From positions 4,103 through 68,102 of the forward strand of contig JAJYXT010000078.1 of the NCBI GenBank assembly GCA_021801645.1: a DNA stretch of 64,000 bases, given 5' to 3'. Below the pieces are notes generated by a model. The model saw only the letters and a program-made list of their open reading frames with translations, ran no database searches and had not been told where the DNA came from. Origin of the DNA: a bacterium. Its GTDB lineage: Bacteria > Chloroflexota > Dormibacteria > Aeolococcales > Bog-877. Position 1 is the stretch's first letter. Each line of letters starts with the position of its first letter. The position numbers and the translations under genes are program-made. This document shows positions 1 through 64,000 of the stretch, one piece after another.

Positions 1-1200
1 CAACTCGTCCCGCCTCACCCTGGTGAACCGCTCATCCATCCACTCAACAGCCGTCACCTCCGCCCCCAGGCGGCGTACGCTGCGCGCCACGTCCATGGCC
101 GTGTTGCCGCCACCGACGACCAGGACCCGCGCTCCCGGCCCCAGCTCGGGCAACGTGGCCCCCGACTCCAGGGCCCGCTTCGCCCGCCAGAGAAAGGCGG
201 TGGCGTCCTCGACTCCAGAGAGCTCCCTGCCCGGCACCGGGGGGATCAGCGGAATGCTCGCCCCGTGGGCGAGGAGGAGCGCGTCGTGCTCCTCCAGCAG
301 CTGGGCGAGGCTGACGTCGCTGCCCACCGAGCAACCGGTCTTGAGCCGCAGACCCGCCTCCTGGAGGGCCAGCACCGGACGGCGCGCGACCTCGGCGGGG
401 AGGGTGAAGTCGGGGATGCCCCATCTCGGGACCCCGCCCGGCTCGTCGTCCTTCTCGTACATGGTCACCCGGGCGCCCGCTTCCAGCAGCTCCCAGGCCG
501 CGGCGCAGCCGGCTGGCCCTGAGCCCACCACCGCCACCTTGAGCGGGGTCGAGGCGGGAGTTGCCACCTGGGGAGGGGGCACAGGCGCTCGCTCGGTGAC
601 GAACCTCTCCAGCAGCCCTATCGCCACCGGCTCCCCACCCGCCAGCGCCCAGGTGCAGGCTCCCTCGCACTGGACGCTCTGGTCACAGACCCGGCTGCAG
701 ATGTCCGGGAGGACCGAGGTCTCGCGCAGGACGGCGTGCGCCCCCTGAAGGTCACGTTCCCGAATAGCGGCGATGAATCGGGGTATGTCGTTGTGGGCCG
801 GGCAGCCCTCGAGGCAGGTCGGATCAGGGCAGGCGAGGCACCGATCGGCCTCGCGCAGGGCGTCCTTCCAGGTGCTGAACCCGCGCCTCACCTCGGTGGT
901 GTTGCCGCGGAGGCGGCTGGGATACAGGGTGAGCGACACGTGCCGCGGCCCGACCACCGTCGGCCCCTTCACCGAGATGGCGGAGTAGGGGCACACCCGC
1001 TGGCACTGCCGACAGCCGACACAGAGGAGGTCGTCGGCTCGGGCGATCCACCGCTCCTGGTCCAACCCGAGCGCCCCGGTGGGGCAGCGCACGACGCACT
1101 CCTGGCAGCCGACACAGCGCTCGCTGTCCACCCGCACCTCGGCGTGCCGGGCCTGAGCTGTCAGCGCGGACCCGATTCCCTCGCGGAGATCGACACTCAT
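1..1200 (-). CDS. Fe-S/flavin oxidoreductase. An N-terminal 2x[4Fe-4S] ferredoxin domain is fused to a GltD-like (glutamate synthase small-subunit family) NAD(P)H oxidoreductase. The 3' end runs off the window.
   Basis: Not in the ORF track because there is no stop in the window. Hand translation of the minus strand from the ATG at 1200 gives MSVDLREGIGS. It contains the ferredoxin motifs CVGCQECVVRCP and CVGCRQCQRVCP, then CLACPDPTCLEGCP. Dinucleotide-binding folds KVAVVGSGPAGCAAAWEL and VLVVGGGNTAMDVARS follow. The frame stays open to base 1. Confidence 0.8.
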   Translation of the reverse strand, partial: MSVDLREGIGSALTAQARHAEVRVDSERCVGCQECVVRCPTGALGLDQERWIARADDLLCVGCRQCQRVCPYSAISVKGPTVVGPRHVSLTLYPSRLRGNTTEVRRGFSTWKDALREADRCLACPDPTCLEGCPAHNDIPRFIAAIRERDLQGAHAVLRETSVLPDICSRVCDQSVQCEGACTWALAGGEPVAIGLLERFVTERAPVPPPQVATPASTPLKVAVVGSGPAGCAAAWELLEAGARVTMYEKDDEPGGVPRWGIPDFTLPAEVARRPVLALQEAGLRLKTGCSVGSDVSLAQLLEEHDALLLAHGASIPLIPPVPGRELSGVEDATAFLWRAKRALESGATLPELGPGARVLVVGGGNTAMDVARSVRRLGAEVTAVEWMDERFTRVRRDEL

Positions 1201-1231
1201 CTGGGGCTCCCCCACACCGTGCCTGCGGGCG

Positions 1232-2782
1232 TCACTGGATTCCACCCATGGCCACGTAGAGGGCCGCCACACCGATGCCGGCAACCACCACCGCGGAGGT
1301 GCCGATCAGCCTCAGGCTCGCCAATCGGGAGGTGAGGGGCGCCAGATCACGGCCCGAGATCTTCCAGGTGGCGTAGGCGGCGCCCAGGGTGCCGATGGCG
1401 GTGACCACCACCTGGCTGATGACCACCCCCTGCGGGGTGAGGAGGTGCAGGTTGTAGAGGGAGGAGTGGGCCGTGCCGAAGAGGTTCCAGCCGAAGCCGA
1501 ATGGATCCGAGATGGCGGGGACGATCCGGGGCGCGTGGTACCAGAACCTCGGCAACTGGCGGGCCAGGTAGTCGGCCGCCATGAGGGGGATGAAGCCGTA
1601 GGCGAGAGGAGCGAACCAGCTGGTGAAGGAGCCCGCTCTTCCCGGCACGCGGCGCAGGGACCTGACCAGGGCGACGCTGCGCTTGGCCAAAAGCTCCCTC
1701 ACGCCGAAGGCGTACGCGGCCACCAAGAGGGCGACCAAGCCGATGATCGCCAGGTAGTCGACCGGGTTGGGGTAGCCGGGGAAGCCGGTGTGGAGGTTGA
1801 GCCAGCGGTCCAGCGGTGCGTAGAAGGGCAGCGCGTTGACCTGCTGGAAGATCACCAGCCCGAACAGGATGGCCACCGCCCAGGCCACATCGACCCGGCG
1901 GCGGACGGGCGCCACGACTGAGGTGAGCGGCTTCTGGACATACACACCGACGTTGTCGTACGGGCAGTTCTTGATGCACTCGGTGCACAGCCCGCACATC
2001 AGGTTGGAGGTGGCGCTGCCCGGCCACTCGTACCAGGGGCAGGGGTAGCCCCGCTCGCTGCCCCGCATGCAATCCTTGGTGGGGCAGGTCAGGCAGCGCT
2101 CCCGGTCGCGGGTGCGCATCCCGGCCACCATCCCGGTAGATCCCACGGTCCCGATCAGGGCCGTGAGCGGGCAGAGGTAGCGGCAGAAGGTGCGCCTCTC
2201 GAAGAGAAGGAAGGTGATGAGCGCCGAGCCGATCACGAAGAAGACCAGGAAGCTGGTGAACCGGGGATCGCCGGGACCGGCGATGTTGAAGTACTCCTCG
2301 AACCAGGTGAGGCCGAGGAACATGGCCACCGATGGCAGCAGCGCCCACTTGGTGAGCCACTCTGGCCAGCGCATGTGGAGGCCGATGGAGATGGCGTGGC
2401 GCTTCCAGAAGGTGTGGCGCTGCACCCACTCGGCGAAGCCGCCGAAGGGACACATGACGCACCAGCCGCGGCCGATCCCCACCATGAGCAGGAACACGGC
2501 GCAGAACCAGATGTACCAGGTGATCACGGTGGCGAAGTTGTGGGTGGGCGCCAGGATGCCCACCAAGCCGGTCACGATCACCAGCCAGAAGATGATCTGG
2601 TTGGGCAGGATAAGCATGAACTGGAAGGGGCGGCTGCGCAGCAGCCGCCGCACCCTGGGATCGCGGGAGATGTCGATCTGAGGATCGGTCGGCCCGAAGT
2701 GAGCATCCAGCCCCGCGCGGGAGGGCTGGCGCACCCGGGTGGGCAGGTCGCGGACCGGAAGTTCCTTTAGCGGCAGGGCCAT
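1232..2782 (-). CDS. NapH/MauN-like integral-membrane polyferredoxin (4Fe-4S-binding membrane protein)
   Basis: ORF 1232..2872. Many hydrophobic segments plus Cys clusters CVMCPFG, CRYLCPL, CLTCPTKDC, CGLCTECIKNCP. I prefer the ATG at 2782 (MALPLKELPV) because AGGAGG lies about 12 nt upstream. A 31-nt gap separates it from the downstream oxidoreductase gene. Confidence 0.8.
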   Translation of the reverse strand: MALPLKELPVRDLPTRVRQPSRAGLDAHFGPTDPQIDISRDPRVRRLLRSRPFQFMLILPNQIIFWLVIVTGLVGILAPTHNFATVITWYIWFCAVFLLMVGIGRGWCVMCPFGGFAEWVQRHTFWKRHAISIGLHMRWPEWLTKWALLPSVAMFLGLTWFEEYFNIAGPGDPRFTSFLVFFVIGSALITFLLFERRTFCRYLCPLTALIGTVGSTGMVAGMRTRDRERCLTCPTKDCMRGSERGYPCPWYEWPGSATSNLMCGLCTECIKNCPYDNVGVYVQKPLTSVVAPVRRRVDVAWAVAILFGLVIFQQVNALPFYAPLDRWLNLHTGFPGYPNPVDYLAIIGLVALLVAAYAFGVRELLAKRSVALVRSLRRVPGRAGSFTSWFAPLAYGFIPLMAADYLARQLPRFWYHAPRIVPAISDPFGFGWNLFGTAHSSLYNLHLLTPQGVVISQVVVTAIGTLGAAYATWKISGRDLAPLTSRLASLRLIGTSAVVVAGIGVAALYVAMGGIQ

Positions 2783-2860
2783 TGTGGGATGCACCTCCTG
2801 TGGCACTCGAGGGATTCCACTAGTGACGGTAGGCGTTACCGCCCGGAAGCGGCAGGGCCT

Positions 2861-2885
2861 AAGGTCCCGCAAATTTCGGGACCTT
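2861..2885. promoter_or_regulatory. Perfect inverted repeat AAGGTCCCG-N7-CGGGACCTT in a divergent promoter region; candidate LuxR/DosR-type operator
   Basis: Read directly: aaggtcccg caaattt cgggacctt, with 9-bp perfect arms. It lies between divergent gene starts at 2782 (-) and 2917 (+). It contains GGGAC/GTCCC half-sites. Confidence 0.45.
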
Positions 2886-2916
2886 TGGCCTCGCTGCTAC
2901 AGTTCTGCTCTGTCCA

Positions 2917-4527
2917 GTGGCCAGCGCCAGCCCCGATCGCCGTGACCTGCTGCTGGAGGCGGGCCTGGCGCTCACCTCCGAGCTCTCCCTGTCGTCGCTG
3001 CTGCGACGGATCGTGGAGCTCGCCTGCCAGCTCACCCAAGCCAGGTACGGGGCACTCGGTGTCCTCGGCCCGGGTGGCGGTATCTCTCAGTTCATCACCC
3101 ACGGACTGAGCGCCGGCGAGCGACGCCGGATCGGCAGCCCCCCAAAGGGCGTGGGGATCCTCGGTGCCCTGCTCCGGCCCGGGCCACCACTTCGCCTGGA
3201 GGACCTCGGCGCAGACCAGAGGTCAGTGGGATTCCCGCCCCACCACCCGCCCATGAGGACCCTCCTCGGAGCGCCGGTGGTGGTCCGCCGGACCGTCTTC
3301 GGCAGCATCTACCTCACCGAGAAGCGGGGTGGGCTTCCGTTCTCCGCGGAGGACCAGCGGGCCCTGGAGGTGCTCGCCGGTCAGGCGGCGGTCGCCATCG
3401 CCAACGCCACCCTCTACGAGCGGGCGGTGGCCCGCCAGCGCTGGCTGGGAGCTCTACAGGAGGTGGCTCAGGCCACCCTCGCCGGTCGAGAGCTGTCCGG
3501 TGTCCTGGGGCTGGTTGCCGCGCACAGCCGGGAGCTGGTCGGCGGAGGAGCCGCCCTTGTGGTGCGCGCGAACGGGGGGATGCGCCCGGGGCATGAGGTG
3601 CTGGCCGCGGCCGGTACGGGTGCCCGGACCATCACCCGGAGGCTGGGCGCCGACCCCCGGGATCCGGTCGTGCGCGCGATGCGCCGCGGCCGCCAGCTGC
3701 TGATCCAGCTCCCCACCAGTAGCCGGAACGGCTCGGGCCCGGGAGCGGCGCCGCTGGCGGTCCTGCCCTTCGGGGAAGGAGGCCCGAGCCGAGGAGCGCT
3801 GCTGGCCCTGGGGCCGGCCGGCGCCCCGGTGCCGGAATTGGAAGTCGTCGAAATGCTCGCTGCGCTGGCGGCCCAGTGCGCCGTTGCGTTGGAGTTCCAG
3901 CAAAGCCAGCTGGAGCGGCAGCGGCTGGCCCTGCTGGACGAGCGGGAGAGGATCGCCAGGGAGCTCCACGATGGTGTCATCCAGTCCCTGTTCGCCGTCG
4001 GAATGGGATTGCAGGCCGTGGCTCCTGCCGCCGACGAGGTCACCCGCCAGCGGCTCGAACGGGCGGTTCTGGAGCTCGACCAGGTGATCGGCGACCTGCG
4101 CCAGTACATCTTCGGACTCCGCCCTGGAATCCTGGGCTCCAGCCGCCTGGGCGAGGCGCTGCGTCGCCTGGGGGCGGATTTCCAGGATCGGTGCGGAGTC
4201 CGCACCGTGGTGGAGGTGGACGGGGAGGTGGAGGAGCGGCTCGGCGCGCAGGCAGGCGAGCTGCTCCAGCTGGCCAGAGAGGCACTGTCCAACATCGGCC
4301 GTCATGCCCAGGCCACCAGCTGCCGGGTGCAGGTCCGGGCAGGAGCGAGGTCCACGGTGGTCACCATCAGCGACGATGGCCGGGGGTTCACTGTCCGCAG
4401 GGCAAGGGGTCGTGGTCAGGGGTTGCAGAACATGCGGGATCGGGCTCGAGGCGTCGGGGGCAGGCTGGCGATCACCTCCGCCCCCGGTCAGGGCGCCCGC
4501 CTGCGGCTGGTGGTGCCCCATGGCTGA
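2917..4527 (+). CDS. GAF-domain sensor histidine kinase (GAF-GAF-HisKA_3-HATPase, DevS/DosS-like architecture)
   Basis: ORF 2917..4527 with a GTG start. Two GAF-like regions. H-box ERERIARELHDGVIQSLF. ATPase motifs DDGRGF and GQGLQNMRDRA. Confidence 0.85.
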   Translation: MASASPDRRDLLLEAGLALTSELSLSSLLRRIVELACQLTQARYGALGVLGPGGGISQFITHGLSAGERRRIGSPPKGVGILGALLRPGPPLRLEDLGADQRSVGFPPHHPPMRTLLGAPVVVRRTVFGSIYLTEKRGGLPFSAEDQRALEVLAGQAAVAIANATLYERAVARQRWLGALQEVAQATLAGRELSGVLGLVAAHSRELVGGGAALVVRANGGMRPGHEVLAAAGTGARTITRRLGADPRDPVVRAMRRGRQLLIQLPTSSRNGSGPGAAPLAVLPFGEGGPSRGALLALGPAGAPVPELEVVEMLAALAAQCAVALEFQQSQLERQRLALLDERERIARELHDGVIQSLFAVGMGLQAVAPAADEVTRQRLERAVLELDQVIGDLRQYIFGLRPGILGSSRLGEALRRLGADFQDRCGVRTVVEVDGEVEERLGAQAGELLQLAREALSNIGRHAQATSCRVQVRAGARSTVVTISDDGRGFTVRRARGRGQGLQNMRDRARGVGGRLAITSAPGQGARLRLVVPHG

Positions 4528-5188
4528 GCAACCGGGTCCCGGCCGGTTGCGGGTGATGCTGGTGGACGACCACGAGCTGGTCCGCGACGGCCTCCGCGCC
4601 GTCCTCGGCGCCACAGGGGAGTTCGACATCGTCGCCGAGGCCGGGGACGAGGCAGGGGCGATCCGAGAGGCCGAGCGCACCAGCCCCGACGTCGTTCTCA
4701 TGGACGTGCGCCTGGGCTCGGGGAGTGGGATTGAGGCGACCCGGGAGATAAGGGCCCGGAGGCCGGACACGAAGGTGCTCATGCTCACCTCCTTCGCGGA
4801 CGACGAGGCGCTGTTCGCCTCGATCATGGCTGGCGCAGCTGGATATCTCCTGAAGCAGATCCGCGGCGGGGAGATCGTGGCCGCGGTTCGAGCCATCGGA
4901 GCGGGAGGAAGCCTGCTGGACCCGGCCCTCACGCGCACGGTCCTGGACCAGTGGCGAGACGCCAGAAGCCGGCTCCGCGACGAGCGGCTGGCGCGGCTCT
5001 CGGCCCAGGAGGAACGCATCCTGACCCGAGTGGCCGCCGGGCGGACCAACCGGGAGATCGCCGCCGAGCTGCACCTGGCCGAGAAGACCGTCAAGAACTA
5101 CGTGTCCACCATCCTGGACAAGCTGGAGGTGGCCAGGCGAGCCGAGGCCGCCGCCTATCTGGCACGGCACGGTCGGCCGCCCGCCTGA
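4520..5188 (+). CDS. NarL/LuxR-family response regulator (REC + LuxR HTH)
   Basis: In frame inside ORF 4304..5188. The ATG at 4520 overlaps the kinase stop (ATGGCTGA). Receiver sequence RVMLVDDHELVRDGL...VVLMDVRL. HTH sequence LSAQEERILTRVAAGRTNREIAAELHLAEKTVKNYVSTI. Confidence 0.9.
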   Translation: MAEQPGPGRLRVMLVDDHELVRDGLRAVLGATGEFDIVAEAGDEAGAIREAERTSPDVVLMDVRLGSGSGIEATREIRARRPDTKVLMLTSFADDEALFASIMAGAAGYLLKQIRGGEIVAAVRAIGAGGSLLDPALTRTVLDQWRDARSRLRDERLARLSAQEERILTRVAAGRTNREIAAELHLAEKTVKNYVSTILDKLEVARRAEAAAYLARHGRPPA

Positions 5189-5274
5189 CCGTCTCCTGTG
5201 GCGCGGGCCGGAGAGCGCGGCATCGCGAGCTGGCCCTGGGTCGCTCCGACCGGCGGCTGGCGCGGCTCCTCGCG

Positions 5275-5697
5275 TTACCGGATGGCGGCGGGCAGGGCCG
5301 CCGCGCTGCGGGCAGCGGAAACGCCGCGGTGCGGCTCCAAGACCTGGTCCATGATTCCGTACTCGACCGCCTCAGCGGCGGTGAGGAAGTAGTCCCGGTC
5401 GATGTCCCGCTCGACCTGGGCCAGAGGTCGACCGGAGTGATGGGCGATGATCTCCGCCATCCGCCGGGTGTTTGCCAGCACCTCGCGCAGCTGGATCTCC
5501 ATGTCACGGGGGGCTCCGCGAGTTCCCGCTGTGCCTTGGTGGATCATGATCTTGCTGCTCGGGAGCGCCATCCGCCGACCGGCCGCTCCGCCGCAGAGGA
5601 TCATCGCGGCGGCCGACATCCCCATGCCAATACAGGTGGTGGCCACCGGGCAGCTCACCTGCTGCATCGCGTCGTAGATGGCGAAGCCGGCGGAGGA
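5275..5697 (-). pseudogene. ClpP-family serine protease fragment: C-terminal ~140 aa with Ser/His/Asp motifs but no recognisable in-frame N-terminus
   Basis: C-terminal part of ORF 5275..6054. It reads SSAGFAIYDAMQQV...GMGMSAAAM (Ser)...IMIHQG (His)...DIDRDYFLTAAEAVEYGIMDQVL (Asp). Upstream of ~5697 the same frame becomes R/S/P/W-rich with GC2>GC1, which is non-coding in character. Confidence 0.6.
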
Positions 5698-5897
5698 CCT
5701 GGCCCGATTCCTGGATGCCGAGTTGCGAGACCAGCAGAGGTGGCTGGAGCAGGTGGCCCAGGCAACCGGGCGGCCGTTCGGACTGGTGGAGGCGGACCGC
5801 CGCGCCGCTCTCTCTCCCGCCGGAAGCGGCGCTTCGCTACCGGCTGATCGACGAGGTGGTCGGCTCCCCCATGTCCTCGACGGGCTCGGTGAAGTAA
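5684..5897 (+). pseudogene. Frameshifted remnant resembling the C-terminal ~65 aa of a different ClpP paralogue
   Basis: The plus frame from 5678 reads AEDLARFLDAELRDQQRWLEQVAQATGRPFGLVEADRR. After a frame change near 5805-5812 it reads PLSLPPEAALRYRLIDEVVGSP, then a stop at 5897. Compare the window's intact ClpP: [60 protein letters not shown]. Hand count over 42 codons: GC1 34, GC2 19, GC3 37, which is coding-like. Confidence 0.45.
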
Positions 5898-6241
5898 GGG
5901 TCCTCCGGCTCTCCCCCACCGACCGCCAATCGGGCCGGCGGGAGGTCGCTGGCGCGCTCCGCCAGGCCGAGGATCTGGTCGCCGATCCCCTGTTGGCGCA
6001 GCACATCCCATCCGGACTCGGGGTCCAGCGGGGTGGAGGCCACCACCTGGTCACCCTCGATGTGGACGTCCCAGCCCAGGTTCTCCAGCCGGCGCAGCAC
6101 CGGCGAGAGGATGGCGGCGCGATCGTGGATCTCCTTGGCGGCGGCCGCGATCCGTACCGAGACCGGCAGGTCCTCGGGAGTGGGCCGGTCGGGGAAGCCG
6201 AAGGAGTGCATCTCCACGTAGGTTTCCATGTGCCGGGACAT
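5837..6241 (-). CDS. Hypothetical acidic protein (134 aa), last gene of the bc/bd-like operon
   Basis: In frame within ORF 5837..6997. ATG at 6241 (MSRHMETYVEMHSFGFPDRP...) with GGGAGG about 11 nt upstream. Normal amino-acid composition. No family recognised. The last ~20 codons overlap the plus-strand clpP remnant. Confidence 0.55.
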   Translation of the reverse strand: MSRHMETYVEMHSFGFPDRPTPEDLPVSVRIAAAAKEIHDRAAILSPVLRRLENLGWDVHIEGDQVVASTPLDPESGWDVLRQQGIGDQILGLAERASDLPPARLAVGGGEPEDPYFTEPVEDMGEPTTSSISR

Positions 6242-6303
6242 TGGCTGCCGGGTCACCTCCCGGAGCTCCTCACCCGCCCGCCGGATCGGCCGGAACACGA
6301 GCC

Positions 6304-7695
6304 TCACGGACCGGACCTCGTGGGCGCCAGAACCCCCAGGTTGCTGGCTGGACCGTTGAGCGCCGGGCCGTTGGTGGAGGGCGGGGTGTAGTTCTGCTGC
6401 TGGTTGATGAGCATGTGGTTGGTGATGAGGAAGGGCCCCCGGCTGTCCTCCCGGATGTACCCCATCAGCGCCATGATGAGGGAGATCGCCACCCCCACGG
6501 TGATGAGGGATATGGCCTGGCCCCTCCCGGCATCCCCCCAGTGCAGCCTGCCCCGCGAGAGGTGGACGGCGTAGATGGTGATCGCGGTGATGGTCACCCC
6601 GGTGAAGACGATGAGGGCCGTGAGCTTCCAGGGGATCATCTGCCCCCAGGGGATCAGCAGCCCGCCCTGCCAGATGGGGACGTTGGCGTTGGCCGCGAAG
6701 ACGTTCTCGTAGCTCCAGGCCAGCGATGAAGGGGTGGAGATGAGCAGCCAGGCGGCGAAGGAGAGGGCGGTGCACACCGCCAGCGCCGGGGAGCGGAAGC
6801 CGCTGACCCTGACCCGCCGCCACAGATAGAAGATACCCACGGTGAAGATGGCCCCCAGGAGGAACACCTGGAAGAGGAAGGCCACCGACAGCCCGCCGAG
6901 CATCATGCTGTACCACGAGGCGTAGGCGTGGAGCTGGATCTCCTTGGCGTACTCCCACCCAACCAGCGGCTGGGCGATGGTGAACCCCACAGCCCACATC
7001 AGCCCGTAGTGGCCCATCCAGTCCAGGTAGGCGCGGTGCAGCTGATGACGTGAGCGCCAGAGGAGACGGATCCCGGCCACCAGGGCCACCATGGCCCCGG
7101 CGAAGGCGATGTTGCCCACGAATCGGTGGATCTCCAAAGGGATCTCCGTGGGGTTCATGAGGATGAGCGGCAGGTTGAAGGCTGGCCGGGGGGTGAGCAT
7201 GTAGGACGCCACCACGTTGATCAGAAGCATCTGGATGCTGGCGTTGATGAAGAGGAGGAGCTCCAGCCCCACCCGCAGCCCGCGCACCCTGCCCAGCAGC
7301 TCCCAGCGCGCGTACAGCGGATAGAGGCAGACGATCTCGCCCACGAAGGCGGCCGCCTCGGCGACGAAGGGCCAGAAGAGGATGCGCTCCAGGGTCACGA
7401 AGAAGTGGCTCCAGAGCCCGAGGAAGAGGATCATCACCGCGAAGATCGCCAGGGAGCCACCGATCGCGAAGGTCGCCCCCAGAACCGTGACCAGCCCCTT
7501 GGAGAAGCGGTCGTAGTGGGGGTTGCGCCGCTTCCAGCCCATGAAGTCGGTGACCGCCAGGATTATGTATCCGCCCTGCTGGAAGGCGGCGAACTGGACG
7601 TGGCCGAGCATCAGCAGGGCGACCAGGGCGGTCGCCACTCCGGTGGAGATCGGTACCGGGGTGAGGTGGGGGCTGGAGGCGAGGATCAGGTGCAT
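6304..7695 (-). CDS. CydA-like (cytochrome bd subunit I family, bd-like) polytopic membrane protein, copy A
   Basis: ORF 6304..7695. By-eye collinearity with E. coli CydA. LGHVQFAAF matches the His19 region. PFVAEAAAFVGEIVCLY matches PLAIEGLMAFFLES. EIHRFVGNIAFAGAMV matches the KFVHTVASGYVTGAMF His186 region. GYIREDSRGPFLI matches GWFVAEYGRQPWAI. The start is 1 nt after the cytochrome b stop. Confidence 0.7.
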   Translation of the reverse strand: MHLILASSPHLTPVPISTGVATALVALLMLGHVQFAAFQQGGYIILAVTDFMGWKRRNPHYDRFSKGLVTVLGATFAIGGSLAIFAVMILFLGLWSHFFVTLERILFWPFVAEAAAFVGEIVCLYPLYARWELLGRVRGLRVGLELLLFINASIQMLLINVVASYMLTPRPAFNLPLILMNPTEIPLEIHRFVGNIAFAGAMVALVAGIRLLWRSRHQLHRAYLDWMGHYGLMWAVGFTIAQPLVGWEYAKEIQLHAYASWYSMMLGGLSVAFLFQVFLLGAIFTVGIFYLWRRVRVSGFRSPALAVCTALSFAAWLLISTPSSLAWSYENVFAANANVPIWQGGLLIPWGQMIPWKLTALIVFTGVTITAITIYAVHLSRGRLHWGDAGRGQAISLITVGVAISLIMALMGYIREDSRGPFLITNHMLINQQQNYTPPSTNGPALNGPASNLGVLAPTRSGP

Positions 7696-7696
7696 A

Positions 7697-8905
7697 TCAC
7701 AGGTTGAAGAGCCGGTTAACCGCCAGCAGCGCCTCGAAGAGAAGGAAGAGCACCACGAAGAGGGCCGGGATCATCACCTCGGGGCGGCGCCAGGGCTCCC
7801 TTCCCGGGGTCCGGTCGAGGAAGGGTACCAAGATCAGGAGGGTGGTCCCGATGCCCGGCACAATGAAGACCCCCACCGGGATCATCCAAGCCTGGGGGAA
7901 CTGCACCAGCATCTGATCGAGCGGCAAGAAGAACCACTCCGGGGTGGGGACGTAGTTGAGGGCGGCCGGATTGGCCGCGCGCTCCAGGGGAGCGCCGACC
8001 ACCACCGCCATGATGAAGATGATCAGCACCAGTCCAAAGCTGACCACCGAGTCCTTGAAGACCTGGGAGGGGAAGAACTCGTCGAGGTCCACCGGCACCG
8101 CGTATCCCGGGTCCGAGGGGATGGCGGGGTACGGGTACTCCACGTGGGCCATCCGCCGGGCCCGCTCCTCCGCGGTCTCCTCCTCAACCCCCTCGTAGTT
8201 CACCCAGGACCCGTGCTCTCCGTGACGCCGCAGCAGGATCAGGTGCAGCCCGATGAGGGGCACCAGCAGAGCCGGCAGCAGCCAGATGTGGATGGCGAAG
8301 AACCGGGTCAGGGTGGCCGGCCCCATCTGGGGCCCACCCCTGAGGATCTCCTGCAGCTGAGTCCCGAAGATGGGGAAGTACTCGATGACGTGGGTCACCA
8401 CGGTCGCCGTCCAGTAGGCGGCCTGGTCCCAGGGCAGCATCGCCCCGGTGATCCCCAGCCCCAGCACCAAGAGGAAGAGGATCACCCCCACGATCCAGTT
8501 GAGCTCTCGAGGCTTCTTGTAGGAGCCGCTCACGAAGGTGCGGACCATGTGCAGCCCGATCACCACGAAGAGCACGTAGGCGCCCCAGAGGTGCATCCCC
8601 CGGACGATGGCCCCGAACTCGTCATGCCTCTCGGTGAAGTTGAGGCTCTCCCAGGCCTCGGTGGTGGATGGCACGTAGGTCCAGAGCAGGAACATCCCGG
8701 TCACGATCTGGTTGACGATGAGGATCAGGGTGGCGCTGCCCAGGGAGTAGGCCCAGGCTCCGCGCCGGGGCACCGCCTCGTAGAGGAGCTGGTGGACCAG
8801 GTCGGTGACCCCCAACCGCTCATCCACCCACCTGTAGGTGACGGCCATCACCCCGGCGAACGGCCGGCTCAGGCGACCTGCCAGCCGGCTCCTCTCTGCG
8901 GCCAT
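7697..8905 (-). CDS. qcrB: Cytochrome b (b6/subunit IV-type fusion) of a Rieske/cyt b complex
   Basis: ORF 7697..8905. Four heme-ligand His contexts: RGMHLWGA, IGLHMVRT, FFAIHIWLLP, IGLHLILL. The Qo motif is PEWFFLP. The protein has no Cys, so no heme c site. Confidence 0.9.
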   Translation of the reverse strand: MAAERSRLAGRLSRPFAGVMAVTYRWVDERLGVTDLVHQLLYEAVPRRGAWAYSLGSATLILIVNQIVTGMFLLWTYVPSTTEAWESLNFTERHDEFGAIVRGMHLWGAYVLFVVIGLHMVRTFVSGSYKKPRELNWIVGVILFLLVLGLGITGAMLPWDQAAYWTATVVTHVIEYFPIFGTQLQEILRGGPQMGPATLTRFFAIHIWLLPALLVPLIGLHLILLRRHGEHGSWVNYEGVEEETAEERARRMAHVEYPYPAIPSDPGYAVPVDLDEFFPSQVFKDSVVSFGLVLIIFIMAVVVGAPLERAANPAALNYVPTPEWFFLPLDQMLVQFPQAWMIPVGVFIVPGIGTTLLILVPFLDRTPGREPWRRPEVMIPALFVVLFLLFEALLAVNRLFNL

Positions 8906-8908
8906 CGC

Positions 8909-9433
8909 CTACCCCTCCGTGAGCACGTTGCGGACGTACAGGGTGCTGCCCACCAGCTTGTGCTGGTAGCGGAAGAGCGGCTGCGGCGGGGGCCCCCCGA
9001 TGTTGGTCCCGTCGATGCTGTAGAGGCCGCCGTGGCAGGGGCAGAGGAAGACGTTGAGGTTGATGTCCCAGTGGACGTCGCACTGCATGTGGGTGCAGAC
9101 GTTGGAGAGGGTGATCAGCTGCACCTTGCCGTTCAGGTTGAGCTTGACCACGTAGACGGTGCGCGGCACCGGCGGCACCTGCCAGGCGTCCCCGCCCTGG
9201 TCCAGCAGGACCACGTAGGCGGTGGGGACCCCGACCGGGACATGCTGGATGTCGGCCACCATCACCCAGGGGTACCGGCCCCTGTAGAAGGCGGGGCTGA
9301 GGATCGACCCCACGATCGGCGCCCCGATGAGAAGGCCGATCCCGGCCCCGGTGGCCTGGATGCCGAGGGTCATGAACTTGCGCCGGGACATCCGGCGCTG
9401 GGAGACGGCCATCTCTGGGTCAGGCACTTCCAC
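8909..9433 (-). CDS. qcrA: Rieske [2Fe-2S] iron-sulfur protein with a twin-arginine signal
   Basis: ORF 8909..9433. Motifs CTHMQC and CPCHGG, with a Tat-like SRRKFMTLG. The start is either GTG 9433 or ATG 9412 (MAVSQRRMSRRKF). Confidence 0.9.
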   Translation of the reverse strand: MEVPDPEMAVSQRRMSRRKFMTLGIQATGAGIGLLIGAPIVGSILSPAFYRGRYPWVMVADIQHVPVGVPTAYVVLLDQGGDAWQVPPVPRTVYVVKLNLNGKVQLITLSNVCTHMQCDVHWDINLNVFLCPCHGGLYSIDGTNIGGPPPQPLFRYQHKLVGSTLYVRNVLTEG

Positions 9434-9653
9434 CCACCACCAGGAGGATCAAAAGGCTGAGGCAGAGCGCCAGAAAGAAGATGAAGGTGAAGAAGCTGGC
9501 GCCCATGGCCAGCCAGCCGGACATGGTGTCCCCGGCCACGAAGAGCTGGCGCACCCGGCGCATGGCCATCCAGAACCCGGTGAGCATGATCGCGAAGAAG
9601 GAGGTGATGATCAGCCCCAGGTACCAGGCCGACTCGAAGTCCTGATAGTTCAC
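9420..9653 (-). CDS. Small two-TM membrane protein (77 aa), putative accessory subunit
   Basis: In frame within ORF 9420..9713. The GTG at 9653 overlaps the upstream stop (GTGA). GC3 is very high. Two hydrophobic helices: WYLGLIITSFFAIMLTGFW and FFTFIFFLALCLSLLILLVV. Confidence 0.65.
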   Translation of the reverse strand: MNYQDFESAWYLGLIITSFFAIMLTGFWMAMRRVRQLFVAGDTMSGWLAMGASFFTFIFFLALCLSLLILLVVGGSA

Positions 9654-10879
9654 GGCAGGGTACCCGGCGGAGCGTTGAAGTTCTGCGCCGACTGGTGCAG
9701 GGAGAGCAGGCACGAGGACTGGCCGGTGCCGGCGTCGATCCCGCAGGGCAGCTTGGCGTTCTCCTTCACCACGCCCATGAAGATGGTGAGCGCGAGCGCC
9801 GCCACGGCCACCGCGCCCATGGCCCGCGGGACCATGGGCGCGAGCGGCACGCCGGCTCCTCCCCGGCGCACCTCAACCAGGTAGCGTCCGAGGTTGATCG
9901 CGGTGGCGATGAAGGCCACGAAGAGCGCCGTGTAGCGCAGCCAGACAAGACCGGGGGGTATGACCGCTGCAGGCAGGGCCGTGCCCGCCATCCCCAGCAA
10001 GGAGACCGCGGTCAGCCCCGCACCGGGGCCGGAGGAAGGCCCCCGGTGCAGCCAGAAGACGAGGTTCGCCCCCACCACCACCACCGCCAGAAGCCCCACC
10101 TGGCCGATGAACATGCTGCCCGAGTTGAAGACGAAGAGGTTGTCGAAGGCCCCGATGGAGCTTGTCTTGATCGCCTCGGCCAGAAGGAACCCACTGATCG
10201 GTTGGGCCAGAAGGAAGATCGACCCGATGGCGAAGGTGACCCGGCTCGTCCAGGTGTGGTACTGGCGCTCTTCCTCGGTCTTGGCCCGCCGCGCCCTCCA
10301 GACGGCGATCGCCGCCAGCACCAGCGCCGACCAAGAGAGGGTGGCACCGGCGTAGTGCAGCAGTAGCCAGGGGTAGCTCGGCGAATACATGGCATGGGCC
10401 GCGCTGACCGCTGTCCCCGGGGTGAGGGCGAAGCTATCCAGCTGGACGATCATGAAGAGGAAGAGGTACTGGATCAGGGCAAATGTGAGCCCCACCGCCA
10501 GGTGCAGCCTTGGCCCCAGGCGATCCCACCCGTACACATAGAGCAGCAGGAGGGGGATGCCCACGAAGAAGCTGGCGAAGGCGATGGTCAGGGGGAGCAG
10601 CAGGAGGTTGAGCAGGGTCCCGATCAGCCGGCCGTAGAGGCCGGTGAGCAGAACCACCGCGAACACCGCCCAGGTGGCGCCGAAGCTGTACAGATAGAGC
10701 ACCGAACGCGACAGCCCGCGAGCGTACCGAAGGCAGTTGGGGCTGGCGCCGGGACGCCTCCCGACCAGCTCCATGACGGGGGCGATCCCGGCGGCCCCCA
10801 GGATGTAGCCCACGATGGCGATGTGGATGAGGAAGGTCGCCCCGATGGCGAACTCAGCGCCCAGGGTGCCCAGGGGCAA
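9650..10879 (-). CDS. CydA-like (bd-like) polytopic membrane protein, copy B
   Basis: ORF 9650..10996. LIHIAIVGY matches the His19 region. LLLHYAGATLSWSALVLAAIAVW matches the His186 region. The C-terminal GVVKENAKLP matches the E.GRQPW region. The first ~39 codons of the long ORF have lower GC3 and would overlap the divergent holA start. I therefore prefer TTG 10879, but the start is uncertain. Confidence 0.65.
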   Translation of the reverse strand: MPLGTLGAEFAIGATFLIHIAIVGYILGAAGIAPVMELVGRRPGASPNCLRYARGLSRSVLYLYSFGATWAVFAVVLLTGLYGRLIGTLLNLLLLPLTIAFASFFVGIPLLLLYVYGWDRLGPRLHLAVGLTFALIQYLFLFMIVQLDSFALTPGTAVSAAHAMYSPSYPWLLLHYAGATLSWSALVLAAIAVWRARRAKTEEERQYHTWTSRVTFAIGSIFLLAQPISGFLLAEAIKTSSIGAFDNLFVFNSGSMFIGQVGLLAVVVVGANLVFWLHRGPSSGPGAGLTAVSLLGMAGTALPAAVIPPGLVWLRYTALFVAFIATAINLGRYLVEVRRGGAGVPLAPMVPRAMGAVAVAALALTIFMGVVKENAKLPCGIDAGTGQSSCLLSLHQSAQNFNAPPGTLP

Positions 10880-10983
10880 CCGGGGTTGCGGGCTCGGGAA
10901 GGCAGACAGCAGCACTGGCACCCAATGCTGACGGGCTGAGGGGGCCCAAGGCAAGCCGGGAGCGGCCCGGCGATAATCGAGAG

Positions 10984-11934
10984 GTGCCGGAGCCATTGGT
11001 CCTTCTCCACGGAGAGGACCGCTACCTGGTCACCGAGGCCGCTGCTGCCCTCCGCAGCCAACTGGTCGAGGAGATGGGCTCCGAGCTGGGGCTGGAGGAG
11101 TTCCGGGACCTCTCCGACGGCGACGCCATCGAGCGAAGCCTGGCCAGCCCCCCCTTCCTGGCGCTTCGCCGGGTCGTGGTCCTCTGGGACCCGCAGATCG
11201 GGCCCCGGGGAACGCGAGAGACGGAGGATGTGCTCCGAGCCATCTCCCACCGGGCAGAGACCACGGCGGTGTTGGTCGTGGTCCGGGCCGTGGTGCCGAC
11301 CACCAACAACCTGCACCGCGGCCTGCGCGAGCTGGGCGCCGACGTCCGGCTCATCCCGCGGCCGAAGGGAGCAGCGCTGCGGCACCACGTTGACCAACGG
11401 GTCCGGGCCCGGGGCCTCAACCTCGCGGCCCAGCTGTCGCCCAGGCTGCTGGAGCTCGCCGCTGAGAGCCTGGGCCGGCTGGAGATGGAGCTGGACAAGC
11501 TGGCGCTTTATCCCGAACGTCCAGGAGAGCTGATCAGTGAGGAGGTGGGCTCCCGGCTGCTCACTCCGGTGCCGCCCAGGGAGCTCTACCGCCTCACCGA
11601 CGCGATCTTCGATTCGCCCAGCCGGGTGGGAGGCCTCCTCGCCGGCCTCATGTCGCGTCCCGAGGTGCCCCCCCAGCTGGTCATCGGCGCGCTGGCCAGG
11701 GCGCTCCGCGACCTCATCTCCATGGCCGACGGCGGCGCGGGAGCAGCCCCCGCCTGGAAGGCCGAGCGGATGAGTCGGCAGCTGAGACGGGCCGGAACGC
11801 CGCGGCTGCAGCGCTGGCTGGTGGCCCTCGCCGACCTCGACTGGGAGATCCGCGTGGGTCGGCTCGACGCCGTCCAGGGGCTGGAGACCCTAGTGGCCCG
11901 CATGGCGGCGGAGCTGTCGCCCCGCGCCGCCTGA
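10984..11934 (+). CDS. holA: DNA polymerase III delta subunit
   Basis: ORF 10984..11934 with a GTG start. Typical N-terminus LVLLHGEDRYLV. Its length, and its position next to rpsT as in many bacteria, also fit. Confidence 0.8.
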   Translation: MPEPLVLLHGEDRYLVTEAAAALRSQLVEEMGSELGLEEFRDLSDGDAIERSLASPPFLALRRVVVLWDPQIGPRGTRETEDVLRAISHRAETTAVLVVVRAVVPTTNNLHRGLRELGADVRLIPRPKGAALRHHVDQRVRARGLNLAAQLSPRLLELAAESLGRLEMELDKLALYPERPGELISEEVGSRLLTPVPPRELYRLTDAIFDSPSRVGGLLAGLMSRPEVPPQLVIGALARALRDLISMADGGAGAAPAWKAERMSRQLRRAGTPRLQRWLVALADLDWEIRVGRLDAVQGLETLVARMAAELSPRAA

Positions 11935-11936
11935 CC

Positions 11937-12356
11937 TCAGTCGCGCTCCGCTTCCGACCCTGCGCTGCGCCGGCTTCGCTGCGCCGTGCGCACCGTCTTG
12001 GTGACGGGCTTGGCCTTCCCGGCCGCCGTCTTCCGTTGCGAGGTGGTGGACTTGGACTTAGTTCCCTGGGCCGAGGCGCGCCGAGAGCCGGCCGCCGGCT
12101 GAGCTGTGGCCGCCGCCAGTGCGCGCATCAGCCGCGACTTGCGCCGGGCCACGTTGCGTGGGTGCAGGACTCCGTGTTCAGCCGCCTTGTCCAGCGCCGA
12201 GGTGGCGAGGCGACCGAGCTCCGGGGCCTCCTCGCCCCCCACCGCGCGGCGAGCCTTGGCCACCGCCGTGCGCACCGCGGAGCGGACGGAGCGGTTCCGA
12301 TCATGCTTGCGCTGAGCGGCCCGCACCCGCTTGCGAGCTGAACTGGTGTTGGCCAA
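11937..12356 (-). CDS. rpsT: 30S ribosomal protein S20 with a basic C-terminal extension
   Basis: Last 139 codons of ORF 11937..13484. TTG at 12356 gives (M)ANTSSARKRVRAAQRKHDRNRSVRSAVRTAVAKA...LDKAAEHGVLHPRNVARRKSRL. The rest of the long ORF is R/P/G-rich junk. Confidence 0.85.
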   Translation of the reverse strand: MANTSSARKRVRAAQRKHDRNRSVRSAVRTAVAKARRAVGGEEAPELGRLATSALDKAAEHGVLHPRNVARRKSRLMRALAAATAQPAAGSRRASAQGTKSKSTTSQRKTAAGKAKPVTKTVRTAQRSRRSAGSEAERD

Positions 12357-12473
12357 GACTGTCCCCGTTTGTGGCCCCGTGGGGCGAACTGAATCTAGCG
12401 CTCGGTGCGCCTCGTGCCCGGCCAGTATACGGCAGCGAGGGAGTGGTCCGAAGTGCCGGGTAAAGTAGGGCGG

Positions 12474-13334
12474 ATGCTGGCAGTCGCGGCCGCCCCCGCC
12501 AAGCTGAACCTGGCTCTGGAGCTGGTTGGTCGGCGTCCCGACGGCTTCCACCTCCTGGCCGCCGTGTCCCAAACCGTGGCCTGGAGCGATCTGGTGGCGG
12601 CGGCCCTGAACTCCGGTCCACCAGAGCCGGGCGGAATACCGGTCGCGGTAAGGGGCCCGTTCCGGGACGGCATTCCGGAGGGGCCGGAAAACATCGCGGC
12701 CCGGGCGGCTGGGGCGCTTCAGCGCCGTGGATTGGGCCGGGGGGTGGCTTCGGTGGCGATCTGGAAGCGCATTCCGACCAAGAGCGGCCTTGGTGGGGGG
12801 TCGTCCGACGCCGCGGCGGTGCTCCGGCTCTCCGCGGGCGACGACTGGTCGGTGGGCGTCGCCGAGGCGGCTCTGGAGTGCGGCGCCGACGTGCCCTTCG
12901 CGTTGCGCGGAGGTGCAGCGCTCCTCGGCGGGGTCGGTGAGCTGCTCACCCCCCTCCCCCCCTTGGCTCCGACGGTGATCCTGGTGGCCGTGCTGGGGGC
13001 CGTGGAGACCGCCCGGGCCTATGCCTCGGTCAGGAGCGAGGAGCTGACCGACGGCAGCCGGGCCGCGGCCGTGGCGGAGGCGCTCCGCAAAGGCGACCTC
13101 CCAGGGCCGGAGCTCCTGGGCAGCGCGCTGCAGGCGGCCGCCCTGCGCGTCGCCCCGGAGCTGTCTCCGCGGCTGGAGCGGTTGCAGGCCGCCGCTCCTC
13201 ATCTGAGCTGGGCGATGACCGGGAGCGGAGGGGCGTTCTTCGCGCTCGTCGGGGCCGCTGAGGCCGGGCCGGTGCTGGCCGCCTGCAGGGCCGCCCTGCC
13301 CGGGGTGCCGATCCGCGCCACAGCGCCGGCATGA
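12474..13334 (+). CDS. ispE: 4-diphosphocytidyl-2-C-methyl-D-erythritol kinase
   Basis: In ORF 12405..13334. ATG at 12474 (MLAVAAAPAKLNLAL). GHMP kinase motif PTKSGLGGGSSDAAA. Confidence 0.85.
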   Translation: MLAVAAAPAKLNLALELVGRRPDGFHLLAAVSQTVAWSDLVAAALNSGPPEPGGIPVAVRGPFRDGIPEGPENIAARAAGALQRRGLGRGVASVAIWKRIPTKSGLGGGSSDAAAVLRLSAGDDWSVGVAEAALECGADVPFALRGGAALLGGVGELLTPLPPLAPTVILVAVLGAVETARAYASVRSEELTDGSRAAAVAEALRKGDLPGPELLGSALQAAALRVAPELSPRLERLQAAAPHLSWAMTGSGGAFFALVGAAEAGPVLAACRAALPGVPIRATAPA

Positions 13335-14734
13335 CCCGGGCAGACCCCCGCCTCCGGCTCGCGGTGCTGGCAGGGAAGACCACCGCCTGGGCCTCGCGCG
13401 GCCTTGGCCTGGGAGGGGGCACGACCCTCCCAGGGGACGTCGCGCGGGCCATCGACCCCCAGGTGCTGCGCAAGCTGGGTGCATCTCCCCGGCAGGGCAT
13501 CGTGCTGGTCACCGGCACCAACGGCAAGACCACCACCTCCGCCCTCCTCCGGCAGATCGCGGCCTCCGCCGGGTGGCGCGCCGGCGGGAACGAGAGCGGG
13601 TCCAACCTCATCTATGGCCTGACCGCCGCCGCCGTCGCCCAGTCAGATCTGCGGGGACGAATGGAGCTGGATTGGCTGGTACTGGAGGTCGACGAGCTCA
13701 GCGCGGCGCTGGCAGCCAGGGAGTTGCGGCCGGGGATTCTGGTGGTGCTGAACGCCTTCCGAGACCAGCTGGATCGGTCCTTCGAGGTGGACCAAGTGGC
13801 AGCTCGTCTCGGGGAGGCGGTGGCGGCGCTCCCCGAGGCGGCGATGACGGTCCTCAACTCGGACGACCCGCGCATTGCCGCTCTGGAAGGGGGTCCAAAC
13901 GCAACCCACTTCGGCATCGAGGACCGGGAATTGGATCGCGGGGGGCTGCCCGAGTCCGCCGACCGCCCGGTCTGCCCCCGTTGTGGAGGTTCTTTGCGCT
14001 TCGAATCCGTCTACTACGGTCAGTGCGGGGACTATCTCTGTCCTGCCTGTGGGTGGAGCCGCCCCTTGCCGACAGTGCGGGCGACCAGACTGCTCACCAT
14101 TGGCCTGGACCACATGGAGCTCACCCTGGCAGGTCCGGGGGGAGGTGTCGGGCCCGTGGATGTGCCGCTGGCTGGTGCCCACAACGCCGCCAACGTCGCG
14201 GCGGCGGCGGCGGCGGCGCTGGCGATGGGCGCGAGCTGGGAGCAGATCCGGCTCGGGCTCGAGGAGTTCCGGCCGGCCTTCGGCAGGTCCCAGGTGGTGC
14301 CCTGGCGCCAGGGCCAGGTGCGCCTCCTTCTGGCCAAGAACCCGGCGGGAATGGAGGCCAGCCTGGAGGCGGTGCTCGGCGCAGGCTCCGGTCCGGTGCT
14401 CGCGCTGGCCCTCAACGACGGGATCGCCGACGGCACCGACATCTCCTGGATCTGGGACGTGGAGTTCGAGCGGCTGGCCCGCGGCGGGCCGCGGTGGATA
14501 GTCCTGAGCGGGCGGCGGGCGGCGGAGCTGGGACTCCGTCTCCGGTATGCGGGACTGGACGGATCGCGGCTCCTGCTCCGACCCGGAGTGGAGGAGGCCC
14601 TGGATGAGCTGGCGGCGAGGTCCGAGCCGGGGATGCCGGCCCCAGCGCTGCTCACCTACACCGCGATGCTGGCATGGCACCGCGCGGTGGTCGCGACCGG
14701 AGGAGCCCAGCCCTTCTGGACTGAAGGCCGATGA
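13331..14734 (+). CDS. murT: Mur-ligase-family lipid II isoglutaminyl synthase subunit MurT
   Basis: ORF 13331..14734. P-loop VTGTNGKTTT. Cys4 ribbon CPRCGG...CPACGW. It overlaps the ispE stop (ATGA) and is followed by gatD. Confidence 0.85.
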   Translation: MTRADPRLRLAVLAGKTTAWASRGLGLGGGTTLPGDVARAIDPQVLRKLGASPRQGIVLVTGTNGKTTTSALLRQIAASAGWRAGGNESGSNLIYGLTAAAVAQSDLRGRMELDWLVLEVDELSAALAARELRPGILVVLNAFRDQLDRSFEVDQVAARLGEAVAALPEAAMTVLNSDDPRIAALEGGPNATHFGIEDRELDRGGLPESADRPVCPRCGGSLRFESVYYGQCGDYLCPACGWSRPLPTVRATRLLTIGLDHMELTLAGPGGGVGPVDVPLAGAHNAANVAAAAAAALAMGASWEQIRLGLEEFRPAFGRSQVVPWRQGQVRLLLAKNPAGMEASLEAVLGAGSGPVLALALNDGIADGTDISWIWDVEFERLARGGPRWIVLSGRRAAELGLRLRYAGLDGSRLLLRPGVEEALDELAARSEPGMPAPALLTYTAMLAWHRAVVATGGAQPFWTEGR

Positions 14735-15546
14735 CAGGGTCGAGTTCGCTGCGGCTGGGCCTGCTCTACCCCCGCGAGATGAACCTCTACGGCGATCGCG
14801 GGAACGTCCTGGCCCTGGTCCGGCGCGCCGCACTCCGGGGGGTGGAGTTGGAGGTCGCGACCCTGGGCCTGGACGGCGGCGACCCCCGGGAGATCCAGTC
14901 ATGCTCCGGCTTCCTGATCGGGGGCGGCCAGGACTTGGACCAGCTGGCCCTGGCCCATGACCTGGTGAGCCGCAAGGGACCGGCGCTCCGGGAGCAGGTG
15001 GCCAGCGGAGCCCCCCTCCTGGCGGTTTGTGCGGGCTACCAGCTGCTGGGGGACCACTACCGCACCGCGGCCGGCGATCTCATCCCCGGCCTGGGCATCC
15101 TCCCGCTCCGCACCGAAGCGGGCCGCCGCCGTCTGGTGGGCAACATCCTGATCGCCGCCAGCCCCGGACTGGGCCTGGCCAACCCCCTGCTTGTGGGGTT
15201 CGAGAACCATTCGGGCCGGACCATCCTGGAGCCAGGGCTGGCCCCTCTGGGGAAGGTCGTGCGCGGCGGCGGGAACGACGGAGATTCAGGCGCGGAGGGG
15301 GCGGTTCTGGGCTCGGTGATCGGGACGTACCTGCACGGCCCCCTGCTGCCCAAGAATCCCGCCCTCGCCGACTGGTGGCTCTTCGCCGCAGCGGACCGGA
15401 CCGGGGCCAAGATAGACCGATCCCACCTTGACGACACCGCGGAGGAGGCCGCCCGCCGCGAAGCGATCCGGATCACCCTGAGAGGATCCCGAAGCAGGGG
15501 CTACCGCCTCCTGGGGAGGCGGCCGCGAATCAGGCGAACTGGCTGA
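14731..15546 (+). CDS. gatD: CobQ/GatD-type glutamine amidotransferase, partner of MurT
   Basis: ORF 14731..15546. Nucleophile context LLAVCAGYQLLG. His context GTYLHGPLLPKNP. 4-nt overlap with murT. Confidence 0.85.
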   Translation: MTGSSSLRLGLLYPREMNLYGDRGNVLALVRRAALRGVELEVATLGLDGGDPREIQSCSGFLIGGGQDLDQLALAHDLVSRKGPALREQVASGAPLLAVCAGYQLLGDHYRTAAGDLIPGLGILPLRTEAGRRRLVGNILIAASPGLGLANPLLVGFENHSGRTILEPGLAPLGKVVRGGGNDGDSGAEGAVLGSVIGTYLHGPLLPKNPALADWWLFAAADRTGAKIDRSHLDDTAEEAARREAIRITLRGSRSRGYRLLGRRPRIRRTG

Positions 15547-16456
15547 GCGAGGACTGCGGCAGCTGGGGCGATCCGGGGAGGATCGCCGCCGGCTTGGAGA
15601 GCCCGAAATCCGCCCCGAAGTGGCTGAAGCCGACCGCCGTCTGCACGGCCATGCTGGCGCTCCCGGTCACCGATGGGGTGCCGCTGGGCGCCAGCATCGA
15701 GAGGGCGCCGAGGTCCAGCGTGGCGGAGGATGAGGAGGTGAGCCGCTGGGGAAGATGGTCGGTGGTGGCCACCCAGCCGTCCACCGTGGTGGCGCCGAAG
15801 TTGACCAGCTGGGAGAGGATGCCGGCGCCCGGGGTGGCTCCGGTGGATTGCCCCAGGCTGCCCAGGGCACCGGTCAGGGCGGCGGCGAGCGCAGAGCCCG
15901 GCAGCTCGGCCTGGATGTGCTCGGTGGGTAGGCCGTTCACAGTTCCCCCGCTGCCCAGGTCGGTCACCTTGGTCGCCGACTTGAGGCTTGTGAGAAGCTG
16001 GCGGAGCTGGGTCTGGAGCCCGCCCGCACCTCCGGGCAGGGCGGAGGCGGCGCCGGACTTCAGCGCATACCATTGAGTTCCATTCACGCTGACGTATCCC
16101 GCGCCTCCAACCTCAAGAAGGTGGATGGTGCCGGGGAAGAGGGCGGGCAGGCTGTAGCTGAGCTCCTCGGTCCCGCTGCCCTGATAGAGGATCTGGCCGC
16201 TGATGGTCGAGCCGGAGAGTTTGGCGGCCGCCTGCTGCAGCTGCTGCAGGGTCGGCGCCGGCAACCCCGAAACCCCCTGCAGCGAGATGCTCACGGTCGC
16301 TGAGTAGTTCGCCTCGAAGCTGGTTCCCAGAGCCGCCGTCCCCGAGGACCCCAGGAGGTTGGCGGCCACCGCGGGGCTGCGATGGTGAGCAACCGCCCCG
16401 CAGCCAGCCAGCAGGACCGCGGCCACCGCCACCGTGAGAAGTCGCCGCACGTTCAT
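15530..16456 (-). CDS. Secreted lipoprotein, function unknown
   Basis: ORF 15530..16456. Signal peptide with a lipobox: MNVRRLLTVAVAAVLLAGC. The mature part is Ser/Gly/Thr-rich. Confidence 0.7.
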   Translation of the reverse strand: MNVRRLLTVAVAAVLLAGCGAVAHHRSPAVAANLLGSSGTAALGTSFEANYSATVSISLQGVSGLPAPTLQQLQQAAAKLSGSTISGQILYQGSGTEELSYSLPALFPGTIHLLEVGGAGYVSVNGTQWYALKSGAASALPGGAGGLQTQLRQLLTSLKSATKVTDLGSGGTVNGLPTEHIQAELPGSALAAALTGALGSLGQSTGATPGAGILSQLVNFGATTVDGWVATTDHLPQRLTSSSSATLDLGALSMLAPSGTPSVTGSASMAVQTAVGFSHFGADFGLSKPAAILPGSPQLPQSSLSQFA

Positions 16457-16541
16457 GGCCGCATCCTAGCCCATGGCCGTCGGCGACGCTGCGGCGCAAG
16501 CTGATCGTCACAAGCCGGGCGCGCCGTAGTAGCTTTGCAAG

Positions 16542-18689
16542 GTGCGCGATCCCCTGCCCGCCGGCGTCCGCCCCGAGGTGGGACGCGAGGCCCCAGCCGA
16601 TCCCCTGGTCGATCCGGCCAACTACATCAACCGGGAGCTGAGCTGGCTGGACTTCGACTTTAGGGTCCTGGCCGAGGCGCGCGACCCCCGCGTCCCTCTG
16701 CTCGAGCGGCTCCGCTTCCTGGCCATCACCGCCAACAACCTCGACGAGTTCTACATGATCAGGGTGGCGTCCCTGCTGCGCCAGGTCGGCGAGCCGCTCC
16801 AGGCCAGCCACCCGGATCGGATGACGCCGAAGGAGCAGCTGGCGGCGATCCGGCGGCGGAGCTCGGAGCTGGCCGCGGCCCAGCTTCACTGCCTCAGCCG
16901 GGAGGTGGCCCCGGCGCTCGCGGAACAGGGCGTCCGGCTCATCCTGGGGGAGGAGGCGCTCTCCTCCGAGGAGCAGGCGCAGTGCTCGCGCTTCTTCGAG
17001 CGCCAGCTCTATCCCCTCCTCACCCCCCTGGCCATCGACCCCGCCCATCCCTTCCCCTATCTGAGCAACCTCTCCCTCTCAATCGGGGTGGTGCTGGACG
17101 ACCCCGACGACCCCGGCGCCCGGGTGGCGAGGGTCAAGGTGCCGTCCGCGGTGCCCCGGTTCTTCCGGGCCGGGCCCCAGGGTCCTTTCGTGCCCGTGGA
17201 GCGGATCATCGCCGAGCGGCTGGACCGCCTCTTCCCGGGGATGCGGATAGTGGCCCGGGGATATTTCCGGGTAACGCGCGACGCCGACTTCGACGTGGAC
17301 GAGGACGAACCCAACCTCCTCTCGGCCATCGAGGAGGAGCTTCGGGAACGCCGCTTCGGGGCGATCGTCCGGGTGGAGGCCGGGCCACGCCTGCCCGACG
17401 AGGTGGCCGCCATGCTGGAGGCCGAGCTGGGCATCGACGCGGGCGAGATCCAGGCGGTGGACGGCATCCTGGACCTCACCGGCCTGGCCCAGGTGATCGA
17501 GGCGGTCGACCGCCCCGACCTGGCCTACGCCGCCTTCAGCGGCACCACCCCACCCAGGCTGCTCAGCGTCCAGGACCAGGAACCGGACTTCTTCGCCGTC
17601 CTCCGCGCCGGGGACGTGCTGGTGCAGCATCCCTACGACTCCTTCGCCGCCACCACCGAGCGCTTCATCGAGCAGGCGGCCCGCGACCCCCGCGTCCTGG
17701 CCATCAAGCAGACCCTCTACCGCACCTCCGGGGATACGCCCCTCATCGGCGCCCTCACCCAGGCTGCGGAGGACGGCAAACAGGTGGTGGTCTTGGTCGA
17801 GATCAAGGCCCGCTTCGACGAGCAGAACAACATCCGCTGGGCGCGGCAGCTGGAGCAGGTGGGGGCCCACGTGGCCTATGGCGTCCCCGGCCTCAAGACC
17901 CACGCCAAGCTGGTGCTCGTGGTCCGCCAGGAGGAGGGCACGGTTCGCCAGTACGCCCACATCGGGACTGGTAACTACAACGCGGTCACGGCCCGGGTGT
18001 ACACCGACTTCGGCCTGCTCACGGCCCGCCGGGAGATCACCGAGGAGGTGGCGGACCTCTTCAACTACCTGACCGGATACTCGCGGAAGCACGACTACCG
18101 CCACCTCTGGGTGGCCCCGATCAACGTCGTGGAGCGCTTCGAGGCGCTGCTGGAGCGGGAGCTCGAGCACCTCCGCGCCGGCCGGCCCGCCGGGGTGCTG
18201 GGCAAGGTGAACGGACTGACCGACGAGCGGGCCATCTCGGCGATCTACCACGCCTCGGCCCAGGGGCTCCCGATCCGCCTTCTGGTGAGGGGCATATGCG
18301 CTCTGCGCCCGGGCATCCCGGATCTCAGCGAGACGGTCACGGTGCACAGCGTCATCGGTCGCTTCCTGGAGCACGGCCGCGCCTTCGTCTTCGAGAATGG
18401 CGGCTCTCCCGAGGTCTACATGGGCTCCGCCGACCTAATGGGCCGCAATCTCTACCGGCGCGTCGAATGCATGGTCCCGCTCCTGGACCCCTCCTGCCGG
18501 AGGGAGGTGCAGGAGGTACTGGAGCTCACCTGGGCCGACCGCCGGCAATCCTGGAAGCTGGAGTCGTCGGCCGTCTGGAGACGGCTCGACCCGGCCGGGG
18601 ATGCTCCGGGGATCCAGGAGCTGCTGATAGAGCGGGCCCGCTCCAGAGCGCCGCGCTGGGTCGGTGCCGGGGAGGCCGCCGATGGCTAG
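16542..18689 (+). CDS. ppk1: Polyphosphate kinase 1
   Basis: ORF 16542..18689. YINRELSWLDFDFRVLAEA, RFLAITANNLDEFYMIRV, HAKLVLVVR, GTGNYN. Confidence 0.95.
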   Translation: MRDPLPAGVRPEVGREAPADPLVDPANYINRELSWLDFDFRVLAEARDPRVPLLERLRFLAITANNLDEFYMIRVASLLRQVGEPLQASHPDRMTPKEQLAAIRRRSSELAAAQLHCLSREVAPALAEQGVRLILGEEALSSEEQAQCSRFFERQLYPLLTPLAIDPAHPFPYLSNLSLSIGVVLDDPDDPGARVARVKVPSAVPRFFRAGPQGPFVPVERIIAERLDRLFPGMRIVARGYFRVTRDADFDVDEDEPNLLSAIEEELRERRFGAIVRVEAGPRLPDEVAAMLEAELGIDAGEIQAVDGILDLTGLAQVIEAVDRPDLAYAAFSGTTPPRLLSVQDQEPDFFAVLRAGDVLVQHPYDSFAATTERFIEQAARDPRVLAIKQTLYRTSGDTPLIGALTQAAEDGKQVVVLVEIKARFDEQNNIRWARQLEQVGAHVAYGVPGLKTHAKLVLVVRQEEGTVRQYAHIGTGNYNAVTARVYTDFGLLTARREITEEVADLFNYLTGYSRKHDYRHLWVAPINVVERFEALLERELEHLRAGRPAGVLGKVNGLTDERAISAIYHASAQGLPIRLLVRGICALRPGIPDLSETVTVHSVIGRFLEHGRAFVFENGGSPEVYMGSADLMGRNLYRRVECMVPLLDPSCRREVQEVLELTWADRRQSWKLESSAVWRRLDPAGDAPGIQELLIERARSRAPRWVGAGEAADG

Positions 18690-19092
18690 CCCAGACGCCC
18701 TGTCCTTCATCTCCTACAACCATCGGGCCGTCCTGGCCACCTACCGCCGGGACGGCTCCGCCCAGCTGTCCCCGGTAGTGGCGGGGGTGGACGCGCAAGG
18801 CAGGGTGGTGGTCAGCAGCCGGGAGGGAGCGGTGAAGACGCTCAACGTGCGCCGCGATCCCCGGGTTGCGCTCACCGCCTTCACCGATCGGTTTTTCGGT
18901 CCCTGGGTGGTGGTGTGGGGTTCGGCGGAGGTGGTCTCCCTCCCGGGCGCCCTGCCCCTCCTGGAGGCCTACTACCGAGCGGTGGTGGGCGAGCACCCGA
19001 ACTGGGACGAGTATCGAGCCGCCATGGCCGCCGAGCACCGGGTCCTGCTGCGGATCACGGTGGAGCGGTCGGGGCCGGAGCGCTCGGGCTGA
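18682..19092 (+). CDS. PPOX-class (pyridoxamine 5'-phosphate oxidase-like, probably F420-dependent) protein
   Basis: In ORF 18664..19092. The ATG at 18682 overlaps the ppk stop (ATGGCTAG). Sequence: LATYRRDGSAQLSPVVAGVD...VRRDPRVAL. Confidence 0.7.
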   Translation: MASPDALSFISYNHRAVLATYRRDGSAQLSPVVAGVDAQGRVVVSSREGAVKTLNVRRDPRVALTAFTDRFFGPWVVVWGSAEVVSLPGALPLLEAYYRAVVGEHPNWDEYRAAMAAEHRVLLRITVERSGPERSG

Positions 19093-19133
19093 CCGCCCTG
19101 CCGGCGGAGCGGCTCCCAGCCGCCCTCGCCAAG

Positions 19134-19799
19134 GTGGGAGAGTTCGCCGCCGCCCGCGTGGCGCCGGGGATGCGTCTCGGGCTGGGCACGGGGCGCACCG
19201 CGTCGGCGTTCCTGGACGCCCTGGAGCCGCGGGTCCGCCAGGGGCTGGCGGTGTCGGCGGTCTGCACCTCTGAGGCCACGGAGCGGCGCGCCCTTGCGAT
19301 GGGCATCGCCATCCTCCCGGACACCGGGGAAGGGCTGGACCTGGACGTGGACGGCGCCGATGAGATCACCCTGGGGCTGGACCTGATCAAGGGAGCGGGC
19401 GGCGCCATGGTCCGCGAGAAGATCGTGGCCGAGCGGAGCCGCCGCTTCTGGGTGGTCGCCGACTCGAGCAAGCGGGTGGTACGGCTGGGCGAGCGGGCGG
19501 CGCTGCCGATAGAGGTGCTGCGATTCGACTGGCAGGGCACCCAGCGCCGGATCGAGGGTCTGTGCCGGCTCAGGACCAGGCTGCGCGGGGGTCAGGAGCC
19601 ATTCATCTCCGACAACGGCAACCTGGTGCTGGATGCGGACCTGGCCAGCTGCGCGCACCCTTGGCGCGACCTGGCCCAGAGGCTGGCAGAGGTGCCCGGG
19701 GTGGTCGGGCATGGCCTCTTTCTCGGCCTGGCTACGGCGGCCGTGATCTCGGACGGACGCGCGGTCGAGGTCCTTGGTGACCTGGAGGAGACCCGCTGA
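19134..19799 (+). CDS. rpiA: Ribose-5-phosphate isomerase A
   Basis: In ORF 18915..19799. GLGTGRTA, DGADEI, LIKGAGGAMVREK. The first canonical start is GTG 19134. Homology-like sequence (ERLPAALAK) extends back to a CTG at 19089. Confidence 0.85.
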   Translation: MGEFAAARVAPGMRLGLGTGRTASAFLDALEPRVRQGLAVSAVCTSEATERRALAMGIAILPDTGEGLDLDVDGADEITLGLDLIKGAGGAMVREKIVAERSRRFWVVADSSKRVVRLGERAALPIEVLRFDWQGTQRRIEGLCRLRTRLRGGQEPFISDNGNLVLDADLASCAHPWRDLAQRLAEVPGVVGHGLFLGLATAAVISDGRAVEVLGDLEETR

Positions 19800-19801
19800 A
19801 G

Positions 19802-20290
19802 TCAGCGCCGGCGGTTGAGCCCCAGGATCAGGGCCAGCGGGATCACCACCCCGAGGAACCCGGTCACCACGGCGATCCCGTTGGGGAGCTGCTTGGGGTT
19901 GGCCATGCCCACATAGGAGAAGAGGGCCGACAGGACGGCCACCGCCAGGATGATCACGATGGCCGCCACCAGGACCCAGGTTTCGTTCTCCTGGCGGCTG
20001 ACCACGAAGTCCGGCCAGCGATTGCGTACATACCGGTAGACGCTGAGACCGGTGAGGCTGTTGAGGATGAGGGCACTGACCACGGCGCTCACCGCCACTC
20101 CCCAGCGAAACGCGCCCAGCTGGGAGATGACCCAGGCCGAGAAGTTGACCACCAGCAGCCCCACCGGGGTGGCCAGCCCGATGAGAGGCAGGATGCAGGA
20201 GCGCCAGTCCCGAGGCAGAGGGATGTAGATCCCGTTCTGGGCTGGGGGGCGCCCCGGGCGACCCCTCCCCTCCGGCGAGCCTTCAGGCAT
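19802..20290 (-). CDS. Hypothetical membrane protein (4 predicted TM)
   Basis: ORF 19802..20302 (TTG); ATG alternative at 20290. Hydrophobic segments and high GC3. Confidence 0.6.
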   Translation of the reverse strand: MPEGSPEGRGRPGRPPAQNGIYIPLPRDWRSCILPLIGLATPVGLLVVNFSAWVISQLGAFRWGVAVSAVVSALILNSLTGLSVYRYVRNRWPDFVVSRQENETWVLVAAIVIILAVAVLSALFSYVGMANPKQLPNGIAVVTGFLGVVIPLALILGLNRRR

Positions 20291-20381
20291 CTCGTTCCTC
20301 AAATCCGCTCACGGCGGGAGCCGACCCTGGTGGCCATTGTGGGACAACCCTCGGGCCTTCCCGCATGATCGCAGCCGCGCC

Positions 20382-21563
20382 ATGAATCTGGTCGACCTGC
20401 TGATCGTCCTGGCCCTCGCCATCTCCGGGGTGGCGGGCTACCGGCGCGGGCTCTCCTTCTCGGTGCTGTCCATGGTGGGACTCCTGGGAGGACTCCTTCT
20501 CGGCTCCTGGGTGGCCACCCTGGTGCCGGCGCGACTGCACGGCTTCTCCAGCGCCGAGCGCACGGCGCTGGCCATCGCCGTGGTTCTGGCCATCGGCTTC
20601 CTGGGCAACGCCCTGGGCGGTCTCCTGGGGGCCAAATTGCGGCTCACTACCCTCCGGAGCCGGATCGGCGGTGGCCTGGACTCGCTGGCCGGACTGGCCT
20701 GGAACCTGATCATCACCCTGGCGGTCAGCTGGTACCTGGGCCTGATCTTCGCCGCGGGGCCGATACCGCAGCTCTCCACCCAGATTCAGGGCTCCTCCAT
20801 CCTCCGCGCCCTGGCGCGCGCCCTCCCCGCCGGACCGGCCTGGATGGGAGACCTCCAGCACCTGCTCAGCGCCGTGCCCTTTCCCGAGGTCTTCGCCACC
20901 CTGGTGCCGCCGCTGCCCGGCCCGGTGGTGATCCCCCAGGACCTGGCCGCCCACCCGCAGGTGGGCCAGGTCGCCGCGGAGACGGTGAAGGTGATCACCA
21001 GTGGCTGCGGTGGCCTCATCGAAGGGAGCGGCTTCCCCGTGAGCCCCCAGGTGGTGGTGACCAACGCCCACGTGGTCGCCGGCGGCCAGTCGGTCCAGGT
21101 CCAGGTCCCCGGGTCCGCGACTCCTCTGGCAGCGGAGGTGGTGTACTTCAATCCCCAGGTCGACCTGGCCCTCCTGCGGGTGCCGGCGCTTCACCTGCCC
21201 CCGCTCACCTTCAGCGAGACCGCTCCCCGTGGGGTCCAGGGCGCGGTCATCGGCTACCCCGAAGGCGGGCCGGAGCAGGTGGTCGGTGGTGCGGTCCGGG
21301 GCACGGTCGAGGCGGTGGGCCGCGATATCTACTCCCAGGGGCTGGTCTCTCGGCAGATCCTGGTGCTGCAGTCTGACGTCATCCCGGGAAACTCCGGCGG
21401 CCCCTTCGTCAACCTCTCCGGGCAGGTGCTGGGGATCGTGTTCGCCAAGTCACTGGTGACCACCGACGAGGGCTACGCACTCAGCGCCGCCGAGGTGTTG
21501 CCCGACATCTCCCACAACCTGGCCGACACGGCGCGCGCCGGCACCGGGTCCTGCGTCTCCTGA
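20382..21563 (+). CDS. CvpA-domain membrane protein fused to a trypsin-like serine protease (MarP-like)
   Basis: In ORF 20337..21563. ATG 20382 (MNLVDLLIVLALAISG). Protease motifs TNAHVV, DLALLRV, GNSGGP. Confidence 0.85.
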   Translation: MNLVDLLIVLALAISGVAGYRRGLSFSVLSMVGLLGGLLLGSWVATLVPARLHGFSSAERTALAIAVVLAIGFLGNALGGLLGAKLRLTTLRSRIGGGLDSLAGLAWNLIITLAVSWYLGLIFAAGPIPQLSTQIQGSSILRALARALPAGPAWMGDLQHLLSAVPFPEVFATLVPPLPGPVVIPQDLAAHPQVGQVAAETVKVITSGCGGLIEGSGFPVSPQVVVTNAHVVAGGQSVQVQVPGSATPLAAEVVYFNPQVDLALLRVPALHLPPLTFSETAPRGVQGAVIGYPEGGPEQVVGGAVRGTVEAVGRDIYSQGLVSRQILVLQSDVIPGNSGGPFVNLSGQVLGIVFAKSLVTTDEGYALSAAEVLPDISHNLADTARAGTGSCVS

Positions 21564-21564
21564 T

Positions 21565-21599
21565 TTTACTTAGGCGCTCTAATTAGGTAGACTAACTAT
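21565..21599 (+). promoter_or_regulatory. Candidate promoter (TTTACT-17-TAGACT) with tandem TTAGG-N4-CTAA repeats, directly abutting the MarR GTG (leaderless layout)
   Basis: The only AT-rich patch in the area. TTTACT at 21565-21570, TAGACT at 21588-21593, GTG at 21600. Repeats TTAGGCGCTCTAA (21570-21582) and TTAGGTAGACTAA (21583-21595). Confidence 0.45.
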
Positions 21600-22061
21600 G
21601 TGAGCGCGTTGGCGGCCCGAGATCGCGGAGCGGAGGCGGTGGGCGCGGAGCTGGGGGAGCGGCTCCCGGGGATAGTCAGCCGGCTCTCGAGGGGACTTCG
21701 CCAGGCGCACGACCCGATCGGCCTCAGGCCGGGGGAGTTTCCAGTCCTCTCGTTCCTCCTGAAGCGGCCTGGCGCGACGGTCTCGGAGCTGGCCCAGGCC
21801 GAAGGGGTTCGAACACCCTCGATGACCGCCCTCCTGGCGCAGATGGAAGCGGGGGGCCTCATCTCCAAAGCGGGCGACCAATCCGACCGCCGGTGTGTCC
21901 GGATAGGGCTCACGGTACGGGGGGAGGAGCTGGCCAGAGCCGCCGTCGCCACCCGGCAGGCATGGTTCGCGGCCCGGCTCGCCCGCCTCTCCAGGGCCCA
22001 GATCGTGGCCCTCGACCGGGCGATGGAGGCGCTGGAGCGGCTCAGCGAGGTGGAGCTATGA
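21600..22061 (+). CDS. MarR-family transcriptional regulator
   Basis: ORF 21600..22061 (GTG). Winged-helix region VSELAQAEGVRTPSMTALLAQMEAGGLISKAGDQSDRR. Confidence 0.85.
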   Translation: MSALAARDRGAEAVGAELGERLPGIVSRLSRGLRQAHDPIGLRPGEFPVLSFLLKRPGATVSELAQAEGVRTPSMTALLAQMEAGGLISKAGDQSDRRCVRIGLTVRGEELARAAVATRQAWFAARLARLSRAQIVALDRAMEALERLSEVEL

Positions 22062-23347
22062 TCCGCGCACCCCTGGCCATCACCCAGCGCACCTTCCAGG
22101 CGCTGTCGACGCGCAACTACCGGCTGTTCTTTGGCGGGCAGCTGATCTCGGTGACCGGCAGCTGGCTGCAGTCCACGGCCCAGGCCTGGTTGATCCTGCA
22201 ACTCACCCACTCGGCCTTCATGCTCGGCCTTCTGGTCATGGTCCAGTTCCTGCCCAATCTGCTCCTCCAGCCTTTCGGCGGTGTGATCGCCGACCGCTTC
22301 CCCAAGCGCCGAATGCTGATCGCCACCCAGAGCTCGTTCGCCCTGGTGGCCGGGGCCCTGGGGATCCTGGTCGGTCTGCACCTGGTGCAGACCTGGGAGG
22401 TGTTCCTGGTGGTGTCGGCCTTCGGGCTCATCAACGTGGTGGATGGGCCGACCCGGCAGGCCTTCGTCCCCGAGATGGTGGGCGGCGATCAGCTCCCCAA
22501 CGCGGTCGCCCTGAACTCCACGGTGTTCAACGGAGCCCGGGTGGTCGGCCCGGCCGTGGGCGGGATCCTCATCGCCACGGTGGGCACTGCCCTCTGCTTC
22601 GATCTGAACGCCATCTCCTACCTGGCCGTGATTGGAGCTCTCTGGCTGATGCGGCCCCGGGAGCTGCACCTGAGCCGCCGACCCCGGTCGACCGAGGGCG
22701 CCCTGGCCCAGGTCCGGGAGGGCGCGGCATTCGCACGGCGCACTCCAGAGGTGCTGATGGTGATCCTTCTCATGCTGGTGGTGGGGACCTTCTCCTACAA
22801 CCTCTCGGTGATGGTCCCGGCACTGGCTCGCAACGGCCTCCATGTGGGCGCCACCGGCTTCGGGCTGCTCTCGGCGTCCCTGGGCGTGGGGGCTCTTGTG
22901 GGAGCGCTGGGGGTCGCCTACGCGGGCCGCGCGGCGGTGCCGGCTCTGCTGGCGGGCTGTGCCGTGTTCGGGATCTTCCTCGCCGGTGCCGGGCAGATGG
23001 ACGGCATCGTTCCGGCCATGGCGCTGCTGGCGGTGGCCGGGTCGGGGATGATCGTCTACTCGGCAATGTCCAACAGCATCATCCAGCTGCACACCCCGGC
23101 CCACCTGCGCGGTCGGGTGATGGCGCTGTACCTCTGGGTCTTCCTGGGCAGCACCCCGATCGGCAGCCCCCTGGCGGGCTGGCTGGAGCAGAACTTAGGC
23201 AGCCGGGCGACACTGGCGCTGGCTGGGTTGGTGGCCCTCCTGACCGCCGTCGTCGGCGCCGCCTTCTGGGCCCGGCGCCGTCCCCGCGGCGACTACTCCT
23301 CCTCGGCCGGCTCTCCGGGCAAGCTGGCGGACGTCCCCACGGCGTGA
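22058..23347 (+). CDS. MFS transporter (EntS/MFS_3-like efflux pump)
   Basis: In ORF 21893..23347. The ATG at 22058 overlaps the MarR stop (ATGA). 12-TM-like profile. Sequence: FGGVIADRFPKRRML. Confidence 0.85.
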   Translation: MIRAPLAITQRTFQALSTRNYRLFFGGQLISVTGSWLQSTAQAWLILQLTHSAFMLGLLVMVQFLPNLLLQPFGGVIADRFPKRRMLIATQSSFALVAGALGILVGLHLVQTWEVFLVVSAFGLINVVDGPTRQAFVPEMVGGDQLPNAVALNSTVFNGARVVGPAVGGILIATVGTALCFDLNAISYLAVIGALWLMRPRELHLSRRPRSTEGALAQVREGAAFARRTPEVLMVILLMLVVGTFSYNLSVMVPALARNGLHVGATGFGLLSASLGVGALVGALGVAYAGRAAVPALLAGCAVFGIFLAGAGQMDGIVPAMALLAVAGSGMIVYSAMSNSIIQLHTPAHLRGRVMALYLWVFLGSTPIGSPLAGWLEQNLGSRATLALAGLVALLTAVVGAAFWARRRPRGDYSSSAGSPGKLADVPTA

Positions 23348-24096
23348 TATCCGCCGTCCACATGGACGATCTCGCCAGTGGTGGCGCTGAAGTAGTCGGA
23401 TAGCAGAGCGACCACGGCCCTGCCGACCGGACCGGGGTCCCGGGCGTCCCACCCCAGCGGGGCCTGCCGCTCAAAGGCCCTGGGGAACTCTGAGAATCCG
23501 GGTATGCCCTTGGCGGCCACCGTGTAGGTGGGGCCGGCGGAGACGGCGTTGACGCGGACCCGGCGGGGTCCCAGGTACTGGGCCAGGTAGCGGACCACGG
23601 ACTCCAGGGCCGCCTTGGAGACCCCCATCCAGTCGTACCCGGGCCAGGCCTGGGTGGCGTCGAAGTCCAGGGTCACGACGGAGGCGCCGCTGGGGTTGAG
23701 CAACGGCAGGAGCGAGACCACCAGCTGGCGGAGGGAGTATGCCGAGATGCGCAGCGCCGTGGCCGCCGACTCCCAGGGGGTGTTCAGGAAGGCGCCACCC
23801 AGGGCGTCCGCGGGAGCGAATGCCACCCCGTGGACGATCCCGTCCAGCTGCCACTCGCGCCTCGCCAGCTCCAGGGCCAGCCGCTCGAAGTCCGCGTCCA
23901 GGGAGACATCCAGCTCCAAGACGTCGGGCACCGGGTCCAGGCGCTGGGCGCTCCGCTCGGTGAGCCGCATCGGCCTCCCGAAGGAGGTGAGAATCACCTC
24001 GGCCCCGTCCTCCTGGGCCTGCCGGGCGACGGCGAAAGGCAGGGAGGCCGGGGTGAGCACCCCGGTGACCAGAATCCGCTTACCTTGGAGCAGCAT
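23293..24096 (-). CDS. fabI: Enoyl-[acyl-carrier-protein] reductase (NADH), FabI/InhA type
   Basis: In ORF 23293..24174. ATG 24096 (MLLQGKRILVTGV). SDR Tyr/Lys context ISAYSL...MGVSKAALES. Confidence 0.9.
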   Translation of the reverse strand: MLLQGKRILVTGVLTPASLPFAVARQAQEDGAEVILTSFGRPMRLTERSAQRLDPVPDVLELDVSLDADFERLALELARREWQLDGIVHGVAFAPADALGGAFLNTPWESAATALRISAYSLRQLVVSLLPLLNPSGASVVTLDFDATQAWPGYDWMGVSKAALESVVRYLAQYLGPRRVRVNAVSAGPTYTVAAKGIPGFSEFPRAFERQAPLGWDARDPGPVGRAVVALLSDYFSATTGEIVHVDGGYHAVGTSASLPGEPAEEE

Positions 24097-24158
24097 CGGG
24101 CCGTAGGTTACCGGCTCGGGGGCGGAGTTGGCTCGAGGGGCTCGCCGCCGGGGTCGGC

Positions 24159-24172
24159 TACAATCCCCGCAC
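24159..24172 (+). promoter_or_regulatory. -10-like TACAAT 8 nt upstream of the LCP ATG (possible leaderless start)
   Basis: TACAAT at 24159-24164, ATG at 24173. No clear -35 element. Confidence 0.3.
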
Positions 24173-25210
24173 ATGGCCGCCGGGACCAGGCCTAGGCGCC
24201 GCCGCGCCGGGCTCTCGACCCACCGATCGTCCTTCTCATGGGGCCGGCACCCAGCCCTGCTGGCGTTCCTCCTCCTTGTCGGCTTCGGCGTGTCCGGGGT
24301 GAGCGGGGCGGTCGCCTACTTCCTGCCGGCGGTCACCACGGCGCTGCATGTCACCGGCCAGAAGACGACCGGACACGGGGGCAAGGCGACCCACCCGGGT
24401 GCTACGGTCACCCCCCCCCCGCCGGGACAGCCGTTCACGGTCCTCCTTCTGGGATCCGACAACGACACCAAGTTCTCGCCCGGCAGCGTTCTGACCCAGA
24501 CCATGATCCTGGTGCGGGTCGACCCCGCCACCCACCATGCGGTGATGCTGTCCATCCCCCGGGACCTCTGGGTGCCCCTCTCCACCGGCGGCAGCGCCAA
24601 GATCGACGCGGCCTACTCCTACGGCGGGGCGGCCGCGGCGATCCAGACGGTGGAGAACAACTTCAACGTCACCGTCAACTACTGGGCGTGGATCGGCCTC
24701 GGGGGGCTGGTGGGCCTGGTGAACCAGCTGGGCGGGGTGGACTTACTCGCGCAGATGCCCATCCTGGACGTCCAGTACCCCTATGACCTCACCGGCAGCA
24801 ACCCGTACGCCAACCAGCGGATCGCCATCCTCCCCGGCCCCCAACGGCTGGACGGGGTGAACGCCCTCACCTATGTGCGCTCCCGCCACGGTGACATCCT
24901 GGAGGACATCGCCCGGGGCCAGAAGCAGCAGCAGCTGCTGGTGGACATCAAGGACACCGCCAAGCTGATGAACCTCGCCGACATCCCCCGGATCGCCAGC
25001 AGCCTGGCCGGTGAGGTGCGCACCAACCTCAGCCTCACCCAGATCAGCTCGGTGACCGCGCTGGCCCACGACTTCAGCAACGGAGACGTCACCCAGATCG
25101 TGATGCTGGGAAGCGACTACCACAGCGCGGTCATCAACGGGCAGGACGCCCTGCTGCCCAACTGGCCCGCGATCAACTCCCTGATCGCCCAGAACTTCCC
25201 CCCGGGATGA
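24173..25210 (+). CDS. LytR-CpsA-Psr (LCP) family cell-envelope phosphotransferase
   Basis: In ORF 24128..25210. N-terminal TM, then LLLGSDND, MILVRVDP, SIPRDLWV. The start is ATG 24173 or GTG 24128. Confidence 0.85.
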   Translation: MAAGTRPRRRRAGLSTHRSSFSWGRHPALLAFLLLVGFGVSGVSGAVAYFLPAVTTALHVTGQKTTGHGGKATHPGATVTPPPPGQPFTVLLLGSDNDTKFSPGSVLTQTMILVRVDPATHHAVMLSIPRDLWVPLSTGGSAKIDAAYSYGGAAAAIQTVENNFNVTVNYWAWIGLGGLVGLVNQLGGVDLLAQMPILDVQYPYDLTGSNPYANQRIAILPGPQRLDGVNALTYVRSRHGDILEDIARGQKQQQLLVDIKDTAKLMNLADIPRIASSLAGEVRTNLSLTQISSVTALAHDFSNGDVTQIVMLGSDYHSAVINGQDALLPNWPAINSLIAQNFPPG

Positions 25211-26235
25211 GCTCCCGGCAGTTCCTCGCCAGCCTGGCCACCGTGGCTCTCATGGCGCTCTTCGGGTACGGGGTCTGGGCGGTCCTGGGGACGCTGCAGA
25301 GCAAGGCCAACCACGCCGTCGACCCCGTCCAGTCCCAGGCCCTGCTGGCCCTCCCCGGGACCATCTACCTCGCCCAGGGCGGCTCGCTGTACAGCCTCCA
25401 GGGGCTGCACTTCACGCGGCTCAGCACCCCACCCGGAGACTGGGTGCAGGTGGCTCCCGCCACCGGCGGGGACCTGCTGGCAGTGGACAAGGGCAACGGC
25501 TACAGCAACCTCTACCTCCTGAGCCCGGGCGGTCAGGTGATCCGCACCCTGCTCCAGGAGAGCTCCTCCAACTACTTCAACAACCACTTCGTCTACTACC
25601 CCCGGGTCAGCCCCAACGGGCAGAGCCTCTTCTACGCCTGGAACTGGATCGACCCCTACGCCAACTACAACGTCGACTTCGAGATCCTCTCGGCTCCCCT
25701 CTCCAATCCAGGGGCCGGCCCCACGGTCTGGAGCCTCTCCAACCTCTACTACCAGGGAGGGGACGTGGAACCGGTCCCACTGGCCAACGGCTCCCTGATC
25801 TACGTCAAGTACGCCACCAACACCAGCAGCGGAGCCGTGTACTCGCAGCTGGCGTACGTCACCTCACCCGGTGCCGAGCCCCAGTACCTCACCACCCCGG
25901 AGCAGAACTGCAGCGAGCCCGCCCTCAACCCTCAGGGCACCGAGATCGCCATGATCTGTTCCAACAATCAGCTCCAGACCTCCACCCTCGACGTTGCCAG
26001 CTGGAACGGAAGCGCCCTCGGGCCGTTGGTGGAGCTCTCTCCCGGTCCGATGGCGGCGATGCCCACCTGGGCGCCCAACGGACAGAGCCTGGTCTTCATG
26101 AACGTCCCGGAGCGAGCCCTCCCCTTCCAGCTCTACTGGGTCCCCAAGGCCGGCACCGCCAAGCCGGGCGCACCGCAGCAGGTGACCCAGGACCTCTCCC
26201 TGACGGCGACCTCGGCCCCGGTCTGGTACCCGTGA
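25207..26235 (+). CDS. Membrane-anchored TolB-like (PD40 beta-propeller repeat) protein
   Basis: ORF 25207..26235 overlaps the LCP stop (ATGA). N-terminal TM. Repeated SPNGQSLFY / APNGQSLVF-type motifs. Confidence 0.7.
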   Translation: MSSRQFLASLATVALMALFGYGVWAVLGTLQSKANHAVDPVQSQALLALPGTIYLAQGGSLYSLQGLHFTRLSTPPGDWVQVAPATGGDLLAVDKGNGYSNLYLLSPGGQVIRTLLQESSSNYFNNHFVYYPRVSPNGQSLFYAWNWIDPYANYNVDFEILSAPLSNPGAGPTVWSLSNLYYQGGDVEPVPLANGSLIYVKYATNTSSGAVYSQLAYVTSPGAEPQYLTTPEQNCSEPALNPQGTEIAMICSNNQLQTSTLDVASWNGSALGPLVELSPGPMAAMPTWAPNGQSLVFMNVPERALPFQLYWVPKAGTAKPGAPQQVTQDLSLTATSAPVWYP

Positions 26236-26456
26236 CATCGACGGTGGCCGCGGGCTAGTCCGCGCAAGGCCGGGTCAAATTACCCGACCGCAGCCAGCAC
26301 CTCCGGTCACCGGCTCGCGCGACTTGCCGACGGAAAACGGAATGTCAGCCAGGGTGAATTCCGCGACGGCGGCCGGATGGGCCTGGAGGGCGGTCCTGAG
26401 CCCGTGAGGCGCTCGCACCTGGAGGACGGCTAGCGCACCGGATCGACCTCTTCCGG

Positions 26457-29081
26457 CTAGTTAGCCCCGGCGGAGTCTCCTGGCACCCTCGGCGGCTGCC
26501 AGGGGCGTCCCAGCTCATCCACCAAGAGCGCGACGAGTGCCGTCCACCCGGTCTGGTGCGAGGCCCCCTGGCCGCTCCCGTCCTCGGCGTGGAAGTACTC
26601 GTGGAAGAGCAGGCAGTCCCGCCAGGTGGGATCCTCCTGGAACTTCGAGTACCCTCCGAACACCGGACGCCGTCCGTCCTCGCCGCGGCGCAACAGCGAG
26701 ACCGTGCGCCGCGCCAGCTGGTCAGCCACCTCGGTCAGGTTCAGGGACGGGCCACCAGGTGCAGGAAACTCGTGGGTGAATCCGGGCCCGAGCCCGACCC
26801 CGAGGAGCCGCAGGGCCTGTATCAGCAGGTATCCCGTGGGCAGCCAGATCGGCCCCCGCCAGTTGGAGTTGCCCCCCATGATCCGCTCGTCGGCCGCGCC
26901 CGGCTCGTACCGGACCGGGGACATCTCGGGCACCAGCTGGGACTGGAAGGGCACCTGCTCGTGCGCCTTGGACAGCGAGCGCAGCCCGAAGTCGGAGAGG
27001 AACTCCGCGGGGCTCAGCAGCCGGTCCAGGAGCCGGTGCAGCCTCTCTGGGCCGAGCAGCGAGAGTACGGCGTAGGGATCGTCGCCAGCTGCCCGGTAAT
27101 GGAACGCGCGCTGCTGCTGGTTGGCCGCCAGCTGGCGCGCCAGGCGGGGCAGGCGGTCCAGGGTGTGCTGGTGCACCACCTCAGTGGCCGCCAATGGCAG
27201 CAGGCCCACCAGACTGCGCACCCGCAGCACCTCGCTGCGCCCGTCGGCGAGCCGGAGACGGTCGTAGTAGAAGCCTTCGTTCTCGTCCCAGAGCCCGGGC
27301 TGACCATCGTCACCGTTGAGCGCCTGGGCGATGTGGGCGAAGTGGTTGAAGAAGCGGATGGCCATGTCCTCGTACTGCGGCTCCTCCACCGCCAGCTCGG
27401 CGGCGATCCGGAACATCTTCACGGCGAACATCCCCACCCAGGCGGTGGCGTCCGCCTCCCAGATCTCGGCCCCGGACGGGAGGTGGCTGCGGTCCACCGC
27501 GGAGATGTTGTCCAGCCCGAGGAAGCCGCCGGCGAAGATGTCGTGGGCGCTCACGTCGCGACGGTTCACCCACCAGCCGTAGTTGAACAGCAGGGCCAGG
27601 AAGGCCCTCTCCAGGAACTCCCGGTCTGGCTGGCCGGTGCGGTTGCGCTCGCGGACGTAGATCTGCCAGACGGCGGCGGCGTGGACCGGTGGGTTGGAGT
27701 CGGAAAAGCTCCACTCGTAGGCGGGGAGCTGCCCGTCCTCCCGGGTGTAATCGGGCCGCAGCAGCAGCATCACCTGGCTCTTGGCCAGCTCGGGATCGTA
27801 TGGCTGCAGGGCCAGGGCGTGGAACGCCAGGTCCCACGAGGCGAACCAGGGATACTCCCAGCTGTCCGGCATGACGATCACGTCCGCCGCCCTCAGGCCC
27901 CGCCAGCCAGCATTCCTGCCCGCAAGCCGTGACGCCGGAGGTGGTGGCTCGGCGGGGTCGCCGTCCAGCCACCGGCCGACGTCGTACTCGTAGTACTGCT
28001 GCGTCCAGATCAGCCCGGCCAAACCCTGCCGGAGGATCAGCCGGTCGTCATCGTCGCAGGCCCCCGGGGACGAGCGCAGGTGGTACGCGGTGGCGGCAGC
28101 CCGCTGGCGCTCGCACACTGAGTCCACCAGCGTGGGCGACAGCCCCTCCCGATCCCCCCAGACCCAGCGCACCACCCGGCTCTCCCCCGCCCCAAGCTCG
28201 AGGATGAACTGGGCCGCGGCCCGGGTCCCCTGCCCGGCGGGATTGCACAGGCTGGGATCCTGGCGGACCACCGCATCGCCTATCGCTCCCTTGGGGTACC
28301 GGGTGGTGCCCGGAGCCCCGAAGAGCTGGGCCATGTCGGTCTCGTTGTCGCAGAAGAGGAAGGTGGCGCCCGGGTCGACCGCCAGCCGGTAGCCGGGGAA
28401 GCCGGGATGATCGAGAACCACCGCCCCATCCCGCAGTGCGAGCCCCGGCGGGGACTGCCCGGACCACGACCAGGTGTTGCGCAGCCACACCTGGGAGAGC
28501 AGGTGGAGCCGGGCCGGCTCGGAGCTGCGGTTGGTGACGGTCACCCGGCAGCAGACGACGGTGGGCGAGTCCTTCGCGTATTCGATTTGAACGTCGAAGT
28601 AGCGGCCGTCCTGAAAGAAGCCAAGGTCCAGCAGCTTGAGTTCGGGACCAGGCTCCCGATTGCGCTCCCGCAGCTCCTGATAAGGAAACGCAGCCATCGG
28701 ATAGCGGTAGACGGCGGCAAGGTAGCTGGCGTCCGGCAGGGCGTCCAGGTAGTGCCAGTACTCCTTGACGTCCTCGCCGTGATTGCCCTCGGCGTTGGTG
28801 AGGCCGAACAGCCTCTCCTTGAGGATCTCGTCGGCCCCGTTCCATAGTCCCAGCCCGAGGCACACCAGCTGCCGGCGGTCGGAGATGCCCAGCAGCCCGT
28901 CCTCCCCCCATCGGTAGGCCCTCAGACGGCTTTGCTCGAAGGGGAAATATGCCCAGGCATCCCCGTCGGCGCTGTAGTCCTCCCGGACCGTGCCCCACTG
29001 ACGAAGCGAAAGGAAAGGCCCCCAAAGCCCCTCGGGCCCCTCCGGCCGTGGGTTCTCGGGCTCATGGGTGGAGGCGGGCAC
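26457..29081 (-). CDS. GH63-like (MGH1/YgjK-type) glucosidase, 874 aa
   Basis: ORF 26457..29081. Its size and conserved blocks (RAYRWGEDGLLGISD, LWNGADEILKERLFGL, EGNHGEDVKEYW, SNWRGPIWLP) are as I recall for this family. Confidence 0.7.
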   Translation of the reverse strand: MPASTHEPENPRPEGPEGLWGPFLSLRQWGTVREDYSADGDAWAYFPFEQSRLRAYRWGEDGLLGISDRRQLVCLGLGLWNGADEILKERLFGLTNAEGNHGEDVKEYWHYLDALPDASYLAAVYRYPMAAFPYQELRERNREPGPELKLLDLGFFQDGRYFDVQIEYAKDSPTVVCCRVTVTNRSSEPARLHLLSQVWLRNTWSWSGQSPPGLALRDGAVVLDHPGFPGYRLAVDPGATFLFCDNETDMAQLFGAPGTTRYPKGAIGDAVVRQDPSLCNPAGQGTRAAAQFILELGAGESRVVRWVWGDREGLSPTLVDSVCERQRAAATAYHLRSSPGACDDDDRLILRQGLAGLIWTQQYYEYDVGRWLDGDPAEPPPPASRLAGRNAGWRGLRAADVIVMPDSWEYPWFASWDLAFHALALQPYDPELAKSQVMLLLRPDYTREDGQLPAYEWSFSDSNPPVHAAAVWQIYVRERNRTGQPDREFLERAFLALLFNYGWWVNRRDVSAHDIFAGGFLGLDNISAVDRSHLPSGAEIWEADATAWVGMFAVKMFRIAAELAVEEPQYEDMAIRFFNHFAHIAQALNGDDGQPGLWDENEGFYYDRLRLADGRSEVLRVRSLVGLLPLAATEVVHQHTLDRLPRLARQLAANQQQRAFHYRAAGDDPYAVLSLLGPERLHRLLDRLLSPAEFLSDFGLRSLSKAHEQVPFQSQLVPEMSPVRYEPGAADERIMGGNSNWRGPIWLPTGYLLIQALRLLGVGLGPGFTHEFPAPGGPSLNLTEVADQLARRTVSLLRRGEDGRRPVFGGYSKFQEDPTWRDCLLFHEYFHAEDGSGQGASHQTGWTALVALLVDELGRPWQPPRVPGDSAGAN

Positions 29082-29093
29082 CGTGGGATTGTC

Positions 29094-29348
29094 TCAGCCG
29101 GAGGGAGGAACCGGTCTGGGCTCATCCCGGCGGGCCCTCCGGCTCGGGTTGCCGTCCATGACGAGGGCCAGCGCCGGGCAGGCACCGACGGTCCGGCGAG
29201 CCAGCCGGCCCAGGTGGCGTGGCACCGGGTCAGCGGAGATGATCGGATAGCCGAAGTCATCCAGCGTGATCAGCTCGGGCAGCATCTCTGCGCAGAGCCG
29301 GTGGCCGACGCAGAGGGTGGGATCCACGTGCAGGTAGCGGCCGCTCAC
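29094..29348 (-). CDS. Small ferredoxin (84 aa)
   Basis: C-terminal part of ORF 29094..29615. The GTG at 29348 overlaps the upstream stop (GTGA). Sequence: YLHVDPTLCVGHRLCAEMLPELITLDDFGYP...ACPALAL. Confidence 0.7.
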   Translation of the reverse strand: MSGRYLHVDPTLCVGHRLCAEMLPELITLDDFGYPIISADPVPRHLGRLARRTVGACPALALVMDGNPSRRARRDEPRPVPPSG

Positions 29349-30643
29349 TGCGGATCCGGGGCAGGGGGCAGCGACAGCAACGAAGGCCGGTAGCCACCAC
29401 AGGCTCCCGAACGGTGGCGCCGCAGCTCGTCTGGGAAGGCGCTGGCCGCCGAGCGGGCAAGGTTCACCGCCCCGTCCGGGTGCCGACAGGCGCCGCGGCC
29501 CTCGATCTGGTCGCCCCACCGCTCCAGCTGCTCCAGCGCCGCTTCCGAGCCGGTCTTGGCCACCTCGTTCAGGGCTGAAGCCATCGCCGGAAGACCGAAG
29601 GCGCAGGGCCCACACTGGCGGGCTCCCTGGGCCGCCAGCCAGGCCAGGATCCGCCCTGACTCCCGAAGTCCGCAGGTGCCCTGGGGAAGCAGGTGGAGGA
29701 CCCCGGCCCCGGGAGTCGCCCCGGCCGGGCGAAGGCCGCTCCGGGAGAGCGTGAGCCGCTGGACGTCGGGGGCTCGCAGCCAGGAGCCGAAATAGCCGCC
29801 CACCAGCAGAGCTACGGCCCCAGGATCGGCCCCGGCCACGTAGAGGACTTCGGGAAGCGGGGTGCCGATGGGCACCTCATAGACCCCGGGCGCCTCCACC
29901 GCTCCGCTGAGGGTCACGAGCATGGTGCCGGGCTCGTCGGCGACCCCAGCCCCCCGGAACCACTCCGGCCCAAGCCGGACCACCAGGCCGAGGTGGGCAA
30001 GCGTCTCGACGTTCTGCACCAGGGTCGGCAGCCCCCGCCATCCCCGGTCGACCACCCGGGGGGGCTGGTACCGGGGAAGGGCCTGGCCACCCTCCAGCCA
30101 GCGGATCAGAGCGGTCTCCTCGCCGCCCACGAAGTTCGTCGGCCCGCGCACCACCTCGACCGGGATCGGCACGTCCGGGCGTTCCCGGAGAGCTGCCTCC
30201 ACCGCCGCCACCGCCGGGGCTGTGTGGGCGACCAGGAATGCCTGTCGAGCGCCGAGGATTCGGGTAGCCGCCAGCAACCCATCGAGGACCAGGTGGGGAC
30301 GGAGGCGGAGCAGGAGGTCATCCTTGCCCGCCGCCGGTTCGGTCTCCGAACCGTTCGCCACCACCACCGACCCCGGGCCGTGGCGGCGCACGGCGGCCAG
30401 CTTCTCGGCCGTCGGGAAGCCGCCACCACCACGCCCCCGAAGACCGGAGCGCCGCACCCGCTCCAGGAGCTGGTGGTGCCCCGCCCTTCCCGTCCAGTCT
30501 GTGATGCCTCCGCCCAGCCTGCCCACGTGGTCTGCCAGCGGCTCGGCCCCGCCCAGCTTCGGCCCGGCCAGGAGGCGCTGATTCCAGGGACCGCTTCGGG
30601 GCACACGCAGCTCCCCCGGCGCGGCCGGGGCTACAAGGGTCAC
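29345..30643 (-). CDS. NuoF-like (complex I 51-kDa family) NADH/FMN/[4Fe-4S] protein
   Basis: ORF 29345..30643 (GTG, GTGA overlap). FMN site RGRGGGGFPTAEK. GGEETALI. Cluster ligands QCGPCAFG...GACRHPDG. Confidence 0.8.
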   Translation of the reverse strand: MTLVAPAAPGELRVPRSGPWNQRLLAGPKLGGAEPLADHVGRLGGGITDWTGRAGHHQLLERVRRSGLRGRGGGGFPTAEKLAAVRRHGPGSVVVANGSETEPAAGKDDLLLRLRPHLVLDGLLAATRILGARQAFLVAHTAPAVAAVEAALRERPDVPIPVEVVRGPTNFVGGEETALIRWLEGGQALPRYQPPRVVDRGWRGLPTLVQNVETLAHLGLVVRLGPEWFRGAGVADEPGTMLVTLSGAVEAPGVYEVPIGTPLPEVLYVAGADPGAVALLVGGYFGSWLRAPDVQRLTLSRSGLRPAGATPGAGVLHLLPQGTCGLRESGRILAWLAAQGARQCGPCAFGLPAMASALNEVAKTGSEAALEQLERWGDQIEGRGACRHPDGAVNLARSAASAFPDELRRHRSGACGGYRPSLLSLPPAPDPQ

Positions 30644-31752
30644 GAGTCCTGGCCACCGTCCTGGCCGGCTCCGCCAGCGGGGGCACTGCCAAAGTAGAAA
30701 AGGCCAGAGACCGAGGAGGCGGGGACGGGGCCACTGATGGTCAGCTCAGCCGGCTCCGATTGGCCTCCGCCAGCAGCGAGCCTCATGATCAGTGAACCTG
30801 GACCCACCGACACGACCCTGCCCGTGTAGACCAAGGACCCGGGGGCGGGCCGGTAGGTGACCGACCCCTGGTCCACCGCGATGGTTCCGTCGGGCAGCTG
30901 GCTGGCGGACAGGGAGACCAGAAGCTGGCCCCCCACTCCTCCCTGCACCTGTCCAGAGATGGTGATCGTCTCACCGTTGCCGCCTGCGGAGGAGGTGGCC
31001 GAGCCCACGAACCTGGCCGTGAAGGGGGCCGGGAGGGACGCCTGCCCGCCAGCGCCCGTCGAGGCCGGAGCTCCCGAGGCGAGTGCGGTGGTGGGAGTCC
31101 CGGCTTGCCGGGCCCAGCCACTCTGCAGCGGCCCGGCCGCCGACCAGGCCAGAACCGCCATGGGGGTGGCCGCGACCGCCGCCATGATGACGCCCCGCAC
31201 GGCCACCCGCGGCCGGGTGGCCCGGGCCACCCGGAAGATCACTGTCGTAGCCACCAGTCCCACGCAGCCCAACTCGAACCCGAAGACCCAGGTGAGCTTG
31301 GTGTCGGTGCCGGTGCCCAGCGAATGGAGGACGGCAACCGGCCAGGAGACGTAGGTGAGCCAGTGGATCACCCGCCACCAGCGTGGCCGAAGGTGGGATC
31401 GCAGCAGGCTGGTTACCACCACGGCGGCCATGAGGTCCAGGCTGAGGGTGCCGAGCCCCAGCCAGAAGGGCCGGTAAGGGCTCACGAACGGCACCAGGGC
31501 CGCCCACCAGCCGACCGGGACGAACGGGTCCAGCTCGATGGTGACCACGTGGATGGTCAGGAGCACCACAGCCAGGAGGGCGAGGTTGCGATGCACCGCC
31601 TGCACCGCAAACCGCGGCCAGCTCTCGGGGTGCCACCCGCCCTGGATGGCGATCCCCATGACCAGATTGACCGTGAGCACCGCCAGCAGCACCAGACCAC
31701 TTCCGCGGGCCAGGTACCAGAGAGTCATCGTCCCTCCGACGGCGGCGGCCAT
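30640..31752 (-). CDS. Ferric-reductase/MsrQ-like di-heme transmembrane protein with an extracytoplasmic C-terminal domain
   Basis: ORF 30640..31752. TM His pairs: AVHRNLALLAVVLLTIHVV and VIHWLTYVSWPVAVLHS. The ~170-aa Ser/Gly-rich C-terminal domain has unknown fold. Confidence 0.75.
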   Translation of the reverse strand: MAAAVGGTMTLWYLARGSGLVLLAVLTVNLVMGIAIQGGWHPESWPRFAVQAVHRNLALLAVVLLTIHVVTIELDPFVPVGWWAALVPFVSPYRPFWLGLGTLSLDLMAAVVVTSLLRSHLRPRWWRVIHWLTYVSWPVAVLHSLGTGTDTKLTWVFGFELGCVGLVATTVIFRVARATRPRVAVRGVIMAAVAATPMAVLAWSAAGPLQSGWARQAGTPTTALASGAPASTGAGGQASLPAPFTARFVGSATSSAGGNGETITISGQVQGGVGGQLLVSLSASQLPDGTIAVDQGSVTYRPAPGSLVYTGRVVSVGPGSLIMRLAAGGGQSEPAELTISGPVPASSVSGLFYFGSAPAGGAGQDGGQDS

Positions 31753-31754
31753 CG

Positions 31755-32735
31755 TCAGGCCCCGGCCCGGCCAGGCAGGGAAGCGAGCTCCTCACCCTGA
31801 GAGGGCCAGCCGCCGCAATGGACGACCCGACCGTCCGCGGCCACCAGCCGGGCCGCGGCGCCAAACCGGGCCAGGAGCCCCTCCGCCCGATCTCCAGCCA
31901 CGAGGGCCGCGGTGGACAGGGCATTGGCCCGCAGGCAGGTGTCGGCGACGACGGTTGCCGTCCGCCAGCGCCCTTGCGCCGGGCGGCCGGTGCGAGGGTC
32001 GATCAGGTGGTGCATGGCCGTCCCCTGGCGGATCCAGCGCCGGACCACGGTCGAGGAGGTCGCCATGCCTCGCGCCAGAAGGGTGACCGTCTGCCCAGGC
32101 TCCTCCCCTCCCCCCCTATGGTCATCCCCGATCCGAACTGTCCAGCCACCTGCGGGCACCGGGCCTGCGGTGGCGATGTCCCCACCCAGGCTCACCAGGC
32201 AGGCCGCACCGGAGGCAGCGCCGGCCCGAGACGCGGCGACATCCGCGGCTGAGGCCTTGGCCGTCGCCCCGAGGTCCAGTAGCACCCCCGAGGGGCGAGC
32301 GAGGACCGCACCCTCGAGCCGGACCTGGTGCCATCCGGGAGCTGGGGTCGAGGGTCTGGGGGCTGCGCTGGCGTCCTCATCGAGGTGGGAGAAGTCGCGG
32401 TCGTACCCGGCGGCCAGCAGAGCGGCGCCTACGGTGGGGTCGAGCAGACCATCGGTCGCTCGCGACCAGAAGAGGGCGTCAGCCAACAGGCTGGCCAGCC
32501 CATCGCTCACGCGGATCTCCGGCCGAGGGTCCGAGTTCACCCGGGCCAGTTCGGAGTCTGGCCTGAAGCGGCTGGCCAGGTCGTCAACCTGGGCGATCAC
32601 CCGGTCGGCCTCCCTCAACGCCGGAGCCAGTTGGTGCCCGCCCGCGATCAGGACCCGCGCGGTGGTACCGAGGGCCGGCCGCCAGGCCCCCGAGAGACCG
32701 GGGATGGGTGGCAGGCGGGCCCAACCCCCCTCCAC
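31755..32735 (-). CDS. apbE: FAD:protein FMN transferase (ApbE) catalytic domain; lacks its own signal or anchor
   Basis: ORF 31755..32735 (GTG). ALGTTARVLI, SRFRPDSELARVN, LDLGATAKA, GGDIA, HLIDPRTGRP. Confidence 0.85.
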   Translation of the reverse strand: MEGGWARLPPIPGLSGAWRPALGTTARVLIAGGHQLAPALREADRVIAQVDDLASRFRPDSELARVNSDPRPEIRVSDGLASLLADALFWSRATDGLLDPTVGAALLAAGYDRDFSHLDEDASAAPRPSTPAPGWHQVRLEGAVLARPSGVLLDLGATAKASAADVAASRAGAASGAACLVSLGGDIATAGPVPAGGWTVRIGDDHRGGGEEPGQTVTLLARGMATSSTVVRRWIRQGTAMHHLIDPRTGRPAQGRWRTATVVADTCLRANALSTAALVAGDRAEGLLARFGAAARLVAADGRVVHCGGWPSQGEELASLPGRAGA

Positions 32736-33035
32736 TCAGGAGCCGCCGGAGGTGACCACCGGCGGAGCGGTCGCGGGAGCGGGGGCAACGCCGCCAGAGG
32801 CGCTTCCCCCGCTCCCGGAGCTCGAGGCCGCCCCCCCGCCGGACGAGCCGGACGCAGGCGCGGATGCGGCGGCGCCGGTGGCGTGCGAGCTCCGGCCAGG
32901 TATGGCATTGGCGACGGCGGCCGCCACCGCCGCGGTACCCGCCATGGCCGCCAAGGTGAGCCACACGGTCGCCCGCCGCACCAGGGATTCGCCCCGGGTC
33001 CGCTCCCGCTGGCTGAAGGGAGGTGGGAGTGCCAT
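32736..33035 (-). CDS. Signal-anchor plus Ser/Gly/Ala linker ORF (99 aa), in frame with apbE and separated from it by one TGA
   Basis: ORF 32736..33035. TM VWLTLAAMAGTAAVAAAVA, then a low-complexity tail ending VVTSGGS. The TGA at 32736-32738 is followed immediately, in the same frame, by the apbE GTG at 32735. Confidence 0.5.
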   Translation of the reverse strand: MALPPPFSQRERTRGESLVRRATVWLTLAAMAGTAAVAAAVANAIPGRSSHATGAAASAPASGSSGGGAASSSGSGGSASGGVAPAPATAPPVVTSGGS

Positions 33036-33101
33036 GGGGCGATGGTCCCATTAAAAACTTGGAATCCAACCCAGAGAACACTGGGAATCACCTGGGGAAC
33101 A

Positions 33102-33151
33102 GATAACGCAAGTCAGTTGCGCAACCGGCTTGCTTTATGTATGATGGAGCC
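33102..33151 (+). promoter_or_regulatory. Candidate promoter/operator of the Fur-family gene: TTGCGC-17-TATGAT, palindromic TTGCGCAA at the -35, ATG 6 nt after the -10
   Basis: GATAACGCAAGTCAGTTGCGCAACC from 33102. TTGCGC at 33117-33122, TATGAT at 33140-33145, ATG at 33152. Confidence 0.4.
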
Positions 33152-33577
33152 ATGGGCAGAAGGCCGAAGATCGCGGGGGCGGTTCAGGAACTCATGGCGG
33201 CGCGGGGCCGGCATGCGTGGACGCTGGAGGAGTTGCGTCAGGCGCTGGCCGCCAAGGGGATCCGCGCCGACTTCTCCTCGGTGTTCCGGGCCACCGCTCG
33301 GCTGGAAACTGAGGGAGCCCTGCGCCGGGTGGAGCTGGACGATGGCCGCACCCATGTCGAGATCCGGGACGAGCACCACGACCACTTCCGGTGCGAGCTG
33401 TGTGGCGAGGTCGTGGCCGTTCCCTGTGAGGCATCCGGGGCGGCCATGCGGGCGCTGGAGGACGCCACCGGGCTGGAGATCCATGACCATCACCTGGTTT
33501 TGACCGGTGTCTGCCAGGGCTGTCGGTCCCGAACGTCCGACCAGCTGGTGCTGAGCGCAGCGGGGGCGGCATCGTGA
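33152..33577 (+). CDS. Fur-family metalloregulator
   Basis: In ORF 33137..33577. HHDHFRCELCGEVV and VLTGVCQGC Cys pairs. The start is ATG 33152 (leaderless layout) or ATG 33137. Confidence 0.85.
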   Translation: MGRRPKIAGAVQELMAARGRHAWTLEELRQALAAKGIRADFSSVFRATARLETEGALRRVELDDGRTHVEIRDEHHDHFRCELCGEVVAVPCEASGAAMRALEDATGLEIHDHHLVLTGVCQGCRSRTSDQLVLSAAGAAS

Positions 33578-34509
33578 TCGGGGCGGTGATCAACCTCTGG
33601 AACCCGGTGCACGTAACCGGGCTGGCGATCTTCGTGACCGCGCTGCTCCTGGGCATGGTGCATGGCATCACCCCGGACGAGCACACCTGGCCGATCACCT
33701 TCAGCTACGCCATCGGCAGCTACTCCACCAAGCGTGGGTTCCGATCGGGACTGATCTTCTCGCTGGCCTTCACCCTGCAGCGCGCCATTGCCGCCGAGCT
33801 CGCCTACCTGGGCTTCAGCCGGATCCTTACCCTGGCGGGCGCCGACTACGCGATCTACGTGGTCGTGGGGATCCTGATGGCCTGGGCTGGGCTGATGATC
33901 GCCAGGCGGAGTCGGCTCCCGTTCCACTTCCACCTGCACATCCCCTGGCTGCAGAAGGATGCCGCCCTGGTGCACTCGGGGCAGGAGTTCCCCACCCCGG
34001 GGTGGGTACAGGACCCCCGGCCCTGGATGCCCGCCGTCCACGGCTTCGTGGCCGGGTGGGGATTCGGTGCGTTCGCCATCATCATCTACACGGTGCTGGC
34101 CCCGGCCATGCCCTCACCATTACTGGGGTGGGTGCCGGGGGCGCTCTTCGGGATCGGGACCACCATCGTCCAGGTGCTGGCGGGCGCCGCCTTCGGCCGT
34201 TATGCCTCGCGGCGCGGACTTCCCCCCGAGGCCGTCCGGCACGTGGCCCTCACGGTCGCCGGACGGACGCTCACCTGGGGAGGGCTGGCCTTCATCGTGG
34301 GCGGAGTCTTCGGCCTAAGCTTCCCCCAGATCGCCAACCTCAGCTTCGCCACCGGAATCCAGGTCCACAACCTGGACCAGATCGGCTTGCCACTCTTCCT
34401 GGTGGTCTTCGCCGTGGTCGGGGTGGGCGTGACCTCCCTGATCCGGGAGACCAGGTCCTGGTCCCGAAGGCAGGCGGCCCAGGTGGCCGGCGCATCCCAT
34501 CCGGCCTGA
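33574..34509 (+). CDS. Polytopic membrane protein, putative transition-metal (Ni/Co-type) transporter
   Basis: ORF 33574..34509. The GTG overlaps the fur stop (GTGA). The TM1 motif GMVHGITPDEHTW resembles H-x4-D-H metal permease signatures. The assignment is tentative. Confidence 0.6.
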   Translation: MIGAVINLWNPVHVTGLAIFVTALLLGMVHGITPDEHTWPITFSYAIGSYSTKRGFRSGLIFSLAFTLQRAIAAELAYLGFSRILTLAGADYAIYVVVGILMAWAGLMIARRSRLPFHFHLHIPWLQKDAALVHSGQEFPTPGWVQDPRPWMPAVHGFVAGWGFGAFAIIIYTVLAPAMPSPLLGWVPGALFGIGTTIVQVLAGAAFGRYASRRGLPPEAVRHVALTVAGRTLTWGGLAFIVGGVFGLSFPQIANLSFATGIQVHNLDQIGLPLFLVVFAVVGVGVTSLIRETRSWSRRQAAQVAGASHPA

Positions 34510-34533
34510 CGGCGGGGCCACTCCTGATCCCGG

Positions 34534-36000
34534 TCAGCCTGCGGAGCTGACCCCCGACCCGACCGCCGGGTCCGGCTCCTCCGCTGCAGGCTCTGGAGCC
34601 AGCGGGCGCTCGACAGGGATGCGCACCTCGAAGGTCGCGCCGCCCCCCTCGGTGGGGCGATACTCGACGGTGCCCTGGTGGGCGGCCACGATGGCGCTCA
34701 CGATCGAAAGGCCGAGGCCGGTGCCGCCGGTCTCGCGCCCCCGGGAGCGGTCGGCTCTGTAGAAGCGCTCGAAGATGCGCGCCGCCACCTCATCAGGAAT
34801 TCCGGGGCCGTGGTCGATCACCTGCACCAGCCCCTGATCCCCCTCAATCCGGGCAGCGATCTCCACCGCTGTTCCCTCCGGGGTGTGGACCACGGCGTTA
34901 CGGACCAGGTTGGTCACCACCTGCCGCAAGCGCGCCTCGTCTCCTTGGACGAGCACAGGGGAGTCCGCGTGTACCCGAATCCGGTGTCGGCGGTCGGCAG
35001 CTGACTGGTCCGCGGCCGAGTCCACCGCCAGCTCGGCCAGGTCCACCGGCTTGCGATCCAGGGGCCGTCCCCGGTCCAGGCGGGCGAGCAGGAGCAGGTC
35101 GTCCACCAGAAGTCCCATCCGGGTGGCCTCGCTCTCGATCCGGCTCATCGCCTTGTCCAGGTCCTCCGGGTTGGAGCGAGCCCCGCGTCGGAAGAGCTCC
35201 GCGTACCCGCGGATCGAGCTGAGGGGGGTGCGCAGCTCGTGGGAGGCATCGGCGGCGAACCGGCGCAGACGGGCCTCGGACTCCCGGCGCTCGGCGAAGG
35301 CGCTCTCGATCTGGGCAAGCATCTCATTGAGGCTGATGGCCAGCTGGCCGATCTCGGTCCTCTCGTCCACACCCTGGACGCGCTGACTGAGATCCCCCCC
35401 GGCGATCTTGCGCGCGGTGTCCCGGATCCGCCGCAGCGGGCGGAGGCCCAGGTCTACCAGCCACCAGGCCACCACTCCCAGCGCCACCAGGACCACCGCT
35501 CCCACCAGTACCTCCAGGGTCTCGAGCTGGCTCAAGGTCGCGTCCACCGAGCTGAGCGGCATGGCCACGACGAACGGCTCCTCCGGACCGCCGGCAACCT
35601 GCACCCCGACCAACAGCCCTCGGAACGTGACCCCGCCACGATTCCCGGGAGCCGTGAAGAAATAGGGAGAAGCGGGTACGCTGCCGGCGAGGACCGAGGC
35701 CGGCAGGACCGGGCGGGGGGTGGTCTGCGCCGAGCCCCAGACCACCCCCTCCTGGCTCCCACCCGGCCCGATGAACGCCGCATAGCTGCCCTCCGGCAGG
35801 GCGGTGCTGGTGGGGCAGTCGTTGTGGGTCACCTGGGAGATGACGCAGGTCCGGGCCGAGTCGACGGACTGGAGCAGGTCCTGCTCCAGCCGATTCCAGA
35901 GAGATGACTGGAGCGCCACGTAGGTGACGGTGTCGGTGGCGACCAGCCCGGCTGCCACCAGGGCGATCAGGGCCAGGAGGAGCCGGAAGCGGAGGGTCAC
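34534..36000 (-). CDS. HAMP/HisKA/HATPase sensor histidine kinase (MtrB/MprB-like)
   Basis: In ORF 34534..36144. GTG at 36000 lies 2 nt after the regulator stop. H-box FAADASHELRTPLSSIRGY. ATPase VIDHGPGIP, GGTGLGLSIV. Confidence 0.85.
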   Translation of the reverse strand: MTLRFRLLLALIALVAAGLVATDTVTYVALQSSLWNRLEQDLLQSVDSARTCVISQVTHNDCPTSTALPEGSYAAFIGPGGSQEGVVWGSAQTTPRPVLPASVLAGSVPASPYFFTAPGNRGGVTFRGLLVGVQVAGGPEEPFVVAMPLSSVDATLSQLETLEVLVGAVVLVALGVVAWWLVDLGLRPLRRIRDTARKIAGGDLSQRVQGVDERTEIGQLAISLNEMLAQIESAFAERRESEARLRRFAADASHELRTPLSSIRGYAELFRRGARSNPEDLDKAMSRIESEATRMGLLVDDLLLLARLDRGRPLDRKPVDLAELAVDSAADQSAADRRHRIRVHADSPVLVQGDEARLRQVVTNLVRNAVVHTPEGTAVEIAARIEGDQGLVQVIDHGPGIPDEVAARIFERFYRADRSRGRETGGTGLGLSIVSAIVAAHQGTVEYRPTEGGGATFEVRIPVERPLAPEPAAEEPDPAVGSGVSSAG

Positions 36001-36002
36001 TC

Positions 36003-36695
36003 TCAGCCCCGGGGCAACCGCAGAACATACCCCATGCCCCGCACCGTGTGGATGAGCGGCGGACCGAAGGCGTCCACCTTCTTGCGGAGGTAGCTGATGT
36101 AGGTCTCCAGGATCCCGGCGTCGCCGCCAAAGTCGTAACTCCACACGTGGTCGAGGATCTGGGCCCGGGTGAGCACCCGGCGGGCGTTGATGAGCAGGTA
36201 GCGGAGAAGGCGATACTCGGTGGCCGTCAGCTCAATCCCGTGCTCCCCCCGGCGCACCTCGCGCAGGTCCTCGTCCATCTCCAGGTCAGCGAAGGTGAGG
36301 ATGTTGCGGCTCTCCTGGCGGTGACCGCTGCGCCTCAGGATCACCCGCACCCGGGCGATCAGCTCGTCGAGGCTGAACGGCTTGGTGACGTAGTCATCCC
36401 CCCCGACCGTGAGCCCACGAACCTTGTCCTCGGTCGCGTCCTTGGCGGTGAGGAAGAGGATGGGCACGTCGACCCCGTTCGCTGCCAGAGTCCGGGCAAC
36501 CTCGAAGCCGTCCTGATCAGGAAGCATCACGTCCAGGATCACCAGGTGAGGCTTGAACTGCCGAACCTTGTCCAGGGCCTCCCTGGCGCTGCGCGCCGTC
36601 TCGGTGTCGAAGTCGGCGTAGCGGAGTGCCGTGGAGACCAACTCAACCAGGTTGAGCTCGTCGTCCACCACCAGCACCCGGGTGCGCTCGTCCAC
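36003..36695 (-). CDS. OmpR/PhoB-family response regulator
   Basis: ORF 36003..36695. RVLVVDDE, LVILDVMLPDQDG, winged-helix LTATEYRLLRYL...VRGMGYVL. Confidence 0.9.
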   Translation of the reverse strand: MDERTRVLVVDDELNLVELVSTALRYADFDTETARSAREALDKVRQFKPHLVILDVMLPDQDGFEVARTLAANGVDVPILFLTAKDATEDKVRGLTVGGDDYVTKPFSLDELIARVRVILRRSGHRQESRNILTFADLEMDEDLREVRRGEHGIELTATEYRLLRYLLINARRVLTRAQILDHVWSYDFGGDAGILETYISYLRKKVDAFGPPLIHTVRGMGYVLRLPRG

Positions 36696-37020
36696 GCGCG
36701 AATTGTGGACCGGCTTGCTGAGAGTTACCTGGGTGGCCCCTGAGCCGGCCTCGCGCGGTCTCCGAGCAAACTCTCAGGCTGGACACAGGGCACCCCAAGG
36801 TCAGGGGCCCAGAGTGACAGGTGTCGCCGGCACGGGCCCAGCGGGCCGGTCCGGCGGCAGCCCTATCCTTCCCTCCCCGCAGCGGCCCGGCACCAGCCGG
36901 GTCGCTGTATTTTTGTGCCCCGTTCTACTCCTGGGCACGGGTGGAATCCCCCTTCCCCCGGGGCGTGCGATCGCCCGGGTAGTCCCCTCCAGGCGCTCCT
37001 AGGCTGGAGTGTGAGGGGCG

Positions 37021-37464
37021 GTGCCGCCACCCAAAGAGCGGGGGAGTCGCGTGCTGCTGATCTGGGTGGTCCTGGTGCTGGCCGCGACATGCCACGAGGC
37101 CGGCCACTACCTGGTCCTGCGCCACTTCGCGGCTCGTCCCAGTCCGACCCTGGGCATCCTCGGCCCGGGATGGGAATTCGAGTCCGGCCACCTGAGCCGA
37201 CGGCAGCTGCGCCTGGTATGGGCCGCGGGTCCGTTGGCGGAGTCCCTGGTGTGGGGATCCGCGGCGATGGTCGCCCCCGGTTCGGCGGGCCTGCTGCTCT
37301 CGCTGCTCTTGCTTCAGCTGCTGGCCAACACGCTGCTTCCCGGCAGTGACGGATGGAAGGTCGTCGATCCGAGGATCGGCCGCCAGCAACGGTTCCCCTT
37401 GGCCGCCCCGGGGCCGCGGGGGCCCGGACCCTACTCCAGCCGTCCCCGGCTCAGACCCGTCTGA
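37021..37464 (+). CDS. Minimal M50/site-2-protease-like membrane metallopeptidase (147 aa)
   Basis: ORF 37021..37464. HExxH (CHEAGHYLV) and the M50-type second motif N-x2-P-x2-DG (ANTLLPGSDGW). High GC3. Confidence 0.55.
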   Translation: MPPPKERGSRVLLIWVVLVLAATCHEAGHYLVLRHFAARPSPTLGILGPGWEFESGHLSRRQLRLVWAAGPLAESLVWGSAAMVAPGSAGLLLSLLLLQLLANTLLPGSDGWKVVDPRIGRQQRFPLAAPGPRGPGPYSSRPRLRPV

Positions 37465-37474
37465 GCGCGTGAGG

Positions 37475-38389
37475 TCACCCCCAGAGCGCCTCCACCGAAA
37501 GGTACCGCTCGCCGCTGTCGTAGGTGAAGGTGAGGACCCGGGCACCGTCCGCCATCTGCGGCTCCAGCGACGCCACCGCGGCGAGCGAGGCCCCCGAGGA
37601 GATCCCCACCAAGACGCCCTCCTCTCGCGCCGACCGCCGCGCATAGGCGAACGCGTCATCCGCTGACACCTGGATCACCCCGTCGAGAAGGTCCTGGCGC
37701 ATGACCCCGGGCACGAAGCCGGCGCCGATCCCCTGGATCGGGTGGGGGCTGTGGGTGCCGCCCGACAGCACCGGCGACAGGGCCGGCTCGACCGCATAAA
37801 CCTTGAGCCCAGGCCAGCTCTGCTTCAGCACCTCGGCGCAGCCGGAGATATGCCCCCCGGTGCCGACTCCGGTGACCAGGTAGTCCAGCCCCTCAGGGAA
37901 GTCCGCCGCGATCTCCGCGGCGGTGGTCCGGCGGTGGACCTCGACGTTGGCCGGATTGTCGAACTGCATCGGCATCCAGGCATCGGGGACCTCCTCCACC
38001 AGCTCACGGGCCCGGGCGATCGCCCCCCGCATCCCCAGCTCCCTTGGCGTGAGTTCGATCTCGGCCCCATAGGCCGCCATCAGCTTGCGCCGCTCGATGG
38101 AGAAAGACTCGGGCATCACCAGGATCAGGCGGTACCCCTTCACCGCAGCCACCAGGGCGAGGCCGATGCCGGTGTTCCCCGATGTGGGTTCGACGATGAC
38201 CGATCCGGAGCCGAGGAGCCCGCTACGCTCCGCGTCCTCGACCATGGCGAGGGCGATCCGGTCCTTGATGCTGCCCCCGGGGTTGACCCGCTCCTGCTTG
38301 AACCAGACCGTCACCCGGCGGTCGAAGAGGTGGTTGATACGCACCACCGGGGTTCTGCCGATGGTTTCGAGAATGCTTTCGGCTCTCAC
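37475..38389 (-). CDS. cysK: Cysteine synthase A (O-acetylserine sulfhydrylase)
   Basis: ORF 37475..38389. PLP Lys context [25 protein letters not shown]. Confidence 0.95.
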
Positions 38390-38420
38390 ATTGCCTCCTC
38401 GGCCCGGGTTGCGGCCGTGC

Positions 38421-39257
38421 TCAGATGACGAAGTCGGGCGGGTCCAGCAGATCCTCCACCTGGCGGACCCGGACCTGACTGGAATGGTAGACGAGGGAAT
38501 ACGGGCCCACGCTGCTGGTCAGCCAGACGTTGCCGCCCACCACGCTGTCATGGCCCACCACGGTCTCGCCCCCCAGAACGGTGGCATTGGCGTAGATCAC
38601 CACCCGGTCCTCGATGGTGGGGTGGCGTTTGGTGCCGCTGGCGTCCTTGGCCACGCTGAGCGCTCCCAGGGTGACCCCCTGGTAGAGCTTGACGTCGTCA
38701 CCGATGACCGCTGTCTCCCCCACCACGATCCCGGTCCCGTGGTCGATGCAGAGTGCTCGGCCGATGGAGGCGCCCGGATGGATGTCGATGCCGGTCCGGG
38801 CGTGCGCCACCTCGGCGAACAGCCTGGGGAGCACCGGGAGACCCTCATGGTGGAGGTGGTGGGCGATGCGGTAGGTACCCATGGCCAGGAAGCCGGGATA
38901 GGCGGAGATCACCTCGTCCAAACTCTCGGCGGCGGGATCCCCGGCCAGGATCGCCTCGGCATCCCGGGCCACCTGGTCTCTGATCACTCCTAGAGACGAG
39001 AACAGCTGCTGGGAGACCATCCGTCCGCGGTCATCGTCCACCATCCCCCGCACCAGTTCGCACAGTCGGAGCTGGAGACCTTCGAGCCCAGCCAGAATGT
39101 CTCCCCGGTCCCGGATGGCCGTCGCTGCCAGCTGGGGGAAGAGGAGCCCCAGGAGGTCGTCCATCCACCCCTCCACCTCCCGGCGAAGGGGTATCCCCCG
39201 ACTGCCGTCGCGGTGCGCGGCGGTTAGGTCACGGACCAGGTCGGGATCTGCGTCCAC
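38421..39257 (-). CDS. cysE: Serine O-acetyltransferase
   Basis: ORF 38421..39257. Hexapeptide repeats [40 protein letters not shown]. Upstream of cysK. Confidence 0.9.
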
Positions 39258-39360
39258 ACCCCGATTCTCCCAGCCGCGGCCAGCTTGACGCCGACGGGCC
39301 CCGAGACGCCCGGTTGCCTGGGGGCTTGATCGGACCGGCTATCATCGACCACGACGACTT

Positions 39361-39435
39361 GGGGCCGTGGCGCAGCGGCAGCGCGCTTCCTTGGCATGGA
39401 AGAGGTCGCGGGTTCAATTCCCGCCGGCTCCACCA
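39361..39435 (+). tRNA. tRNA-Ala (anticodon GGC), CCA encoded
   Basis: Folded by hand. Acceptor GGGGCCG/CGGCTCC with G3:U70. Anticodon stem CTTCC/GGAAG, loop TTGGCAT. T-arm GCGGG-TTCAATT-CCCGC. Confidence 0.9.
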
Positions 39436-39530
39436 TCGGAGCGTATCCGTGCTGCTGGTCCCGAACTCGCGGCGGTCCGGAGGGCCGCCAATCCCGCAAG
39501 CACGGCCGACCACCGTTGACAGTGGCGGAC

Positions 39531-39878
39531 TCAGCGTCCGTCGTCCTCCCCCCCGAGGGCAGGCGAACTGGCGCCCATCTCCGGGATATCGATCAGACGC
39601 CGCCAGCTGCCATCGGCCTGGCGACGGACAACTTGGACTCTGAGGCCGACCCCGTCGGCGCGAATCGTCGATGTGAGCGCGATGCCGCCGCAGGCCACCG
39701 TGGGCAGGGCGGGCTCGAGAGTGATGGGAACGCCAGCATCAATGATCGAGGCCCAGATCGCCCGGATGGCATCACGGCCCTGGCTCAGCCGGCCCGGGGG
39801 GAAGGCGATGACAGCGTCGGGCTCGTAGAGGCTGGCTAGGCCGTCGGCATCGCCGGCCGCCACCAGCTCCACGAACAT
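39531..39878 (-). CDS. SnoaL/NTF2-like (DUF4440-type) small protein
   Basis: In ORF 39531..40031. ATG 39878 (MFVELVAAGDADGLASLYEPDAVIAFPPG...). The start is uncertain. Confidence 0.55.
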   Translation of the reverse strand: MFVELVAAGDADGLASLYEPDAVIAFPPGRLSQGRDAIRAIWASIIDAGVPITLEPALPTVACGGIALTSTIRADGVGLRVQVVRRQADGSWRRLIDIPEMGASSPALGGEDDGR

Positions 39879-40037
39879 GGTGCGCAGGTCGTCGGGATGT
39901 TGGGCTCGGGGATTCGGGGTCTGCAACGCTCGTCCTCCTTGGTTAGCTGCGATGGACAATCGACCTGGAGCCAGCCCCTGCCGGGCTAGCCGGGCGGGGT
40001 GGCCACGGAGGATCAGTGTCTCCCACTCCACCGACTC

Positions 40038-40811
40038 GTTGTGCAGGCGCCAGGCGGTGAGGTCCTCGCGGTGCCGGTGGATGGCGAGAGACTCCAGGTG
40101 TCACATCTGTATGGACGCGACGACTGCCCGGTGGTGGTCACGTCCAACCGGCAGCACCCCACCGGGGCCGTCTTAAGCCCCCAGCGGCGGGCTCAGCTCT
40201 TGGCCTGGGCGCGCCGCACTCGAGCGCTGATCCTCGAAGACGAATACGACAGCGGATTCCGGTACGTCCGGCGCCGGGTCTGCGCGCTCCAGAGCTTGGA
40301 CCCGGAGGTGGTGTATACGCCGGAACCCCTTCCAAGACACTGTCCCCGGCAGTGCGCCTGGGCTGGCTGGTCGTCCCGAAAGCGCGAGTGTCAGCGGTGG
40401 TGGAGGAGAAGTCCCACGCGGACTGGCAGCGTGGAGTCCTCGAGCAGCTGACCTTCGCGGAGTTCCTGCGGAGCGGGGCCTGCGACCGCCACGTGCGCCG
40501 GATGCGCCTCGGCTACCGGCAAAGGCGCGACGCTGTGGTTCGCTCCCTGGCTCGGGTCCGACCCGACCTTCAGGTGGTCGGAGCCTAGGCGGGGCTAGAC
40601 CTCCTGGTACCGGTCGCCGCCCCCAGCGTGGAGGCCTCCACCATCGCCGCGGCCGCCGTATTGGGCATCGGCCTCGGCGGATTGGCCGGCCGGCGGGTTT
40701 TACCACGGGGCCGCCGGCGCGGCGTTGGTGATCGGCTACGGCGCCACCTTGGAGTCCACCTTCACCCGCGGCGCGCAGGCGCTCTCGGCCGTATTCACAG
40801 GGGCGAGGTAA
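40038..40811 (+). pseudogene. Decayed MocR/PLP-aminotransferase-domain gene: 5'-truncated, at least 3 frameshifts and an in-frame TAG
   Basis: Homology is spread over three frames. LAVPVDGERL...VVVTSNRQHPTGAVLSPQRRAQLLAWA...ILEDEYDSGFRY. Then GTPSKTLSPAVRLGWLVVP...HVRRMRLGYRQRRDAV...VVGA-TAG-AGLDLLV. Then FYHGAAGAALVIGYGA to the stop at 40811. Confidence 0.75.
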
Positions 40812-41009
40812 CCCTGGTGGAAGGGCCGAGGCCACGGGTGCGCTCAGGGGATGAGGGACAGGAATCGCTCGCCCGTCGGCGACCAGCCCGGCATGGGCGA
40901 AGGAAGGTCGGGACGGGACCGCGACGGCGGGCGGGAGTTCAAGGCCTCCAGTTCCCGGGCGAGGTGCACGGCCCGCCTCCCAGAGACTCGAAGCCGGGCT
41001 GGCCCGCCG

Positions 41010-41510
41010 CTATCCGGCGCTGGCCGTGGCGAAGGCTCCGCTCAGCTTCTCCCAGGTGGCGTCGAGGTGCTCAGGAACCACCTTCACGTCTGCCAGAACG
41101 GGCATGAAGTTGGTATCTCCGGACCAGCGAGGCACCAGGTGGAAGTGGAGGTGGGTGTCGATCCCCGCCCCCGCCACCCGCCCCTGGTTCCAGCCCCCGT
41201 TGAAGCCGTCGCAGCCCAGTTCGGCCTGAAGGACCCGGGTCGCCAGCTGCAGCTGGGCCACCACGTCCGCAAGTTCAGCGGCGTCCAGGGCTGCCAGATC
41301 GCCGCCGTGCGAGTGAGGAGCGACCATGAGGTGCCCGGGGTTGTAGGGGAAGCGATTGAGCATGACCAGGGAGCGCGCCGCCCGGTGCACCACCAAGGAC
41401 TCCCGGTCCCCAGCCTCCAAGGCCCGGCAGAAGATGCACTCAGCGGACGGCTGGGAGTCGGTCACCCTGTCGATGTAGACCATCCGCCATGGCGCCCATA
41501 GGGTATCCAT
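41010..41510 (-). CDS. HIT-family nucleotide hydrolase/phosphorylase
   Basis: ORF 41010..41510. Histidine triad HLHFHLVPRW. NRFPYNPGHLMV. Confidence 0.9.
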   Translation of the reverse strand: MDTLWAPWRMVYIDRVTDSQPSAECIFCRALEAGDRESLVVHRAARSLVMLNRFPYNPGHLMVAPHSHGGDLAALDAAELADVVAQLQLATRVLQAELGCDGFNGGWNQGRVAGAGIDTHLHFHLVPRWSGDTNFMPVLADVKVVPEHLDATWEKLSGAFATASAG

Positions 41511-41535
41511 GAGCTCCTCCCCAATTCGGCCGAAG

Positions 41536-41565
41536 TTGACGCGCCGCCCGGCGCCCCCTTAGACT
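41536..41565 (+). promoter_or_regulatory. Candidate promoter TTGACG-18-TAGACT upstream of the bS22 mini-gene
   Basis: TTGACG at 41536-41541, TAGACT at 41560-41565. This is about 75 nt upstream of the GTG at 41640. Confidence 0.4.
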
Positions 41566-41639
41566 ACCGAGGTCCCCGGGCAGCCGCGTGGAGTGCTGTC
41601 CCAGATCCGCCTGTCGGCGCTTGTGAGGTGCTCTTCTTC

Positions 41640-41735
41640 GTGGGTTCGGTGATCAAGAAGCGGCGCAAGAAGATGCGCAAGCACAAGCACAAGAAGATGC
41701 TCAAGAAGACCCGCTGGCAGCGCCGCGGGAGCTGA
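41640..41735 (+). CDS. bS22-type mini ribosomal protein (AURKAIP1/COX24-like), 31 aa
   Basis: Too short for the ORF track. GTG GGT TCG GTG ATC AAG AAG... translates to (M)GSVIKKRRKKMRKHKHKKMLKKTRWQRRGS, then TGA at 41733-41735. This is close to the mycobacterial GSVIKKRRKRM..KKKHRKLL..TR.QRR pattern as I recall it. Confidence 0.8.
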   Translation: MGSVIKKRRKKMRKHKHKKMLKKTRWQRRGS

Positions 41736-41791
41736 TCCTCTCTCCCCTTACGTAAGGCTGGCAGCGGCGGAGCGGGTCTATACTGCCCCCG

Positions 41792-41867
41792 GGGGCGATA
41801 GCTCAGCTGGCAGAGCGCTGCTTTCGCACGGCAGAGGTCAGGGGTTCAAGTCCCCTTCGCTCCACCA
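41792..41867 (+). tRNA. tRNA-Ala (anticodon CGC), CCA encoded
   Basis: Folded by hand. Acceptor GGGGCGA/TCGCTCC with G3:U70. D-arm GCTC-AGCTGGCA-GAGC. Anticodon loop TTCGCAC. T-arm AGGGG-TTCAAGT-CCCCT. TATACT lies 7 nt upstream. Confidence 0.9.
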
Positions 41868-42020
41868 CGACTCAGATTGGTGCCGCCGGGAGGGTGAACG
41901 GTCGCTAGTCCAGGTGCTGGGCGGCCTCGGCCCTCCCAACCCACCTGCAGGTGACTGTTCGCGGGCGAGACGCCCAGGAGTCAGCCGGCGAAGCTGTCCT
42001 GGAGCTGGGGGCTCCGGTGC

Positions 42021-43337
42021 CTACTCCCCGTCCAGATTGGCGAAGTAGGCGGAGACCGCGTGATCGAGCAGCTCCGGGGTTAGCCTCGGTTCGACGCCGA
42101 AGTAGGCGGCGGCATGGATCAGGTGATCCAGGATGTCGCGGGGCTCGCACCCATGGAGGGGCCGCCCGGACTTGCGGTAGTGCTCCTCCACCAGATAGCT
42201 CACCGCCTCGGGGTCGTAGGTGAGGCCCATGCTCTCGCAGGCCCGCCGGAAGATCCGCCCGTATTCGATCACCGAGGGATTGGGGACCTCCACCTTGTAG
42301 CGGATCCGGCGCAGGAAGGCCTCGTCCACCAGGTCCTTGGGCTTGAGGTTGGTGGAGAGGATGAGGATCTCGGTGAACGGCACCTGGACGGTGGTCCCCG
42401 CCCGGGAGATGTTCAGGTAGTCGTAACCCGCCTCCAGCGGCACGATCAGCCGGTTGAGAAGGTCCTGTGGCGAGAGCTGCTGCCGCCCGAAGTCGTCCAC
42501 CACGAACAGCCCCCCGTTGGCCTTCAACTGGAGCGAGGCCTCGTAGAAGCCCATCCTGGGATCGAAGCTCAGCTCCAGCTCGCGTCCGGTCAGCTCGCCA
42601 CCGGCGATCACCACCGGGCGGGTGCAGAAGGCCCACCTAGTGTCATGGGCCGGGAGCTCGGCGGGGACGGGCTTGTGGTGCACGGGGTCGAAGATCCGGA
42701 TCACCTCGCCCTTCACGTAGATGGCGTGAGGCACGAACAGGGGATCGCCCAGCAGTGAGGCGCAGGCCTGAGCGATGGTGCTCTTGCCGTTGCCGGGCGG
42801 GCCGTACAGGAAGATCGACTGGCGCGAGCTGAGGGCCGGGCCGAGGCGGTTGAGGACGCTCGGCGGGAGCACCAGCTTGTCCAGGGCGGCGCGCAGGAGC
42901 TGGTGGGTGACCATCGGACCGGTGCGGCCCTGGTAGCGGGCCACGGCCACATACACCTCCAGGGGAACGGGGGCCGGCCCCGCGTACTGGCTGACCTCGA
43001 TCAGCTCACGGGCGCGCTCCCGGCCGGTACGGCTGATGGCGTACTGCAGACCCTCGGCGAACCCGGCATCTCCGTCCACGGTGCCCCGGATGCCGGTGGT
43101 TCCGCAGTAGCCCTCGTCCGAGAGGAACTTCAGGGCATCCGAGACCATGCCCCAGGGCAGGCACACATGGCGCGCCAAGTCCCGACCCAGCATCCCGCCG
43201 TTGAAGTAGAGGACCTTGAGGACCAGGTCACAAATGAAGTTGAACGGAAGGCCGGCCTCCTTCGGGCTCTGGGGAACCGGGGGAAAGCCGATCTGGCTGC
43301 GGGAACTGGGTGGAGAGCTGACGGTGGCTGCAGACAT
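42021..43337 (-). CDS. AAA+ ATPase with a ~170-aa N-terminal domain; stand-alone
   Basis: In ORF 42021..43565. ATG 43337 (MSAATVSS). Walker A LYGPPGNGKST. Walker B LFVVDDFG. Sensor/Arg region DEAFLRRIRYK. Confidence 0.8.
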   Translation of the reverse strand: MSAATVSSPPSSRSQIGFPPVPQSPKEAGLPFNFICDLVLKVLYFNGGMLGRDLARHVCLPWGMVSDALKFLSDEGYCGTTGIRGTVDGDAGFAEGLQYAISRTGRERARELIEVSQYAGPAPVPLEVYVAVARYQGRTGPMVTHQLLRAALDKLVLPPSVLNRLGPALSSRQSIFLYGPPGNGKSTIAQACASLLGDPLFVPHAIYVKGEVIRIFDPVHHKPVPAELPAHDTRWAFCTRPVVIAGGELTGRELELSFDPRMGFYEASLQLKANGGLFVVDDFGRQQLSPQDLLNRLIVPLEAGYDYLNISRAGTTVQVPFTEILILSTNLKPKDLVDEAFLRRIRYKVEVPNPSVIEYGRIFRRACESMGLTYDPEAVSYLVEEHYRKSGRPLHGCEPRDILDHLIHAAAYFGVEPRLTPELLDHAVSAYFANLDGE

Positions 43338-43567
43338 TCTGTGTGCTTCGAACTCCTGAAGGAGGTGGCGCGTCACCCCGGCTGACTGGCGCCAGTCTCC
43401 CACCGAAACCACCGAATTCATCCCCCGACACCAGCAGTTTGCAGAGCCGTGAGGCGATCGCCACCGGACTGTGACCGGCCCCAGCCGCCGCCTCGATTCC
43501 GGGGCGGTCGCGCGCGGGCTGGCATAATCGCCGAACGGATGGCAGCCCCAAGGACCCGGCCCCACCC

Positions 43568-45700
43568 ATGCAGGAGATAGAGCTCCCGCCCGGCAAGCGC
43601 CGCCGCTCCACCTCCGGCCGCCGCCGCCGAGGTCAGGGAGGGCGGGATGCCGGCTTCTGGCGACGGCATGGATTCCTCCGCCGCAGCGCCCTCGCTCTCG
43701 TGGTCCTGGTCCTGGCGGGGTGCGCCGGGCTGGGCACCGGCTTCATAGTCCTGGCCGCCTTCCAGGTCGGGCTCCCGTCGGTCACGGACCTCCCCAACCT
43801 GGGTCCGCCGCAGAACAGCTACCTGCTGGCCAGCAACGGGACGCTGCTCACCGTGCTCCACGAGCCCGGGGAGCAGCACATCCACGTCGGCATCTCCCAG
43901 GTCAGCCCCTGGGTGATCAAGGCCACCGTGGCCGTCGAGGACCGCCACTTCTTCCAGGACGCCGGCTCGGTGGACCTGCCGCGGATCATCTCCGCCGGGC
44001 TGCACGACATCGTCCACCACGGCTCCCTGCAGGGAGCCAGCACCATCACCGAGCAGCTGGCCAAAATCTCCTTTCTCACCCCGGCCCAGACCATCACCCG
44101 GAAGATCCGCGAGCTCCTCCTCGGCTTTGAGATCTCCAAGACCTTCAAGCCCGATCAGATCCTGCAGATGTACCTGAACCGGATCGACTACGGCAACCAG
44201 GCGATCGGCATCGGCACCGCCGCGGAGTTGTACTTCCACATCCCGGCCAGCAAGCTCGACCTGGCCCAGGCCAGCATGCTGGCGGGAATCCCCGACGCCC
44301 CCTCCGCCTTCGACCCCCTGGCCTACGTGGGGACCAAGGGCCCCAACTACGCCAAGCTACGCCAGCAGGTGGTCCTGGAGGCGATGGTGGCCAACCACTA
44401 CATCACCCAGGCCCAGTCCGTGGCCGCCTTCAAGGAGCAGCTCACCTACTACCCCTGGGAGGACAGCAGCCCCCTGCTGGCGCCCAACTTCGTGACCTAC
44501 GTCGAGAGCGAGCTGCAGCAGCGCTTCGGCGACGCCTACCTCAATCCCGGGGGCTGGACCATCTACACCACCCTGAACATGGCTGACCAGCAGACGGCGG
44601 AGCAGACCATCCAGAACCCGGCCAACAACGCCCGCTTGCTCCGCGTGTACAACATCGGGGACTCCGCGCTGGTCTCCCTCGACCCCCGGGACGGTGAGAT
44701 CCTGGCCATGGTGGGCACCAGCAACTACAACGGCTCAGTGGGCCAGATCAACATGACGGTGGAGCCGCGGCGCCCCGGGTCGAGCTTCAAGATGTTCACC
44801 TACACCGCCGCCATCGCCTCGGGCAAGTTCACCATGACCACGCCGGTCCTCGACGCGCCGATCAACATCAACGGCTACCAGCCGCAGAACTACGAGCACG
44901 ACTTCAGCGGCATCTGCCAGCTGCAGGTCTGCCTGGGCAACTCCATCAACATCCCCGCGGTCAAGGTGGAGATGATCACCGGCCTGCAGAACGTGGTGGC
45001 CATGGCGGAGCGGATGGGCACCTCCCTGCTGCTGAACCCGCAGAACACCTATGGAGACGCCCTCACCCTGGGCGGGCTGTCCATCGGGGTCACCGAGCTG
45101 CAGATGGCGACCGGGGCCTCGGTGCTGGCCAGCGGCGGGGTGCTTCATGAGCCCACCTCGATCCTCAAGGTGGTGCAGGGGGGCCAGACCATCTACCAGT
45201 ACAACGTCGCCAACAACTCGGTCCAGGTGGTGCCCCCGGACGTGGCCTTCATCATGAACGCGATGCTCTCCAACAACAACAACCGGCTCCGGGACTTCGG
45301 GCCCTACGCCCACCTGACCCTGCCCGGCCGCCCGGTCTCGGCCAAGACCGGCACCTCGGACGCCCAGTACGCCAACGGCGCCTACTCCAACAACATCGAG
45401 GACAACTGGACCTTCGGATGGACCCCACAGCTGGTGACCGGAGTCTGGGTGGGCAATCCGGACGGGCAGACCCTCAGCAACGTCACGTCGGGAATCTCCG
45501 GCGCCGCCCCCCTCTGGCAGAGCTACATGGAGCAGGTGCTCTCCGGGCAGCCGGCCCTCTGGTACACGAAGCCGGCCGATGTGGTCCAGGTCGGTTCCGG
45601 CCCCTACCCCTACTACTACCTGCCCAACACGGTGAGCTACGCCAACCAGGAGGTGAACTGCCCCCCAGCCTATCGCTCCGGCTGGAACGGCACCTGCTAG
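43568..45700 (+). CDS. ponA: Class A penicillin-binding protein (glycosyltransferase + transpeptidase)
   Basis: ORF 43568..45700. GT51 motifs EDRHFF, GASTITEQL. Transpeptidase motifs PGSSFK, KTGTS. Confidence 0.9.
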   Translation: MQEIELPPGKRRRSTSGRRRRGQGGRDAGFWRRHGFLRRSALALVVLVLAGCAGLGTGFIVLAAFQVGLPSVTDLPNLGPPQNSYLLASNGTLLTVLHEPGEQHIHVGISQVSPWVIKATVAVEDRHFFQDAGSVDLPRIISAGLHDIVHHGSLQGASTITEQLAKISFLTPAQTITRKIRELLLGFEISKTFKPDQILQMYLNRIDYGNQAIGIGTAAELYFHIPASKLDLAQASMLAGIPDAPSAFDPLAYVGTKGPNYAKLRQQVVLEAMVANHYITQAQSVAAFKEQLTYYPWEDSSPLLAPNFVTYVESELQQRFGDAYLNPGGWTIYTTLNMADQQTAEQTIQNPANNARLLRVYNIGDSALVSLDPRDGEILAMVGTSNYNGSVGQINMTVEPRRPGSSFKMFTYTAAIASGKFTMTTPVLDAPININGYQPQNYEHDFSGICQLQVCLGNSINIPAVKVEMITGLQNVVAMAERMGTSLLLNPQNTYGDALTLGGLSIGVTELQMATGASVLASGGVLHEPTSILKVVQGGQTIYQYNVANNSVQVVPPDVAFIMNAMLSNNNNRLRDFGPYAHLTLPGRPVSAKTGTSDAQYANGAYSNNIEDNWTFGWTPQLVTGVWVGNPDGQTLSNVTSGISGAAPLWQSYMEQVLSGQPALWYTKPADVVQVGSGPYPYYYLPNTVSYANQEVNCPPAYRSGWNGTC

Positions 45701-46674
45701 GGCTGCCCGGTACGCCCGGCCAGAACGGCGGCAGCCAGCCTCTCCGGCGAGTCGGACTCCAGAGCGTCGGGGAAGTGGCAGCAGACCTCACTGACGCCTA
45801 GGTCCAGGTAGGCCTGAAGCTGCTGGGCACAGCCTTCGGGTGTCCCCACCAGCCTCCGGGCCCGGAATTTGGCCCGCTGCTCACCGTGCCGGTTGAAGCG
45901 CTCGACCAGCCGGTCAGCCTCGACCTCGGTCTCCCCCACAAGGCAGTCCAGGACCACCGCCACGCGCACGCTGTGCAGTGGACGGCCGACCTGGCGGCAG
46001 TGCTCGGCGAGGACGTCCAGCTTGCGGGAGACCCGCTCGGGGGGGCCGAACAGGCTGCAACCGTCCGCATGCCTGGCCACCTGCCAGAGGGTGAGCCTCT
46101 CACCCCCGCCGGCGATCCAGACCGGGGGGAAAGGCTGCTGCAAGGGGCGAGGGATCACCGCGGCGCCGTCAATGACGGTGTAACGGCCCTCAAAGTGGGT
46201 GGTCTCCCCGGACCAGCAGGCCCGCAGAAGCTCGGCGGCCTCGCCGGCGGCCAGGATCCGCTCTCGCAGTTGCGGCGCCGGCAACCCGAACGCCCGCAGC
46301 TCCCGGGCGTCCGAGCCGGCACCCAGCCCCACCTCCAGCCGGCCTCCGCTCAGGATGTCTAGGTTGGCGAGCTGGAGCGCAAGCGGCCCTAGGAGGTGCC
46401 GGGGCAGAGCCAGGCACATCGTCCCCACCCGCACCTGGGTGGTGGCCCAGGCCACCACCGCCAGGGAAATGAGGGGATCCAGGATCGGGCCCGGCGGGCC
46501 GGGGTCTGCCGACCGCAGGTGGTCATACACCCACACCGCACCGAAGCCGGCCCTCTCCGCCCTCAGGGCGACGCCCACCATGGTCTCGAAGTGCCGCTCG
46601 GGTGCCGCGGCGGGCAGGTCGTGCCGCCAGCCCTGGGGGAGGAAGCACCCCAGGCGGAGCTGCTCGCCGCTCAC
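45697..46674 (-). CDS. Luciferase-like (LLM-class, probably F420-dependent) oxidoreductase
   Basis: ORF 45697..46674. FGAVWVYDHL, GGRLEVGLGAG, typical LLM length. Confidence 0.8.
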   Translation of the reverse strand: MSGEQLRLGCFLPQGWRHDLPAAAPERHFETMVGVALRAERAGFGAVWVYDHLRSADPGPPGPILDPLISLAVVAWATTQVRVGTMCLALPRHLLGPLALQLANLDILSGGRLEVGLGAGSDARELRAFGLPAPQLRERILAAGEAAELLRACWSGETTHFEGRYTVIDGAAVIPRPLQQPFPPVWIAGGGERLTLWQVARHADGCSLFGPPERVSRKLDVLAEHCRQVGRPLHSVRVAVVLDCLVGETEVEADRLVERFNRHGEQRAKFRARRLVGTPEGCAQQLQAYLDLGVSEVCCHFPDALESDSPERLAAAVLAGRTGQP

Positions 46675-47042
46675 CCGGGAGCCGCGGCCACCCGCTCCGA
46701 GGGCCGCGGCCGCACCCGGCGTGCCGGCCCCCAGAGGCCCTCAAGGTCATAGTAGGCACGCTCCCCGGGGAGGAAGATGTGGGCGATCACCGAGTCGAAG
46801 TCGAGGCAGACCCAGGACCCCTCCTCCATCCCCGCTCGGCTCAGCGGGTGCTGCCCGGCGAGCGCCGCGGCCTCATCCATGGCGTCGGCGACGGCGCGGA
46901 CCTGGCGGTCGGTGTCGCCCTCGCAGATCACCAGGTAGTCAGCCATAGTGGTCTTGCCCCGGAGGTCGATCCGCACCACGTTGCGGGCCTTGCGCGAGAG
47001 CGCGGCGTCGGCGATCAGCCGGCTCAGTTGCAAGGGCGTCAT
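46671..47042 (-). CDS. rsfS: Ribosome silencing factor RsfS (iojap)
   Basis: ORF 46671..47042. ADYLVICEGDTDRQVRAVAD...WVCLDFDSVIAHIF. Confidence 0.9.
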   Translation of the reverse strand: MTPLQLSRLIADAALSRKARNVVRIDLRGKTTMADYLVICEGDTDRQVRAVADAMDEAAALAGQHPLSRAGMEEGSWVCLDFDSVIAHIFLPGERAYYDLEGLWGPARRVRPRPSERVAAAPG

Positions 47043-47698
47043 CTGGGGGCGATTATCCCATCGGGAACAGCAGCCGACCCGGCGGGCTCCCGGTAGAGCC
47101 CGCGCTCACGGATGTAGCGGAGGACGGGGTCCGCCAGGAGCCCGTCGGCCTTCTCGCCCCGGCGAAGCCGGGCCCGGACCCGGCTGGACTCCACCTCGGG
47201 CGCTGCGAGCGACACCTGCTCAGGCTCGGGGCCCAGCCAGCCGTGCCCCCTCAGCTCCTCGACGGCCGCCTGGGCCCCAATCCGGGCTCCGGGGCGGTCG
47301 AACACCACGAGACGGGCCAGCGCCGCCACCCGGTCGGGGCGGTGCCAGCGCCAGAGGCCCCGAGCGGCGTCGGAGCCCAGGGCCAAAAGGAGCGGGCGCT
47401 CCGGCTCGTCAGCGGCCAAGCGGGCCAGCGTATCCGCTGTGTAGGAGGGACCGGGCCGCCTCACCTCCAGATCGGACACCGACACCAGAGGGTCCCCCAC
47501 CCCCTGCACCATGAGCTGGGTCATACGCAGACGGTCCTCCGGACTGGCGCTCGGGGTACGGCGGTGGGCGGGGTGGCCATTGGGAACCACCAGCAGTGGC
47601 AGCCGGAGATTGCTGCGCAATCCCACGATCACCTCCTGATGGCCCAGATGAGGCGGGTCGAAGGTCCCCCCGAAGACCACCAGCGGCTGCGGCGTCAC
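47039..47698 (-). CDS. nadD: Nicotinate-nucleotide adenylyltransferase
   Basis: ORF 47039..47698. GGTFDPPHLGH. 4-nt overlaps with obg and rsfS. Confidence 0.9.
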   Translation of the reverse strand: MTPQPLVVFGGTFDPPHLGHQEVIVGLRSNLRLPLLVVPNGHPAHRRTPSASPEDRLRMTQLMVQGVGDPLVSVSDLEVRRPGPSYTADTLARLAADEPERPLLLALGSDAARGLWRWHRPDRVAALARLVVFDRPGARIGAQAAVEELRGHGWLGPEPEQVSLAAPEVESSRVRARLRRGEKADGLLADPVLRYIRERGLYREPAGSAAVPDGIIAPR

Positions 47699-48981
47699 CT
47701 GGCAGGTCCCTCAGGCACGAAGGTGAACTCCACGCCCCCGATCTCCACCAAGTCCCCCTCGGCCGCTCCGGAGGCGGCGAGCTGGGACTCCACCCCGAGA
47801 CGCCGCAGCTGCCTCTGCAGCCGCGTCACCTCCTCCGGGTCGTCCAGGTCCGCGGCCTCCACCAGCCGCACGACGCCGTCGCCGGTCACCCGGTAGCGGC
47901 CAGCTCCCCCCTCCACCAGGACATCCTGGCGGGTCGGACGCGGACCGGGATAGAGACGAAAGCCGCCCTGAGGGAGCGACTCCCGCCCTGCCGCCAACCC
48001 GATGGACTCCTGCAGGAGCTCACCGAGCCCCTCCCCCGTCAGGGCCGAGACCGCAAGCACCGCCGATCCCGCTCCCGCGGCCTGCCGCAGCGCCTTCAGC
48101 ACCCTGGCACGGTCCCGCCCCATCAGCAGGTCCACCTTGTTTGCGGCCACCAGCCGCGGGCGAGAGGCCAGCTCCTCGTCCCAGGCGCAGAGCTCGAGCT
48201 GGACCTCTGAGTACGCCCGCACGGCCGCCTCCGGGCCGGCGCTGGCGTCTACCACCTGAACCAGAGATCGCGTGCGCTGCAGGTGGCGCAGGAAACCGAT
48301 GCCCAAGCCGGCTCCGAGATGTGCGCCCTCGATCAGGCCGGGGACGTCGGCCACCGTGACGGTCCGACCACCATCCAACTCGGCGACTCCGAGATTGGGA
48401 GTGAGCGTGGTGAAGGGATAGTCGGCCACCTTGGGGCGGGCTCCGGTCAGTCGAGCCAGCAGGCTGGACTTGCCCGCGTTGGGCAGTCCCACCAGGCCGA
48501 GGTCGGCTATCAGCCGGAGCTCGAGCCTGACCACCGCCACCTCCCCGGGTTCCCCGAGCTCGCGATGGCGGGGGGTCTGAGCGACCGGAGTGGCGAAGTG
48601 GGTGTTGCCCCATCCCCCCCTCCCCCCGGCCGCCACCACCAGGGTCGCCCCCGGGCGGTCCAGGTCGGCCAGGAGTCGGCCCGTGGCGGCGTCGAACACC
48701 ATGGTCCCAGCGGGGACCGGTAGGCGGACCGCCTCGCCGTCGGCCCCGTGTCGCCTGGAGGGCCCACCGGGGCCGCCCGGTGACGCCTTGAACCGGCGCT
48801 CCGTCTGGAACCGCTGCAGAGAGGCCTCACCGAGGTCGGCGACCAGCACCACATCGCCGCCGCGTCCCCCGTCGCCGCCGTCCGGCCCACCGCGGGGCAC
48901 GTACTTCTCCCGACGCAGGCTGTTGGAGCCCGCTCCGCCCTTGCCTCCGCTCAGGTGGAGCTCGACCTCGTCGAGGAACAT
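47695..48981 (-). CDS. obg: GTPase Obg/CgtA
   Basis: ORF 47695..48981. MFLDEVELHLSGGKGGAG, Gly-rich Obg fold, G1 GLPNAGKSSLL, C-terminal OCT-like domain. Confidence 0.95.
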   Translation of the reverse strand: MFLDEVELHLSGGKGGAGSNSLRREKYVPRGGPDGGDGGRGGDVVLVADLGEASLQRFQTERRFKASPGGPGGPSRRHGADGEAVRLPVPAGTMVFDAATGRLLADLDRPGATLVVAAGGRGGWGNTHFATPVAQTPRHRELGEPGEVAVVRLELRLIADLGLVGLPNAGKSSLLARLTGARPKVADYPFTTLTPNLGVAELDGGRTVTVADVPGLIEGAHLGAGLGIGFLRHLQRTRSLVQVVDASAGPEAAVRAYSEVQLELCAWDEELASRPRLVAANKVDLLMGRDRARVLKALRQAAGAGSAVLAVSALTGEGLGELLQESIGLAAGRESLPQGGFRLYPGPRPTRQDVLVEGGAGRYRVTGDGVVRLVEAADLDDPEEVTRLQRQLRRLGVESQLAASGAAEGDLVEIGGVEFTFVPEGPAR

Positions 48982-49011
48982 CAGGACCGGCTGACGGCGG
49001 CCGGCGCTAAC

Positions 49012-49281
49012 TCAGCCGGCGTCGGCAGAGACGGGATGTATGGCGACCCGGGTGCGGTCGGTGCGGTAGGGCTGGTAGACGACCTGGCCGGGAGTGAGCG
49101 CGAACAGGGTGTGGTCTCGCCCCACCCCAACTCCAGCCCCGGCAAGGATCCGGGTCCCACGCTGGCGCACCAGGACGGCTCCCGCCAAGACCTGCTCCCC
49201 GCCGTACACCTTCACCCCCAGCCGCTGGGACTGACTGTCGCGCCCGTTCCGGCTGCTCCCGCCGCCCTTCTTATGAGCCAT
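49012..49281 (-). CDS. rpmA: 50S ribosomal protein L27
   Basis: Last 89 codons of ORF 49012..49458: [28 protein letters not shown]. Confidence 0.95.
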
Positions 49282-49864
49282 CTCCACCTCCCCCTTCGCC
49301 GTCGCCCGCGGCCTCTGGGGCCGCCTCGCTGGCGGGGGCCCGGCGCCGCCGGGGCGCCCTGGTTGCCTTGGGCGTGCCGCCGGACGCCGCCACCGCTTCC
49401 GGCGGCTCATCAGGCAACTCCACCTGAGCGGCCTCCGCCGGCATCGACTGGAGAGCATCCTCCTCAGGAGCTACCACAGCCGCCTTCCGGGACGACCTGC
49501 GGGTCGCCGCGGCGCGACGCTCCCCGGCTGGCTCCTGCCCGGGGGCGAGGACCTCATCGATCCGCAGCTCAGTCAGCTCGGCCCGGAACCCCATCGTGCG
49601 CCGGTAGCGCTTCTTCGGCTTGTACTTGAAAACCACGACCTTGGGACCGCGAAGGTGGCTGACCGCGGTGGCGGTCACCTTTGCCCCCTCCACCGTCGGC
49701 CGTCCGACGGCGGTTAGCGCGCTATCCCCGGGCTCGGCCACCAACATGCGCACATCGCCCAGTTCCACGGCCTGACCTTCGGACACGGCCATGCGGTCCA
49801 CCACCAACCTCTCACCGGGCCGCGCCCGATACTGGCGTCCCCCCACCTGGACTACCGCGTACAT
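49271..49864 (-). CDS. rplU: 50S ribosomal protein L21 with a ~95-aa Ala/Pro/Glu/Arg-rich C-terminal extension
   Basis: ORF 49271..49864. [24 protein letters not shown]...[19 protein letters not shown]. The tail overlaps the rpmA start by 11 nt. Confidence 0.9.
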
Positions 49865-49970
49865 GCGAACTCCCGAATCGAGGCTGGAGCCGGGGCCCCA
49901 CAGCCCAGGCGGAAGCAGCCGCCCCGAGGCGCGCTCAGCTGTCGAGTCTACCAGACCGACCTGGAGCAGA

Positions 49971-50921
49971 TCAGGGACCAGTGACCGCCACTGGGGTCAG
50001 CGCCGAGTAGTTGGTCTGGATGTCGTTCTGGTTGCTGGATCCGGTCCCGGTGACAACCGTGGCCGAGGCCTGGTACACCCCGGCGCCGACATCGGGCAGG
50101 ACCCGGACCTCGAAGGTGATGGTCAGGACCCCTGGACCGCCGGCGCCGGACCCGGGGATGTCGAACCCGACCCAGTTGGGAATCACCGATCCGACCACCG
50201 GGTAGGTGGCTCCCCCGGTGCTGGCGTTGCCCGAGGTGGAGACGGTGGACTGGTAGTCAAAGTCCGACGGCAAGGTGATGCTGAGGGTGGTGCCCATGGC
50301 GGCCCCGCTGCCGGTGTTGGTGAGGGTGGCCACGTAGGTCAGGGTCGAGCCGGCAGTCACTGTGGAGGGACTGGCGCGGAGGCTGAGGGCCAGGTCCGGA
50401 GCCGGAGTCACCTGGAGGGCCAGCGGGGCGGCGGAGAGGGTCCCCGAGTACCCGGTGGCGAAGACCTGGGGCACGAGGCTGGCCGAACCACTTCCGCCGG
50501 TGGCCGCGAACTGCGCAGTCACGATCACCTGGCTGGGAAGGCCAGGCGCTCCCGCCCCGATCGTCCAGGAGCCCCAGGTGAGGGTTGCCTGCCGGGACAC
50601 CGGGGAGACGTCGGCGGAGCGCACCGAATCCCCGTTCTCCGCGACCGAGACCGTGTTGGTGTAGGTGAACCCGTTGGGAACCGCGACCCGCAGGGTGACC
50701 CCCTGGACCGAGCTGCTGCCCACGTTGGTGATGGTGATCTGCACATCGACGGACGATCCCTGCGCCACCTGGTTGGAGGTGGCGTTGCCGCCCAGGGCTA
50801 CCACCTGGGTTTGAACCTTGAGCCCGGCGATGGCCGGGGAAGCGCCGCAGCCCCCCAGGGCACCGCCGGCCAGCACCAGCGCCGGAGCGGCGATCGCCAG
50901 CCCCCCCAGCCGTGAATTCAG
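49971..50921 (-). CDS. DUF11-repeat (conserved repeat domain) surface lipoprotein
   Basis: ORF 49971..50876 starts at a GTG only 9 codons before the lipobox Cys (LGGC). Extending in frame to the CTG at 50921 gives a full signal peptide NSRLGGLAIAAPALVLAGGALGGC. DUF11-like blocks TITNVGSSSVQGVTL and TLTNTGSGAAMGTTL. Confidence 0.65.
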   Translation of the reverse strand: MNSRLGGLAIAAPALVLAGGALGGCGASPAIAGLKVQTQVVALGGNATSNQVAQGSSVDVQITITNVGSSSVQGVTLRVAVPNGFTYTNTVSVAENGDSVRSADVSPVSRQATLTWGSWTIGAGAPGLPSQVIVTAQFAATGGSGSASLVPQVFATGYSGTLSAAPLALQVTPAPDLALSLRASPSTVTAGSTLTYVATLTNTGSGAAMGTTLSITLPSDFDYQSTVSTSGNASTGGATYPVVGSVIPNWVGFDIPGSGAGGPGVLTITFEVRVLPDVGAGVYQASATVVTGTGSSNQNDIQTNYSALTPVAVTGP

Positions 50922-51592
50922 CGCCCGCCCCCGGCGTGGTTGCTGCTGGCCAGTGGGCGCCTGGTGTTGGCGTACTTCCCCACCGGCACCGAGCGGTCCG
51001 GGGCGGTGGGCAGCGGGTCAGGGTAGCCGACCTCCCCGAGAAGCCGCATGGCCAGCTGGCAGTCGAGCCCGATCACGGTGTCGGTCCGGCCCCCGATCGC
51101 CTCCACCAGGCCGCCCCCCAACCCCTGTACCGCATATCCACCCGCCTTGTCCAGGGGTTCGCCGCCGGCCAGGTACTGTTCCAGCTCATCCAGGCTGAAG
51201 TCCCGCATCCGCACCGCCGAGCGCGACACGCCGATCCGCTCCTCGCCGGTGGCCGGGGCCAGGGCGCACACGCCGGAGAGGACCACGTGCCTCTGCCCGC
51301 GCAGCTCCAAGAGCATCTCGCGGGCGCGCTGGACGGTGCCGGGCTTCCCCAGCGGGCCAGAGGACCCGACGACGATGGTGTCGGCGGCCAGGATGCAGAC
51401 CGGTCCCGGGCCGACCGAGGCCGCCACGGCGTGGGCCTTGGCGCGGGCGATCAGCTGGACCGCGAGGTCGGCGCACACTCCCGGTGGCAGGGACTCGTCG
51501 ATTTCCGGAGCCACCGTGCGGATGCGAAGCCCCAAACGCTGCAGAAGCTCCCTCCGCCGTGGGGAGCTGGAAGCCAGCACCAGTTCGGTCAA
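50918..51592 (-). CDS. maf: Maf-family nucleoside triphosphate pyrophosphatase
   Basis: ORF 50918..51592 (TTG). LVLASSSPRRRELL, ILAADTIV, GKPG, DKAGGYAVQG. Confidence 0.9.
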   Translation of the reverse strand: MTELVLASSSPRRRELLQRLGLRIRTVAPEIDESLPPGVCADLAVQLIARAKAHAVAASVGPGPVCILAADTIVVGSSGPLGKPGTVQRAREMLLELRGQRHVVLSGVCALAPATGEERIGVSRSAVRMRDFSLDELEQYLAGGEPLDKAGGYAVQGLGGGLVEAIGGRTDTVIGLDCQLAMRLLGEVGYPDPLPTAPDRSVPVGKYANTRRPLASSNHAGGGR

Positions 51593-51659
51593 GGACGCTT
51601 CCTCGGGTCCCGGCCCCTCGAGCCGGCCTCCCCCATGGCACAGGTCGACGAGGTCGAGT

Positions 51660-52373
51660 TCACGGGATCCATATTCTACCAGCGCGCGAGGCGAGCCCCT
51701 GCCCCCAGCCGGTGCCGACGGCCCTTCCGGCGGCTCCGGCGGCGCCGCCCAGCGCCAGAGCGCTCAACGCCCACACCACCAGCCCCACCACCACCGGCCA
51801 CCCGGCCATGGCCGGGATGATGAGGAAGGCGGAGGCCCCAGTGACCGACATCCAGCGGAGTGCGCCCGACGGGGATCCTGGACTCCCGGCCCACAGCGGA
51901 AGGGAGCCCAGGATGGCCACCGCCACCGCCACCCTTCCGATCTCCGCACCGGTGCCCGGGGCCGAGAGCACCTCCGCCCATCCCGGGGTGCCAAGGACCA
52001 GGGCAAGACCCAGGAGCAGCAGGGAGACCAGGACGGGGTACAGAACCTCAAGGCCCGGGCGGACACGCGCGCTGCCTCCCGAACGGCCCCAGAGCACCCC
52101 CAGGACGGTCATCGGCAGCGACGCCAGCGGTGCCGCTGCCAGCCCCAGGCCCCCGAGCTGCAGCAGGGGGCTGCCGGGCCAGGGCAGCGACAGAGCCACC
52201 AACTCCGCCCCGGCGAGCACCGTAAGAGAGGGGAACGGGGCCGATGCGATCGGACGGCCCCGCCCGAGGTGAAAGGCGAGGAGGGCGGTGGCCGATGCCG
52301 CCAGCAGGCTGACCCCCCCGGGGTAGATGGCAAACCCGGCCATCAGGGACAGCAGGAGGAGAAGGTGGCTCAC
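51660..52373 (-). CDS. Polytopic membrane protein P4 (237 aa), unknown function
   Basis: C-terminal part of ORF 51660..54014. The GTG at 52373 overlaps the upstream stop (GTGA). Ala/Leu/Gly-rich TM segments. Confidence 0.5.
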   Translation of the reverse strand: MSHLLLLLSLMAGFAIYPGGVSLLAASATALLAFHLGRGRPIASAPFPSLTVLAGAELVALSLPWPGSPLLQLGGLGLAAAPLASLPMTVLGVLWGRSGGSARVRPGLEVLYPVLVSLLLLGLALVLGTPGWAEVLSAPGTGAEIGRVAVAVAILGSLPLWAGSPGSPSGALRWMSVTGASAFLIIPAMAGWPVVVGLVVWALSALALGGAAGAAGRAVGTGWGQGLASRAGRIWIP

Positions 52374-53620
52374 AGGTGGACTCCGAAAACGGCCGCCAGC
52401 GTCTGCTGGGGAACCACTCCGATCACCAGCGTGGCCACCGCCACCAGGAGTGCCACCGCCTCCTTGGCACGCCCGCCGGGGGGACGGCGCGGTGCCTGGG
52501 TGGCTGCCCTCATCCCGAGAGCCGACCCAGCCAGCTGCAGCCCCATCACCGCCAGCAGCCAGGTGGCGAGGGTCGAGCTCACGGGCGCGGCCGCCAGCAC
52601 CAGCAGGAGGCGGCCCGTGAATCCTCCGAAGGGCGGGGTGCCCGACACACCCACCCAAGCCACCAGCTGTGACCTCCGGCCCGCGTCCTCGCTCAAGACC
52701 GCTCCACTGAGCCAGTGCGCCAGGAGGAGGAGCATGACGGCACCCAGGGCGGTGACGCTGCCGAGCCCGACGGCCGCCGCCACCAGCCCGGCATCGGCGG
52801 CGGCCACGCTCCAGTAGCGGGACCCCGGGTCCGCCACCAGCCCGTGCAGCGACCAGAACACGGCTGCGGCGACCCCCAGGCCGATGAGGAGCTCCTGCAG
52901 CGGCAGCGCGATCTGGTGGGGTGAGGCGGCCACCAGCCGTAGGCCCAGGACGGCGCCGACGGGAAGGAGCCACACCCGCCAGAGGGAAGCCTCGGCGGCG
53001 CCCACCCGCCTGGACGCCCCCGGGATGAGGGAGAACGGGATGACGCCCATGAGGCTGGTGACAGCCCCGACGTAGAGGATCGCCACCAGGATTCCCGGGG
53101 CGGCGCCTTGCTCCACCGACGGGGTGATCACGGCTCCCACGAGCAGGGCCCCCATCGCCAGCAGGGCCTGGCGCGCCAGGCTCCTCACCGGCAATTGCGG
53201 CCCGGCTGCGCGGGACCAGCGCACCCAGACGACCCCCAGGACAGCACCGCACCCCAGGGCCACCGACACCAGGCCGGTGGCCGTGAGCACGACCACCGCC
53301 GGCACCGCGAGCAGTACCGAGGTCGCCGCCAGCCCGGGGGTGGCCCCCTCCCCGATCGCCACCTCCAGGACCTGCGCCGCGAGGGCGGCCACGACGACAC
53401 CGGCAGCCAGGCGCGTGGGGACCAGCGACCCGATCTGCAGGTCCGCCAGGGGTCTGGGTAGGACCGGTGCGACCGCTGCAGCCACCGCGGCGAAGGCGAC
53501 CGCCGCGGTGGCCACCGCCAGGACCACCGCCAGCCGAGCCCTGTGACCGGCGCCGAGCCGCCATACCGCCAGGGCCAGGGGGAGCGGCAGCAGGAAGGAT
53601 ACGGCCAGCGCCAGGCTCAT
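52370..53620 (-). CDS. Degenerate NuoN/MrpD-like (proton-antiporter-type) membrane protein P3
   Basis: In ORF 52370..53704. The ATG at 53620 overlaps the upstream stop (ATGA). GVSGTPPFGGFTGRLLLV resembles the G-x-PP-x2-GF-x-G-K-x-L motif of Nuo/Mrp antiporter-like subunits. Confidence 0.6.
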   Translation of the reverse strand: MSLALAVSFLLPLPLALAVWRLGAGHRARLAVVLAVATAAVAFAAVAAAVAPVLPRPLADLQIGSLVPTRLAAGVVVAALAAQVLEVAIGEGATPGLAATSVLLAVPAVVVLTATGLVSVALGCGAVLGVVWVRWSRAAGPQLPVRSLARQALLAMGALLVGAVITPSVEQGAAPGILVAILYVGAVTSLMGVIPFSLIPGASRRVGAAEASLWRVWLLPVGAVLGLRLVAASPHQIALPLQELLIGLGVAAAVFWSLHGLVADPGSRYWSVAAADAGLVAAAVGLGSVTALGAVMLLLLAHWLSGAVLSEDAGRRSQLVAWVGVSGTPPFGGFTGRLLLVLAAAPVSSTLATWLLAVMGLQLAGSALGMRAATQAPRRPPGGRAKEAVALLVAVATLVIGVVPQQTLAAVFGVHL

Positions 53621-54222
53621 CCCTGCACCTCCCACGGCTGGGCGTGGGCGAAGAAACCCAGAAGCACCGCCGGGCCCCCAGCGGCCAAGGCGGCCGCCTG
53701 CCAAGCCCCGCCCCCCGAGTCCAGCAGGATGAACGCGCCCGCACCCATGCCGATCGCCAGGGCGCCAAGGGCGAGGTCCGCTGGCCCTCGCCCGGTCCCG
53801 ATCCGAATTGCCCCCACCTCCCAGGCGAAGAGGCAGGCGAAGGCCGGACCCTGAGTGCTGATGGTGCCCGCTCCCAGATGGCCAGAGAGCAAGCGGGCCG
53901 CCAGCAGCCCGCCCAGGCCCAGAAGCAACCTGAAGCTCCGCTCACTGAACACCCGGGGGCGTCCCACCACTGGGGCCCTGCCCAACAGCCAGACCAGGGA
54001 CCCCAACCGGGCACCCAACCCCCCCAGCCAGATCATGATCGCGCACGCGATCCCGAGGAGAAGGGGAACGGCCAGACTTGCCGCTCCACCGGCAAGATAG
54101 GCGACGCCGCCAAAGCCCGCCCCCAGGCACAGCGCGCTGACGATGGACCCCCTGGTGCCGCCGGCCAGCAGCGCCACCGCGGCCGCCAGGAATCCGCCCG
54201 CCGCCAGGAGCGAGGGGCCCAT
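53617..54222 (-). CDS. Polytopic membrane protein P2 (201 aa), unknown function
   Basis: In ORF 53617..54270. The ATG at 54222 shares one base with the upstream stop (TGATG). About six hydrophobic segments. Confidence 0.5.
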   Translation of the reverse strand: MGPSLLAAGGFLAAAVALLAGGTRGSIVSALCLGAGFGGVAYLAGGAASLAVPLLLGIACAIMIWLGGLGARLGSLVWLLGRAPVVGRPRVFSERSFRLLLGLGGLLAARLLSGHLGAGTISTQGPAFACLFAWEVGAIRIGTGRGPADLALGALAIGMGAGAFILLDSGGGAWQAAALAAGGPAVLLGFFAHAQPWEVQG

Positions 54223-55913
54223 CAGCGCTGTACCAGAAGCCAGGACACGGCGAGCGAGGCGGCCAACCACATCCAGACCGGCCGCTCGGCCATCTCACGG
54301 GCGGAGATGCGCAGCCCCGCCGTCAGCGCCTGCCGCGCCCTGCCGGCGGCCACCAGGCCGACTACCCAGCGCGGGGGGCGCCAGCCGTCGGGTTGGGGGG
54401 ATGGGGAGAGCTTTCCTCGGTCCGGAGCGGAGCTGCCCAGCACCTCCCGCACTCCCCAGTACCCGCCGGCGAAGACCACAGCCACCACGGCGAGGTAACC
54501 ACCCGGCCAGAGCAGACCCGGCAGCTGCACGGAGAGAGGATCGGGCGCGGTGAGCACCAGCAGGCCGAACCCACCTCCGGTGGTGACCGGCGCCGCGATC
54601 GCCTGAAGCAGCCCGCCGGGGAGGAGCGCGGCTGCGGCGAGAAGGAATCCCGGCAGGACCAGCGGCCAGGGTAGCGGTCGGCAGGGGGCCCGGAGCAGCC
54701 TGGATCCCCCCACCGCCAGGCCGGCCAGGGCCACCAGGAACCCCAGGGTGGGCAGCAATCCGTCCACCAGGCCCGCGTTCAGCCCCAGGGCCAGCCCGGC
54801 CACCCCGGCCGTGACCGCGGCGGACACCGGGAGACCCAGCGGGAGGAGGAAGACCCTGGACAAGCCCGGAGGGAGCGCCGCGGTGGCCACCGGCTGGTCG
54901 GACACCAGCACCCTAGGCCCCAGGAGGGCGGTCAACTCCAAGGACACCCCGGCGACCACGGCGAGGGCAGTCCCCGAGGCCGAATCGGCCCCGAAACCCA
55001 GCAGGACCAGGGCCGCCCCGACCATGAGCAGGGACCGCAGCCCCGTCCCTCCTGGCTCCCTAACCTGGAGCAGGAGGGCACCCAGTCCCAGGATGATGGC
55101 GACTCCGTCGAGCGCCGTGCCCAGGGCCGGGTGGGGCCAGGTCCCACCGGCCAGCTCCTGGACCCGGAGCAGTACCCCCAGCCCTGTGGGCACCGCCACT
55201 ACGGCTAGCAGGTCGCCTAGGTCGGAGGCCCGCGGCGAGCCGTACCGGTCGGGCAGGAAGGAAGCCCCGGTCAGCCGCGCGACGCCGGGGATCACCAGCA
55301 CGCCCGCCAGTGGCAGCGAGACAGCCGCCGTGGGGATCCCGGCGAAGACCACCGTCCCGGTGGTCAGGTTGAGGCCCACCACCGCCCCCAGCCAGATCAG
55401 CGAGACTGCCTGGTCCGCGACCGCGGCGGCGAGCAGCCGGCCACTCGGCGCCCGAGGGAGGCGAGCATAGCTGAGGCCGATCCCACCCACCGCCGAAAGC
55501 TGAAGTCCGATGTACATCGCCAGCAGCCCCCCGGCCAGTCCGGCCAACATGGCGCCCAGCGCCGCGGTGCCGAGAGCCGCGCTGGCCAGGGGCCCATCGT
55601 GGGTGGCGAGGCTGATCACCAGGGCGGCGGTGGCGGCGGCGATCGCCAGGGCCAGGCCGGCATCGTCCACCTGCAGCGTCACCGGGAGGCTGGGCGTGAT
55701 CCGCCAGAGGGTGACGGTCAGCACCCCACCGGGGGGAAGGGTCAGCACCACGTGGACCAGGTCCGCGACGGACCCGAGCAGGGCCAGCCGGATCAGGATC
55801 CTCCCCGTCCCGGCCGCCCGGGCCGGGACCACCTCGCCCAGAGCTCCTGCCACCAGGGCTGTGACCGCCACCGCCAGCAGCGCCAGGGCCGGCAGGTGCT
55901 GGGGGGTGAGCAC
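54222..55913 (-). CDS. Large polytopic membrane protein P1 (563 aa), weakly NuoN/MrpA-D-like
   Basis: ORF 54222..55913 (GTG), 16 nt after the valS stop. LAMYIGLQLSAVGGIGLSYARLP resembles the L-E-L-x-S-L-x-x-Y helix of antiporter-like subunits, but with Gln in place of Glu. Confidence 0.6.
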   Translation of the reverse strand: MLTPQHLPALALLAVAVTALVAGALGEVVPARAAGTGRILIRLALLGSVADLVHVVLTLPPGGVLTVTLWRITPSLPVTLQVDDAGLALAIAAATAALVISLATHDGPLASAALGTAALGAMLAGLAGGLLAMYIGLQLSAVGGIGLSYARLPRAPSGRLLAAAVADQAVSLIWLGAVVGLNLTTGTVVFAGIPTAAVSLPLAGVLVIPGVARLTGASFLPDRYGSPRASDLGDLLAVVAVPTGLGVLLRVQELAGGTWPHPALGTALDGVAIILGLGALLLQVREPGGTGLRSLLMVGAALVLLGFGADSASGTALAVVAGVSLELTALLGPRVLVSDQPVATAALPPGLSRVFLLPLGLPVSAAVTAGVAGLALGLNAGLVDGLLPTLGFLVALAGLAVGGSRLLRAPCRPLPWPLVLPGFLLAAAALLPGGLLQAIAAPVTTGGGFGLLVLTAPDPLSVQLPGLLWPGGYLAVVAVVFAGGYWGVREVLGSSAPDRGKLSPSPQPDGWRPPRWVVGLVAAGRARQALTAGLRISAREMAERPVWMWLAASLAVSWLLVQR

Positions 55914-55929
55914 TACGTCCCCGCTGGGG

Positions 55930-58545
55930 TCAGTCGGCCAGGGTGCGGCGGAGCAGTTCCAGACGCCGTACGGTCGCCGTCAGCCGCTCCCGCTCCCGAG
56001 CCACCACCGCATCGGGAGCCCGCGCGGAGAACTGGGAGGCGAGCTTGGCCTCCAGCCGTAGTCGGGTGGCCTCCAAATCGGACAGCTCCCTCTCAAGCCG
56101 CGCACGCACGTCCGAGTGCCGAGCCGCTGCCGCCCCCAGGTGAACTGAGCTGCCACCGACGGCCAGGGACGCAAACTCCCCCTCTGCGCCCGCCCCGGGG
56201 GACTCGAAGACCACCGGGGCGACCTGGGCCAAGTAGGCGGGGACCTCGGGGAAGCGGAGGTCCTCCCCCAGGTCAGCCAGCCGCACCGGCACCCCGGGCG
56301 CGCTCCGGCTCCGGCCCACCCCCAGCTCCTGCAGCCAGCTGCGCAACTCGCTCGCCAGCTCCTGGAAGGCGGCCATCGCCCGCTCGGCCGGGGCATCTTC
56401 GGAGAGCTCGCCGGCGGTGGGCCAGGCGGCGAAGTCCAGGGTCGGCGGGACCCCGGCGAACTGCTGCGCCAGCTCATCGGTAACGAAGGGCATGATGGGG
56501 TGGAGCAGGTGCAGGGTGGTCAGCAGCACCTCACGGGCCACCCAGAGTGCGGCTGGGTCTCGGCGCTCCATCCTTCCCTTGGCCAGCTCCAGGTACCAGT
56601 CGGCGACCTCGTCCCAGCTGAAGCGCCGGACGGACTCCACCGCGTCACCCAAGGCGAACTCATCGTAGGCGGAGGTCACCTCGTGCACCACCGCTCGCAG
56701 ACGCGAGAGGATCCAGCGGTCGGCCAGCTCCAACTGGGATGGTGGGGGAGGCTCGGCCGTCGGGATGCGTCCGTCGCCCTCGGGGAAGTGGGCCAGGTGA
56801 AGCAGCCTGACCATGTTCCAGAGCTTGTTGGCGAACCTGGCGTACCCGTCGAGTCGGGACTCGTCGAAGCGGGCGTCCTGGGTGCCCATGGCCACGGCTG
56901 CTCCCCAGCCCCTCAGGGCGTCCGCCCCATGCTTCTCCACCATCTCCAGCGGGTCTATCACGTTACCTCGAGACTTGGACTGGCGAGCTCCGTCCGCCCC
57001 CAGGATGGTGGCGTGGAAGATCACATCCGGGAAGGGCAGGTCGGAGGTGAAGCGCAACCCCATGATCACCATCCTGGCCACCCATAGGTAGATGATGTCG
57101 CGCGCGGTGCTGAGCACCGAGGTCGGGTAGAAGCGCCTCATCTCCGGCGTGGGCTCCGGCCAGCCGAGGATGGCGAAGGGCCAAAGGGAGCTGGAGAACC
57201 AGGTGTCGAGGACATCGGGGTCGAACTGCAAGTCCGAGTCCTGGCATTCCGGGCACCGGATGGGGTCGTCGACGAAGGCGAAAGCGTGCCCCCGCCCACA
57301 GGTGGCGACCGGGATGCGATGGCCGAGCCACAGCTGGCGACTGATGCACCAGTCACGCAGCCCGTCGAGCCAGCCGAGGTACTGGGCGCGGAACTGGGGA
57401 GGGTGGAAGCGGATCCTGCCTTCGCGAGCGGCCGCCGCCGCCGGAGCCGCCAGCTCAGCCATCCTCATCCACCACTGCGGGGTCACCAGCGGCTCGATCA
57501 CCGCTCCGCAGCGGTCACAGTGGCCGACCTGGTGGGTGATCGGGTCGGCACGCACCAGGGCCCCCACCTGCTCAAGAAGCTCAACGGCCCGCTGCCGGGC
57601 CTCGGCCACCGGCAGCCCGTCCAGGGCCGGCACCTCGGGGATGCGCATCCTGCCCTTGAGGTCGATCACGGTGAGGACCGGGAGCTGATGCCGGAGCCCG
57701 ATCTCGAAGTCCTCTGGAGAGTGCCCCGGAGTTATCTTGAGCGCCCCTGTCCCGATCTCCGGATCCACCGCCGGGTCCGAGATCACCGGCAGGGTTCGCC
57801 CGGATATTGGCTCCACCACCGTCTTCCCCACCAGGCCGGCGAACCGGGGGTCGTCCGGGGAGACGGCGACCGCCACATCGGCCACGATCGTCTCCGGGCG
57901 GGTCGTGGCCACCACCACCGAACCGTCCTCGCCCGCGATCGGGTAGCGCACCTGGAAGAAGAGATCTTCATGCTCCTGGTACTCCACCTCCTCGTCCGAG
58001 ATGGCGCTCTCGCAGCGGGGGCACCAGTTGACAATCCGGGGCCCACGGTAGATCAGACCCTGGTCGAAGAGCTCCTTGAAGGCGATGCGGATCACGCGCA
58101 CGTAGGCGGGGTCGAGGGTGAAGCGCTCCCTGGTCCAGTCGCAGCTGGCGCCCATCCCCCGCAGCTGGGTCACGATCCGCCCCTGGTACTCCGCGTACCA
58201 GCGTTCGACCCGGCGCCCGAACTCCTCCCTACCGATCTCCTCCTTGGAGGTTCCCTCTGCTGACAGCTGGCGCTCGATCACGTTCTGCGTGGCGATGGCG
58301 GCGTGGTCGGTGCCCGGCACCCAGAGGACTTCGTAGCCCCGCATCCTGTGGTAGCGGCAAAGGCTGTCCTGGATGACCGCGTTCAGCGCGTGGCCCATAT
58401 GCAGGGCACCGGTGATGTTGGGCGGGGGGAGGGCGATGGAGAAAGCGGGTTTGGGACTGGCGGGGTCCGCCACCCCCAACTTCAGCTCCTCCCACTGCTC
58501 TCCCCAGCGCCTCTCGGTGGGACCGGGCTGGTAGGCCGTCTCCAA
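55930..58545 (-). CDS. valS: Valine--tRNA ligase
   Basis: ORF 55930..58545 (TTG). PPPNITGALHMGHALN, a KMSKS-like QSKSRGN, and a C-terminal coiled coil. Confidence 0.95.
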   Translation of the reverse strand: METAYQPGPTERRWGEQWEELKLGVADPASPKPAFSIALPPPNITGALHMGHALNAVIQDSLCRYHRMRGYEVLWVPGTDHAAIATQNVIERQLSAEGTSKEEIGREEFGRRVERWYAEYQGRIVTQLRGMGASCDWTRERFTLDPAYVRVIRIAFKELFDQGLIYRGPRIVNWCPRCESAISDEEVEYQEHEDLFFQVRYPIAGEDGSVVVATTRPETIVADVAVAVSPDDPRFAGLVGKTVVEPISGRTLPVISDPAVDPEIGTGALKITPGHSPEDFEIGLRHQLPVLTVIDLKGRMRIPEVPALDGLPVAEARQRAVELLEQVGALVRADPITHQVGHCDRCGAVIEPLVTPQWWMRMAELAAPAAAAAREGRIRFHPPQFRAQYLGWLDGLRDWCISRQLWLGHRIPVATCGRGHAFAFVDDPIRCPECQDSDLQFDPDVLDTWFSSSLWPFAILGWPEPTPEMRRFYPTSVLSTARDIIYLWVARMVIMGLRFTSDLPFPDVIFHATILGADGARQSKSRGNVIDPLEMVEKHGADALRGWGAAVAMGTQDARFDESRLDGYARFANKLWNMVRLLHLAHFPEGDGRIPTAEPPPPSQLELADRWILSRLRAVVHEVTSAYDEFALGDAVESVRRFSWDEVADWYLELAKGRMERRDPAALWVAREVLLTTLHLLHPIMPFVTDELAQQFAGVPPTLDFAAWPTAGELSEDAPAERAMAAFQELASELRSWLQELGVGRSRSAPGVPVRLADLGEDLRFPEVPAYLAQVAPVVFESPGAGAEGEFASLAVGGSSVHLGAAAARHSDVRARLERELSDLEATRLRLEAKLASQFSARAPDAVVARERERLTATVRRLELLRRTLAD

Positions 58546-58554
58546 GGCAGCCCC

Positions 58555-60879
58555 TCAGCGCACGCTGGCGGACGCGGGTTCCAACTCTCCTGCGACCTGC
58601 CGCGCCGCCGCCACCAGATGGCGTAGGGAGGGATCGACCTCGTGCCAGCTCCTGGTCTTGAGGCCGCAGTCCGGGTTGGCCCAGAGCCGTTCGGCCGGGA
58701 TCACCCTGGCGGCGGACCGGAGTCGCTCCGCCATCTCCTCCACCGAAGGCACCAGGGGCGAGTGGATGTCGTACAGCCCCGGTCCCACCGGACCCGGGTA
58801 TCCGGAGTCAGCCAGGGAGCGCAGCAGGGACATCCCCGATCTGGCGGCCTCGATGTAGAGGGCGTCCGCCTCCATCTCCTTGATGCCCTCCATGATGTCG
58901 GAGAACTCCGCATAACACATGTGCGTGTGCACCTGAGCCGAGCTCGGCGCCCCACCGGCGGCCAGCCGGTAGGAGTCGACCGCCCAGCGGAGATATGCCG
59001 CCTGATCGGCACGTCGCAAGGGCAGCGCCTCCCTCAGCGCCGGCTCGTCTATCTGCACCACCCTGATCCCGGAAGCCACCAGGTCGGACACCTCGTCGCG
59101 GAGTGCCAGGGCGATCTGCTTGCAGCTGGTGGCTCGATCCAGGTCCTCGCGGGGGAAGGACCACTGCAGGATGGTCACCGGCCCGGTGATCACCCCCTTC
59201 ACCGGCCGGTCGGTCAGCCCCTGGGTGAACGTGGTCCAGGCCACGGTCATGGGGGCTGTCCGGAAGACATCGCCCAGGACGATGGGCGGCTTGGCGCACC
59301 GGGAGCCATACGACTGGACCCAGCCCCTGGCGGTGGTCACCATTCCCTCCAGCCGCTCCGCGAAGTACTCCACCATGTCGTTGCGCTCGGGCTCCCCGTG
59401 GACCAGCAGGTCCAGCCCCGCCTCCTCCTGGAAGCGCACAACCCTGGTGATCTCCTGGCGGATCACCTCCTCGTAGCCGGCGCTGTCCAGCTCCCCCCGG
59501 CGCAGCCGCGCCCGGGCCTGACGCAGCTCGGAGCGCTGCGGGAACGAGCCGATGGTGGTGGTGGGAATTAAGGGCCAGCCCAGGCTCTTGGCGAACTCCT
59601 TCCGCTGGTCGCTCGTCTGCCCGCGGCGAAGGTCCGAGGGGGACACCTGGCTGAGTCTGGCGGCGACCTCGGGTCGGTGGCGTCGGGGGGAGGTGCGCCG
59701 ACCTTCCACGGACGCCCGGGCTGCCTCCAGCTCCGAGTGGACGTCCGCCCCGCTTGCCCCCCGGGCCAGCAGGGCCACCTCCTCGAGCTTCTCCTCGGCG
59801 AACGCCAGCCAGGAGAGGAGTTCAGGGTCGAGAGCCGAGGTCTCGCCCCGGGTGGTCCAGGGAAGGTGCATCAGGGAGCACGAGGGAGCGATCAACACCC
59901 GCGATGGCCCCAGCTTGGACGTCGCCTTGGCGATGGCGGCCAACGCCGGATCGGGGTCCATCCGCCAGACATTGCGGCCGTCCACGAGCCCCAGGGACAG
60001 GCTCAAAGATTCCGGGGCAGCGCTGAGCGCCCGGTCCAGGTCCTCGGGGCCTCGGGCGAGGTCCAGATGGACGGCGTCCACCGGCAGCCCGACGACGCTC
60101 TCCAGGTTCGGCCCGAGCCCGCCAAAGTAGGAAGCGAGCAGGACCTTGAGCCCGGGCGCCGCCTGTCGCAGCTGGAGGTAGGCTCGCTCCAAGCCCTCCA
60201 GCAGGGAGACCGGGGCGTCCTGGGCCAGACAGGGCTCGTCCAGCTGCACCCACGCGGCCCCGGCGGCCCCCAGCTGAGCCAGCAGCTCCTGGTACACCGG
60301 GACCAGCGCGTCGAGGAGGCGCAGAGGCGACTTGGAACTCCCCGGGATCTTGCTGAGGCAGAGGAAGGTCAGCGGCCCCAGCAGCACCGGCCTGGTCTGG
60401 AACCCGGCCGCGAGCGCCTCCTTGAACTCGTCCACGACCCGGTTGGAGCTGAGCGAGAAGCGCTGCTCCGGTTCCAGCTCAGGCACCAGGTAGTGGTAAT
60501 TGGTGTCAAACCACTTCGTCATGTCCAGTGGCGCGACCTCACCGCCTCGCCTCTCGGCCCCCCTGGCCATGGCGAAGGTCAGGTCCAACTCGGATTCCAG
60601 CTCCAGCTGCCGGAAGCGCGCGGGGACCGCACCGACCATGAGGGCGGTGTCCAGCACATGGTCGTAGAGGGAGAAGTCCCCGCTGGGGAAGATGTCGATG
60701 CCGGCGCTGCTCTGGGTGGTCCACCGCACCCGGCGGATCTCGCGGGCGGCGTCGAGGAGCGCCGACCGGTCGATGCGCCCGGCCCAGTGGGCCTCCAGGG
60801 CGCGCTTGAGCTCCCGGTCCGGGCCGATGCGGGGAAAGCCGAGGCTGCTGGTGGCGACCCGGCCGTTGTTGTCAGACAT
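58555..60879 (-). CDS. metE: Cobalamin-independent methionine synthase
   Basis: ORF 58555..60879. LGFPRIGPDRELKRALEAHW, duplicated Meth_synt domains, HMCYAEF. Confidence 0.95.
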   Translation of the reverse strand: MSDNNGRVATSSLGFPRIGPDRELKRALEAHWAGRIDRSALLDAAREIRRVRWTTQSSAGIDIFPSGDFSLYDHVLDTALMVGAVPARFRQLELESELDLTFAMARGAERRGGEVAPLDMTKWFDTNYHYLVPELEPEQRFSLSSNRVVDEFKEALAAGFQTRPVLLGPLTFLCLSKIPGSSKSPLRLLDALVPVYQELLAQLGAAGAAWVQLDEPCLAQDAPVSLLEGLERAYLQLRQAAPGLKVLLASYFGGLGPNLESVVGLPVDAVHLDLARGPEDLDRALSAAPESLSLSLGLVDGRNVWRMDPDPALAAIAKATSKLGPSRVLIAPSCSLMHLPWTTRGETSALDPELLSWLAFAEEKLEEVALLARGASGADVHSELEAARASVEGRRTSPRRHRPEVAARLSQVSPSDLRRGQTSDQRKEFAKSLGWPLIPTTTIGSFPQRSELRQARARLRRGELDSAGYEEVIRQEITRVVRFQEEAGLDLLVHGEPERNDMVEYFAERLEGMVTTARGWVQSYGSRCAKPPIVLGDVFRTAPMTVAWTTFTQGLTDRPVKGVITGPVTILQWSFPREDLDRATSCKQIALALRDEVSDLVASGIRVVQIDEPALREALPLRRADQAAYLRWAVDSYRLAAGGAPSSAQVHTHMCYAEFSDIMEGIKEMEADALYIEAARSGMSLLRSLADSGYPGPVGPGLYDIHSPLVPSVEEMAERLRSAARVIPAERLWANPDCGLKTRSWHEVDPSLRHLVAAARQVAGELEPASASVR

Positions 60880-61032
60880 CTTCGACGACTCCTCTTGGCA
60901 CCGGCCACCCCCGCCATCGGCGCGATTCCGTGCATGGACTCAGCCACGAGCCAGCGGCCCGGGCGCAGCCGGACTCCCAGGACGGCCCCTGCCGCTGGCC
61001 CAAGTTTACCCGCCCCGGCCATCGCCGAGGGA
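60880..61032 (-). promoter_or_regulatory. Structured 153-nt metE leader; candidate cis-regulatory RNA of unresolved class
   Basis: The full intergenic region between the clpX stop and the metE ATG. A perfect 9-bp stem GCCAGCGGC/GCCGCTGGC (60950-60958 with 60991-60999) encloses 32 nt. The SD AAGAGGAG sits next to a G/C-rich segment. Confidence 0.3.
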
Positions 61033-62286
61033 TCAGGCCGAGGCCGCCTCCTCCTCGACCACCAGCTCTGGGTCGGTGGCCTCCAGGATGGAGCTTTCGG
61101 TGATGATGCAGCGCTTCACCTCGGGACGGGAGGGCACCTCGAACATGCTGCTGAGGAGGGCAGCTTCCAGGATGCTCTTGAGCCCGCGGGCCCCGGTCCC
61201 CAGCGAAAGCGCCTTGTGGGCGATGGCCCGCAGTGCCGCCTCCTCGAAGACCAGCTCGACATCGTCCAGGGCGAAGAACTTCTCGTACTGCTTGACGAAG
61301 GCGTTCTTGGGCTCGGTGAGGATGTGGAGGATGTCCTCCTCGTCCAGGCTCTCCAGCGAGACCACGACCGGGAGCCTCCCGACGAACTCAGGGATGAGGC
61401 CGTAGCGAAGCAGGTCCTGGGCCTGGAGCTGGTGCAGAATCTGGGTGCTTTCCTTGGTCCTCGGCCCTCCGGGCTCGCTGGAGAACCCGATGGTCCGGTG
61501 TCCCACACGCTGCTCGATGATCCGCTCCAGCCCCTCGAACGCCCCCCCGCAGATGAAGAGGATGTTGGCGGTGTTGATCTGGATGAAGTCCTGGTGGGGG
61601 TGCTTCCGACCTCCCTGGGGCGGCACGTTGGCCACCGTCCCCTCAAGGATCTTCAGAAGCGCCTGCTGGACGCCCTCCCCGGAGACATCCCGGGTGATCG
61701 AGGGGTTGTCCGACTTGCGGGAGATCTTGTCGATCTCGTCGATGTAGATGATCCCCCTCTCCGCCCGCGCCACATCGAAGTCGGCGGCCTGAATCAGGCG
61801 CAGCAGGATGTTCTCGACGTCCTCGCCGACGTACCCGGCCTCGGTGAGGGAGGTGGCGTCGGCGATGGAGAAGGGCACGTCCAGCACCTTGGCCAGGGTC
61901 TGGGCGAGGAGGGTCTTGCCGCACCCGGTGGGACCGACCAGGAGCACGTTGGACTTCTGCAGCTCGACGTCGCCCACCTCGCGCGCGTGGTTGACTCTCT
62001 TGTAGTGGTTGTAGACGGCCACCGAGAGCACCCGCTTCGCCTGATCCTGGCCCACCACGTACTGGTTTAGGGAGTCCCAGATCGCCTGGGGGCTGGGCAC
62101 CACGTTGGTGCGGGGGCGATGGGCCGCCGCGCCCTTGCTCTCCTCCTCCAGCACCTCCTGGCAGAGCTCAATGCACTGGTCGCAGATGTAGACCCCGGGG
62201 CCGGCGATCAGCTTGCGGACCTGATCCTGACCCTTGTTGCAGAACGAGCAGCGGGTGTGGCGCCGCCGGTCGTCCCGCTCGTTCAT
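61033..62286 (-). CDS. clpX: ATP-dependent Clp protease ATP-binding subunit ClpX
   Basis: In ORF 61033..62583. ATG 62286 ([42 protein letters not shown]). Walker [18 protein letters not shown]. Confidence 0.95.
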
Positions 62287-62495
62287 GCCGCGCTCCCGCC
62301 GTCCCCGGGCCCGCCGAGCCCGGCGGCGAGGCGGGCCACGCAGCTGGGGCAGATCGCCGCCTGGTCGCTGCCACCGCCCGCGACCAGCGCCACCGCGGTC
62401 GCCGGCCGCCCGCAGAAGCCACACCTCGCCCCCCTCCCCCGCACCAGCTTGAGCAGTGCGCCCTGCCCCTCGCCCGTGCGCCGAGACCTTGGCAT
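62283..62495 (-). CDS. Stand-alone ClpX-type C4 zinc-ribbon (ZBD-like) mini-protein, 70 aa
   Basis: ORF 62283..62495. The ATG is 11 nt after the clpP stop, and the stop overlaps the clpX ATG (ATGA). [33 protein letters not shown] compares with Clp[34 protein letters not shown]3 is very high. Confidence 0.5.
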
Positions 62496-62506
62496 CTCCT
62501 TCGCCC

Positions 62507-63175
62507 TCAGCTCCCGGCCGGGGCGGGTGCCGCCGCCTCTTCGCTCGCCTCAGCGGGCGCCTTGCCGTTGGCGGGCGCTGCACTGTCGGCGCCGCGCTGG
62601 GGGCTCAGGATGTGGTCGATGAGCCCGTACTCCAGCGCTTCCTGGGGGGACATGTAGAAGTCACGGTCCGAATCCCTGGTTATCTGCTCCACCGGCTTGC
62701 CGGTGTGGTAGGCCAGGATCTGGTCGATGGTCCGGCGGAGCCGGAGGATCTCCTGCGCCTGGATCTGAATGTCGGCGGCCTGCCCCTGGAAGCCGCCACT
62801 GGGCTGGTGCATCATGATCCGGGTGTTGGGGAGGCTGAAACGCTGGCCCTTGGCCCCACCCGCCAGAAGGATGCACCCGAAAGAGGCCGCCAGCCCCATG
62901 CAGAAGGTGCTCACCTTGGGCTTGATGTACTGCATGGTGTCGTAGATTGCCAGGCCCGCGGAGACGGAGCCGCCGGGGCTGTTGATGTAGACGTTGATGT
63001 CGCGCTCCGGATCCTCGCTCTCCAGATAGAGCATCTGGGCCATCACCAGGTTGGCGATCTGGTCATCGATGGCGGTGCCGATGAAGATGATCCGGTCCTG
63101 CAGCAGCCTCGAGTAGATGTCGAAGGCGCGCTCGCCCCGGCTGGTGGTCTGAACGACCATCGGAATGAGGGCCAT
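62507..63175 (-). CDS. clpP: ATP-dependent Clp protease proteolytic subunit
   Basis: ORF 62507..63175. [49 protein letters not shown]. Confidence 0.95.
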
Positions 63176-63245
63176 GCCTTCCTCCTGGGTAGCGGGTCAC
63201 TCGGGGCCATCCCCGTCCCCGCCGAGTATACCCAGCCTCTGCGAA

Positions 63246-64000
63246 TCAACCCCCTTCGGGCGGCTTGTCCTCCTCACCTCTGGCCAGCCGCAAGACCAGG
63301 TCCCTGGCCCTCCCGCGCAGCAGTTCGCGGCGCAGGGGGTCGCGCAGCCGGCGCCGCTCGTCCCGCGAGGCGTTGCGGGGCAGGACCGACGCCACCGCCT
63401 GATCCAGCTCCTCCTCGGTCAGCGAGATGCCCTCCAGAGAGGCCACCTCGGCCAGCGCCAGGTCAAGTCGCACCCGCTCCACTGCCGCCTGCCGGCGCTC
63501 CCCGCGAAGCTGCTCCAGGGTCTTGCCCTGGGCGGAGGCCAGCGCCTCGAGCGACAGCCCCGAATCCCGCAAGCTCCTGTCCATCTCACCGAGCTGCCGG
63601 TCGATCTCCGCCTGGATCATCACCTCGGGGACGTCCACGCGGGTTACCGCCAGCAGCTCCTCCAGCGCCCTCTGGTCCTGGTCGCGCTCCGCCTCCATGG
63701 CCAATTGGGCGGCCATCTGCTCGCGCACGTACTGGCGTAGCTCCTCCAGGGTCTCTCCCCGGCCCACGATCGAAGCCAGGTTGTCATCCAGGGGCGGCAG
63801 CTCCTTGGCCTGGATGCGGGTGACCGCCGCTGTGATGGTCACCAGCTCTCCCTGCAGCTCGGGACGGGTGTAGTCGTCCGGAAGGGTGAGGGTGATCTCC
63901 ACCGGGTCACCGCCCACCTCCGCTCCCAGCAGCTGCTCCCGCATGCCGGGGAGCAGATCACCGCGCTCCAGATCCAGGAGCTGCACCTGATCCGGCGTCC
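63246..64000 (-). CDS. tig: Trigger factor, C-terminal part (5' end outside the window)
   Basis: The frame of ORF 63246..63986 stays open to the window edge. PPIase/C-terminal domain-like sequence. Canonical tig-clpP-clpX order. Confidence 0.85.
   Translation of the reverse strand, partial: TPDQVQLLDLERGDLLPGMREQLLGAEVGGDPVEITLTLPDDYTRPELQGELVTITAAVTRIQAKELPPLDDNLASIVGRGETLEELRQYVREQMAAQLAMEAERDQDQRALEELLAVTRVDVPEVMIQAEIDRQLGEMDRSLRDSGLSLEALASAQGKTLEQLRGERRQAAVERVRLDLALAEVASLEGISLTEEELDQAVASVLPRNASRDERRRLRDPLRRELLRGRARDLVLRLARGEEDKPPEGG

Follow-up and report, generated by a model that had tools for sequence, protein, structure and literature searches.

An OR-N5a/OR-N5b-type operon from Dormibacterota in which Rieske and cytochrome b genes lie between two CydA paralogs

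The window, the whole 64-kb stretch of DNA analysed here, carries six translationally coupled genes, g1 to g6, on its minus strand (5837-10996). The OR-N5b-type CydA paralog g1 (9650-10996), with 448 aa as the longest ORF, is joined through a GTGA overlap read from the sequence to g2 (9420-9653), whose 77-aa product has two hydrophobic or transmembrane segments. The gene for the Tat-exported Rieske [2Fe-2S] protein, g3 (8909-9433), overlaps g2 by 14 nt with a start at GTG 9433 or follows it after 7 nt with a start at ATG 9412, and is separated by 3 nt from the cytochrome b gene g4 (7697-8905, 402 aa), which in turn ends 1 nt ahead of g5 (6304-7695, 463 aa), the OR-N5a-type CydA paralog and putative catalytic three-haem subunit. 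The last gene, g6 (5837-6307), starts at GTG 6307 in a GTGA overlap with the g5 stop codon, and its N-terminal extension MRLVFRPIRR is conserved and present in most alignment rows; the operon therefore comprises six coupled genes rather than five. The initial annotation had recognized the first five genes with the coordinates and identities given here, and the coupling that it described at their junctions holds; its count of five does not, and the downstream acidic protein, which it gave as 134 aa, is 156 aa long. CxxCH motifs are absent from all six products and their homologs in 80 related loci, and from every stop-to-stop ORF of at least 80 aa across the whole window. Neither a CydB gene nor a cupredoxin homolog (best tblastn match, E=0.2) was found within the window, which extends to the full 64 kb the earlier observation that the operon lacks CydB and any haem c motif.

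Both outer genes encode members of the cytochrome bd subunit I superfamily, as had been proposed, and they reach that assignment by different routes. The g1 product scores 50.9 bits with the Pfam family Cyt_bd_oxida_I (PF01654; cut-off 26.2 bits), over profile positions 5-236 only (the N-terminal half). The same search, suggested for both copies, gave nothing for g5, which has no Pfam match at E≤1; a family profile built from 16 sequences matched Geobacillus CydA (5doq_A) at E=6e-15, and the g5 AlphaFold (AF2) model (pLDDT 75.4, 10 long helices) had CydA chains as all ten of its best PDB matches in Foldseek, each with probability 1.00. The two proteins are paralogs with 25% identity (BLASTP E=2e-17), and this identity, the family profile and the fold matches of the predicted model together indicate that g5 is CydA-like.

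The g5 residues H32, E113/E120, H190 and E416 align with the residues of Geobacillus CydA that correspond to E. coli H19, E99/E107, H186 and E445 and, with R419, constitute the haem and proton-channel residues present in this subunit. E113 is found in 78/78 orthologs, and H32, H190, R415, E416, R419, Y249, K251 and E252 are likewise among the residues kept in 76-78 of the 78, as is M265; the second channel Glu, E120, is kept in 60/78 and replaced by Q, M or Y in 18/78, and Arg (R141) takes the place of E. coli H126. With respect to the H186/M393 ligation of E. coli haem b558, H190 is conserved, and no M393 equivalent is listed for OR-N5a in Table S6 of Murali et al. 2021. M265, present in 78/78 orthologs and placed by the model where TM7 begins on the P side, is a topologically plausible candidate for the other axial ligand of this low-spin haem. 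TM6 (218-256) and TM7 (269-297) are connected in the model by a 12-residue segment, in keeping with the earlier proposal that a long Q-loop is lacking. A canonical CydAB quinol oxidase (qOR) was rejected as an identity for the system, there being no CydB in the window and no Q-loop in the g5 model. Canonical cytochrome bd (CydABX; 6rx4, 5doq, 7nkz) shares with g5 the subunit I fold, the di-haem ligands and the low-spin haem His, but the window system differs in lacking CydB, the Q-loop and a listed M393-type Met, in having one extra helix, in the disordered C-terminal tail of g5, which CydA topology and the helix count would place in the periplasm, and in presumably drawing its electrons from the Rieske cluster and not from bound quinol. 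On sequence grounds, g5 would bind three haems and use O2 as its substrate.

The true start of g1 is probably a GTG near 10921/10915 rather than ATG 10996, giving a product of ~423 aa, because its homologs are 421-424 aa long and cover 94% of the g1 query. Residues kept at 97% or more among ~76 orthologs are P38, H58, R90, I183, P193, H214, W249, G269, Q299, P342, M407, G408 and P448, of which H58 is the equivalent of E. coli H19 and H214 that of H186. Hydrophobic residues stand opposite g5 E113/E120 in the alignment, and of the ligand and channel residues only these two His are kept. Thus the initial expectation of shared haem ligands is borne out for the TM1 His and the His186 equivalent in both proteins, whereas the C-terminal E-x-x-R block occurs only in g5. 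The helix count of g1 is ambiguous from hydropathy alone, and CxxCH is absent from g1 and 77 N5b orthologs as it is from g5 and 80 N5a orthologs. Archaeal CydAA' (qOR4a/qOR4b, Caldivirga maquilingensis), for which O2 reductase activity has been shown, likewise consists of two CydA paralogs without CydB, the second of which keeps the H19 equivalent and loses the proton channel. By analogy, the degenerate g1 paralog may be the CydB-like partner of g5, in the role of CydA', which would remove the puzzle that a CydB-less operon had seemed to pose. CydA of the archaeal enzyme, in contrast, keeps its quinol-binding site and oxidises quinol itself, with neither a Rieske nor a cytochrome b partner.

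Operons in which OR-N5a and OR-N5b are interleaved with Rieske and cytochrome b genes were catalogued in 2021 (Murali, Gennis & Hemp 2021). The accessible parts of that study list OR-N as present in Dormibacterota, name petA (Rieske), petB and petD as the operon partners of OR-N5a/b, and give as the Rubrobacter xylanophilus reference pair WP_143528031.1 and WP_143528035.1, whose accessions lie four apart. According to its Table S6, equivalents of H19, E99, E107, H186 and E445 are present in the a-type and only two His in the b-type, a pattern that g5 and g1 follow, with the H19 equivalent in both and the channel Glu only in g5. The residues published for R. xylanophilus N5a (H24, E104, E111, H132, Q146 and H183) recur in the N5a of a Rubrobacteraceae locus (L079) with the same five-gene order, where they align with g5 H32, E113, E120, R141, Q155 and H190; orthology to the R. 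xylanophilus reference was judged by proxy through this alignment. CydA homology, the missing Q-loop and ~10 helices (both for g5), the absence of CxxCH and a petA/petB/petD-type operon all agree with OR-N5, described in the same source as two ~10-helix CydA paralogs without a Q-loop or haem c motif. Judged by its sequence, the operon is a Dormibacterota copy of the catalogued OR-N5a/OR-N5b type and not a new kind of system, so the novelty first claimed for the arrangement falls away; in the accessible OR-N literature the type is catalogued only, and no functional description of the identical operon was found there. The window proteins are ~33% (N5a) and ~24% (N5b) identical to those of Rubrobacteraceae, whose N5a has His in place of the Arg at the E. 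coli H126 equivalent. Relative to the OR-N5 operons as set out in the accessible text of Murali et al. 2021, the window has cytochrome b and subunit IV fused and adds the conserved cytosolic g6 coupled to N5a. No OR-N structure was found in the PDB by the g5 profile search or Foldseek.

The two genes enclosed by the oxidase subunits carry the hallmarks of bc1/b6f complexes, namely the Rieske CxH...CxCH boxes with the disulfide Cys, four cytochrome b His and a PEWY-type Qo motif. The bc/b6f-type Rieske protein g3 matches PF00355 and comes closest, among NCBIfam models, to b6f PetC (54.7 bits, below cut-off); the twin-arginine pair R17-R18 and C113, H115, C118, C131, C133 and H134 are kept at 97% or more among 71 orthologs, and box II reads CPCHGGxY in 71/71. 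The g4 product, which joins a b6-like to a subunit IV-like part, matches PF00033 (160 bits), PF13631 and, weakly, PF00032 (C-terminal/subunit IV), and among NCBIfam models cytochrome b6 (219 bits) and, weakly, b6f subunit IV; in one related locus (L084) its counterpart is split into two genes. The conserved His pairs H105/H119 and H206/H221 are spaced x13 and x14, and the Qo motif P-E-W-F has E in 66/70 orthologs and Q in 4/70. The b6-type His spacing, the subunit IV part, the PEWY-like Qo motif and the Tat-type Rieske protein with its disulfide are shared with b6f and Firmicute-type bc complexes, but cytochrome f, c1, dihaem c and the haem ci cysteine are not, S, T or A occupying the ci position in g4 orthologs. 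A CxxCH search of the operon and the window found no c-type subunit (c1, f or dihaem c) that could serve as Rieske acceptor.

We consider it moderately probable that the operon encodes a quinol:O2 oxidoreductase, its bc-type module passing electrons to a bd-type reductase that resembles CydAA'. The initial annotation had likewise proposed a link between a bc module that oxidises quinol and a bd-like protein, an inference already present in the accessible literature. Along the electron path that we propose, cytochrome b (g4) and the Rieske protein (g3) would together form the Qo site, where quinol, probably menaquinol, would give up its electrons. One electron would pass through haems bL and bH in a Q-cycle; the other would leave the [2Fe-2S] cluster for the low-spin haem of N5a (g5, ligand H190), which faces the periplasm, either directly or via a small periplasmic carrier encoded elsewhere. 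This electron would continue to the di-haem site (H32, E416), where O2 would be reduced with protons drawn from the cytoplasm through E113/E120, and N5b (g1) would take the structural place of CydB. Gene order suggests that the bc and bd-like modules are physically associated. The proposed quinol:O2 oxidoreductase gains support from the O2 reduction shown for archaeal CydAA' and from the position of OR-N5 immediately after alternative complex III, likewise a quinol-oxidising module, in Nitrospirales (PMC12342949); the lack of a listed M393 counterpart, the variable E120 and the Arg at the H126 position weigh against it. Actinobacterial bcc-aa3 supercomplexes share the idea of wiring complex III firmly to a terminal oxidase, although the oxidase here is bd-type and theirs haem-copper. 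A supercomplex of complexes III and IV has also been proposed for the Nitrospira CIII_1/bd-like_1/bd-like_2 cluster (OR-N1/OR-N2; Lucker et al. 2010, cited in PMC6606698), which resembles the window in placing a Rieske/cytochrome b core without cytochrome c1 beside CydA-only bd-like proteins. The Nitrospira proteins belong to a different subfamily, however, and have 14 helices, several c-type cytochromes and an EbdC-like subunit, none of which occurs in the window.

The order N5b-(small)-Rieske-cytochrome b-N5a recurs in 61/61 related loci, counting only those with enough flanking (upstream) DNA, from Dormibacterota, Chloroflexota, Ktedonobacterales and Rubrobacteraceae; the functional residues of N5a, Rieske and cytochrome b are kept over orthologs 33-99% identical. 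The test of gene-order conservation proposed at the outset thus came out positive, and the operon appears to be a real, well-conserved respiratory module. Several sister operons encode a candidate carrier: in Chloroflexota a monohaem cytochrome c gene overlaps the N5a stop codon, a lipoprotein cytochrome c is found in L082 and L085 and a cupredoxin in L055, L067 and L072, and in P0052 the N5a C-terminus carries a fused cupredoxin. In ~20 loci a cupredoxin gene also lies ~1.35 kb downstream. No carrier gene occurs in the operon of the window and its closest relatives. By gene content, the missing c-type cytochrome is a feature of the lineage and not of the family, as the monohaem cytochrome c gene in sister operons from Chloroflexota indicates. 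These genes imply that a carrier may normally sit between Rieske and N5a, or that the complex may instead reduce such carriers.

The carrier genes bear on two other readings. It is possible, though we think it unlikely, that a single transcript encodes two separate enzymes that neither form a fixed supercomplex nor pass electrons straight from Rieske to haem: the Rieske/cytochrome b module, having no cytochrome c, would reduce a cupredoxin or cytochrome c encoded elsewhere, and N5a/N5b would oxidise this soluble periplasmic carrier. The genes that immediately follow N5a in some clades, for a lipoprotein cupredoxin or a monohaem cytochrome c, the fusion in P0052, the cupredoxin gene within ~1.4 kb in L011-L032 and the general assumption that OR-N draws electrons from cytochrome c (PMC10839748) fit this arrangement. 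OR-N5 also lies directly downstream of alternative complex III, a quinol-oxidising module, in Nitrospirales (PMC12342949), the same oxidase subfamily being paired there with a partner that has haem c subunits rather than Rieske/cytochrome b, and therefore behaves as a portable module. For independent modules, however, it would be odd that the bc genes separate the oxidase subunit genes in every one of the 61 loci. Translational coupling also runs throughout the operon, the operon of the window and its closest relatives includes no such carrier gene, and the window has neither a CxxCH ORF nor a cupredoxin homolog. Alternatively, the N5a/N5b haems could replace c1/f as the exit wire from Rieske to periplasmic acceptors without reducing O2, making the whole an analogue of complex III. 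The complete Qo/Rieske module in an operon without a c1, f or dihaem c subunit, the carriers that accompany N5a in several clades and the lack of a listed M393-type ligand agree with such a wire, but a simple wire needs no di-haem or proton residues, and the H19, E99, E445 and R448 equivalents are kept in 76-78/78 orthologs; all characterised superfamily members are, moreover, O2 reductases, and we judge this improbable.

In the window and six close relatives the operon has two regulatory neighbours, a sensor kinase of the DevS/DosT haem-GAF type (E=3e-39 to 2vzw/2w3d) and a regulator of the NarL type. DevS/DosT in mycobacteria responds to O2, NO and CO. These neighbours are weakly consistent with O2- or redox-linked regulation of the proposed quinol:O2 oxidoreductase. 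The sensor would also suit a bd-like pair that reduces NO, H2O2 or another small oxidant, or that serves mainly in detoxification or redox stress, as would the proton channel, which deviates from the canonical one in R141 for His and in the variable E120, and the peroxidase and NO-tolerance roles of canonical bd oxidases (PMC4899803, PMC10839748). The link to a Q-cycle suggests energy conservation rather than scavenging and there is no positive sign of an alternative substrate, so that we regard a substrate other than O2 as very improbable.

The remaining genes, g2 and g6, may encode accessory subunits or assembly factors. A small structural subunit is one possibility for g2, which occupies the same operon position across clades, with tblastn matches in 33 loci; L081, L082 and L085 each have an ORF of 70-82 aa between their N5b and Rieske genes, and the distant counterpart in L081 (6077-6325) matches the window at E=3e-4. 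The product of g6, a conserved member of operons of the Dormibacterota type, is acidic and predicted to be cytosolic, having neither a transmembrane segment nor a signal peptide; it matches nothing in Pfam or NCBIfam, and its AF2 model (pLDDT 78) has no PDB fold match at E≤0.001. No mention of it was found in the accessible text of Murali et al. 2021. The family occurs in 37 loci, with homologs of 139-157 aa in database gene calls, and reaches a distant clade in which a homolog with 24% identity (E=3e-8) is encoded directly after N5a.

The operon lies on the minus strand at 10996-5837, in a window of ~70% GC, and encodes a CydA-like protein (g1, 9650-10996, 448 aa), a small protein with two hydrophobic segments (g2, 9420-9653, 77 aa), a Rieske protein (g3, 8909-9433, 174 aa), a cytochrome b (g4, 7697-8905, 402 aa), a second CydA-like protein (g5, 6304-7695, 463 aa) and an acidic protein (g6, 5837-6307, 156 aa). 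Third-position GC, checked for five of these six ORFs, is 0.84-0.97 in each of the five. Read from the sequence, g1 and g2 share a GTGA overlap; g2 and g3 overlap by 14 nt, or are separated by 7 nt if g3 starts at ATG 9412; the g3/g4 and g4/g5 junctions read TAG-GCG-ATG and TGA-T-ATG, respectively, and a further GTGA overlap joins g5 to g6. The initial annotation had described five coupled genes followed by a separate 134-aa protein; the five genes and their coupling were confirmed, but the count and the length were not, because most database gene calls give g6 a conserved N-terminal extension (MRLVFRPIRR...) starting at a GTG that overlaps the g5 stop codon, so that six genes rather than five are translationally coupled. 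The true start of g1 is probably ~25 codons downstream of ATG 10996, since the homologs are 421-424 aa long and two GTG codons are present there, and this later start would remove the overlap with a divergent ORF starting at 10984. A promoter and terminator scan returned no promoters, and its terminator-like matches all fell within genes.

The relationship of the two flanking proteins to cytochrome bd subunit I, at first an alignment by eye, was upheld for both. Protein g1 scores above the Pfam threshold for this subunit, over the N-terminal half of the profile only, while g5 matches no Pfam or NCBIfam model and was resolved only through a family profile and a structure model. We nevertheless assign g5 as a CydA homolog from sequence and predicted structure, because it is a paralog of g1 (25% identity over 418 columns, E=2e-17), a 16-member family profile matches Geobacillus CydA (5doq_A, E=6e-15), and the best ten PDB matches of its AlphaFold model (pLDDT 75, pTM 0.79) are CydA chains, each with probability 1.00, with no significant PDB match other than CydA chains. 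In the profile alignment to Geobacillus CydA, H32 and H190 of g5 align with H19 and H186 of the E. coli protein, E113 and E120 with E99 and E107, and the block IRE416DSR419 with AE445xGR448. Among 78 orthologs of 33-99% identity, H32, E113, H190, R415, E416 and R419 are invariant or nearly so, and E120 is Glu in 60. The conserved residues of g1 include H58 and H214, the equivalents of the two His, and both of its channel Glu positions are hydrophobic. The g5 model comprises ten long helices, and since only ~12 residues join TM6 to TM7 the protein is predicted to have no Q-loop; its C-terminal 45 residues are disordered in the model and, from CydA topology and the helix count, would be periplasmic. 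A periplasmic motif follows TM6 (Y249, K251, E252, Q254, W261, M265), each residue being kept in 76-78 of the 78 orthologs, and M265 stands at the P-side start of TM7, the position of the Met ligand in canonical CydA.

These proteins correspond to a catalogued family. Murali, Gennis and Hemp (bioRxiv 10.1101/2021.01.16.426971; ISME J 2021) recognise three groups in the bd superfamily, qOR, OR-C and OR-N, describe the N3, N4 and N5 proteins as having ~10 helices, and infer that the "a" and "b" subfamilies form one enzyme in which the a-type carries E99/E107. For Rubrobacter xylanophilus their Table S6 gives H24, E104, E111, H132, Q146, H183 and E406 in N5a (WP_143528031.1), with no M393 equivalent, and H34, A115, T122 and H202 in N5b (WP_143528035.1); these accession numbers differ by four, as would suit five adjacent genes. 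In the N5a of a Rubrobacteraceae locus with the same operon (L079), H24, E104, E111, H132, Q146 and H183 align with g5 H32, E113, E120, R141, Q155 and H190, and these six are exactly the tabulated R. xylanophilus residues. The residue signatures (g5 keeps the channel Glu and g1 does not), the operon context and the alignment to the Rubrobacteraceae ortholog thus identify g5 as a putative N5a and g1 as a putative N5b, and place the window operon, by sequence, in the published OR-N5a/b-petABD type as a representative from Dormibacterota; M265 is a candidate for the Met ligand left blank in the published table. Table S3 of the same work records OR-N, qOR1 and qOR2 in Dormibacterota. Later genome papers adopt the nomenclature, still call OR-N "yet uncharacterized" (PMC10839748) and report that in Nitrospirales OR-N5 immediately follows alternative complex III (PMC12342949). 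A complex III-IV supercomplex has been proposed for a Nitrospira moscoviensis Rieske/cytochrome b cluster that lacks cytochrome c1 and lies beside bd-like genes (PMC6606698). Our literature and PDB searches turned up neither an experimental study nor a solved structure for any OR-N enzyme, and the literature searches brought up no relevant experiments on OR-N5 or the Dormibacterota respiratory chain. The functional interpretation first placed on this operon is reasonable, but its claim to be a new arrangement falls, the operon type being published: the genome scan rediscovered a catalogued family, and what remains of interest is the c-free, copper-free version, the conserved sixth gene and the question of direct transfer from Rieske cluster to bd haem.

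The nearest proteins (96-97% identical) come from Candidatus Dormibacterota MAGs. A search without a word index against 1.84 billion cluster representatives returned 998 proteins at E<=1e-3, 122 of which reached E<=1e-30; the family is real but not large. Taking one genome per species yielded 80 loci; in all 61 with at least 3.4 kb upstream of N5a, N5b, Rieske, cytochrome b and N5a follow in this order on one strand, with a median of 256 nt between N5b and Rieske, room for an ORF of the size of g2. Syntenic loci include Chloroflexota, a Ktedonobacterales MAG (L080) and the Rubrobacteraceae MAG. Homologs of g6 follow N5a in the clade of the window and, at 24-50% identity and again coupled to N5a, in a deeper Dormibacterota/Chloroflexota clade. 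Eight SMAG_ loci (L012, L022, L024, L025, L028, L035, L041, L048) carry operons 38-77% identical to the Dormibacterota one in the same synteny, in MAGs titled Micrarchaeaceae/Micrarchaeia archaeon, Acidiferrales, Nanopelagicaceae, Verrucomicrobiia, Angelobacter, Eisenbacteria and Binatus; these bins have probably been assigned to the wrong taxa.

Conserved in 71 orthologs of the Rieske protein (PF00355; nearest models b6f PetC) are a twin-arginine motif and the two boxes that bind the cluster, disulfide cysteines included (C113-x-H115-x2-C118 and C131-x-C133-H134), and box II reads CPCHGGxY in 71/71. A Gly instead of the usual Ser generally accompanies lower-potential, menaquinol-oxidising complexes. 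In cytochrome b (PF00033, 160 bits; cytochrome b6 model, 219 bits) b6-like and subunit IV-like parts are joined; the protein conserves four His at x13 and x14 spacing, carries the Qo motif PEWF and has no Cys at the haem ci position. By its sequence, the pair appears equipped with everything that quinol oxidation at a Qo site requires.

As first reported, CydB, cytochrome c1/QcrC and CxxCH motifs are missing: CxxCH occurs in none of the six products, in none of the orthologs from the 80 loci, and in no stop-to-stop ORF of at least 80 aa in any frame of the window (1-64000), which also contains no other oxidase, CydB or cytochrome c gene. A hidden cytochrome c or cupredoxin was looked for across the 64 kb and is absent, and neither gene type lies near the operon in the window or in its closest relatives; a carrier may be encoded elsewhere in the genome. 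Protein g6 has no hydrophobic segments and no Pfam or NCBIfam match, and its AlphaFold model has no PDB fold match at E<=0.001. The possibility that g6 is a degenerate cytochrome c or cupredoxin was rejected, as it has no Cys and no signal peptide and its predicted fold differs.

From the observed gene content, folds, and conservation of ligands and operon we infer the following mechanism. Quinol would be oxidised at the Qo site of the Rieske/cytochrome b pair. The c-type cytochrome subunit that usually serves as acceptor is missing; N5a retains the low-spin haem His at the periplasmic end of TM5 and has lost the Q-loop that forms a cover there in canonical enzymes. Because a mere electron wire would not need a di-haem site or proton-channel residues, and N5a has kept the former complete and, of the latter, the first Glu at least, the economical reading is that it holds an O2-reducing active site. 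The archaeal CydAA' enzyme reduces O2 (Murali et al.), and N5b may take the role of CydB as CydA' does there. With a Q-cycle placed in series with charge separation of the bd type, each electron would move roughly double the charge that it does in a canonical bd oxidase. We advance more tentatively, and with rather less than an even chance of being right, the joint reading in which the Rieske [2Fe-2S] cluster docks directly on the periplasmic face of N5a, where no Q-loop is present, and reduces its low-spin haem, Y249-x-K251-E252...W261...M265 supplies both the site for docking and the haem ligand that is missing, and g6 is a cytoplasmic subunit. If true, this would be a quinol:O2 supercomplex free of haem c and copper, a "bc-bd" hybrid.

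OR-N enzymes are believed to serve Nitrospira, Nitrospina and many soil phyla as terminal oxidases and, to our knowledge, none has been purified. The OR-N5/bc operon, with five or six genes and no c-type cytochromes or copper, is the simplest version, and hence the cleanest system in which to ask whether a bd-type site without a quinol site is still an oxygen reductase and whether a b-type haem in another enzyme can take electrons straight from a Rieske cluster. Dormibacterota persist in nutrient-poor soils, and the complex would give them an alternative to canonical bd with a better energy yield.

The gene immediately downstream of N5a differs among lineages. Most Dormibacterota have a cytosolic g6-type gene there, two Chloroflexota-type metagenome operons (L082, 9275-9721; L085, 8353-8844) encode a lipoprotein cytochrome c with one haem, its start overlapping the stop codon of N5a, and three loci (L055, L067, L072) a lipoprotein type-1 copper protein just after N5a; one N5a homolog (P0052) has a C-terminal cupredoxin fusion, and ~20 loci of a 61-78% identity clade (L011-L032) have a convergent cupredoxin gene ~1.35 kb downstream. 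Periplasmic one-electron carriers are thus recurrent partners of this module, where they may serve to bridge the way from the Rieske cluster, as an extra entry point or as an output. This variability weakens the idea of direct Rieske-to-bd transfer.

The cupredoxin gene came to light in an all-against-all clustering of flanking ORFs, which was otherwise dominated by spurious high-GC ORFs, and the PCP_red gene in the gene tables; targeted tblastn served to check both. In 29 loci of the deeper clade (L081, 4028-4783, and 28 further among L034-L078), the gene immediately upstream of N5b, in the same orientation, encodes a protein with PCP_red (PF08369) domains and a Cys knuckle at its N terminus. 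PCP_red also occurs in L085 and in L086, an OR-N2-type locus where it forms fusions with Usp and with a radical SAM/SPASM protein; these domains recur with OR-N operons and are absent from the window. A stand-alone CheY-like receiver protein, recognised by eye, directly follows the g6-like gene in L081 (9865-10254) and 23 other loci of the deeper Dormibacterota/Chloroflexota clade.

In the window the operon lies among housekeeping genes (tig-clpP-clpX, valS, metE, obg, ppk, murT/gatD, rpiA). Convergent on it are a plus-strand sensor kinase with DevS/DosT-type haem GAF-A, HisKA_3 and ATPase domains (2917-4527) and a plus-strand NarL/LuxR-type response regulator (~4520-5188), a pair resembling the DosS/DosR system; the N-terminal GAF domain of the kinase matches the haem-binding GAF-A of M. 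tuberculosis DosT and DevS (E=3e-39 to 7e-38; PDB 2vzw, 2w3d). The pair adjoins the operon in six close relatives (L001, L003, L004, L006, L007, L009), in L009 only ~0.65 kb beyond N5a. This location fits O2 or redox control of the operon and proves nothing.

Relative to L001, L003, L004 and L006 (about 88-92% identical there), the window lacks ~960 bp within 5275-5900, with the junction at ~5696-5699. In L004 the missing stretch corresponds to 8003-8965, where the 5' portions of two divergent ClpP-family genes lie together with an XRE-type regulator. Just two 3' remnants survive in the window, one covering Pfam CLP_protease positions 61-180 (minus strand) and a fragment of the other paralog (plus strand). 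Either a real deletion left pseudogenes or the absence is an assembly artefact. The clpP-clpX pair at 61033-63175 is intact. Also encoded on the minus strand are a 546-aa protein with Fer4_5 4Fe-4S domains (1232-2872), upstream of the DosS-like kinase, and a NuoF-like protein (29345-30643; FMN-binding 51K domain and 4Fe-4S region) whose gene shares a 4-nt overlap with that of a membrane protein matching Ferric_reduct weakly (30640-31752), an unusual pairing outside a complex I operon.

Follow-up and report, generated by a model that had tools for sequence, protein, structure and literature searches.

A conserved operon for putative NADH-driven electron export that includes a membrane anchor with a candidate C-terminal flavinylation site

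Introduction

What does an ApbE-family FAD:protein FMN transferase modify when its operon encodes no canonical FMN-binding partner? The question is raised by five genes on the minus strand of the 64-kb window examined here, the window being the whole stretch of DNA that was analyzed. As of Méheust et al. 2021 (eLife, PMC8238504), the substrates of orphan ApbEs remained unidentified. The same study mentioned 31 MsrQ-like flavinylation clusters that include a NuoF-like (PF10589) protein and suggested that these draw their electrons from NAD(P)H on the cytosolic side. The type of cluster found here, first noticed in a sequence-only reading of the locus, is thus already catalogued as a bioinformatic class, one that is biochemically uncharacterized and lacks a named flavinylation substrate.

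Results

ORF calling on the window located all five genes in the order and at the positions given by the sequence-only reading. The first is an anchor or tether gene (32736..33035, 99 aa), followed by the genes for the ApbE-family enzyme (31755..32735, 326 aa; PF02424, E 1.3e-51), a ferric-reductase-domain (FRD), MsrQ/NOX-like membrane protein (30640..31752, 370 aa), a NuoF-like NADH/FMN/Fe-S protein (29345..30643, 432 aa), and a single-cluster ferredoxin (29094..29348, 84 aa; PF13459 Fer4_15, E 1.1e-8). The junctions were read directly from the DNA. The anchor and ApbE genes are adjacent and in frame (TCC TGA GTG), ApbE and FRD are separated by a 2-nt gap (TGA CG ATG), and a GTGA overlap is found at both the FRD/NuoF-like and the NuoF-like/ferredoxin junctions, bearing out the tight coupling that had been proposed. 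The metatranscriptome contigs that were examined do not span the operon. Profile searches matched ApbE and Complex1_51K, placed Ferric_reduct just under its cutoff, and found an FMN_bind domain in none of the five products, in agreement with the earlier view that a canonical partner is missing from the operon. The motif D-x-x-[ST]-G-A-[ST] was likewise found in no frame of at least 100 aa in the 64-kb window.

A scan of species genomes gave more than 500 matches, and the best-matching 83 loci, drawn from Dormibacterota, Thermoleophilia, Acidimicrobiia, other Actinomycetota, and a few further phyla, were compared. Because the same ApbE-FRD-NuoF-like-ferredoxin order is kept in 59 of these 83 independent, best-matching loci, the arrangement is far beyond chance, and the association of a NuoF-like gene with apbE is a recurrent module. 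Among the best-matching 83, ApbE is adjacent in 62/78 loci, the NuoF-like gene is present in 70/76, and the ferredoxin gene lies 3' of the NuoF-like gene in 70/76.

The genes flanking the operon do not share this conservation. A gene for an 874-aa GH63/MGH1-like glycoside hydrolase (26457..29081, minus strand; Pfam) begins 12 nt 3' of the ferredoxin gene; its spacing and strand are as previously described, but among the loci compared it is syntenic only in the closest relative, L005, and by this gene-order comparison it is a lineage-specific neighbor outside the conserved module. On the other side, a divergent Fur-family gene (33137..33577, plus strand; PF01475, E 1.2e-13) is followed by a gene for a 311-aa membrane protein. 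The Fur-family gene was adjacent only in the window and L005 among the loci compared, and may encode a lineage-specific regulator of the operon.

The anchor ORF encodes a short basic N-terminus (RERTRGESLVRR), predicted to be cytoplasmic, a single transmembrane helix, the residues PGR, a 57-aa Ala/Ser/Gly/Pro linker, and the terminal sequence VVTSGGS directly before the TGA stop codon. No Pfam or NCBIfam family matched the 99-aa product, and a homologue from Actinocrinis (WP_211471062.1) is annotated as a hypothetical protein. In 72 distinct loci, a homologous ORF of the same architecture lies directly 5' of either ApbE or FRD, and this comparison establishes the anchor ORF as a conserved separate gene. 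Across the family, the predicted extracytoplasmic part is a disordered Ala/Ser/Pro/Gly linker of 37–151 residues that connects the helix to the C-terminal motif.

It is the C-terminal motif that is conserved. The stop codon directly follows [S/T]-G-[G/A]-[S/T] in 72/72 distinct anchor copies, the last four positions being S68/T4, G72, G70/A2, and S69/T3, whereas among the 10,361 other ORFs of these loci about 11 (approximately 0.1%) have this ending. The codons vary synonymously, with every Gly codon and the TCN set for Ser in use, and on this evidence the motif is conserved at the level of the protein. A profile search recovered the same ending in 117/119 database homologues of the anchor. 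Four anchor homologues end in TGAT and two in SGAS, both forms of the canonical ApbE motif, and two such loci (L085, ending in SGAS, and L086, ending in TGAT) have the same operon context. In 14 loci without an adjacent ApbE the anchor gene is still directly 5' of FRD, so the motif does not simply result from the ApbE start site. The VTSGGS end of the anchor, one of two ApbE-motif candidates suggested previously, is thus nearly invariant across its family; the other, VGSATSS in the FRD tail, is not conserved. Because the anchor carries the conserved C-terminal [S/T]-G-[G/A]-[S/T] with only a disordered linker before it, we consider the anchor the likely substrate of ApbE, and its end a natural flavin tag on a tether. 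The family logo points to the codons for S96-G97-G98-S99 (32739..32750, minus strand) as the proposed flavinylation site, with FMN on the terminal Ser.

The ApbE protein of the window aligns to solved ApbEs from residue 21 onward and retains DLGATAK, GGD, and HHLIDPRTG, so that its catalytic motifs are intact at the sequence level. Inspection of the 326-aa sequence revealed neither a signal peptide nor a lipobox nor a transmembrane helix, and none was present in more than 100 relatives; hydrophobic N-termini were also absent from ApbE relatives of 303–386 aa. The sequence-only reading had pictured ApbE as flavinylating extracytoplasmic domains. The absence of a canonical partner fits its account, but the missing signal peptide is a point that it did not address. 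With an enzyme lacking an export signal and a target predicted to be outside, either flavinylation precedes translocation or one of the localization predictions is wrong.

The FRD protein matches Ferric_reduct PF01794 with an E-value of 3.2e-6 and 27.6 bits, just under the 28-bit Pfam cutoff. It has six transmembrane helices and two bis-His pairs (H54/H68 and H130/H143), the four His being invariant in 93 sequences, and the best Foldseek matches of its AF2 model (pLDDT 86.6) are SpNOX (8qt6, E 9.4e-4) and STEAP2 (7tai). Counts of Lys and Arg per loop favor a topology with the tail outside. The extracytoplasmic tail, formerly put at about 170 aa, is likewise predicted here to be extracytoplasmic and comprises approximately 165 aa after the sixth helix: a conserved GPLQxGWARxAGTP motif, a variable linker, and a domain that is predicted to fold as an eight-stranded antiparallel beta-barrel (residues 244–354; 30691..31023, minus strand). 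This beta domain has a pLDDT of about 90 in both full-length and tail-only AF2 models. Its best structural neighbors are the eight-stranded barrels AOC2 (4h69), dirigent (4rev), and PloI4 (7x86), with TM values of 0.47–0.56; none of them had an E-value below 1e-3. We found no conserved [ST]GA[ST] in the FRD tail. The FRD homologues of loci L008 and L060 lack the barrel, indicating that the barrel is not essential for the tether.

The NuoF-like protein contains Complex1_51K (PF01512, E 1.6e-32), SLBB (PF10531, E 1.6e-7), and NADH_4Fe-4S (PF10589, E 1.9e-14) domains, and among PDB structures it is closest to NuoF and HydB (E 1e-44 to 1e-43). It scores 197.6 bits against TIGR01959, for which the cutoff is 558.65, and is therefore not a true NuoF; as had been noted, neither a NuoE gene nor any other Nuo gene adjoins it. 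The five residues C324, C344, C347, C386, and C415 are invariant. In the canonical CxxCxxC, Gly350 takes the place of the third Cys, for which the invariant C324 and C415 may possibly substitute. The ferredoxin has three Cys in a CxxHxxC...CP motif.

Discussion

The domain content and tight coupling fit a cytoplasmic NADH input formed by the NuoF-like protein and ferredoxin, a di-haem wire across the membrane, and an ApbE that has no canonical FMN_bind partner, in line with the earlier proposal. We favor, with moderate confidence, the interpretation that the operon encodes an NADH-driven trans-membrane electron-export module, a NuoF-like subtype of the MsrQ-like flavinylation-associated class, in which the anchor is flavinylated by ApbE. 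In this model, NADH would reduce the FMN of the NuoF-like protein. Its Fe-S cluster and then the small ferredoxin with three Cys would hand the electrons on to the six-helix FRD protein, in which they would move from the cytoplasmic haem across the membrane to the outer haem. The outer face would hold the eight-stranded beta-barrel, joined to FRD through the extra sixth helix, and the single-pass product of the first gene. ApbE, translationally coupled to the anchor gene, would attach FMN to the terminal Ser/Thr of the anchor. The resulting tethered covalent flavin, which the barrel might hold, would be reduced on the outer side of FRD and would in turn reduce an external acceptor. That this acceptor is Fe(III) is a weak guess, prompted by the mine-drainage source and the divergent Fur-family gene.

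A related interpretation, which we hold to be somewhat unlikely, is that the export conduit is real but the anchor is not flavinylated, its SGGS end having some other use, such as a peptide for docking or assembly with FRD or another partner, while the protein that ApbE modifies is a canonical FMN-binding one from another locus of the genome. The anchor motif of the window does depart from D-x-x-[ST]-G-A-[ST] at two positions, having Gly in place of Ala and lacking the Asp at -6, and this interpretation would also accommodate the lack of an export signal on ApbE and the roughly 20% of loci in which the anchor has no adjacent ApbE. It is countered by the translational coupling of anchor and ApbE in most loci, by the canonical TGAT and SGAS ends of some members in the same context, by the lack of both an FMN_bind domain and a canonical motif in the 64-kb window, and by the fact that the sole residues conserved outside the membrane are the four of the ApbE core motif.

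The tether could alternatively face the cytoplasm. The inner haem of NOX-type enzymes requires a neighboring flavin, and FRD matches SpNOX in structure; an anchor that is N-out/C-in or merely membrane-associated could be flavinylated by a cytoplasmic ApbE and relay electrons from the ferredoxin or the NuoF-like protein to the inner haem in the manner of the NOX FAD domain. This arrangement would account for the missing export signal and for the net positive charge (+1.8) of the segment after the anchor helix, but we regard it as distinctly improbable. The charge before the helix is greater (+3.5), a moderate bias that is accompanied by a conserved basic motif on the N-terminal side, and an inner flavin is not required because electrons already arrive one at a time from the Fe-S carriers. 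The flavinylated membrane-anchored partner of typical MsrQ-like clusters is extracytosolic, and long Pro/Ala/Ser linkers would be typical of envelope-spanning segments.

Scarcely credible is a single membrane-anchored ApbE gene, split by a nonsense mutation or sequencing error or read via TGA read-through, since, although the two window ORFs share a frame with one TGA between them and ApbE itself lacks an anchor, this is contradicted by the different frames with GTGA or ATGA overlaps at 38/57 related junctions and the several codons between stop and start at others, by the invariant stop position, by the anchors that persist without an adjoining ApbE, and by the lack of any anchor-ApbE fusion among the 120 best ApbE homologues.

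The proposed export module resembles the MsrQ-like clusters (Méheust 2021; Huang 2024) in placing a PF01794 di-haem membrane protein beside apbE and in being mainly actinobacterial, and in those clusters too a membrane-anchored extracytosolic flavinylated partner is modelled beside MsrQ. Typical members have an FMN_bind protein, and their MsrQ usually carries a fused NAD-binding domain, neither of which is found in the window; the presumed partner here consists only of an anchor, a linker, and four terminal residues, a helix and a beta-barrel are added to FRD, and ApbE lacks a signal peptide. FRD shares with bacterial and eukaryotic NADPH oxidases and STEAP reductases (SpNOX 8qt6/8qq7, STEAP2 7tai) the ferric-reductase trans-membrane fold, in which alternate helices hold two bis-His haem sites, and we propose the same direction of electron flow, from cytosolic NAD(P)H to the outside. 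It differs in lacking a fused FAD/NAD(P)H dehydrogenase domain, the input being the separate NuoF-like protein and ferredoxin, in lacking the first NOX helix, and in having an extra C-terminal helix that carries the predicted barrel outside. The FMN/NADH-binding, SLBB, and C-terminal Fe-S regions of Complex I NuoF (the 51-kDa subunit) and HydB/HoxF are matched in the NuoF-like protein, apart from the third Cys and the equivalog score discussed above. In the flavin-based extracellular electron transfer system of Listeria monocytogenes (Ndh2, EetA/B, PplA, FmnB), an ApbE-family enzyme also makes a membrane-tethered extracytosolic flavoprotein that delivers electrons to external acceptors. That system, however, is quinone-dependent, its FmnB is extracytosolic, and the lipoprotein PplA contains two folded FMN_bind domains, whereas in the trans-membrane step proposed here electrons from NADH reach a haem wire by way of Fe-S carriers.

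Flavinylation of a short C-terminal peptide has precedents. A 7-residue tag is flavinylated by ApbE on its last residue, works best at a protein terminus, and is affected only slightly when the motif Asp is changed to Ala (PMC12052999). As described there, the flavin-tag of Tong et al. 2021 is, like the anchor end, a short unstructured peptide modified on the last motif residue; it is engineered and of the form D-x-x-[ST]-G-A-[ST], whereas the anchor motif is natural, mostly S-G-G-S, and at the extreme C-terminus. In FMN_red proteins the flavin is attached to a C-terminal extension that is unstructured (Huang et al. 2024, mSystems), but there the same chain contains a folded flavin-binding domain, which the anchor lacks. 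The published cluster pipeline required a signal peptide somewhere in the cluster, and because ApbEs of the window type lack one, most members of this family would probably have been filtered out. The proposed flavin attachment site on the anchor is a new result, and it would assign a candidate role in electron export to a gene previously called hypothetical.

Organization and conservation of the operon

The window has a G+C content of about 70% and carries five closely packed genes on its minus strand. The first (33035..32736) encodes a 99-aa protein, here called the anchor, that has no match in Pfam. It is followed by ApbE (32735..31755; PF02424, E = 1.3e-51), a 370-aa membrane protein with a ferric-reductase domain, here called FRD (31752..30640; Ferric_reduct PF01794, E = 3.2e-6), a 432-aa NuoF-like protein (30643..29345; Complex1_51K PF01512, E = 1.6e-32; SLBB, E = 1.6e-7; NADH_4Fe-4S PF10589, E = 1.9e-14) and an 84-aa ferredoxin (29348..29094; Fer4_15, E = 1.1e-8). 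The FRD match scores 27.6 bits, 0.4 bit below the PF01794 gathering score of 28 bits. Read from the DNA, the TGA of the anchor gene is followed at once by the GTG of ApbE, both ORFs being in the same frame with one TGA between them. A 2-nt gap separates ApbE from FRD, the FRD/NuoF-like and NuoF-like/ferredoxin junctions are each a GTGA overlap, and a GH63 gene begins 12 nt after the ferredoxin gene. The ORFs, the Pfam matches and the DNA thus bear out the five-gene operon and junctions proposed in an earlier sequence-only reading. Of the four profiles named there for searching, ApbE PF02424, Ferric_reduct and Complex1_51K were matched in the operon, and FMN_bind was found in none of the five products by Pfam and NCBIfam scans. 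No part of the operon was covered by the contigs of three metatranscriptome runs belonging to the same study.

Other sources of a canonical ApbE substrate were sought in the window. No long frame contains the canonical D-x-x-[ST]-G-A-[ST] motif. An FMN_bind domain was not detected in a NapH-like protein at 1232..2872, which therefore does not supply a canonical substrate. This NapH-like PF12801 membrane protein adjoins a Fer4/GltD-like NAD(P)H flavoprotein (window 1-2872, minus strand).

The closest homologues of FRD carry the NCBI name Candidatus Dormibacteria/Dormibacterota, and the DNA of the window occurs in mine-drainage, tailings and sediment metagenomes. A scan for FRD relatives, with one genome per species, gave more than 511 matches, of which the best 80 were used. 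These best 80 came from Dormibacterota, from Solirubrobacterales, Gaiellales and Thermoleophilia, from Acidimicrobiales and from other Actinomycetota, including the cultured Actinocrinis puniceicyclus DSM 45618, with one Limnocylindria and one Acidobacteria genome among them. Together with three loci found by exact-protein look-up they made 83 distinct loci, which were searched by tblastn with the window's proteins. ApbE lay directly upstream of FRD in 62 of the 78 loci with sufficient flank, and the NuoF-like gene downstream of FRD and the ferredoxin gene were each found in 70 of 76. All four genes were present in order in 59 of the 83 best-matching loci.

Genes flanking the module differ by lineage (GNAT, acyl-CoA dehydrogenase, ABC-2, two-component systems). 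The GH63 gene, which the sequence-only reading had set beside the cluster, is a neighbour and not a module part, its synteny being confined to the closest relative, L005. A divergently transcribed Fur-family gene (PF01475, E = 1.2e-13) and a gene for a 311-aa membrane protein were likewise rejected as module parts, both being syntenic only in L005. The Fur-family regulator is translationally coupled to this polytopic membrane protein (window 33137-34509, plus strand), for which no Pfam or NCBIfam family was found. The sole recurrent extra neighbour, seen at 24 of 84 loci but with no copy in the window, is a His-rich b561-like membrane protein about 210 aa long. Its gene lies beside the module on either side and on either strand (L001:9602-10243 (-), L002:9850-10479 (+), L003:5642-6298 (+), L013:240-836 (+) and 20 more). 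The protein has four to five TM helices, conserved His residues and the motifs GNxRLT, HxFIG, KxGSTGYRFxRYY, LHKxxF and HVxxH, and one member gives a weak match to cytochrome b561 (PF01292, E = 1.6e-4). It may be a second haem protein that partners the module.

Relation to known flavinylation clusters

A survey by Méheust et al. (2021, PMC8238504) recorded 1797 MsrQ-like flavinylation clusters, mostly actinobacterial, of which 31 hold a NuoF-like PF10589 protein; NAD(P)H was proposed as the donor in one sentence. The operon belongs with these clusters in having a PF01794 protein within five genes of apbE, FRD being encoded directly downstream of ApbE, and with the NuoF-like subtype in its PF10589 protein. 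It departs from them in lacking an FMN_bind protein, which is typical but not obligatory, and none of its products would pass the filter of that census, a signal peptide or lipidation site in an ApbE, FMN_bind, DUF2271 or DUF3570 protein. Because ApbE is signal-less and the anchor lies outside those families, most members of the present group would probably have been filtered from the census. An adjacent MsrP (molybdopterin) partner, a feature of the MsrPQ system, was not found beside the module in the window or in the inspected loci.

A full-text literature search did not find another paper that mentions both ApbE and a NuoF-like protein. The sequence-only reading had made its claim depend on whether this type of cluster was already characterised: the type is already catalogued in PMC8238504. 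The operon is real and strongly conserved, and of a kind that is catalogued yet uncharacterised. What is new is the domain-less tether, the barrel on FRD and the signal-less ApbE.

A conserved C-terminal motif in the anchor family

Anchor ORFs of the same build were found in 72 distinct loci, directly upstream of ApbE or, where ApbE is not adjacent (14 loci), of FRD. At the N-terminus these proteins are basic and carry a loose RDxxLxRxxRxTRW motif; then come one hydrophobic helix, PG[RHK], a linker whose length is 37-151 residues (median 68) and whose composition is 74% Ala, Ser, Pro, Gly or Thr, and the end motif. The last four residues in the 72 copies are Ser (68) or Thr (4), Gly (72), Gly (70) or Ala (2), and Ser (69) or Thr (3), after which the stop codon follows at once. 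The motif is variously encoded by all four Gly and all four TCN Ser codons, a synonymous variety that indicates selection on the protein. As background, 10,361 further stop-to-stop ORFs were counted in these loci, and about 11 of them share a [ST]G[GA][ST] end.

Searching with a profile of 44 anchors yielded 234 database proteins, each of them unnamed or hypothetical. Among the matches listed, 117 of 119 anchor homologues end in [ST]G[GA][ST] (106 SGGS, 4 SGGT, 1 TGGS, 4 TGAT and 2 SGAS). One member, L085, ends in VSGAS, overlaps ApbE by 4 nt and heads a full anchor-ApbE-FRD-NuoF-like-ferredoxin operon; another, L086, ends in TTGAT, also with a 4-nt overlap, on a short contig that shows anchor and ApbE. 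When the 44 anchors were scanned singly, no family was found for them in Pfam or NCBIfam, and the Actinocrinis copy bears the annotation hypothetical protein. The end VTSGGS, one of two candidate flavinylation sites picked out in the sequence-only reading, has therefore proved to be a family-wide signature, seen in the 72 copies and in 117 of the 119 listed homologues.

Two other explanations were considered. The end could be a by-product of the ribosome-binding and start region of ApbE, but this is ruled out by the variation of synonymous codons and by retention of the motif where FRD follows directly. Alternatively, the anchor could be the detached or read-through N-terminal part of an ApbE fusion, as the shared frame in the window would allow. 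However, 38 of 57 anchor/ApbE junctions are GTGA or ATGA overlaps, which place the two ORFs in different frames, and few are in frame; the overlaps indicate translational coupling of two genes rather than a broken fusion. No anchor-ApbE fusion was found among the 120 best ApbE homologues, and the different frames in most relatives, with the persistence of the anchor without ApbE, rule this explanation out.

Some loci depart from the general pattern. In a clade comprising loci L002, L019 and L031, ApbE is not adjacent and the anchors end in HTRSRGS, HTRSSGS and HTRSGGS, a partly degenerate motif; the NuoF-like gene of L002 is divided between two frames. Decay of the system in this clade is possible. 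Two variant anchors, L084:2758-3135 and L077:4707-5033, have three extra residues past the motif (SGGTSSR and TGGSTIR), and L084 has its genes in the order ApbE, anchor, FRD.

The anchor as candidate ApbE substrate

The core of the ApbE flavinylation motif is [S/T]-G-A-[S/T], with FMN on the last residue. Seven residues suffice for a flavinylation tag, such tags perform best at a protein terminus, and among motif mutants flavinylation is little affected by Asp-to-Ala and remains at about 50% with Ala-to-Val (2025 JBC review, PMC12052999). The anchor end has [S/T]-G at positions -3 and -2 and a Ser/Thr target, these being S96-G97 and S99 in the window, but the window anchor lacks the Ala at -1 and the Asp at -6. 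Position -1 is Gly in the window and in 70 of 72 loci and Ala in two; among the listed database anchors it is Ala in 6 of 119, with ends TGAT or SGAS. At -5 and -6 the usual residues are Val, Thr, Ser or Ala, and -6 (V/P/G/A) is never a conserved Asp. Flavinylation on an unstructured C-terminal extension has been shown for FMN_red proteins (Huang et al. 2024), and about 4% of genomes hold an orphan apbE whose substrates are yet to be found (Méheust et al. 2021, PMC8238504). From the end motif, the tag rules, the FMN_red precedent and the orphan-apbE report, we infer that the anchor is the best candidate for the substrate of the operon's ApbE.

The FRD membrane protein and its barrel tail

Four His residues of FRD (H54, H68, H130 and H143) are invariant in 93 FRD sequences. 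They form the pairs H54/H68 and H130/H143, 13-14 residues apart on model helices 47-74 and 123-147, and thus provide predicted haem sites of the kind found in di-haem proteins of the MsrQ/NOX/STEAP group, which have two His pairs on alternate TM helices. An AlphaFold2 model (mean pLDDT 86.6) has six long helices followed by eight beta strands. The best Foldseek match in the PDB was SpNOX (8qt6, E = 9.4e-4), and STEAP2 was also matched, a likeness of fold that supports the PF01794 assignment. The His-bearing helices are the second and fourth, indicating that the first NOX helix is missing, and the counterpart of the last NOX helix is followed by a basic loop and the sixth helix. Unlike NOX/FRE-type enzymes, which have a fused cytosolic FAD/NAD(P)H dehydrogenase domain, FRD gave no Pfam match to FAD_binding or NAD_binding domains, and its C-terminal region is all-beta after the extra helix.

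The family mean of K+R is 2.7, 4.1 and 2.3 for loops 1-2, 3-4 and 5-6, against 1.2 for the N-terminus, 1.4 for loop 2-3, 0.9 for loop 4-5 and 2.0 for the segment after helix 6. This distribution predicts that the tail is outside the membrane, in agreement with the extracytoplasmic placement suggested earlier. In the tail, a conserved GPLQxGWARxAGTP segment is joined by a variable linker to an all-beta domain of about 110 residues (pLDDT 88.5 when modelled alone). A structure search found no PDB neighbour of this domain with E below 1e-3; its likenesses (TM 0.47-0.56) are allene oxide cyclase (4h69), a dirigent protein (4rev) and the Diels-Alderase PloI4 (7x86), all of them eight-stranded antiparallel barrels that hold small hydrophobic ligands. 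The other candidate site of the sequence-only reading, VGSATSS, falls within the first strand of the FRD tail domain and shows no conservation, the same column reading GTLASS, GRLTES, GTLHRS and so on in other members; we discard it as a flavinylation site. Short Dormibacterota forms of FRD (L008:6001-6690, L060:250-885 and P0036-P0048; 215-251 aa) have no beta-barrel and keep the sixth helix and the GPLQxGWARxAGTP motif. In L008 an SGGS-ended anchor and ApbE are still there, and L060 is cut at the contig end, where only the 3' end of ApbE is visible and there is no room for an anchor.

The NuoF-like protein and the ferredoxin

The NuoF-like protein aligns with NuoF/HydB structures at E = 1e-44 to 1e-43 and retains the GGGGFPT..K and EPGT-type motifs. 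In 70 family members five Cys residues never vary (C324, C344, C347, C386 and C415). Where the canonical CxxCxxC of cluster N3 has its third Cys, this protein has Gly350, so that either one of the two extra Cys residues (C324, C415) must serve the cluster or the cluster must differ in type; the sequence suggests a rearranged ligand set or another type of cluster. The protein scores 197.6 against the NCBIfam equivalog TIGR01959, for which the cutoff is 558.65 bits. NuoE or other nuo genes were not found in the module in any locus examined, as the sequence-only reading had observed for the cluster. The protein thus differs from the NuoF of complex I in equivalog score, in the CxxCxxC...C ligands of N3 and in its neighbours. 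The ferredoxin has the pattern CxxHxxC...CP, with three Cys residues, which in actinobacterial Fer4_15 ferredoxins is typical of single [3Fe-4S] clusters.

Localisation of ApbE and a model for the tether

The PF02424 match covers profile positions 2-256 of 266, and the motifs DLGATAK, GGD and HHLIDPRTG are intact and align with the solved ApbEs 1vrm and 4xdt. With a full domain and the FAD/Mg and catalytic motifs, the protein is a predicted FAD:protein FMN transferase. It starts about 20 residues ahead of the first conserved strand and aligns to the solved ApbEs from their mature N-termini. Inspection of the sequence and alignment to these mature parts revealed no signal peptide or hydrophobic N-terminus in the window's ApbE or in its relatives of 303-386 aa, and ApbE is therefore predicted to be cytoplasmic. 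In one Actinomycetes MAG, a second ApbE paralogue that likewise has no signal peptide is encoded about 1.5 kb upstream of the module (L051:2584-3540 (-)), with no recognisable FMN_bind neighbour.

The net charge of the anchor falls from +3.5 ahead of the helix to +1.8 behind it, which predicts that the tether end is outside. The conflict between a cytoplasmic ApbE and an external tether end is the main reason that our confidence in the tether as substrate is not higher. Flavinylation may precede translocation of the tail, the tether may face inward, or the export prediction may be wrong, each of these being possible. A Tat signal in the anchor, and thus a Tat route for export of the tether, is unsupported, twin-Arg being missing from many copies.

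Our proposal, which we advance tentatively and rate somewhat short of an even chance, is that the anchor represents an undescribed class of ApbE substrate, a domain-less, disordered, membrane-anchored peptide that would carry one FMN on its last residue as a natural C-terminal flavin tag. Because ApbE lacks an export signal, the FMN would be attached in the cytoplasm and carried across with the tail. The covalent flavin would then sit at the tip of a flexible tether beside the outer face of the FRD haem wire, where the fused barrel could offer a docking pocket. In this way the tether could act as a swinging arm, or fishing line, carrying electrons between a NOX-like haem wire, whose barrel would be the docking cup, and acceptors within the envelope or beyond it.

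Implications

The Fur-family gene and the mine-drainage origin give a hint of iron as electron acceptor, the Fur link being limited to the window and L005. Soil and mine-drainage Actinomycetota and Dormibacterota carry the module, which is present in 59-70 of the 83 best-matching loci (the scan gave more than 500 FRD-homologue matches), and censuses that require a signal peptide probably undercount the system. If the proposal is true, one group of orphan ApbE enzymes, unexplained in earlier surveys, would gain its missing substrate, and covalent flavinylation could do without a folded flavin-binding domain in the chain that is modified. Such a flavin, on a flexible tether of 40-150 residues, would be a new physical means of moving electrons from the membrane into the envelope, placed between free flavin shuttles and multi-haem or multi-flavin wires.
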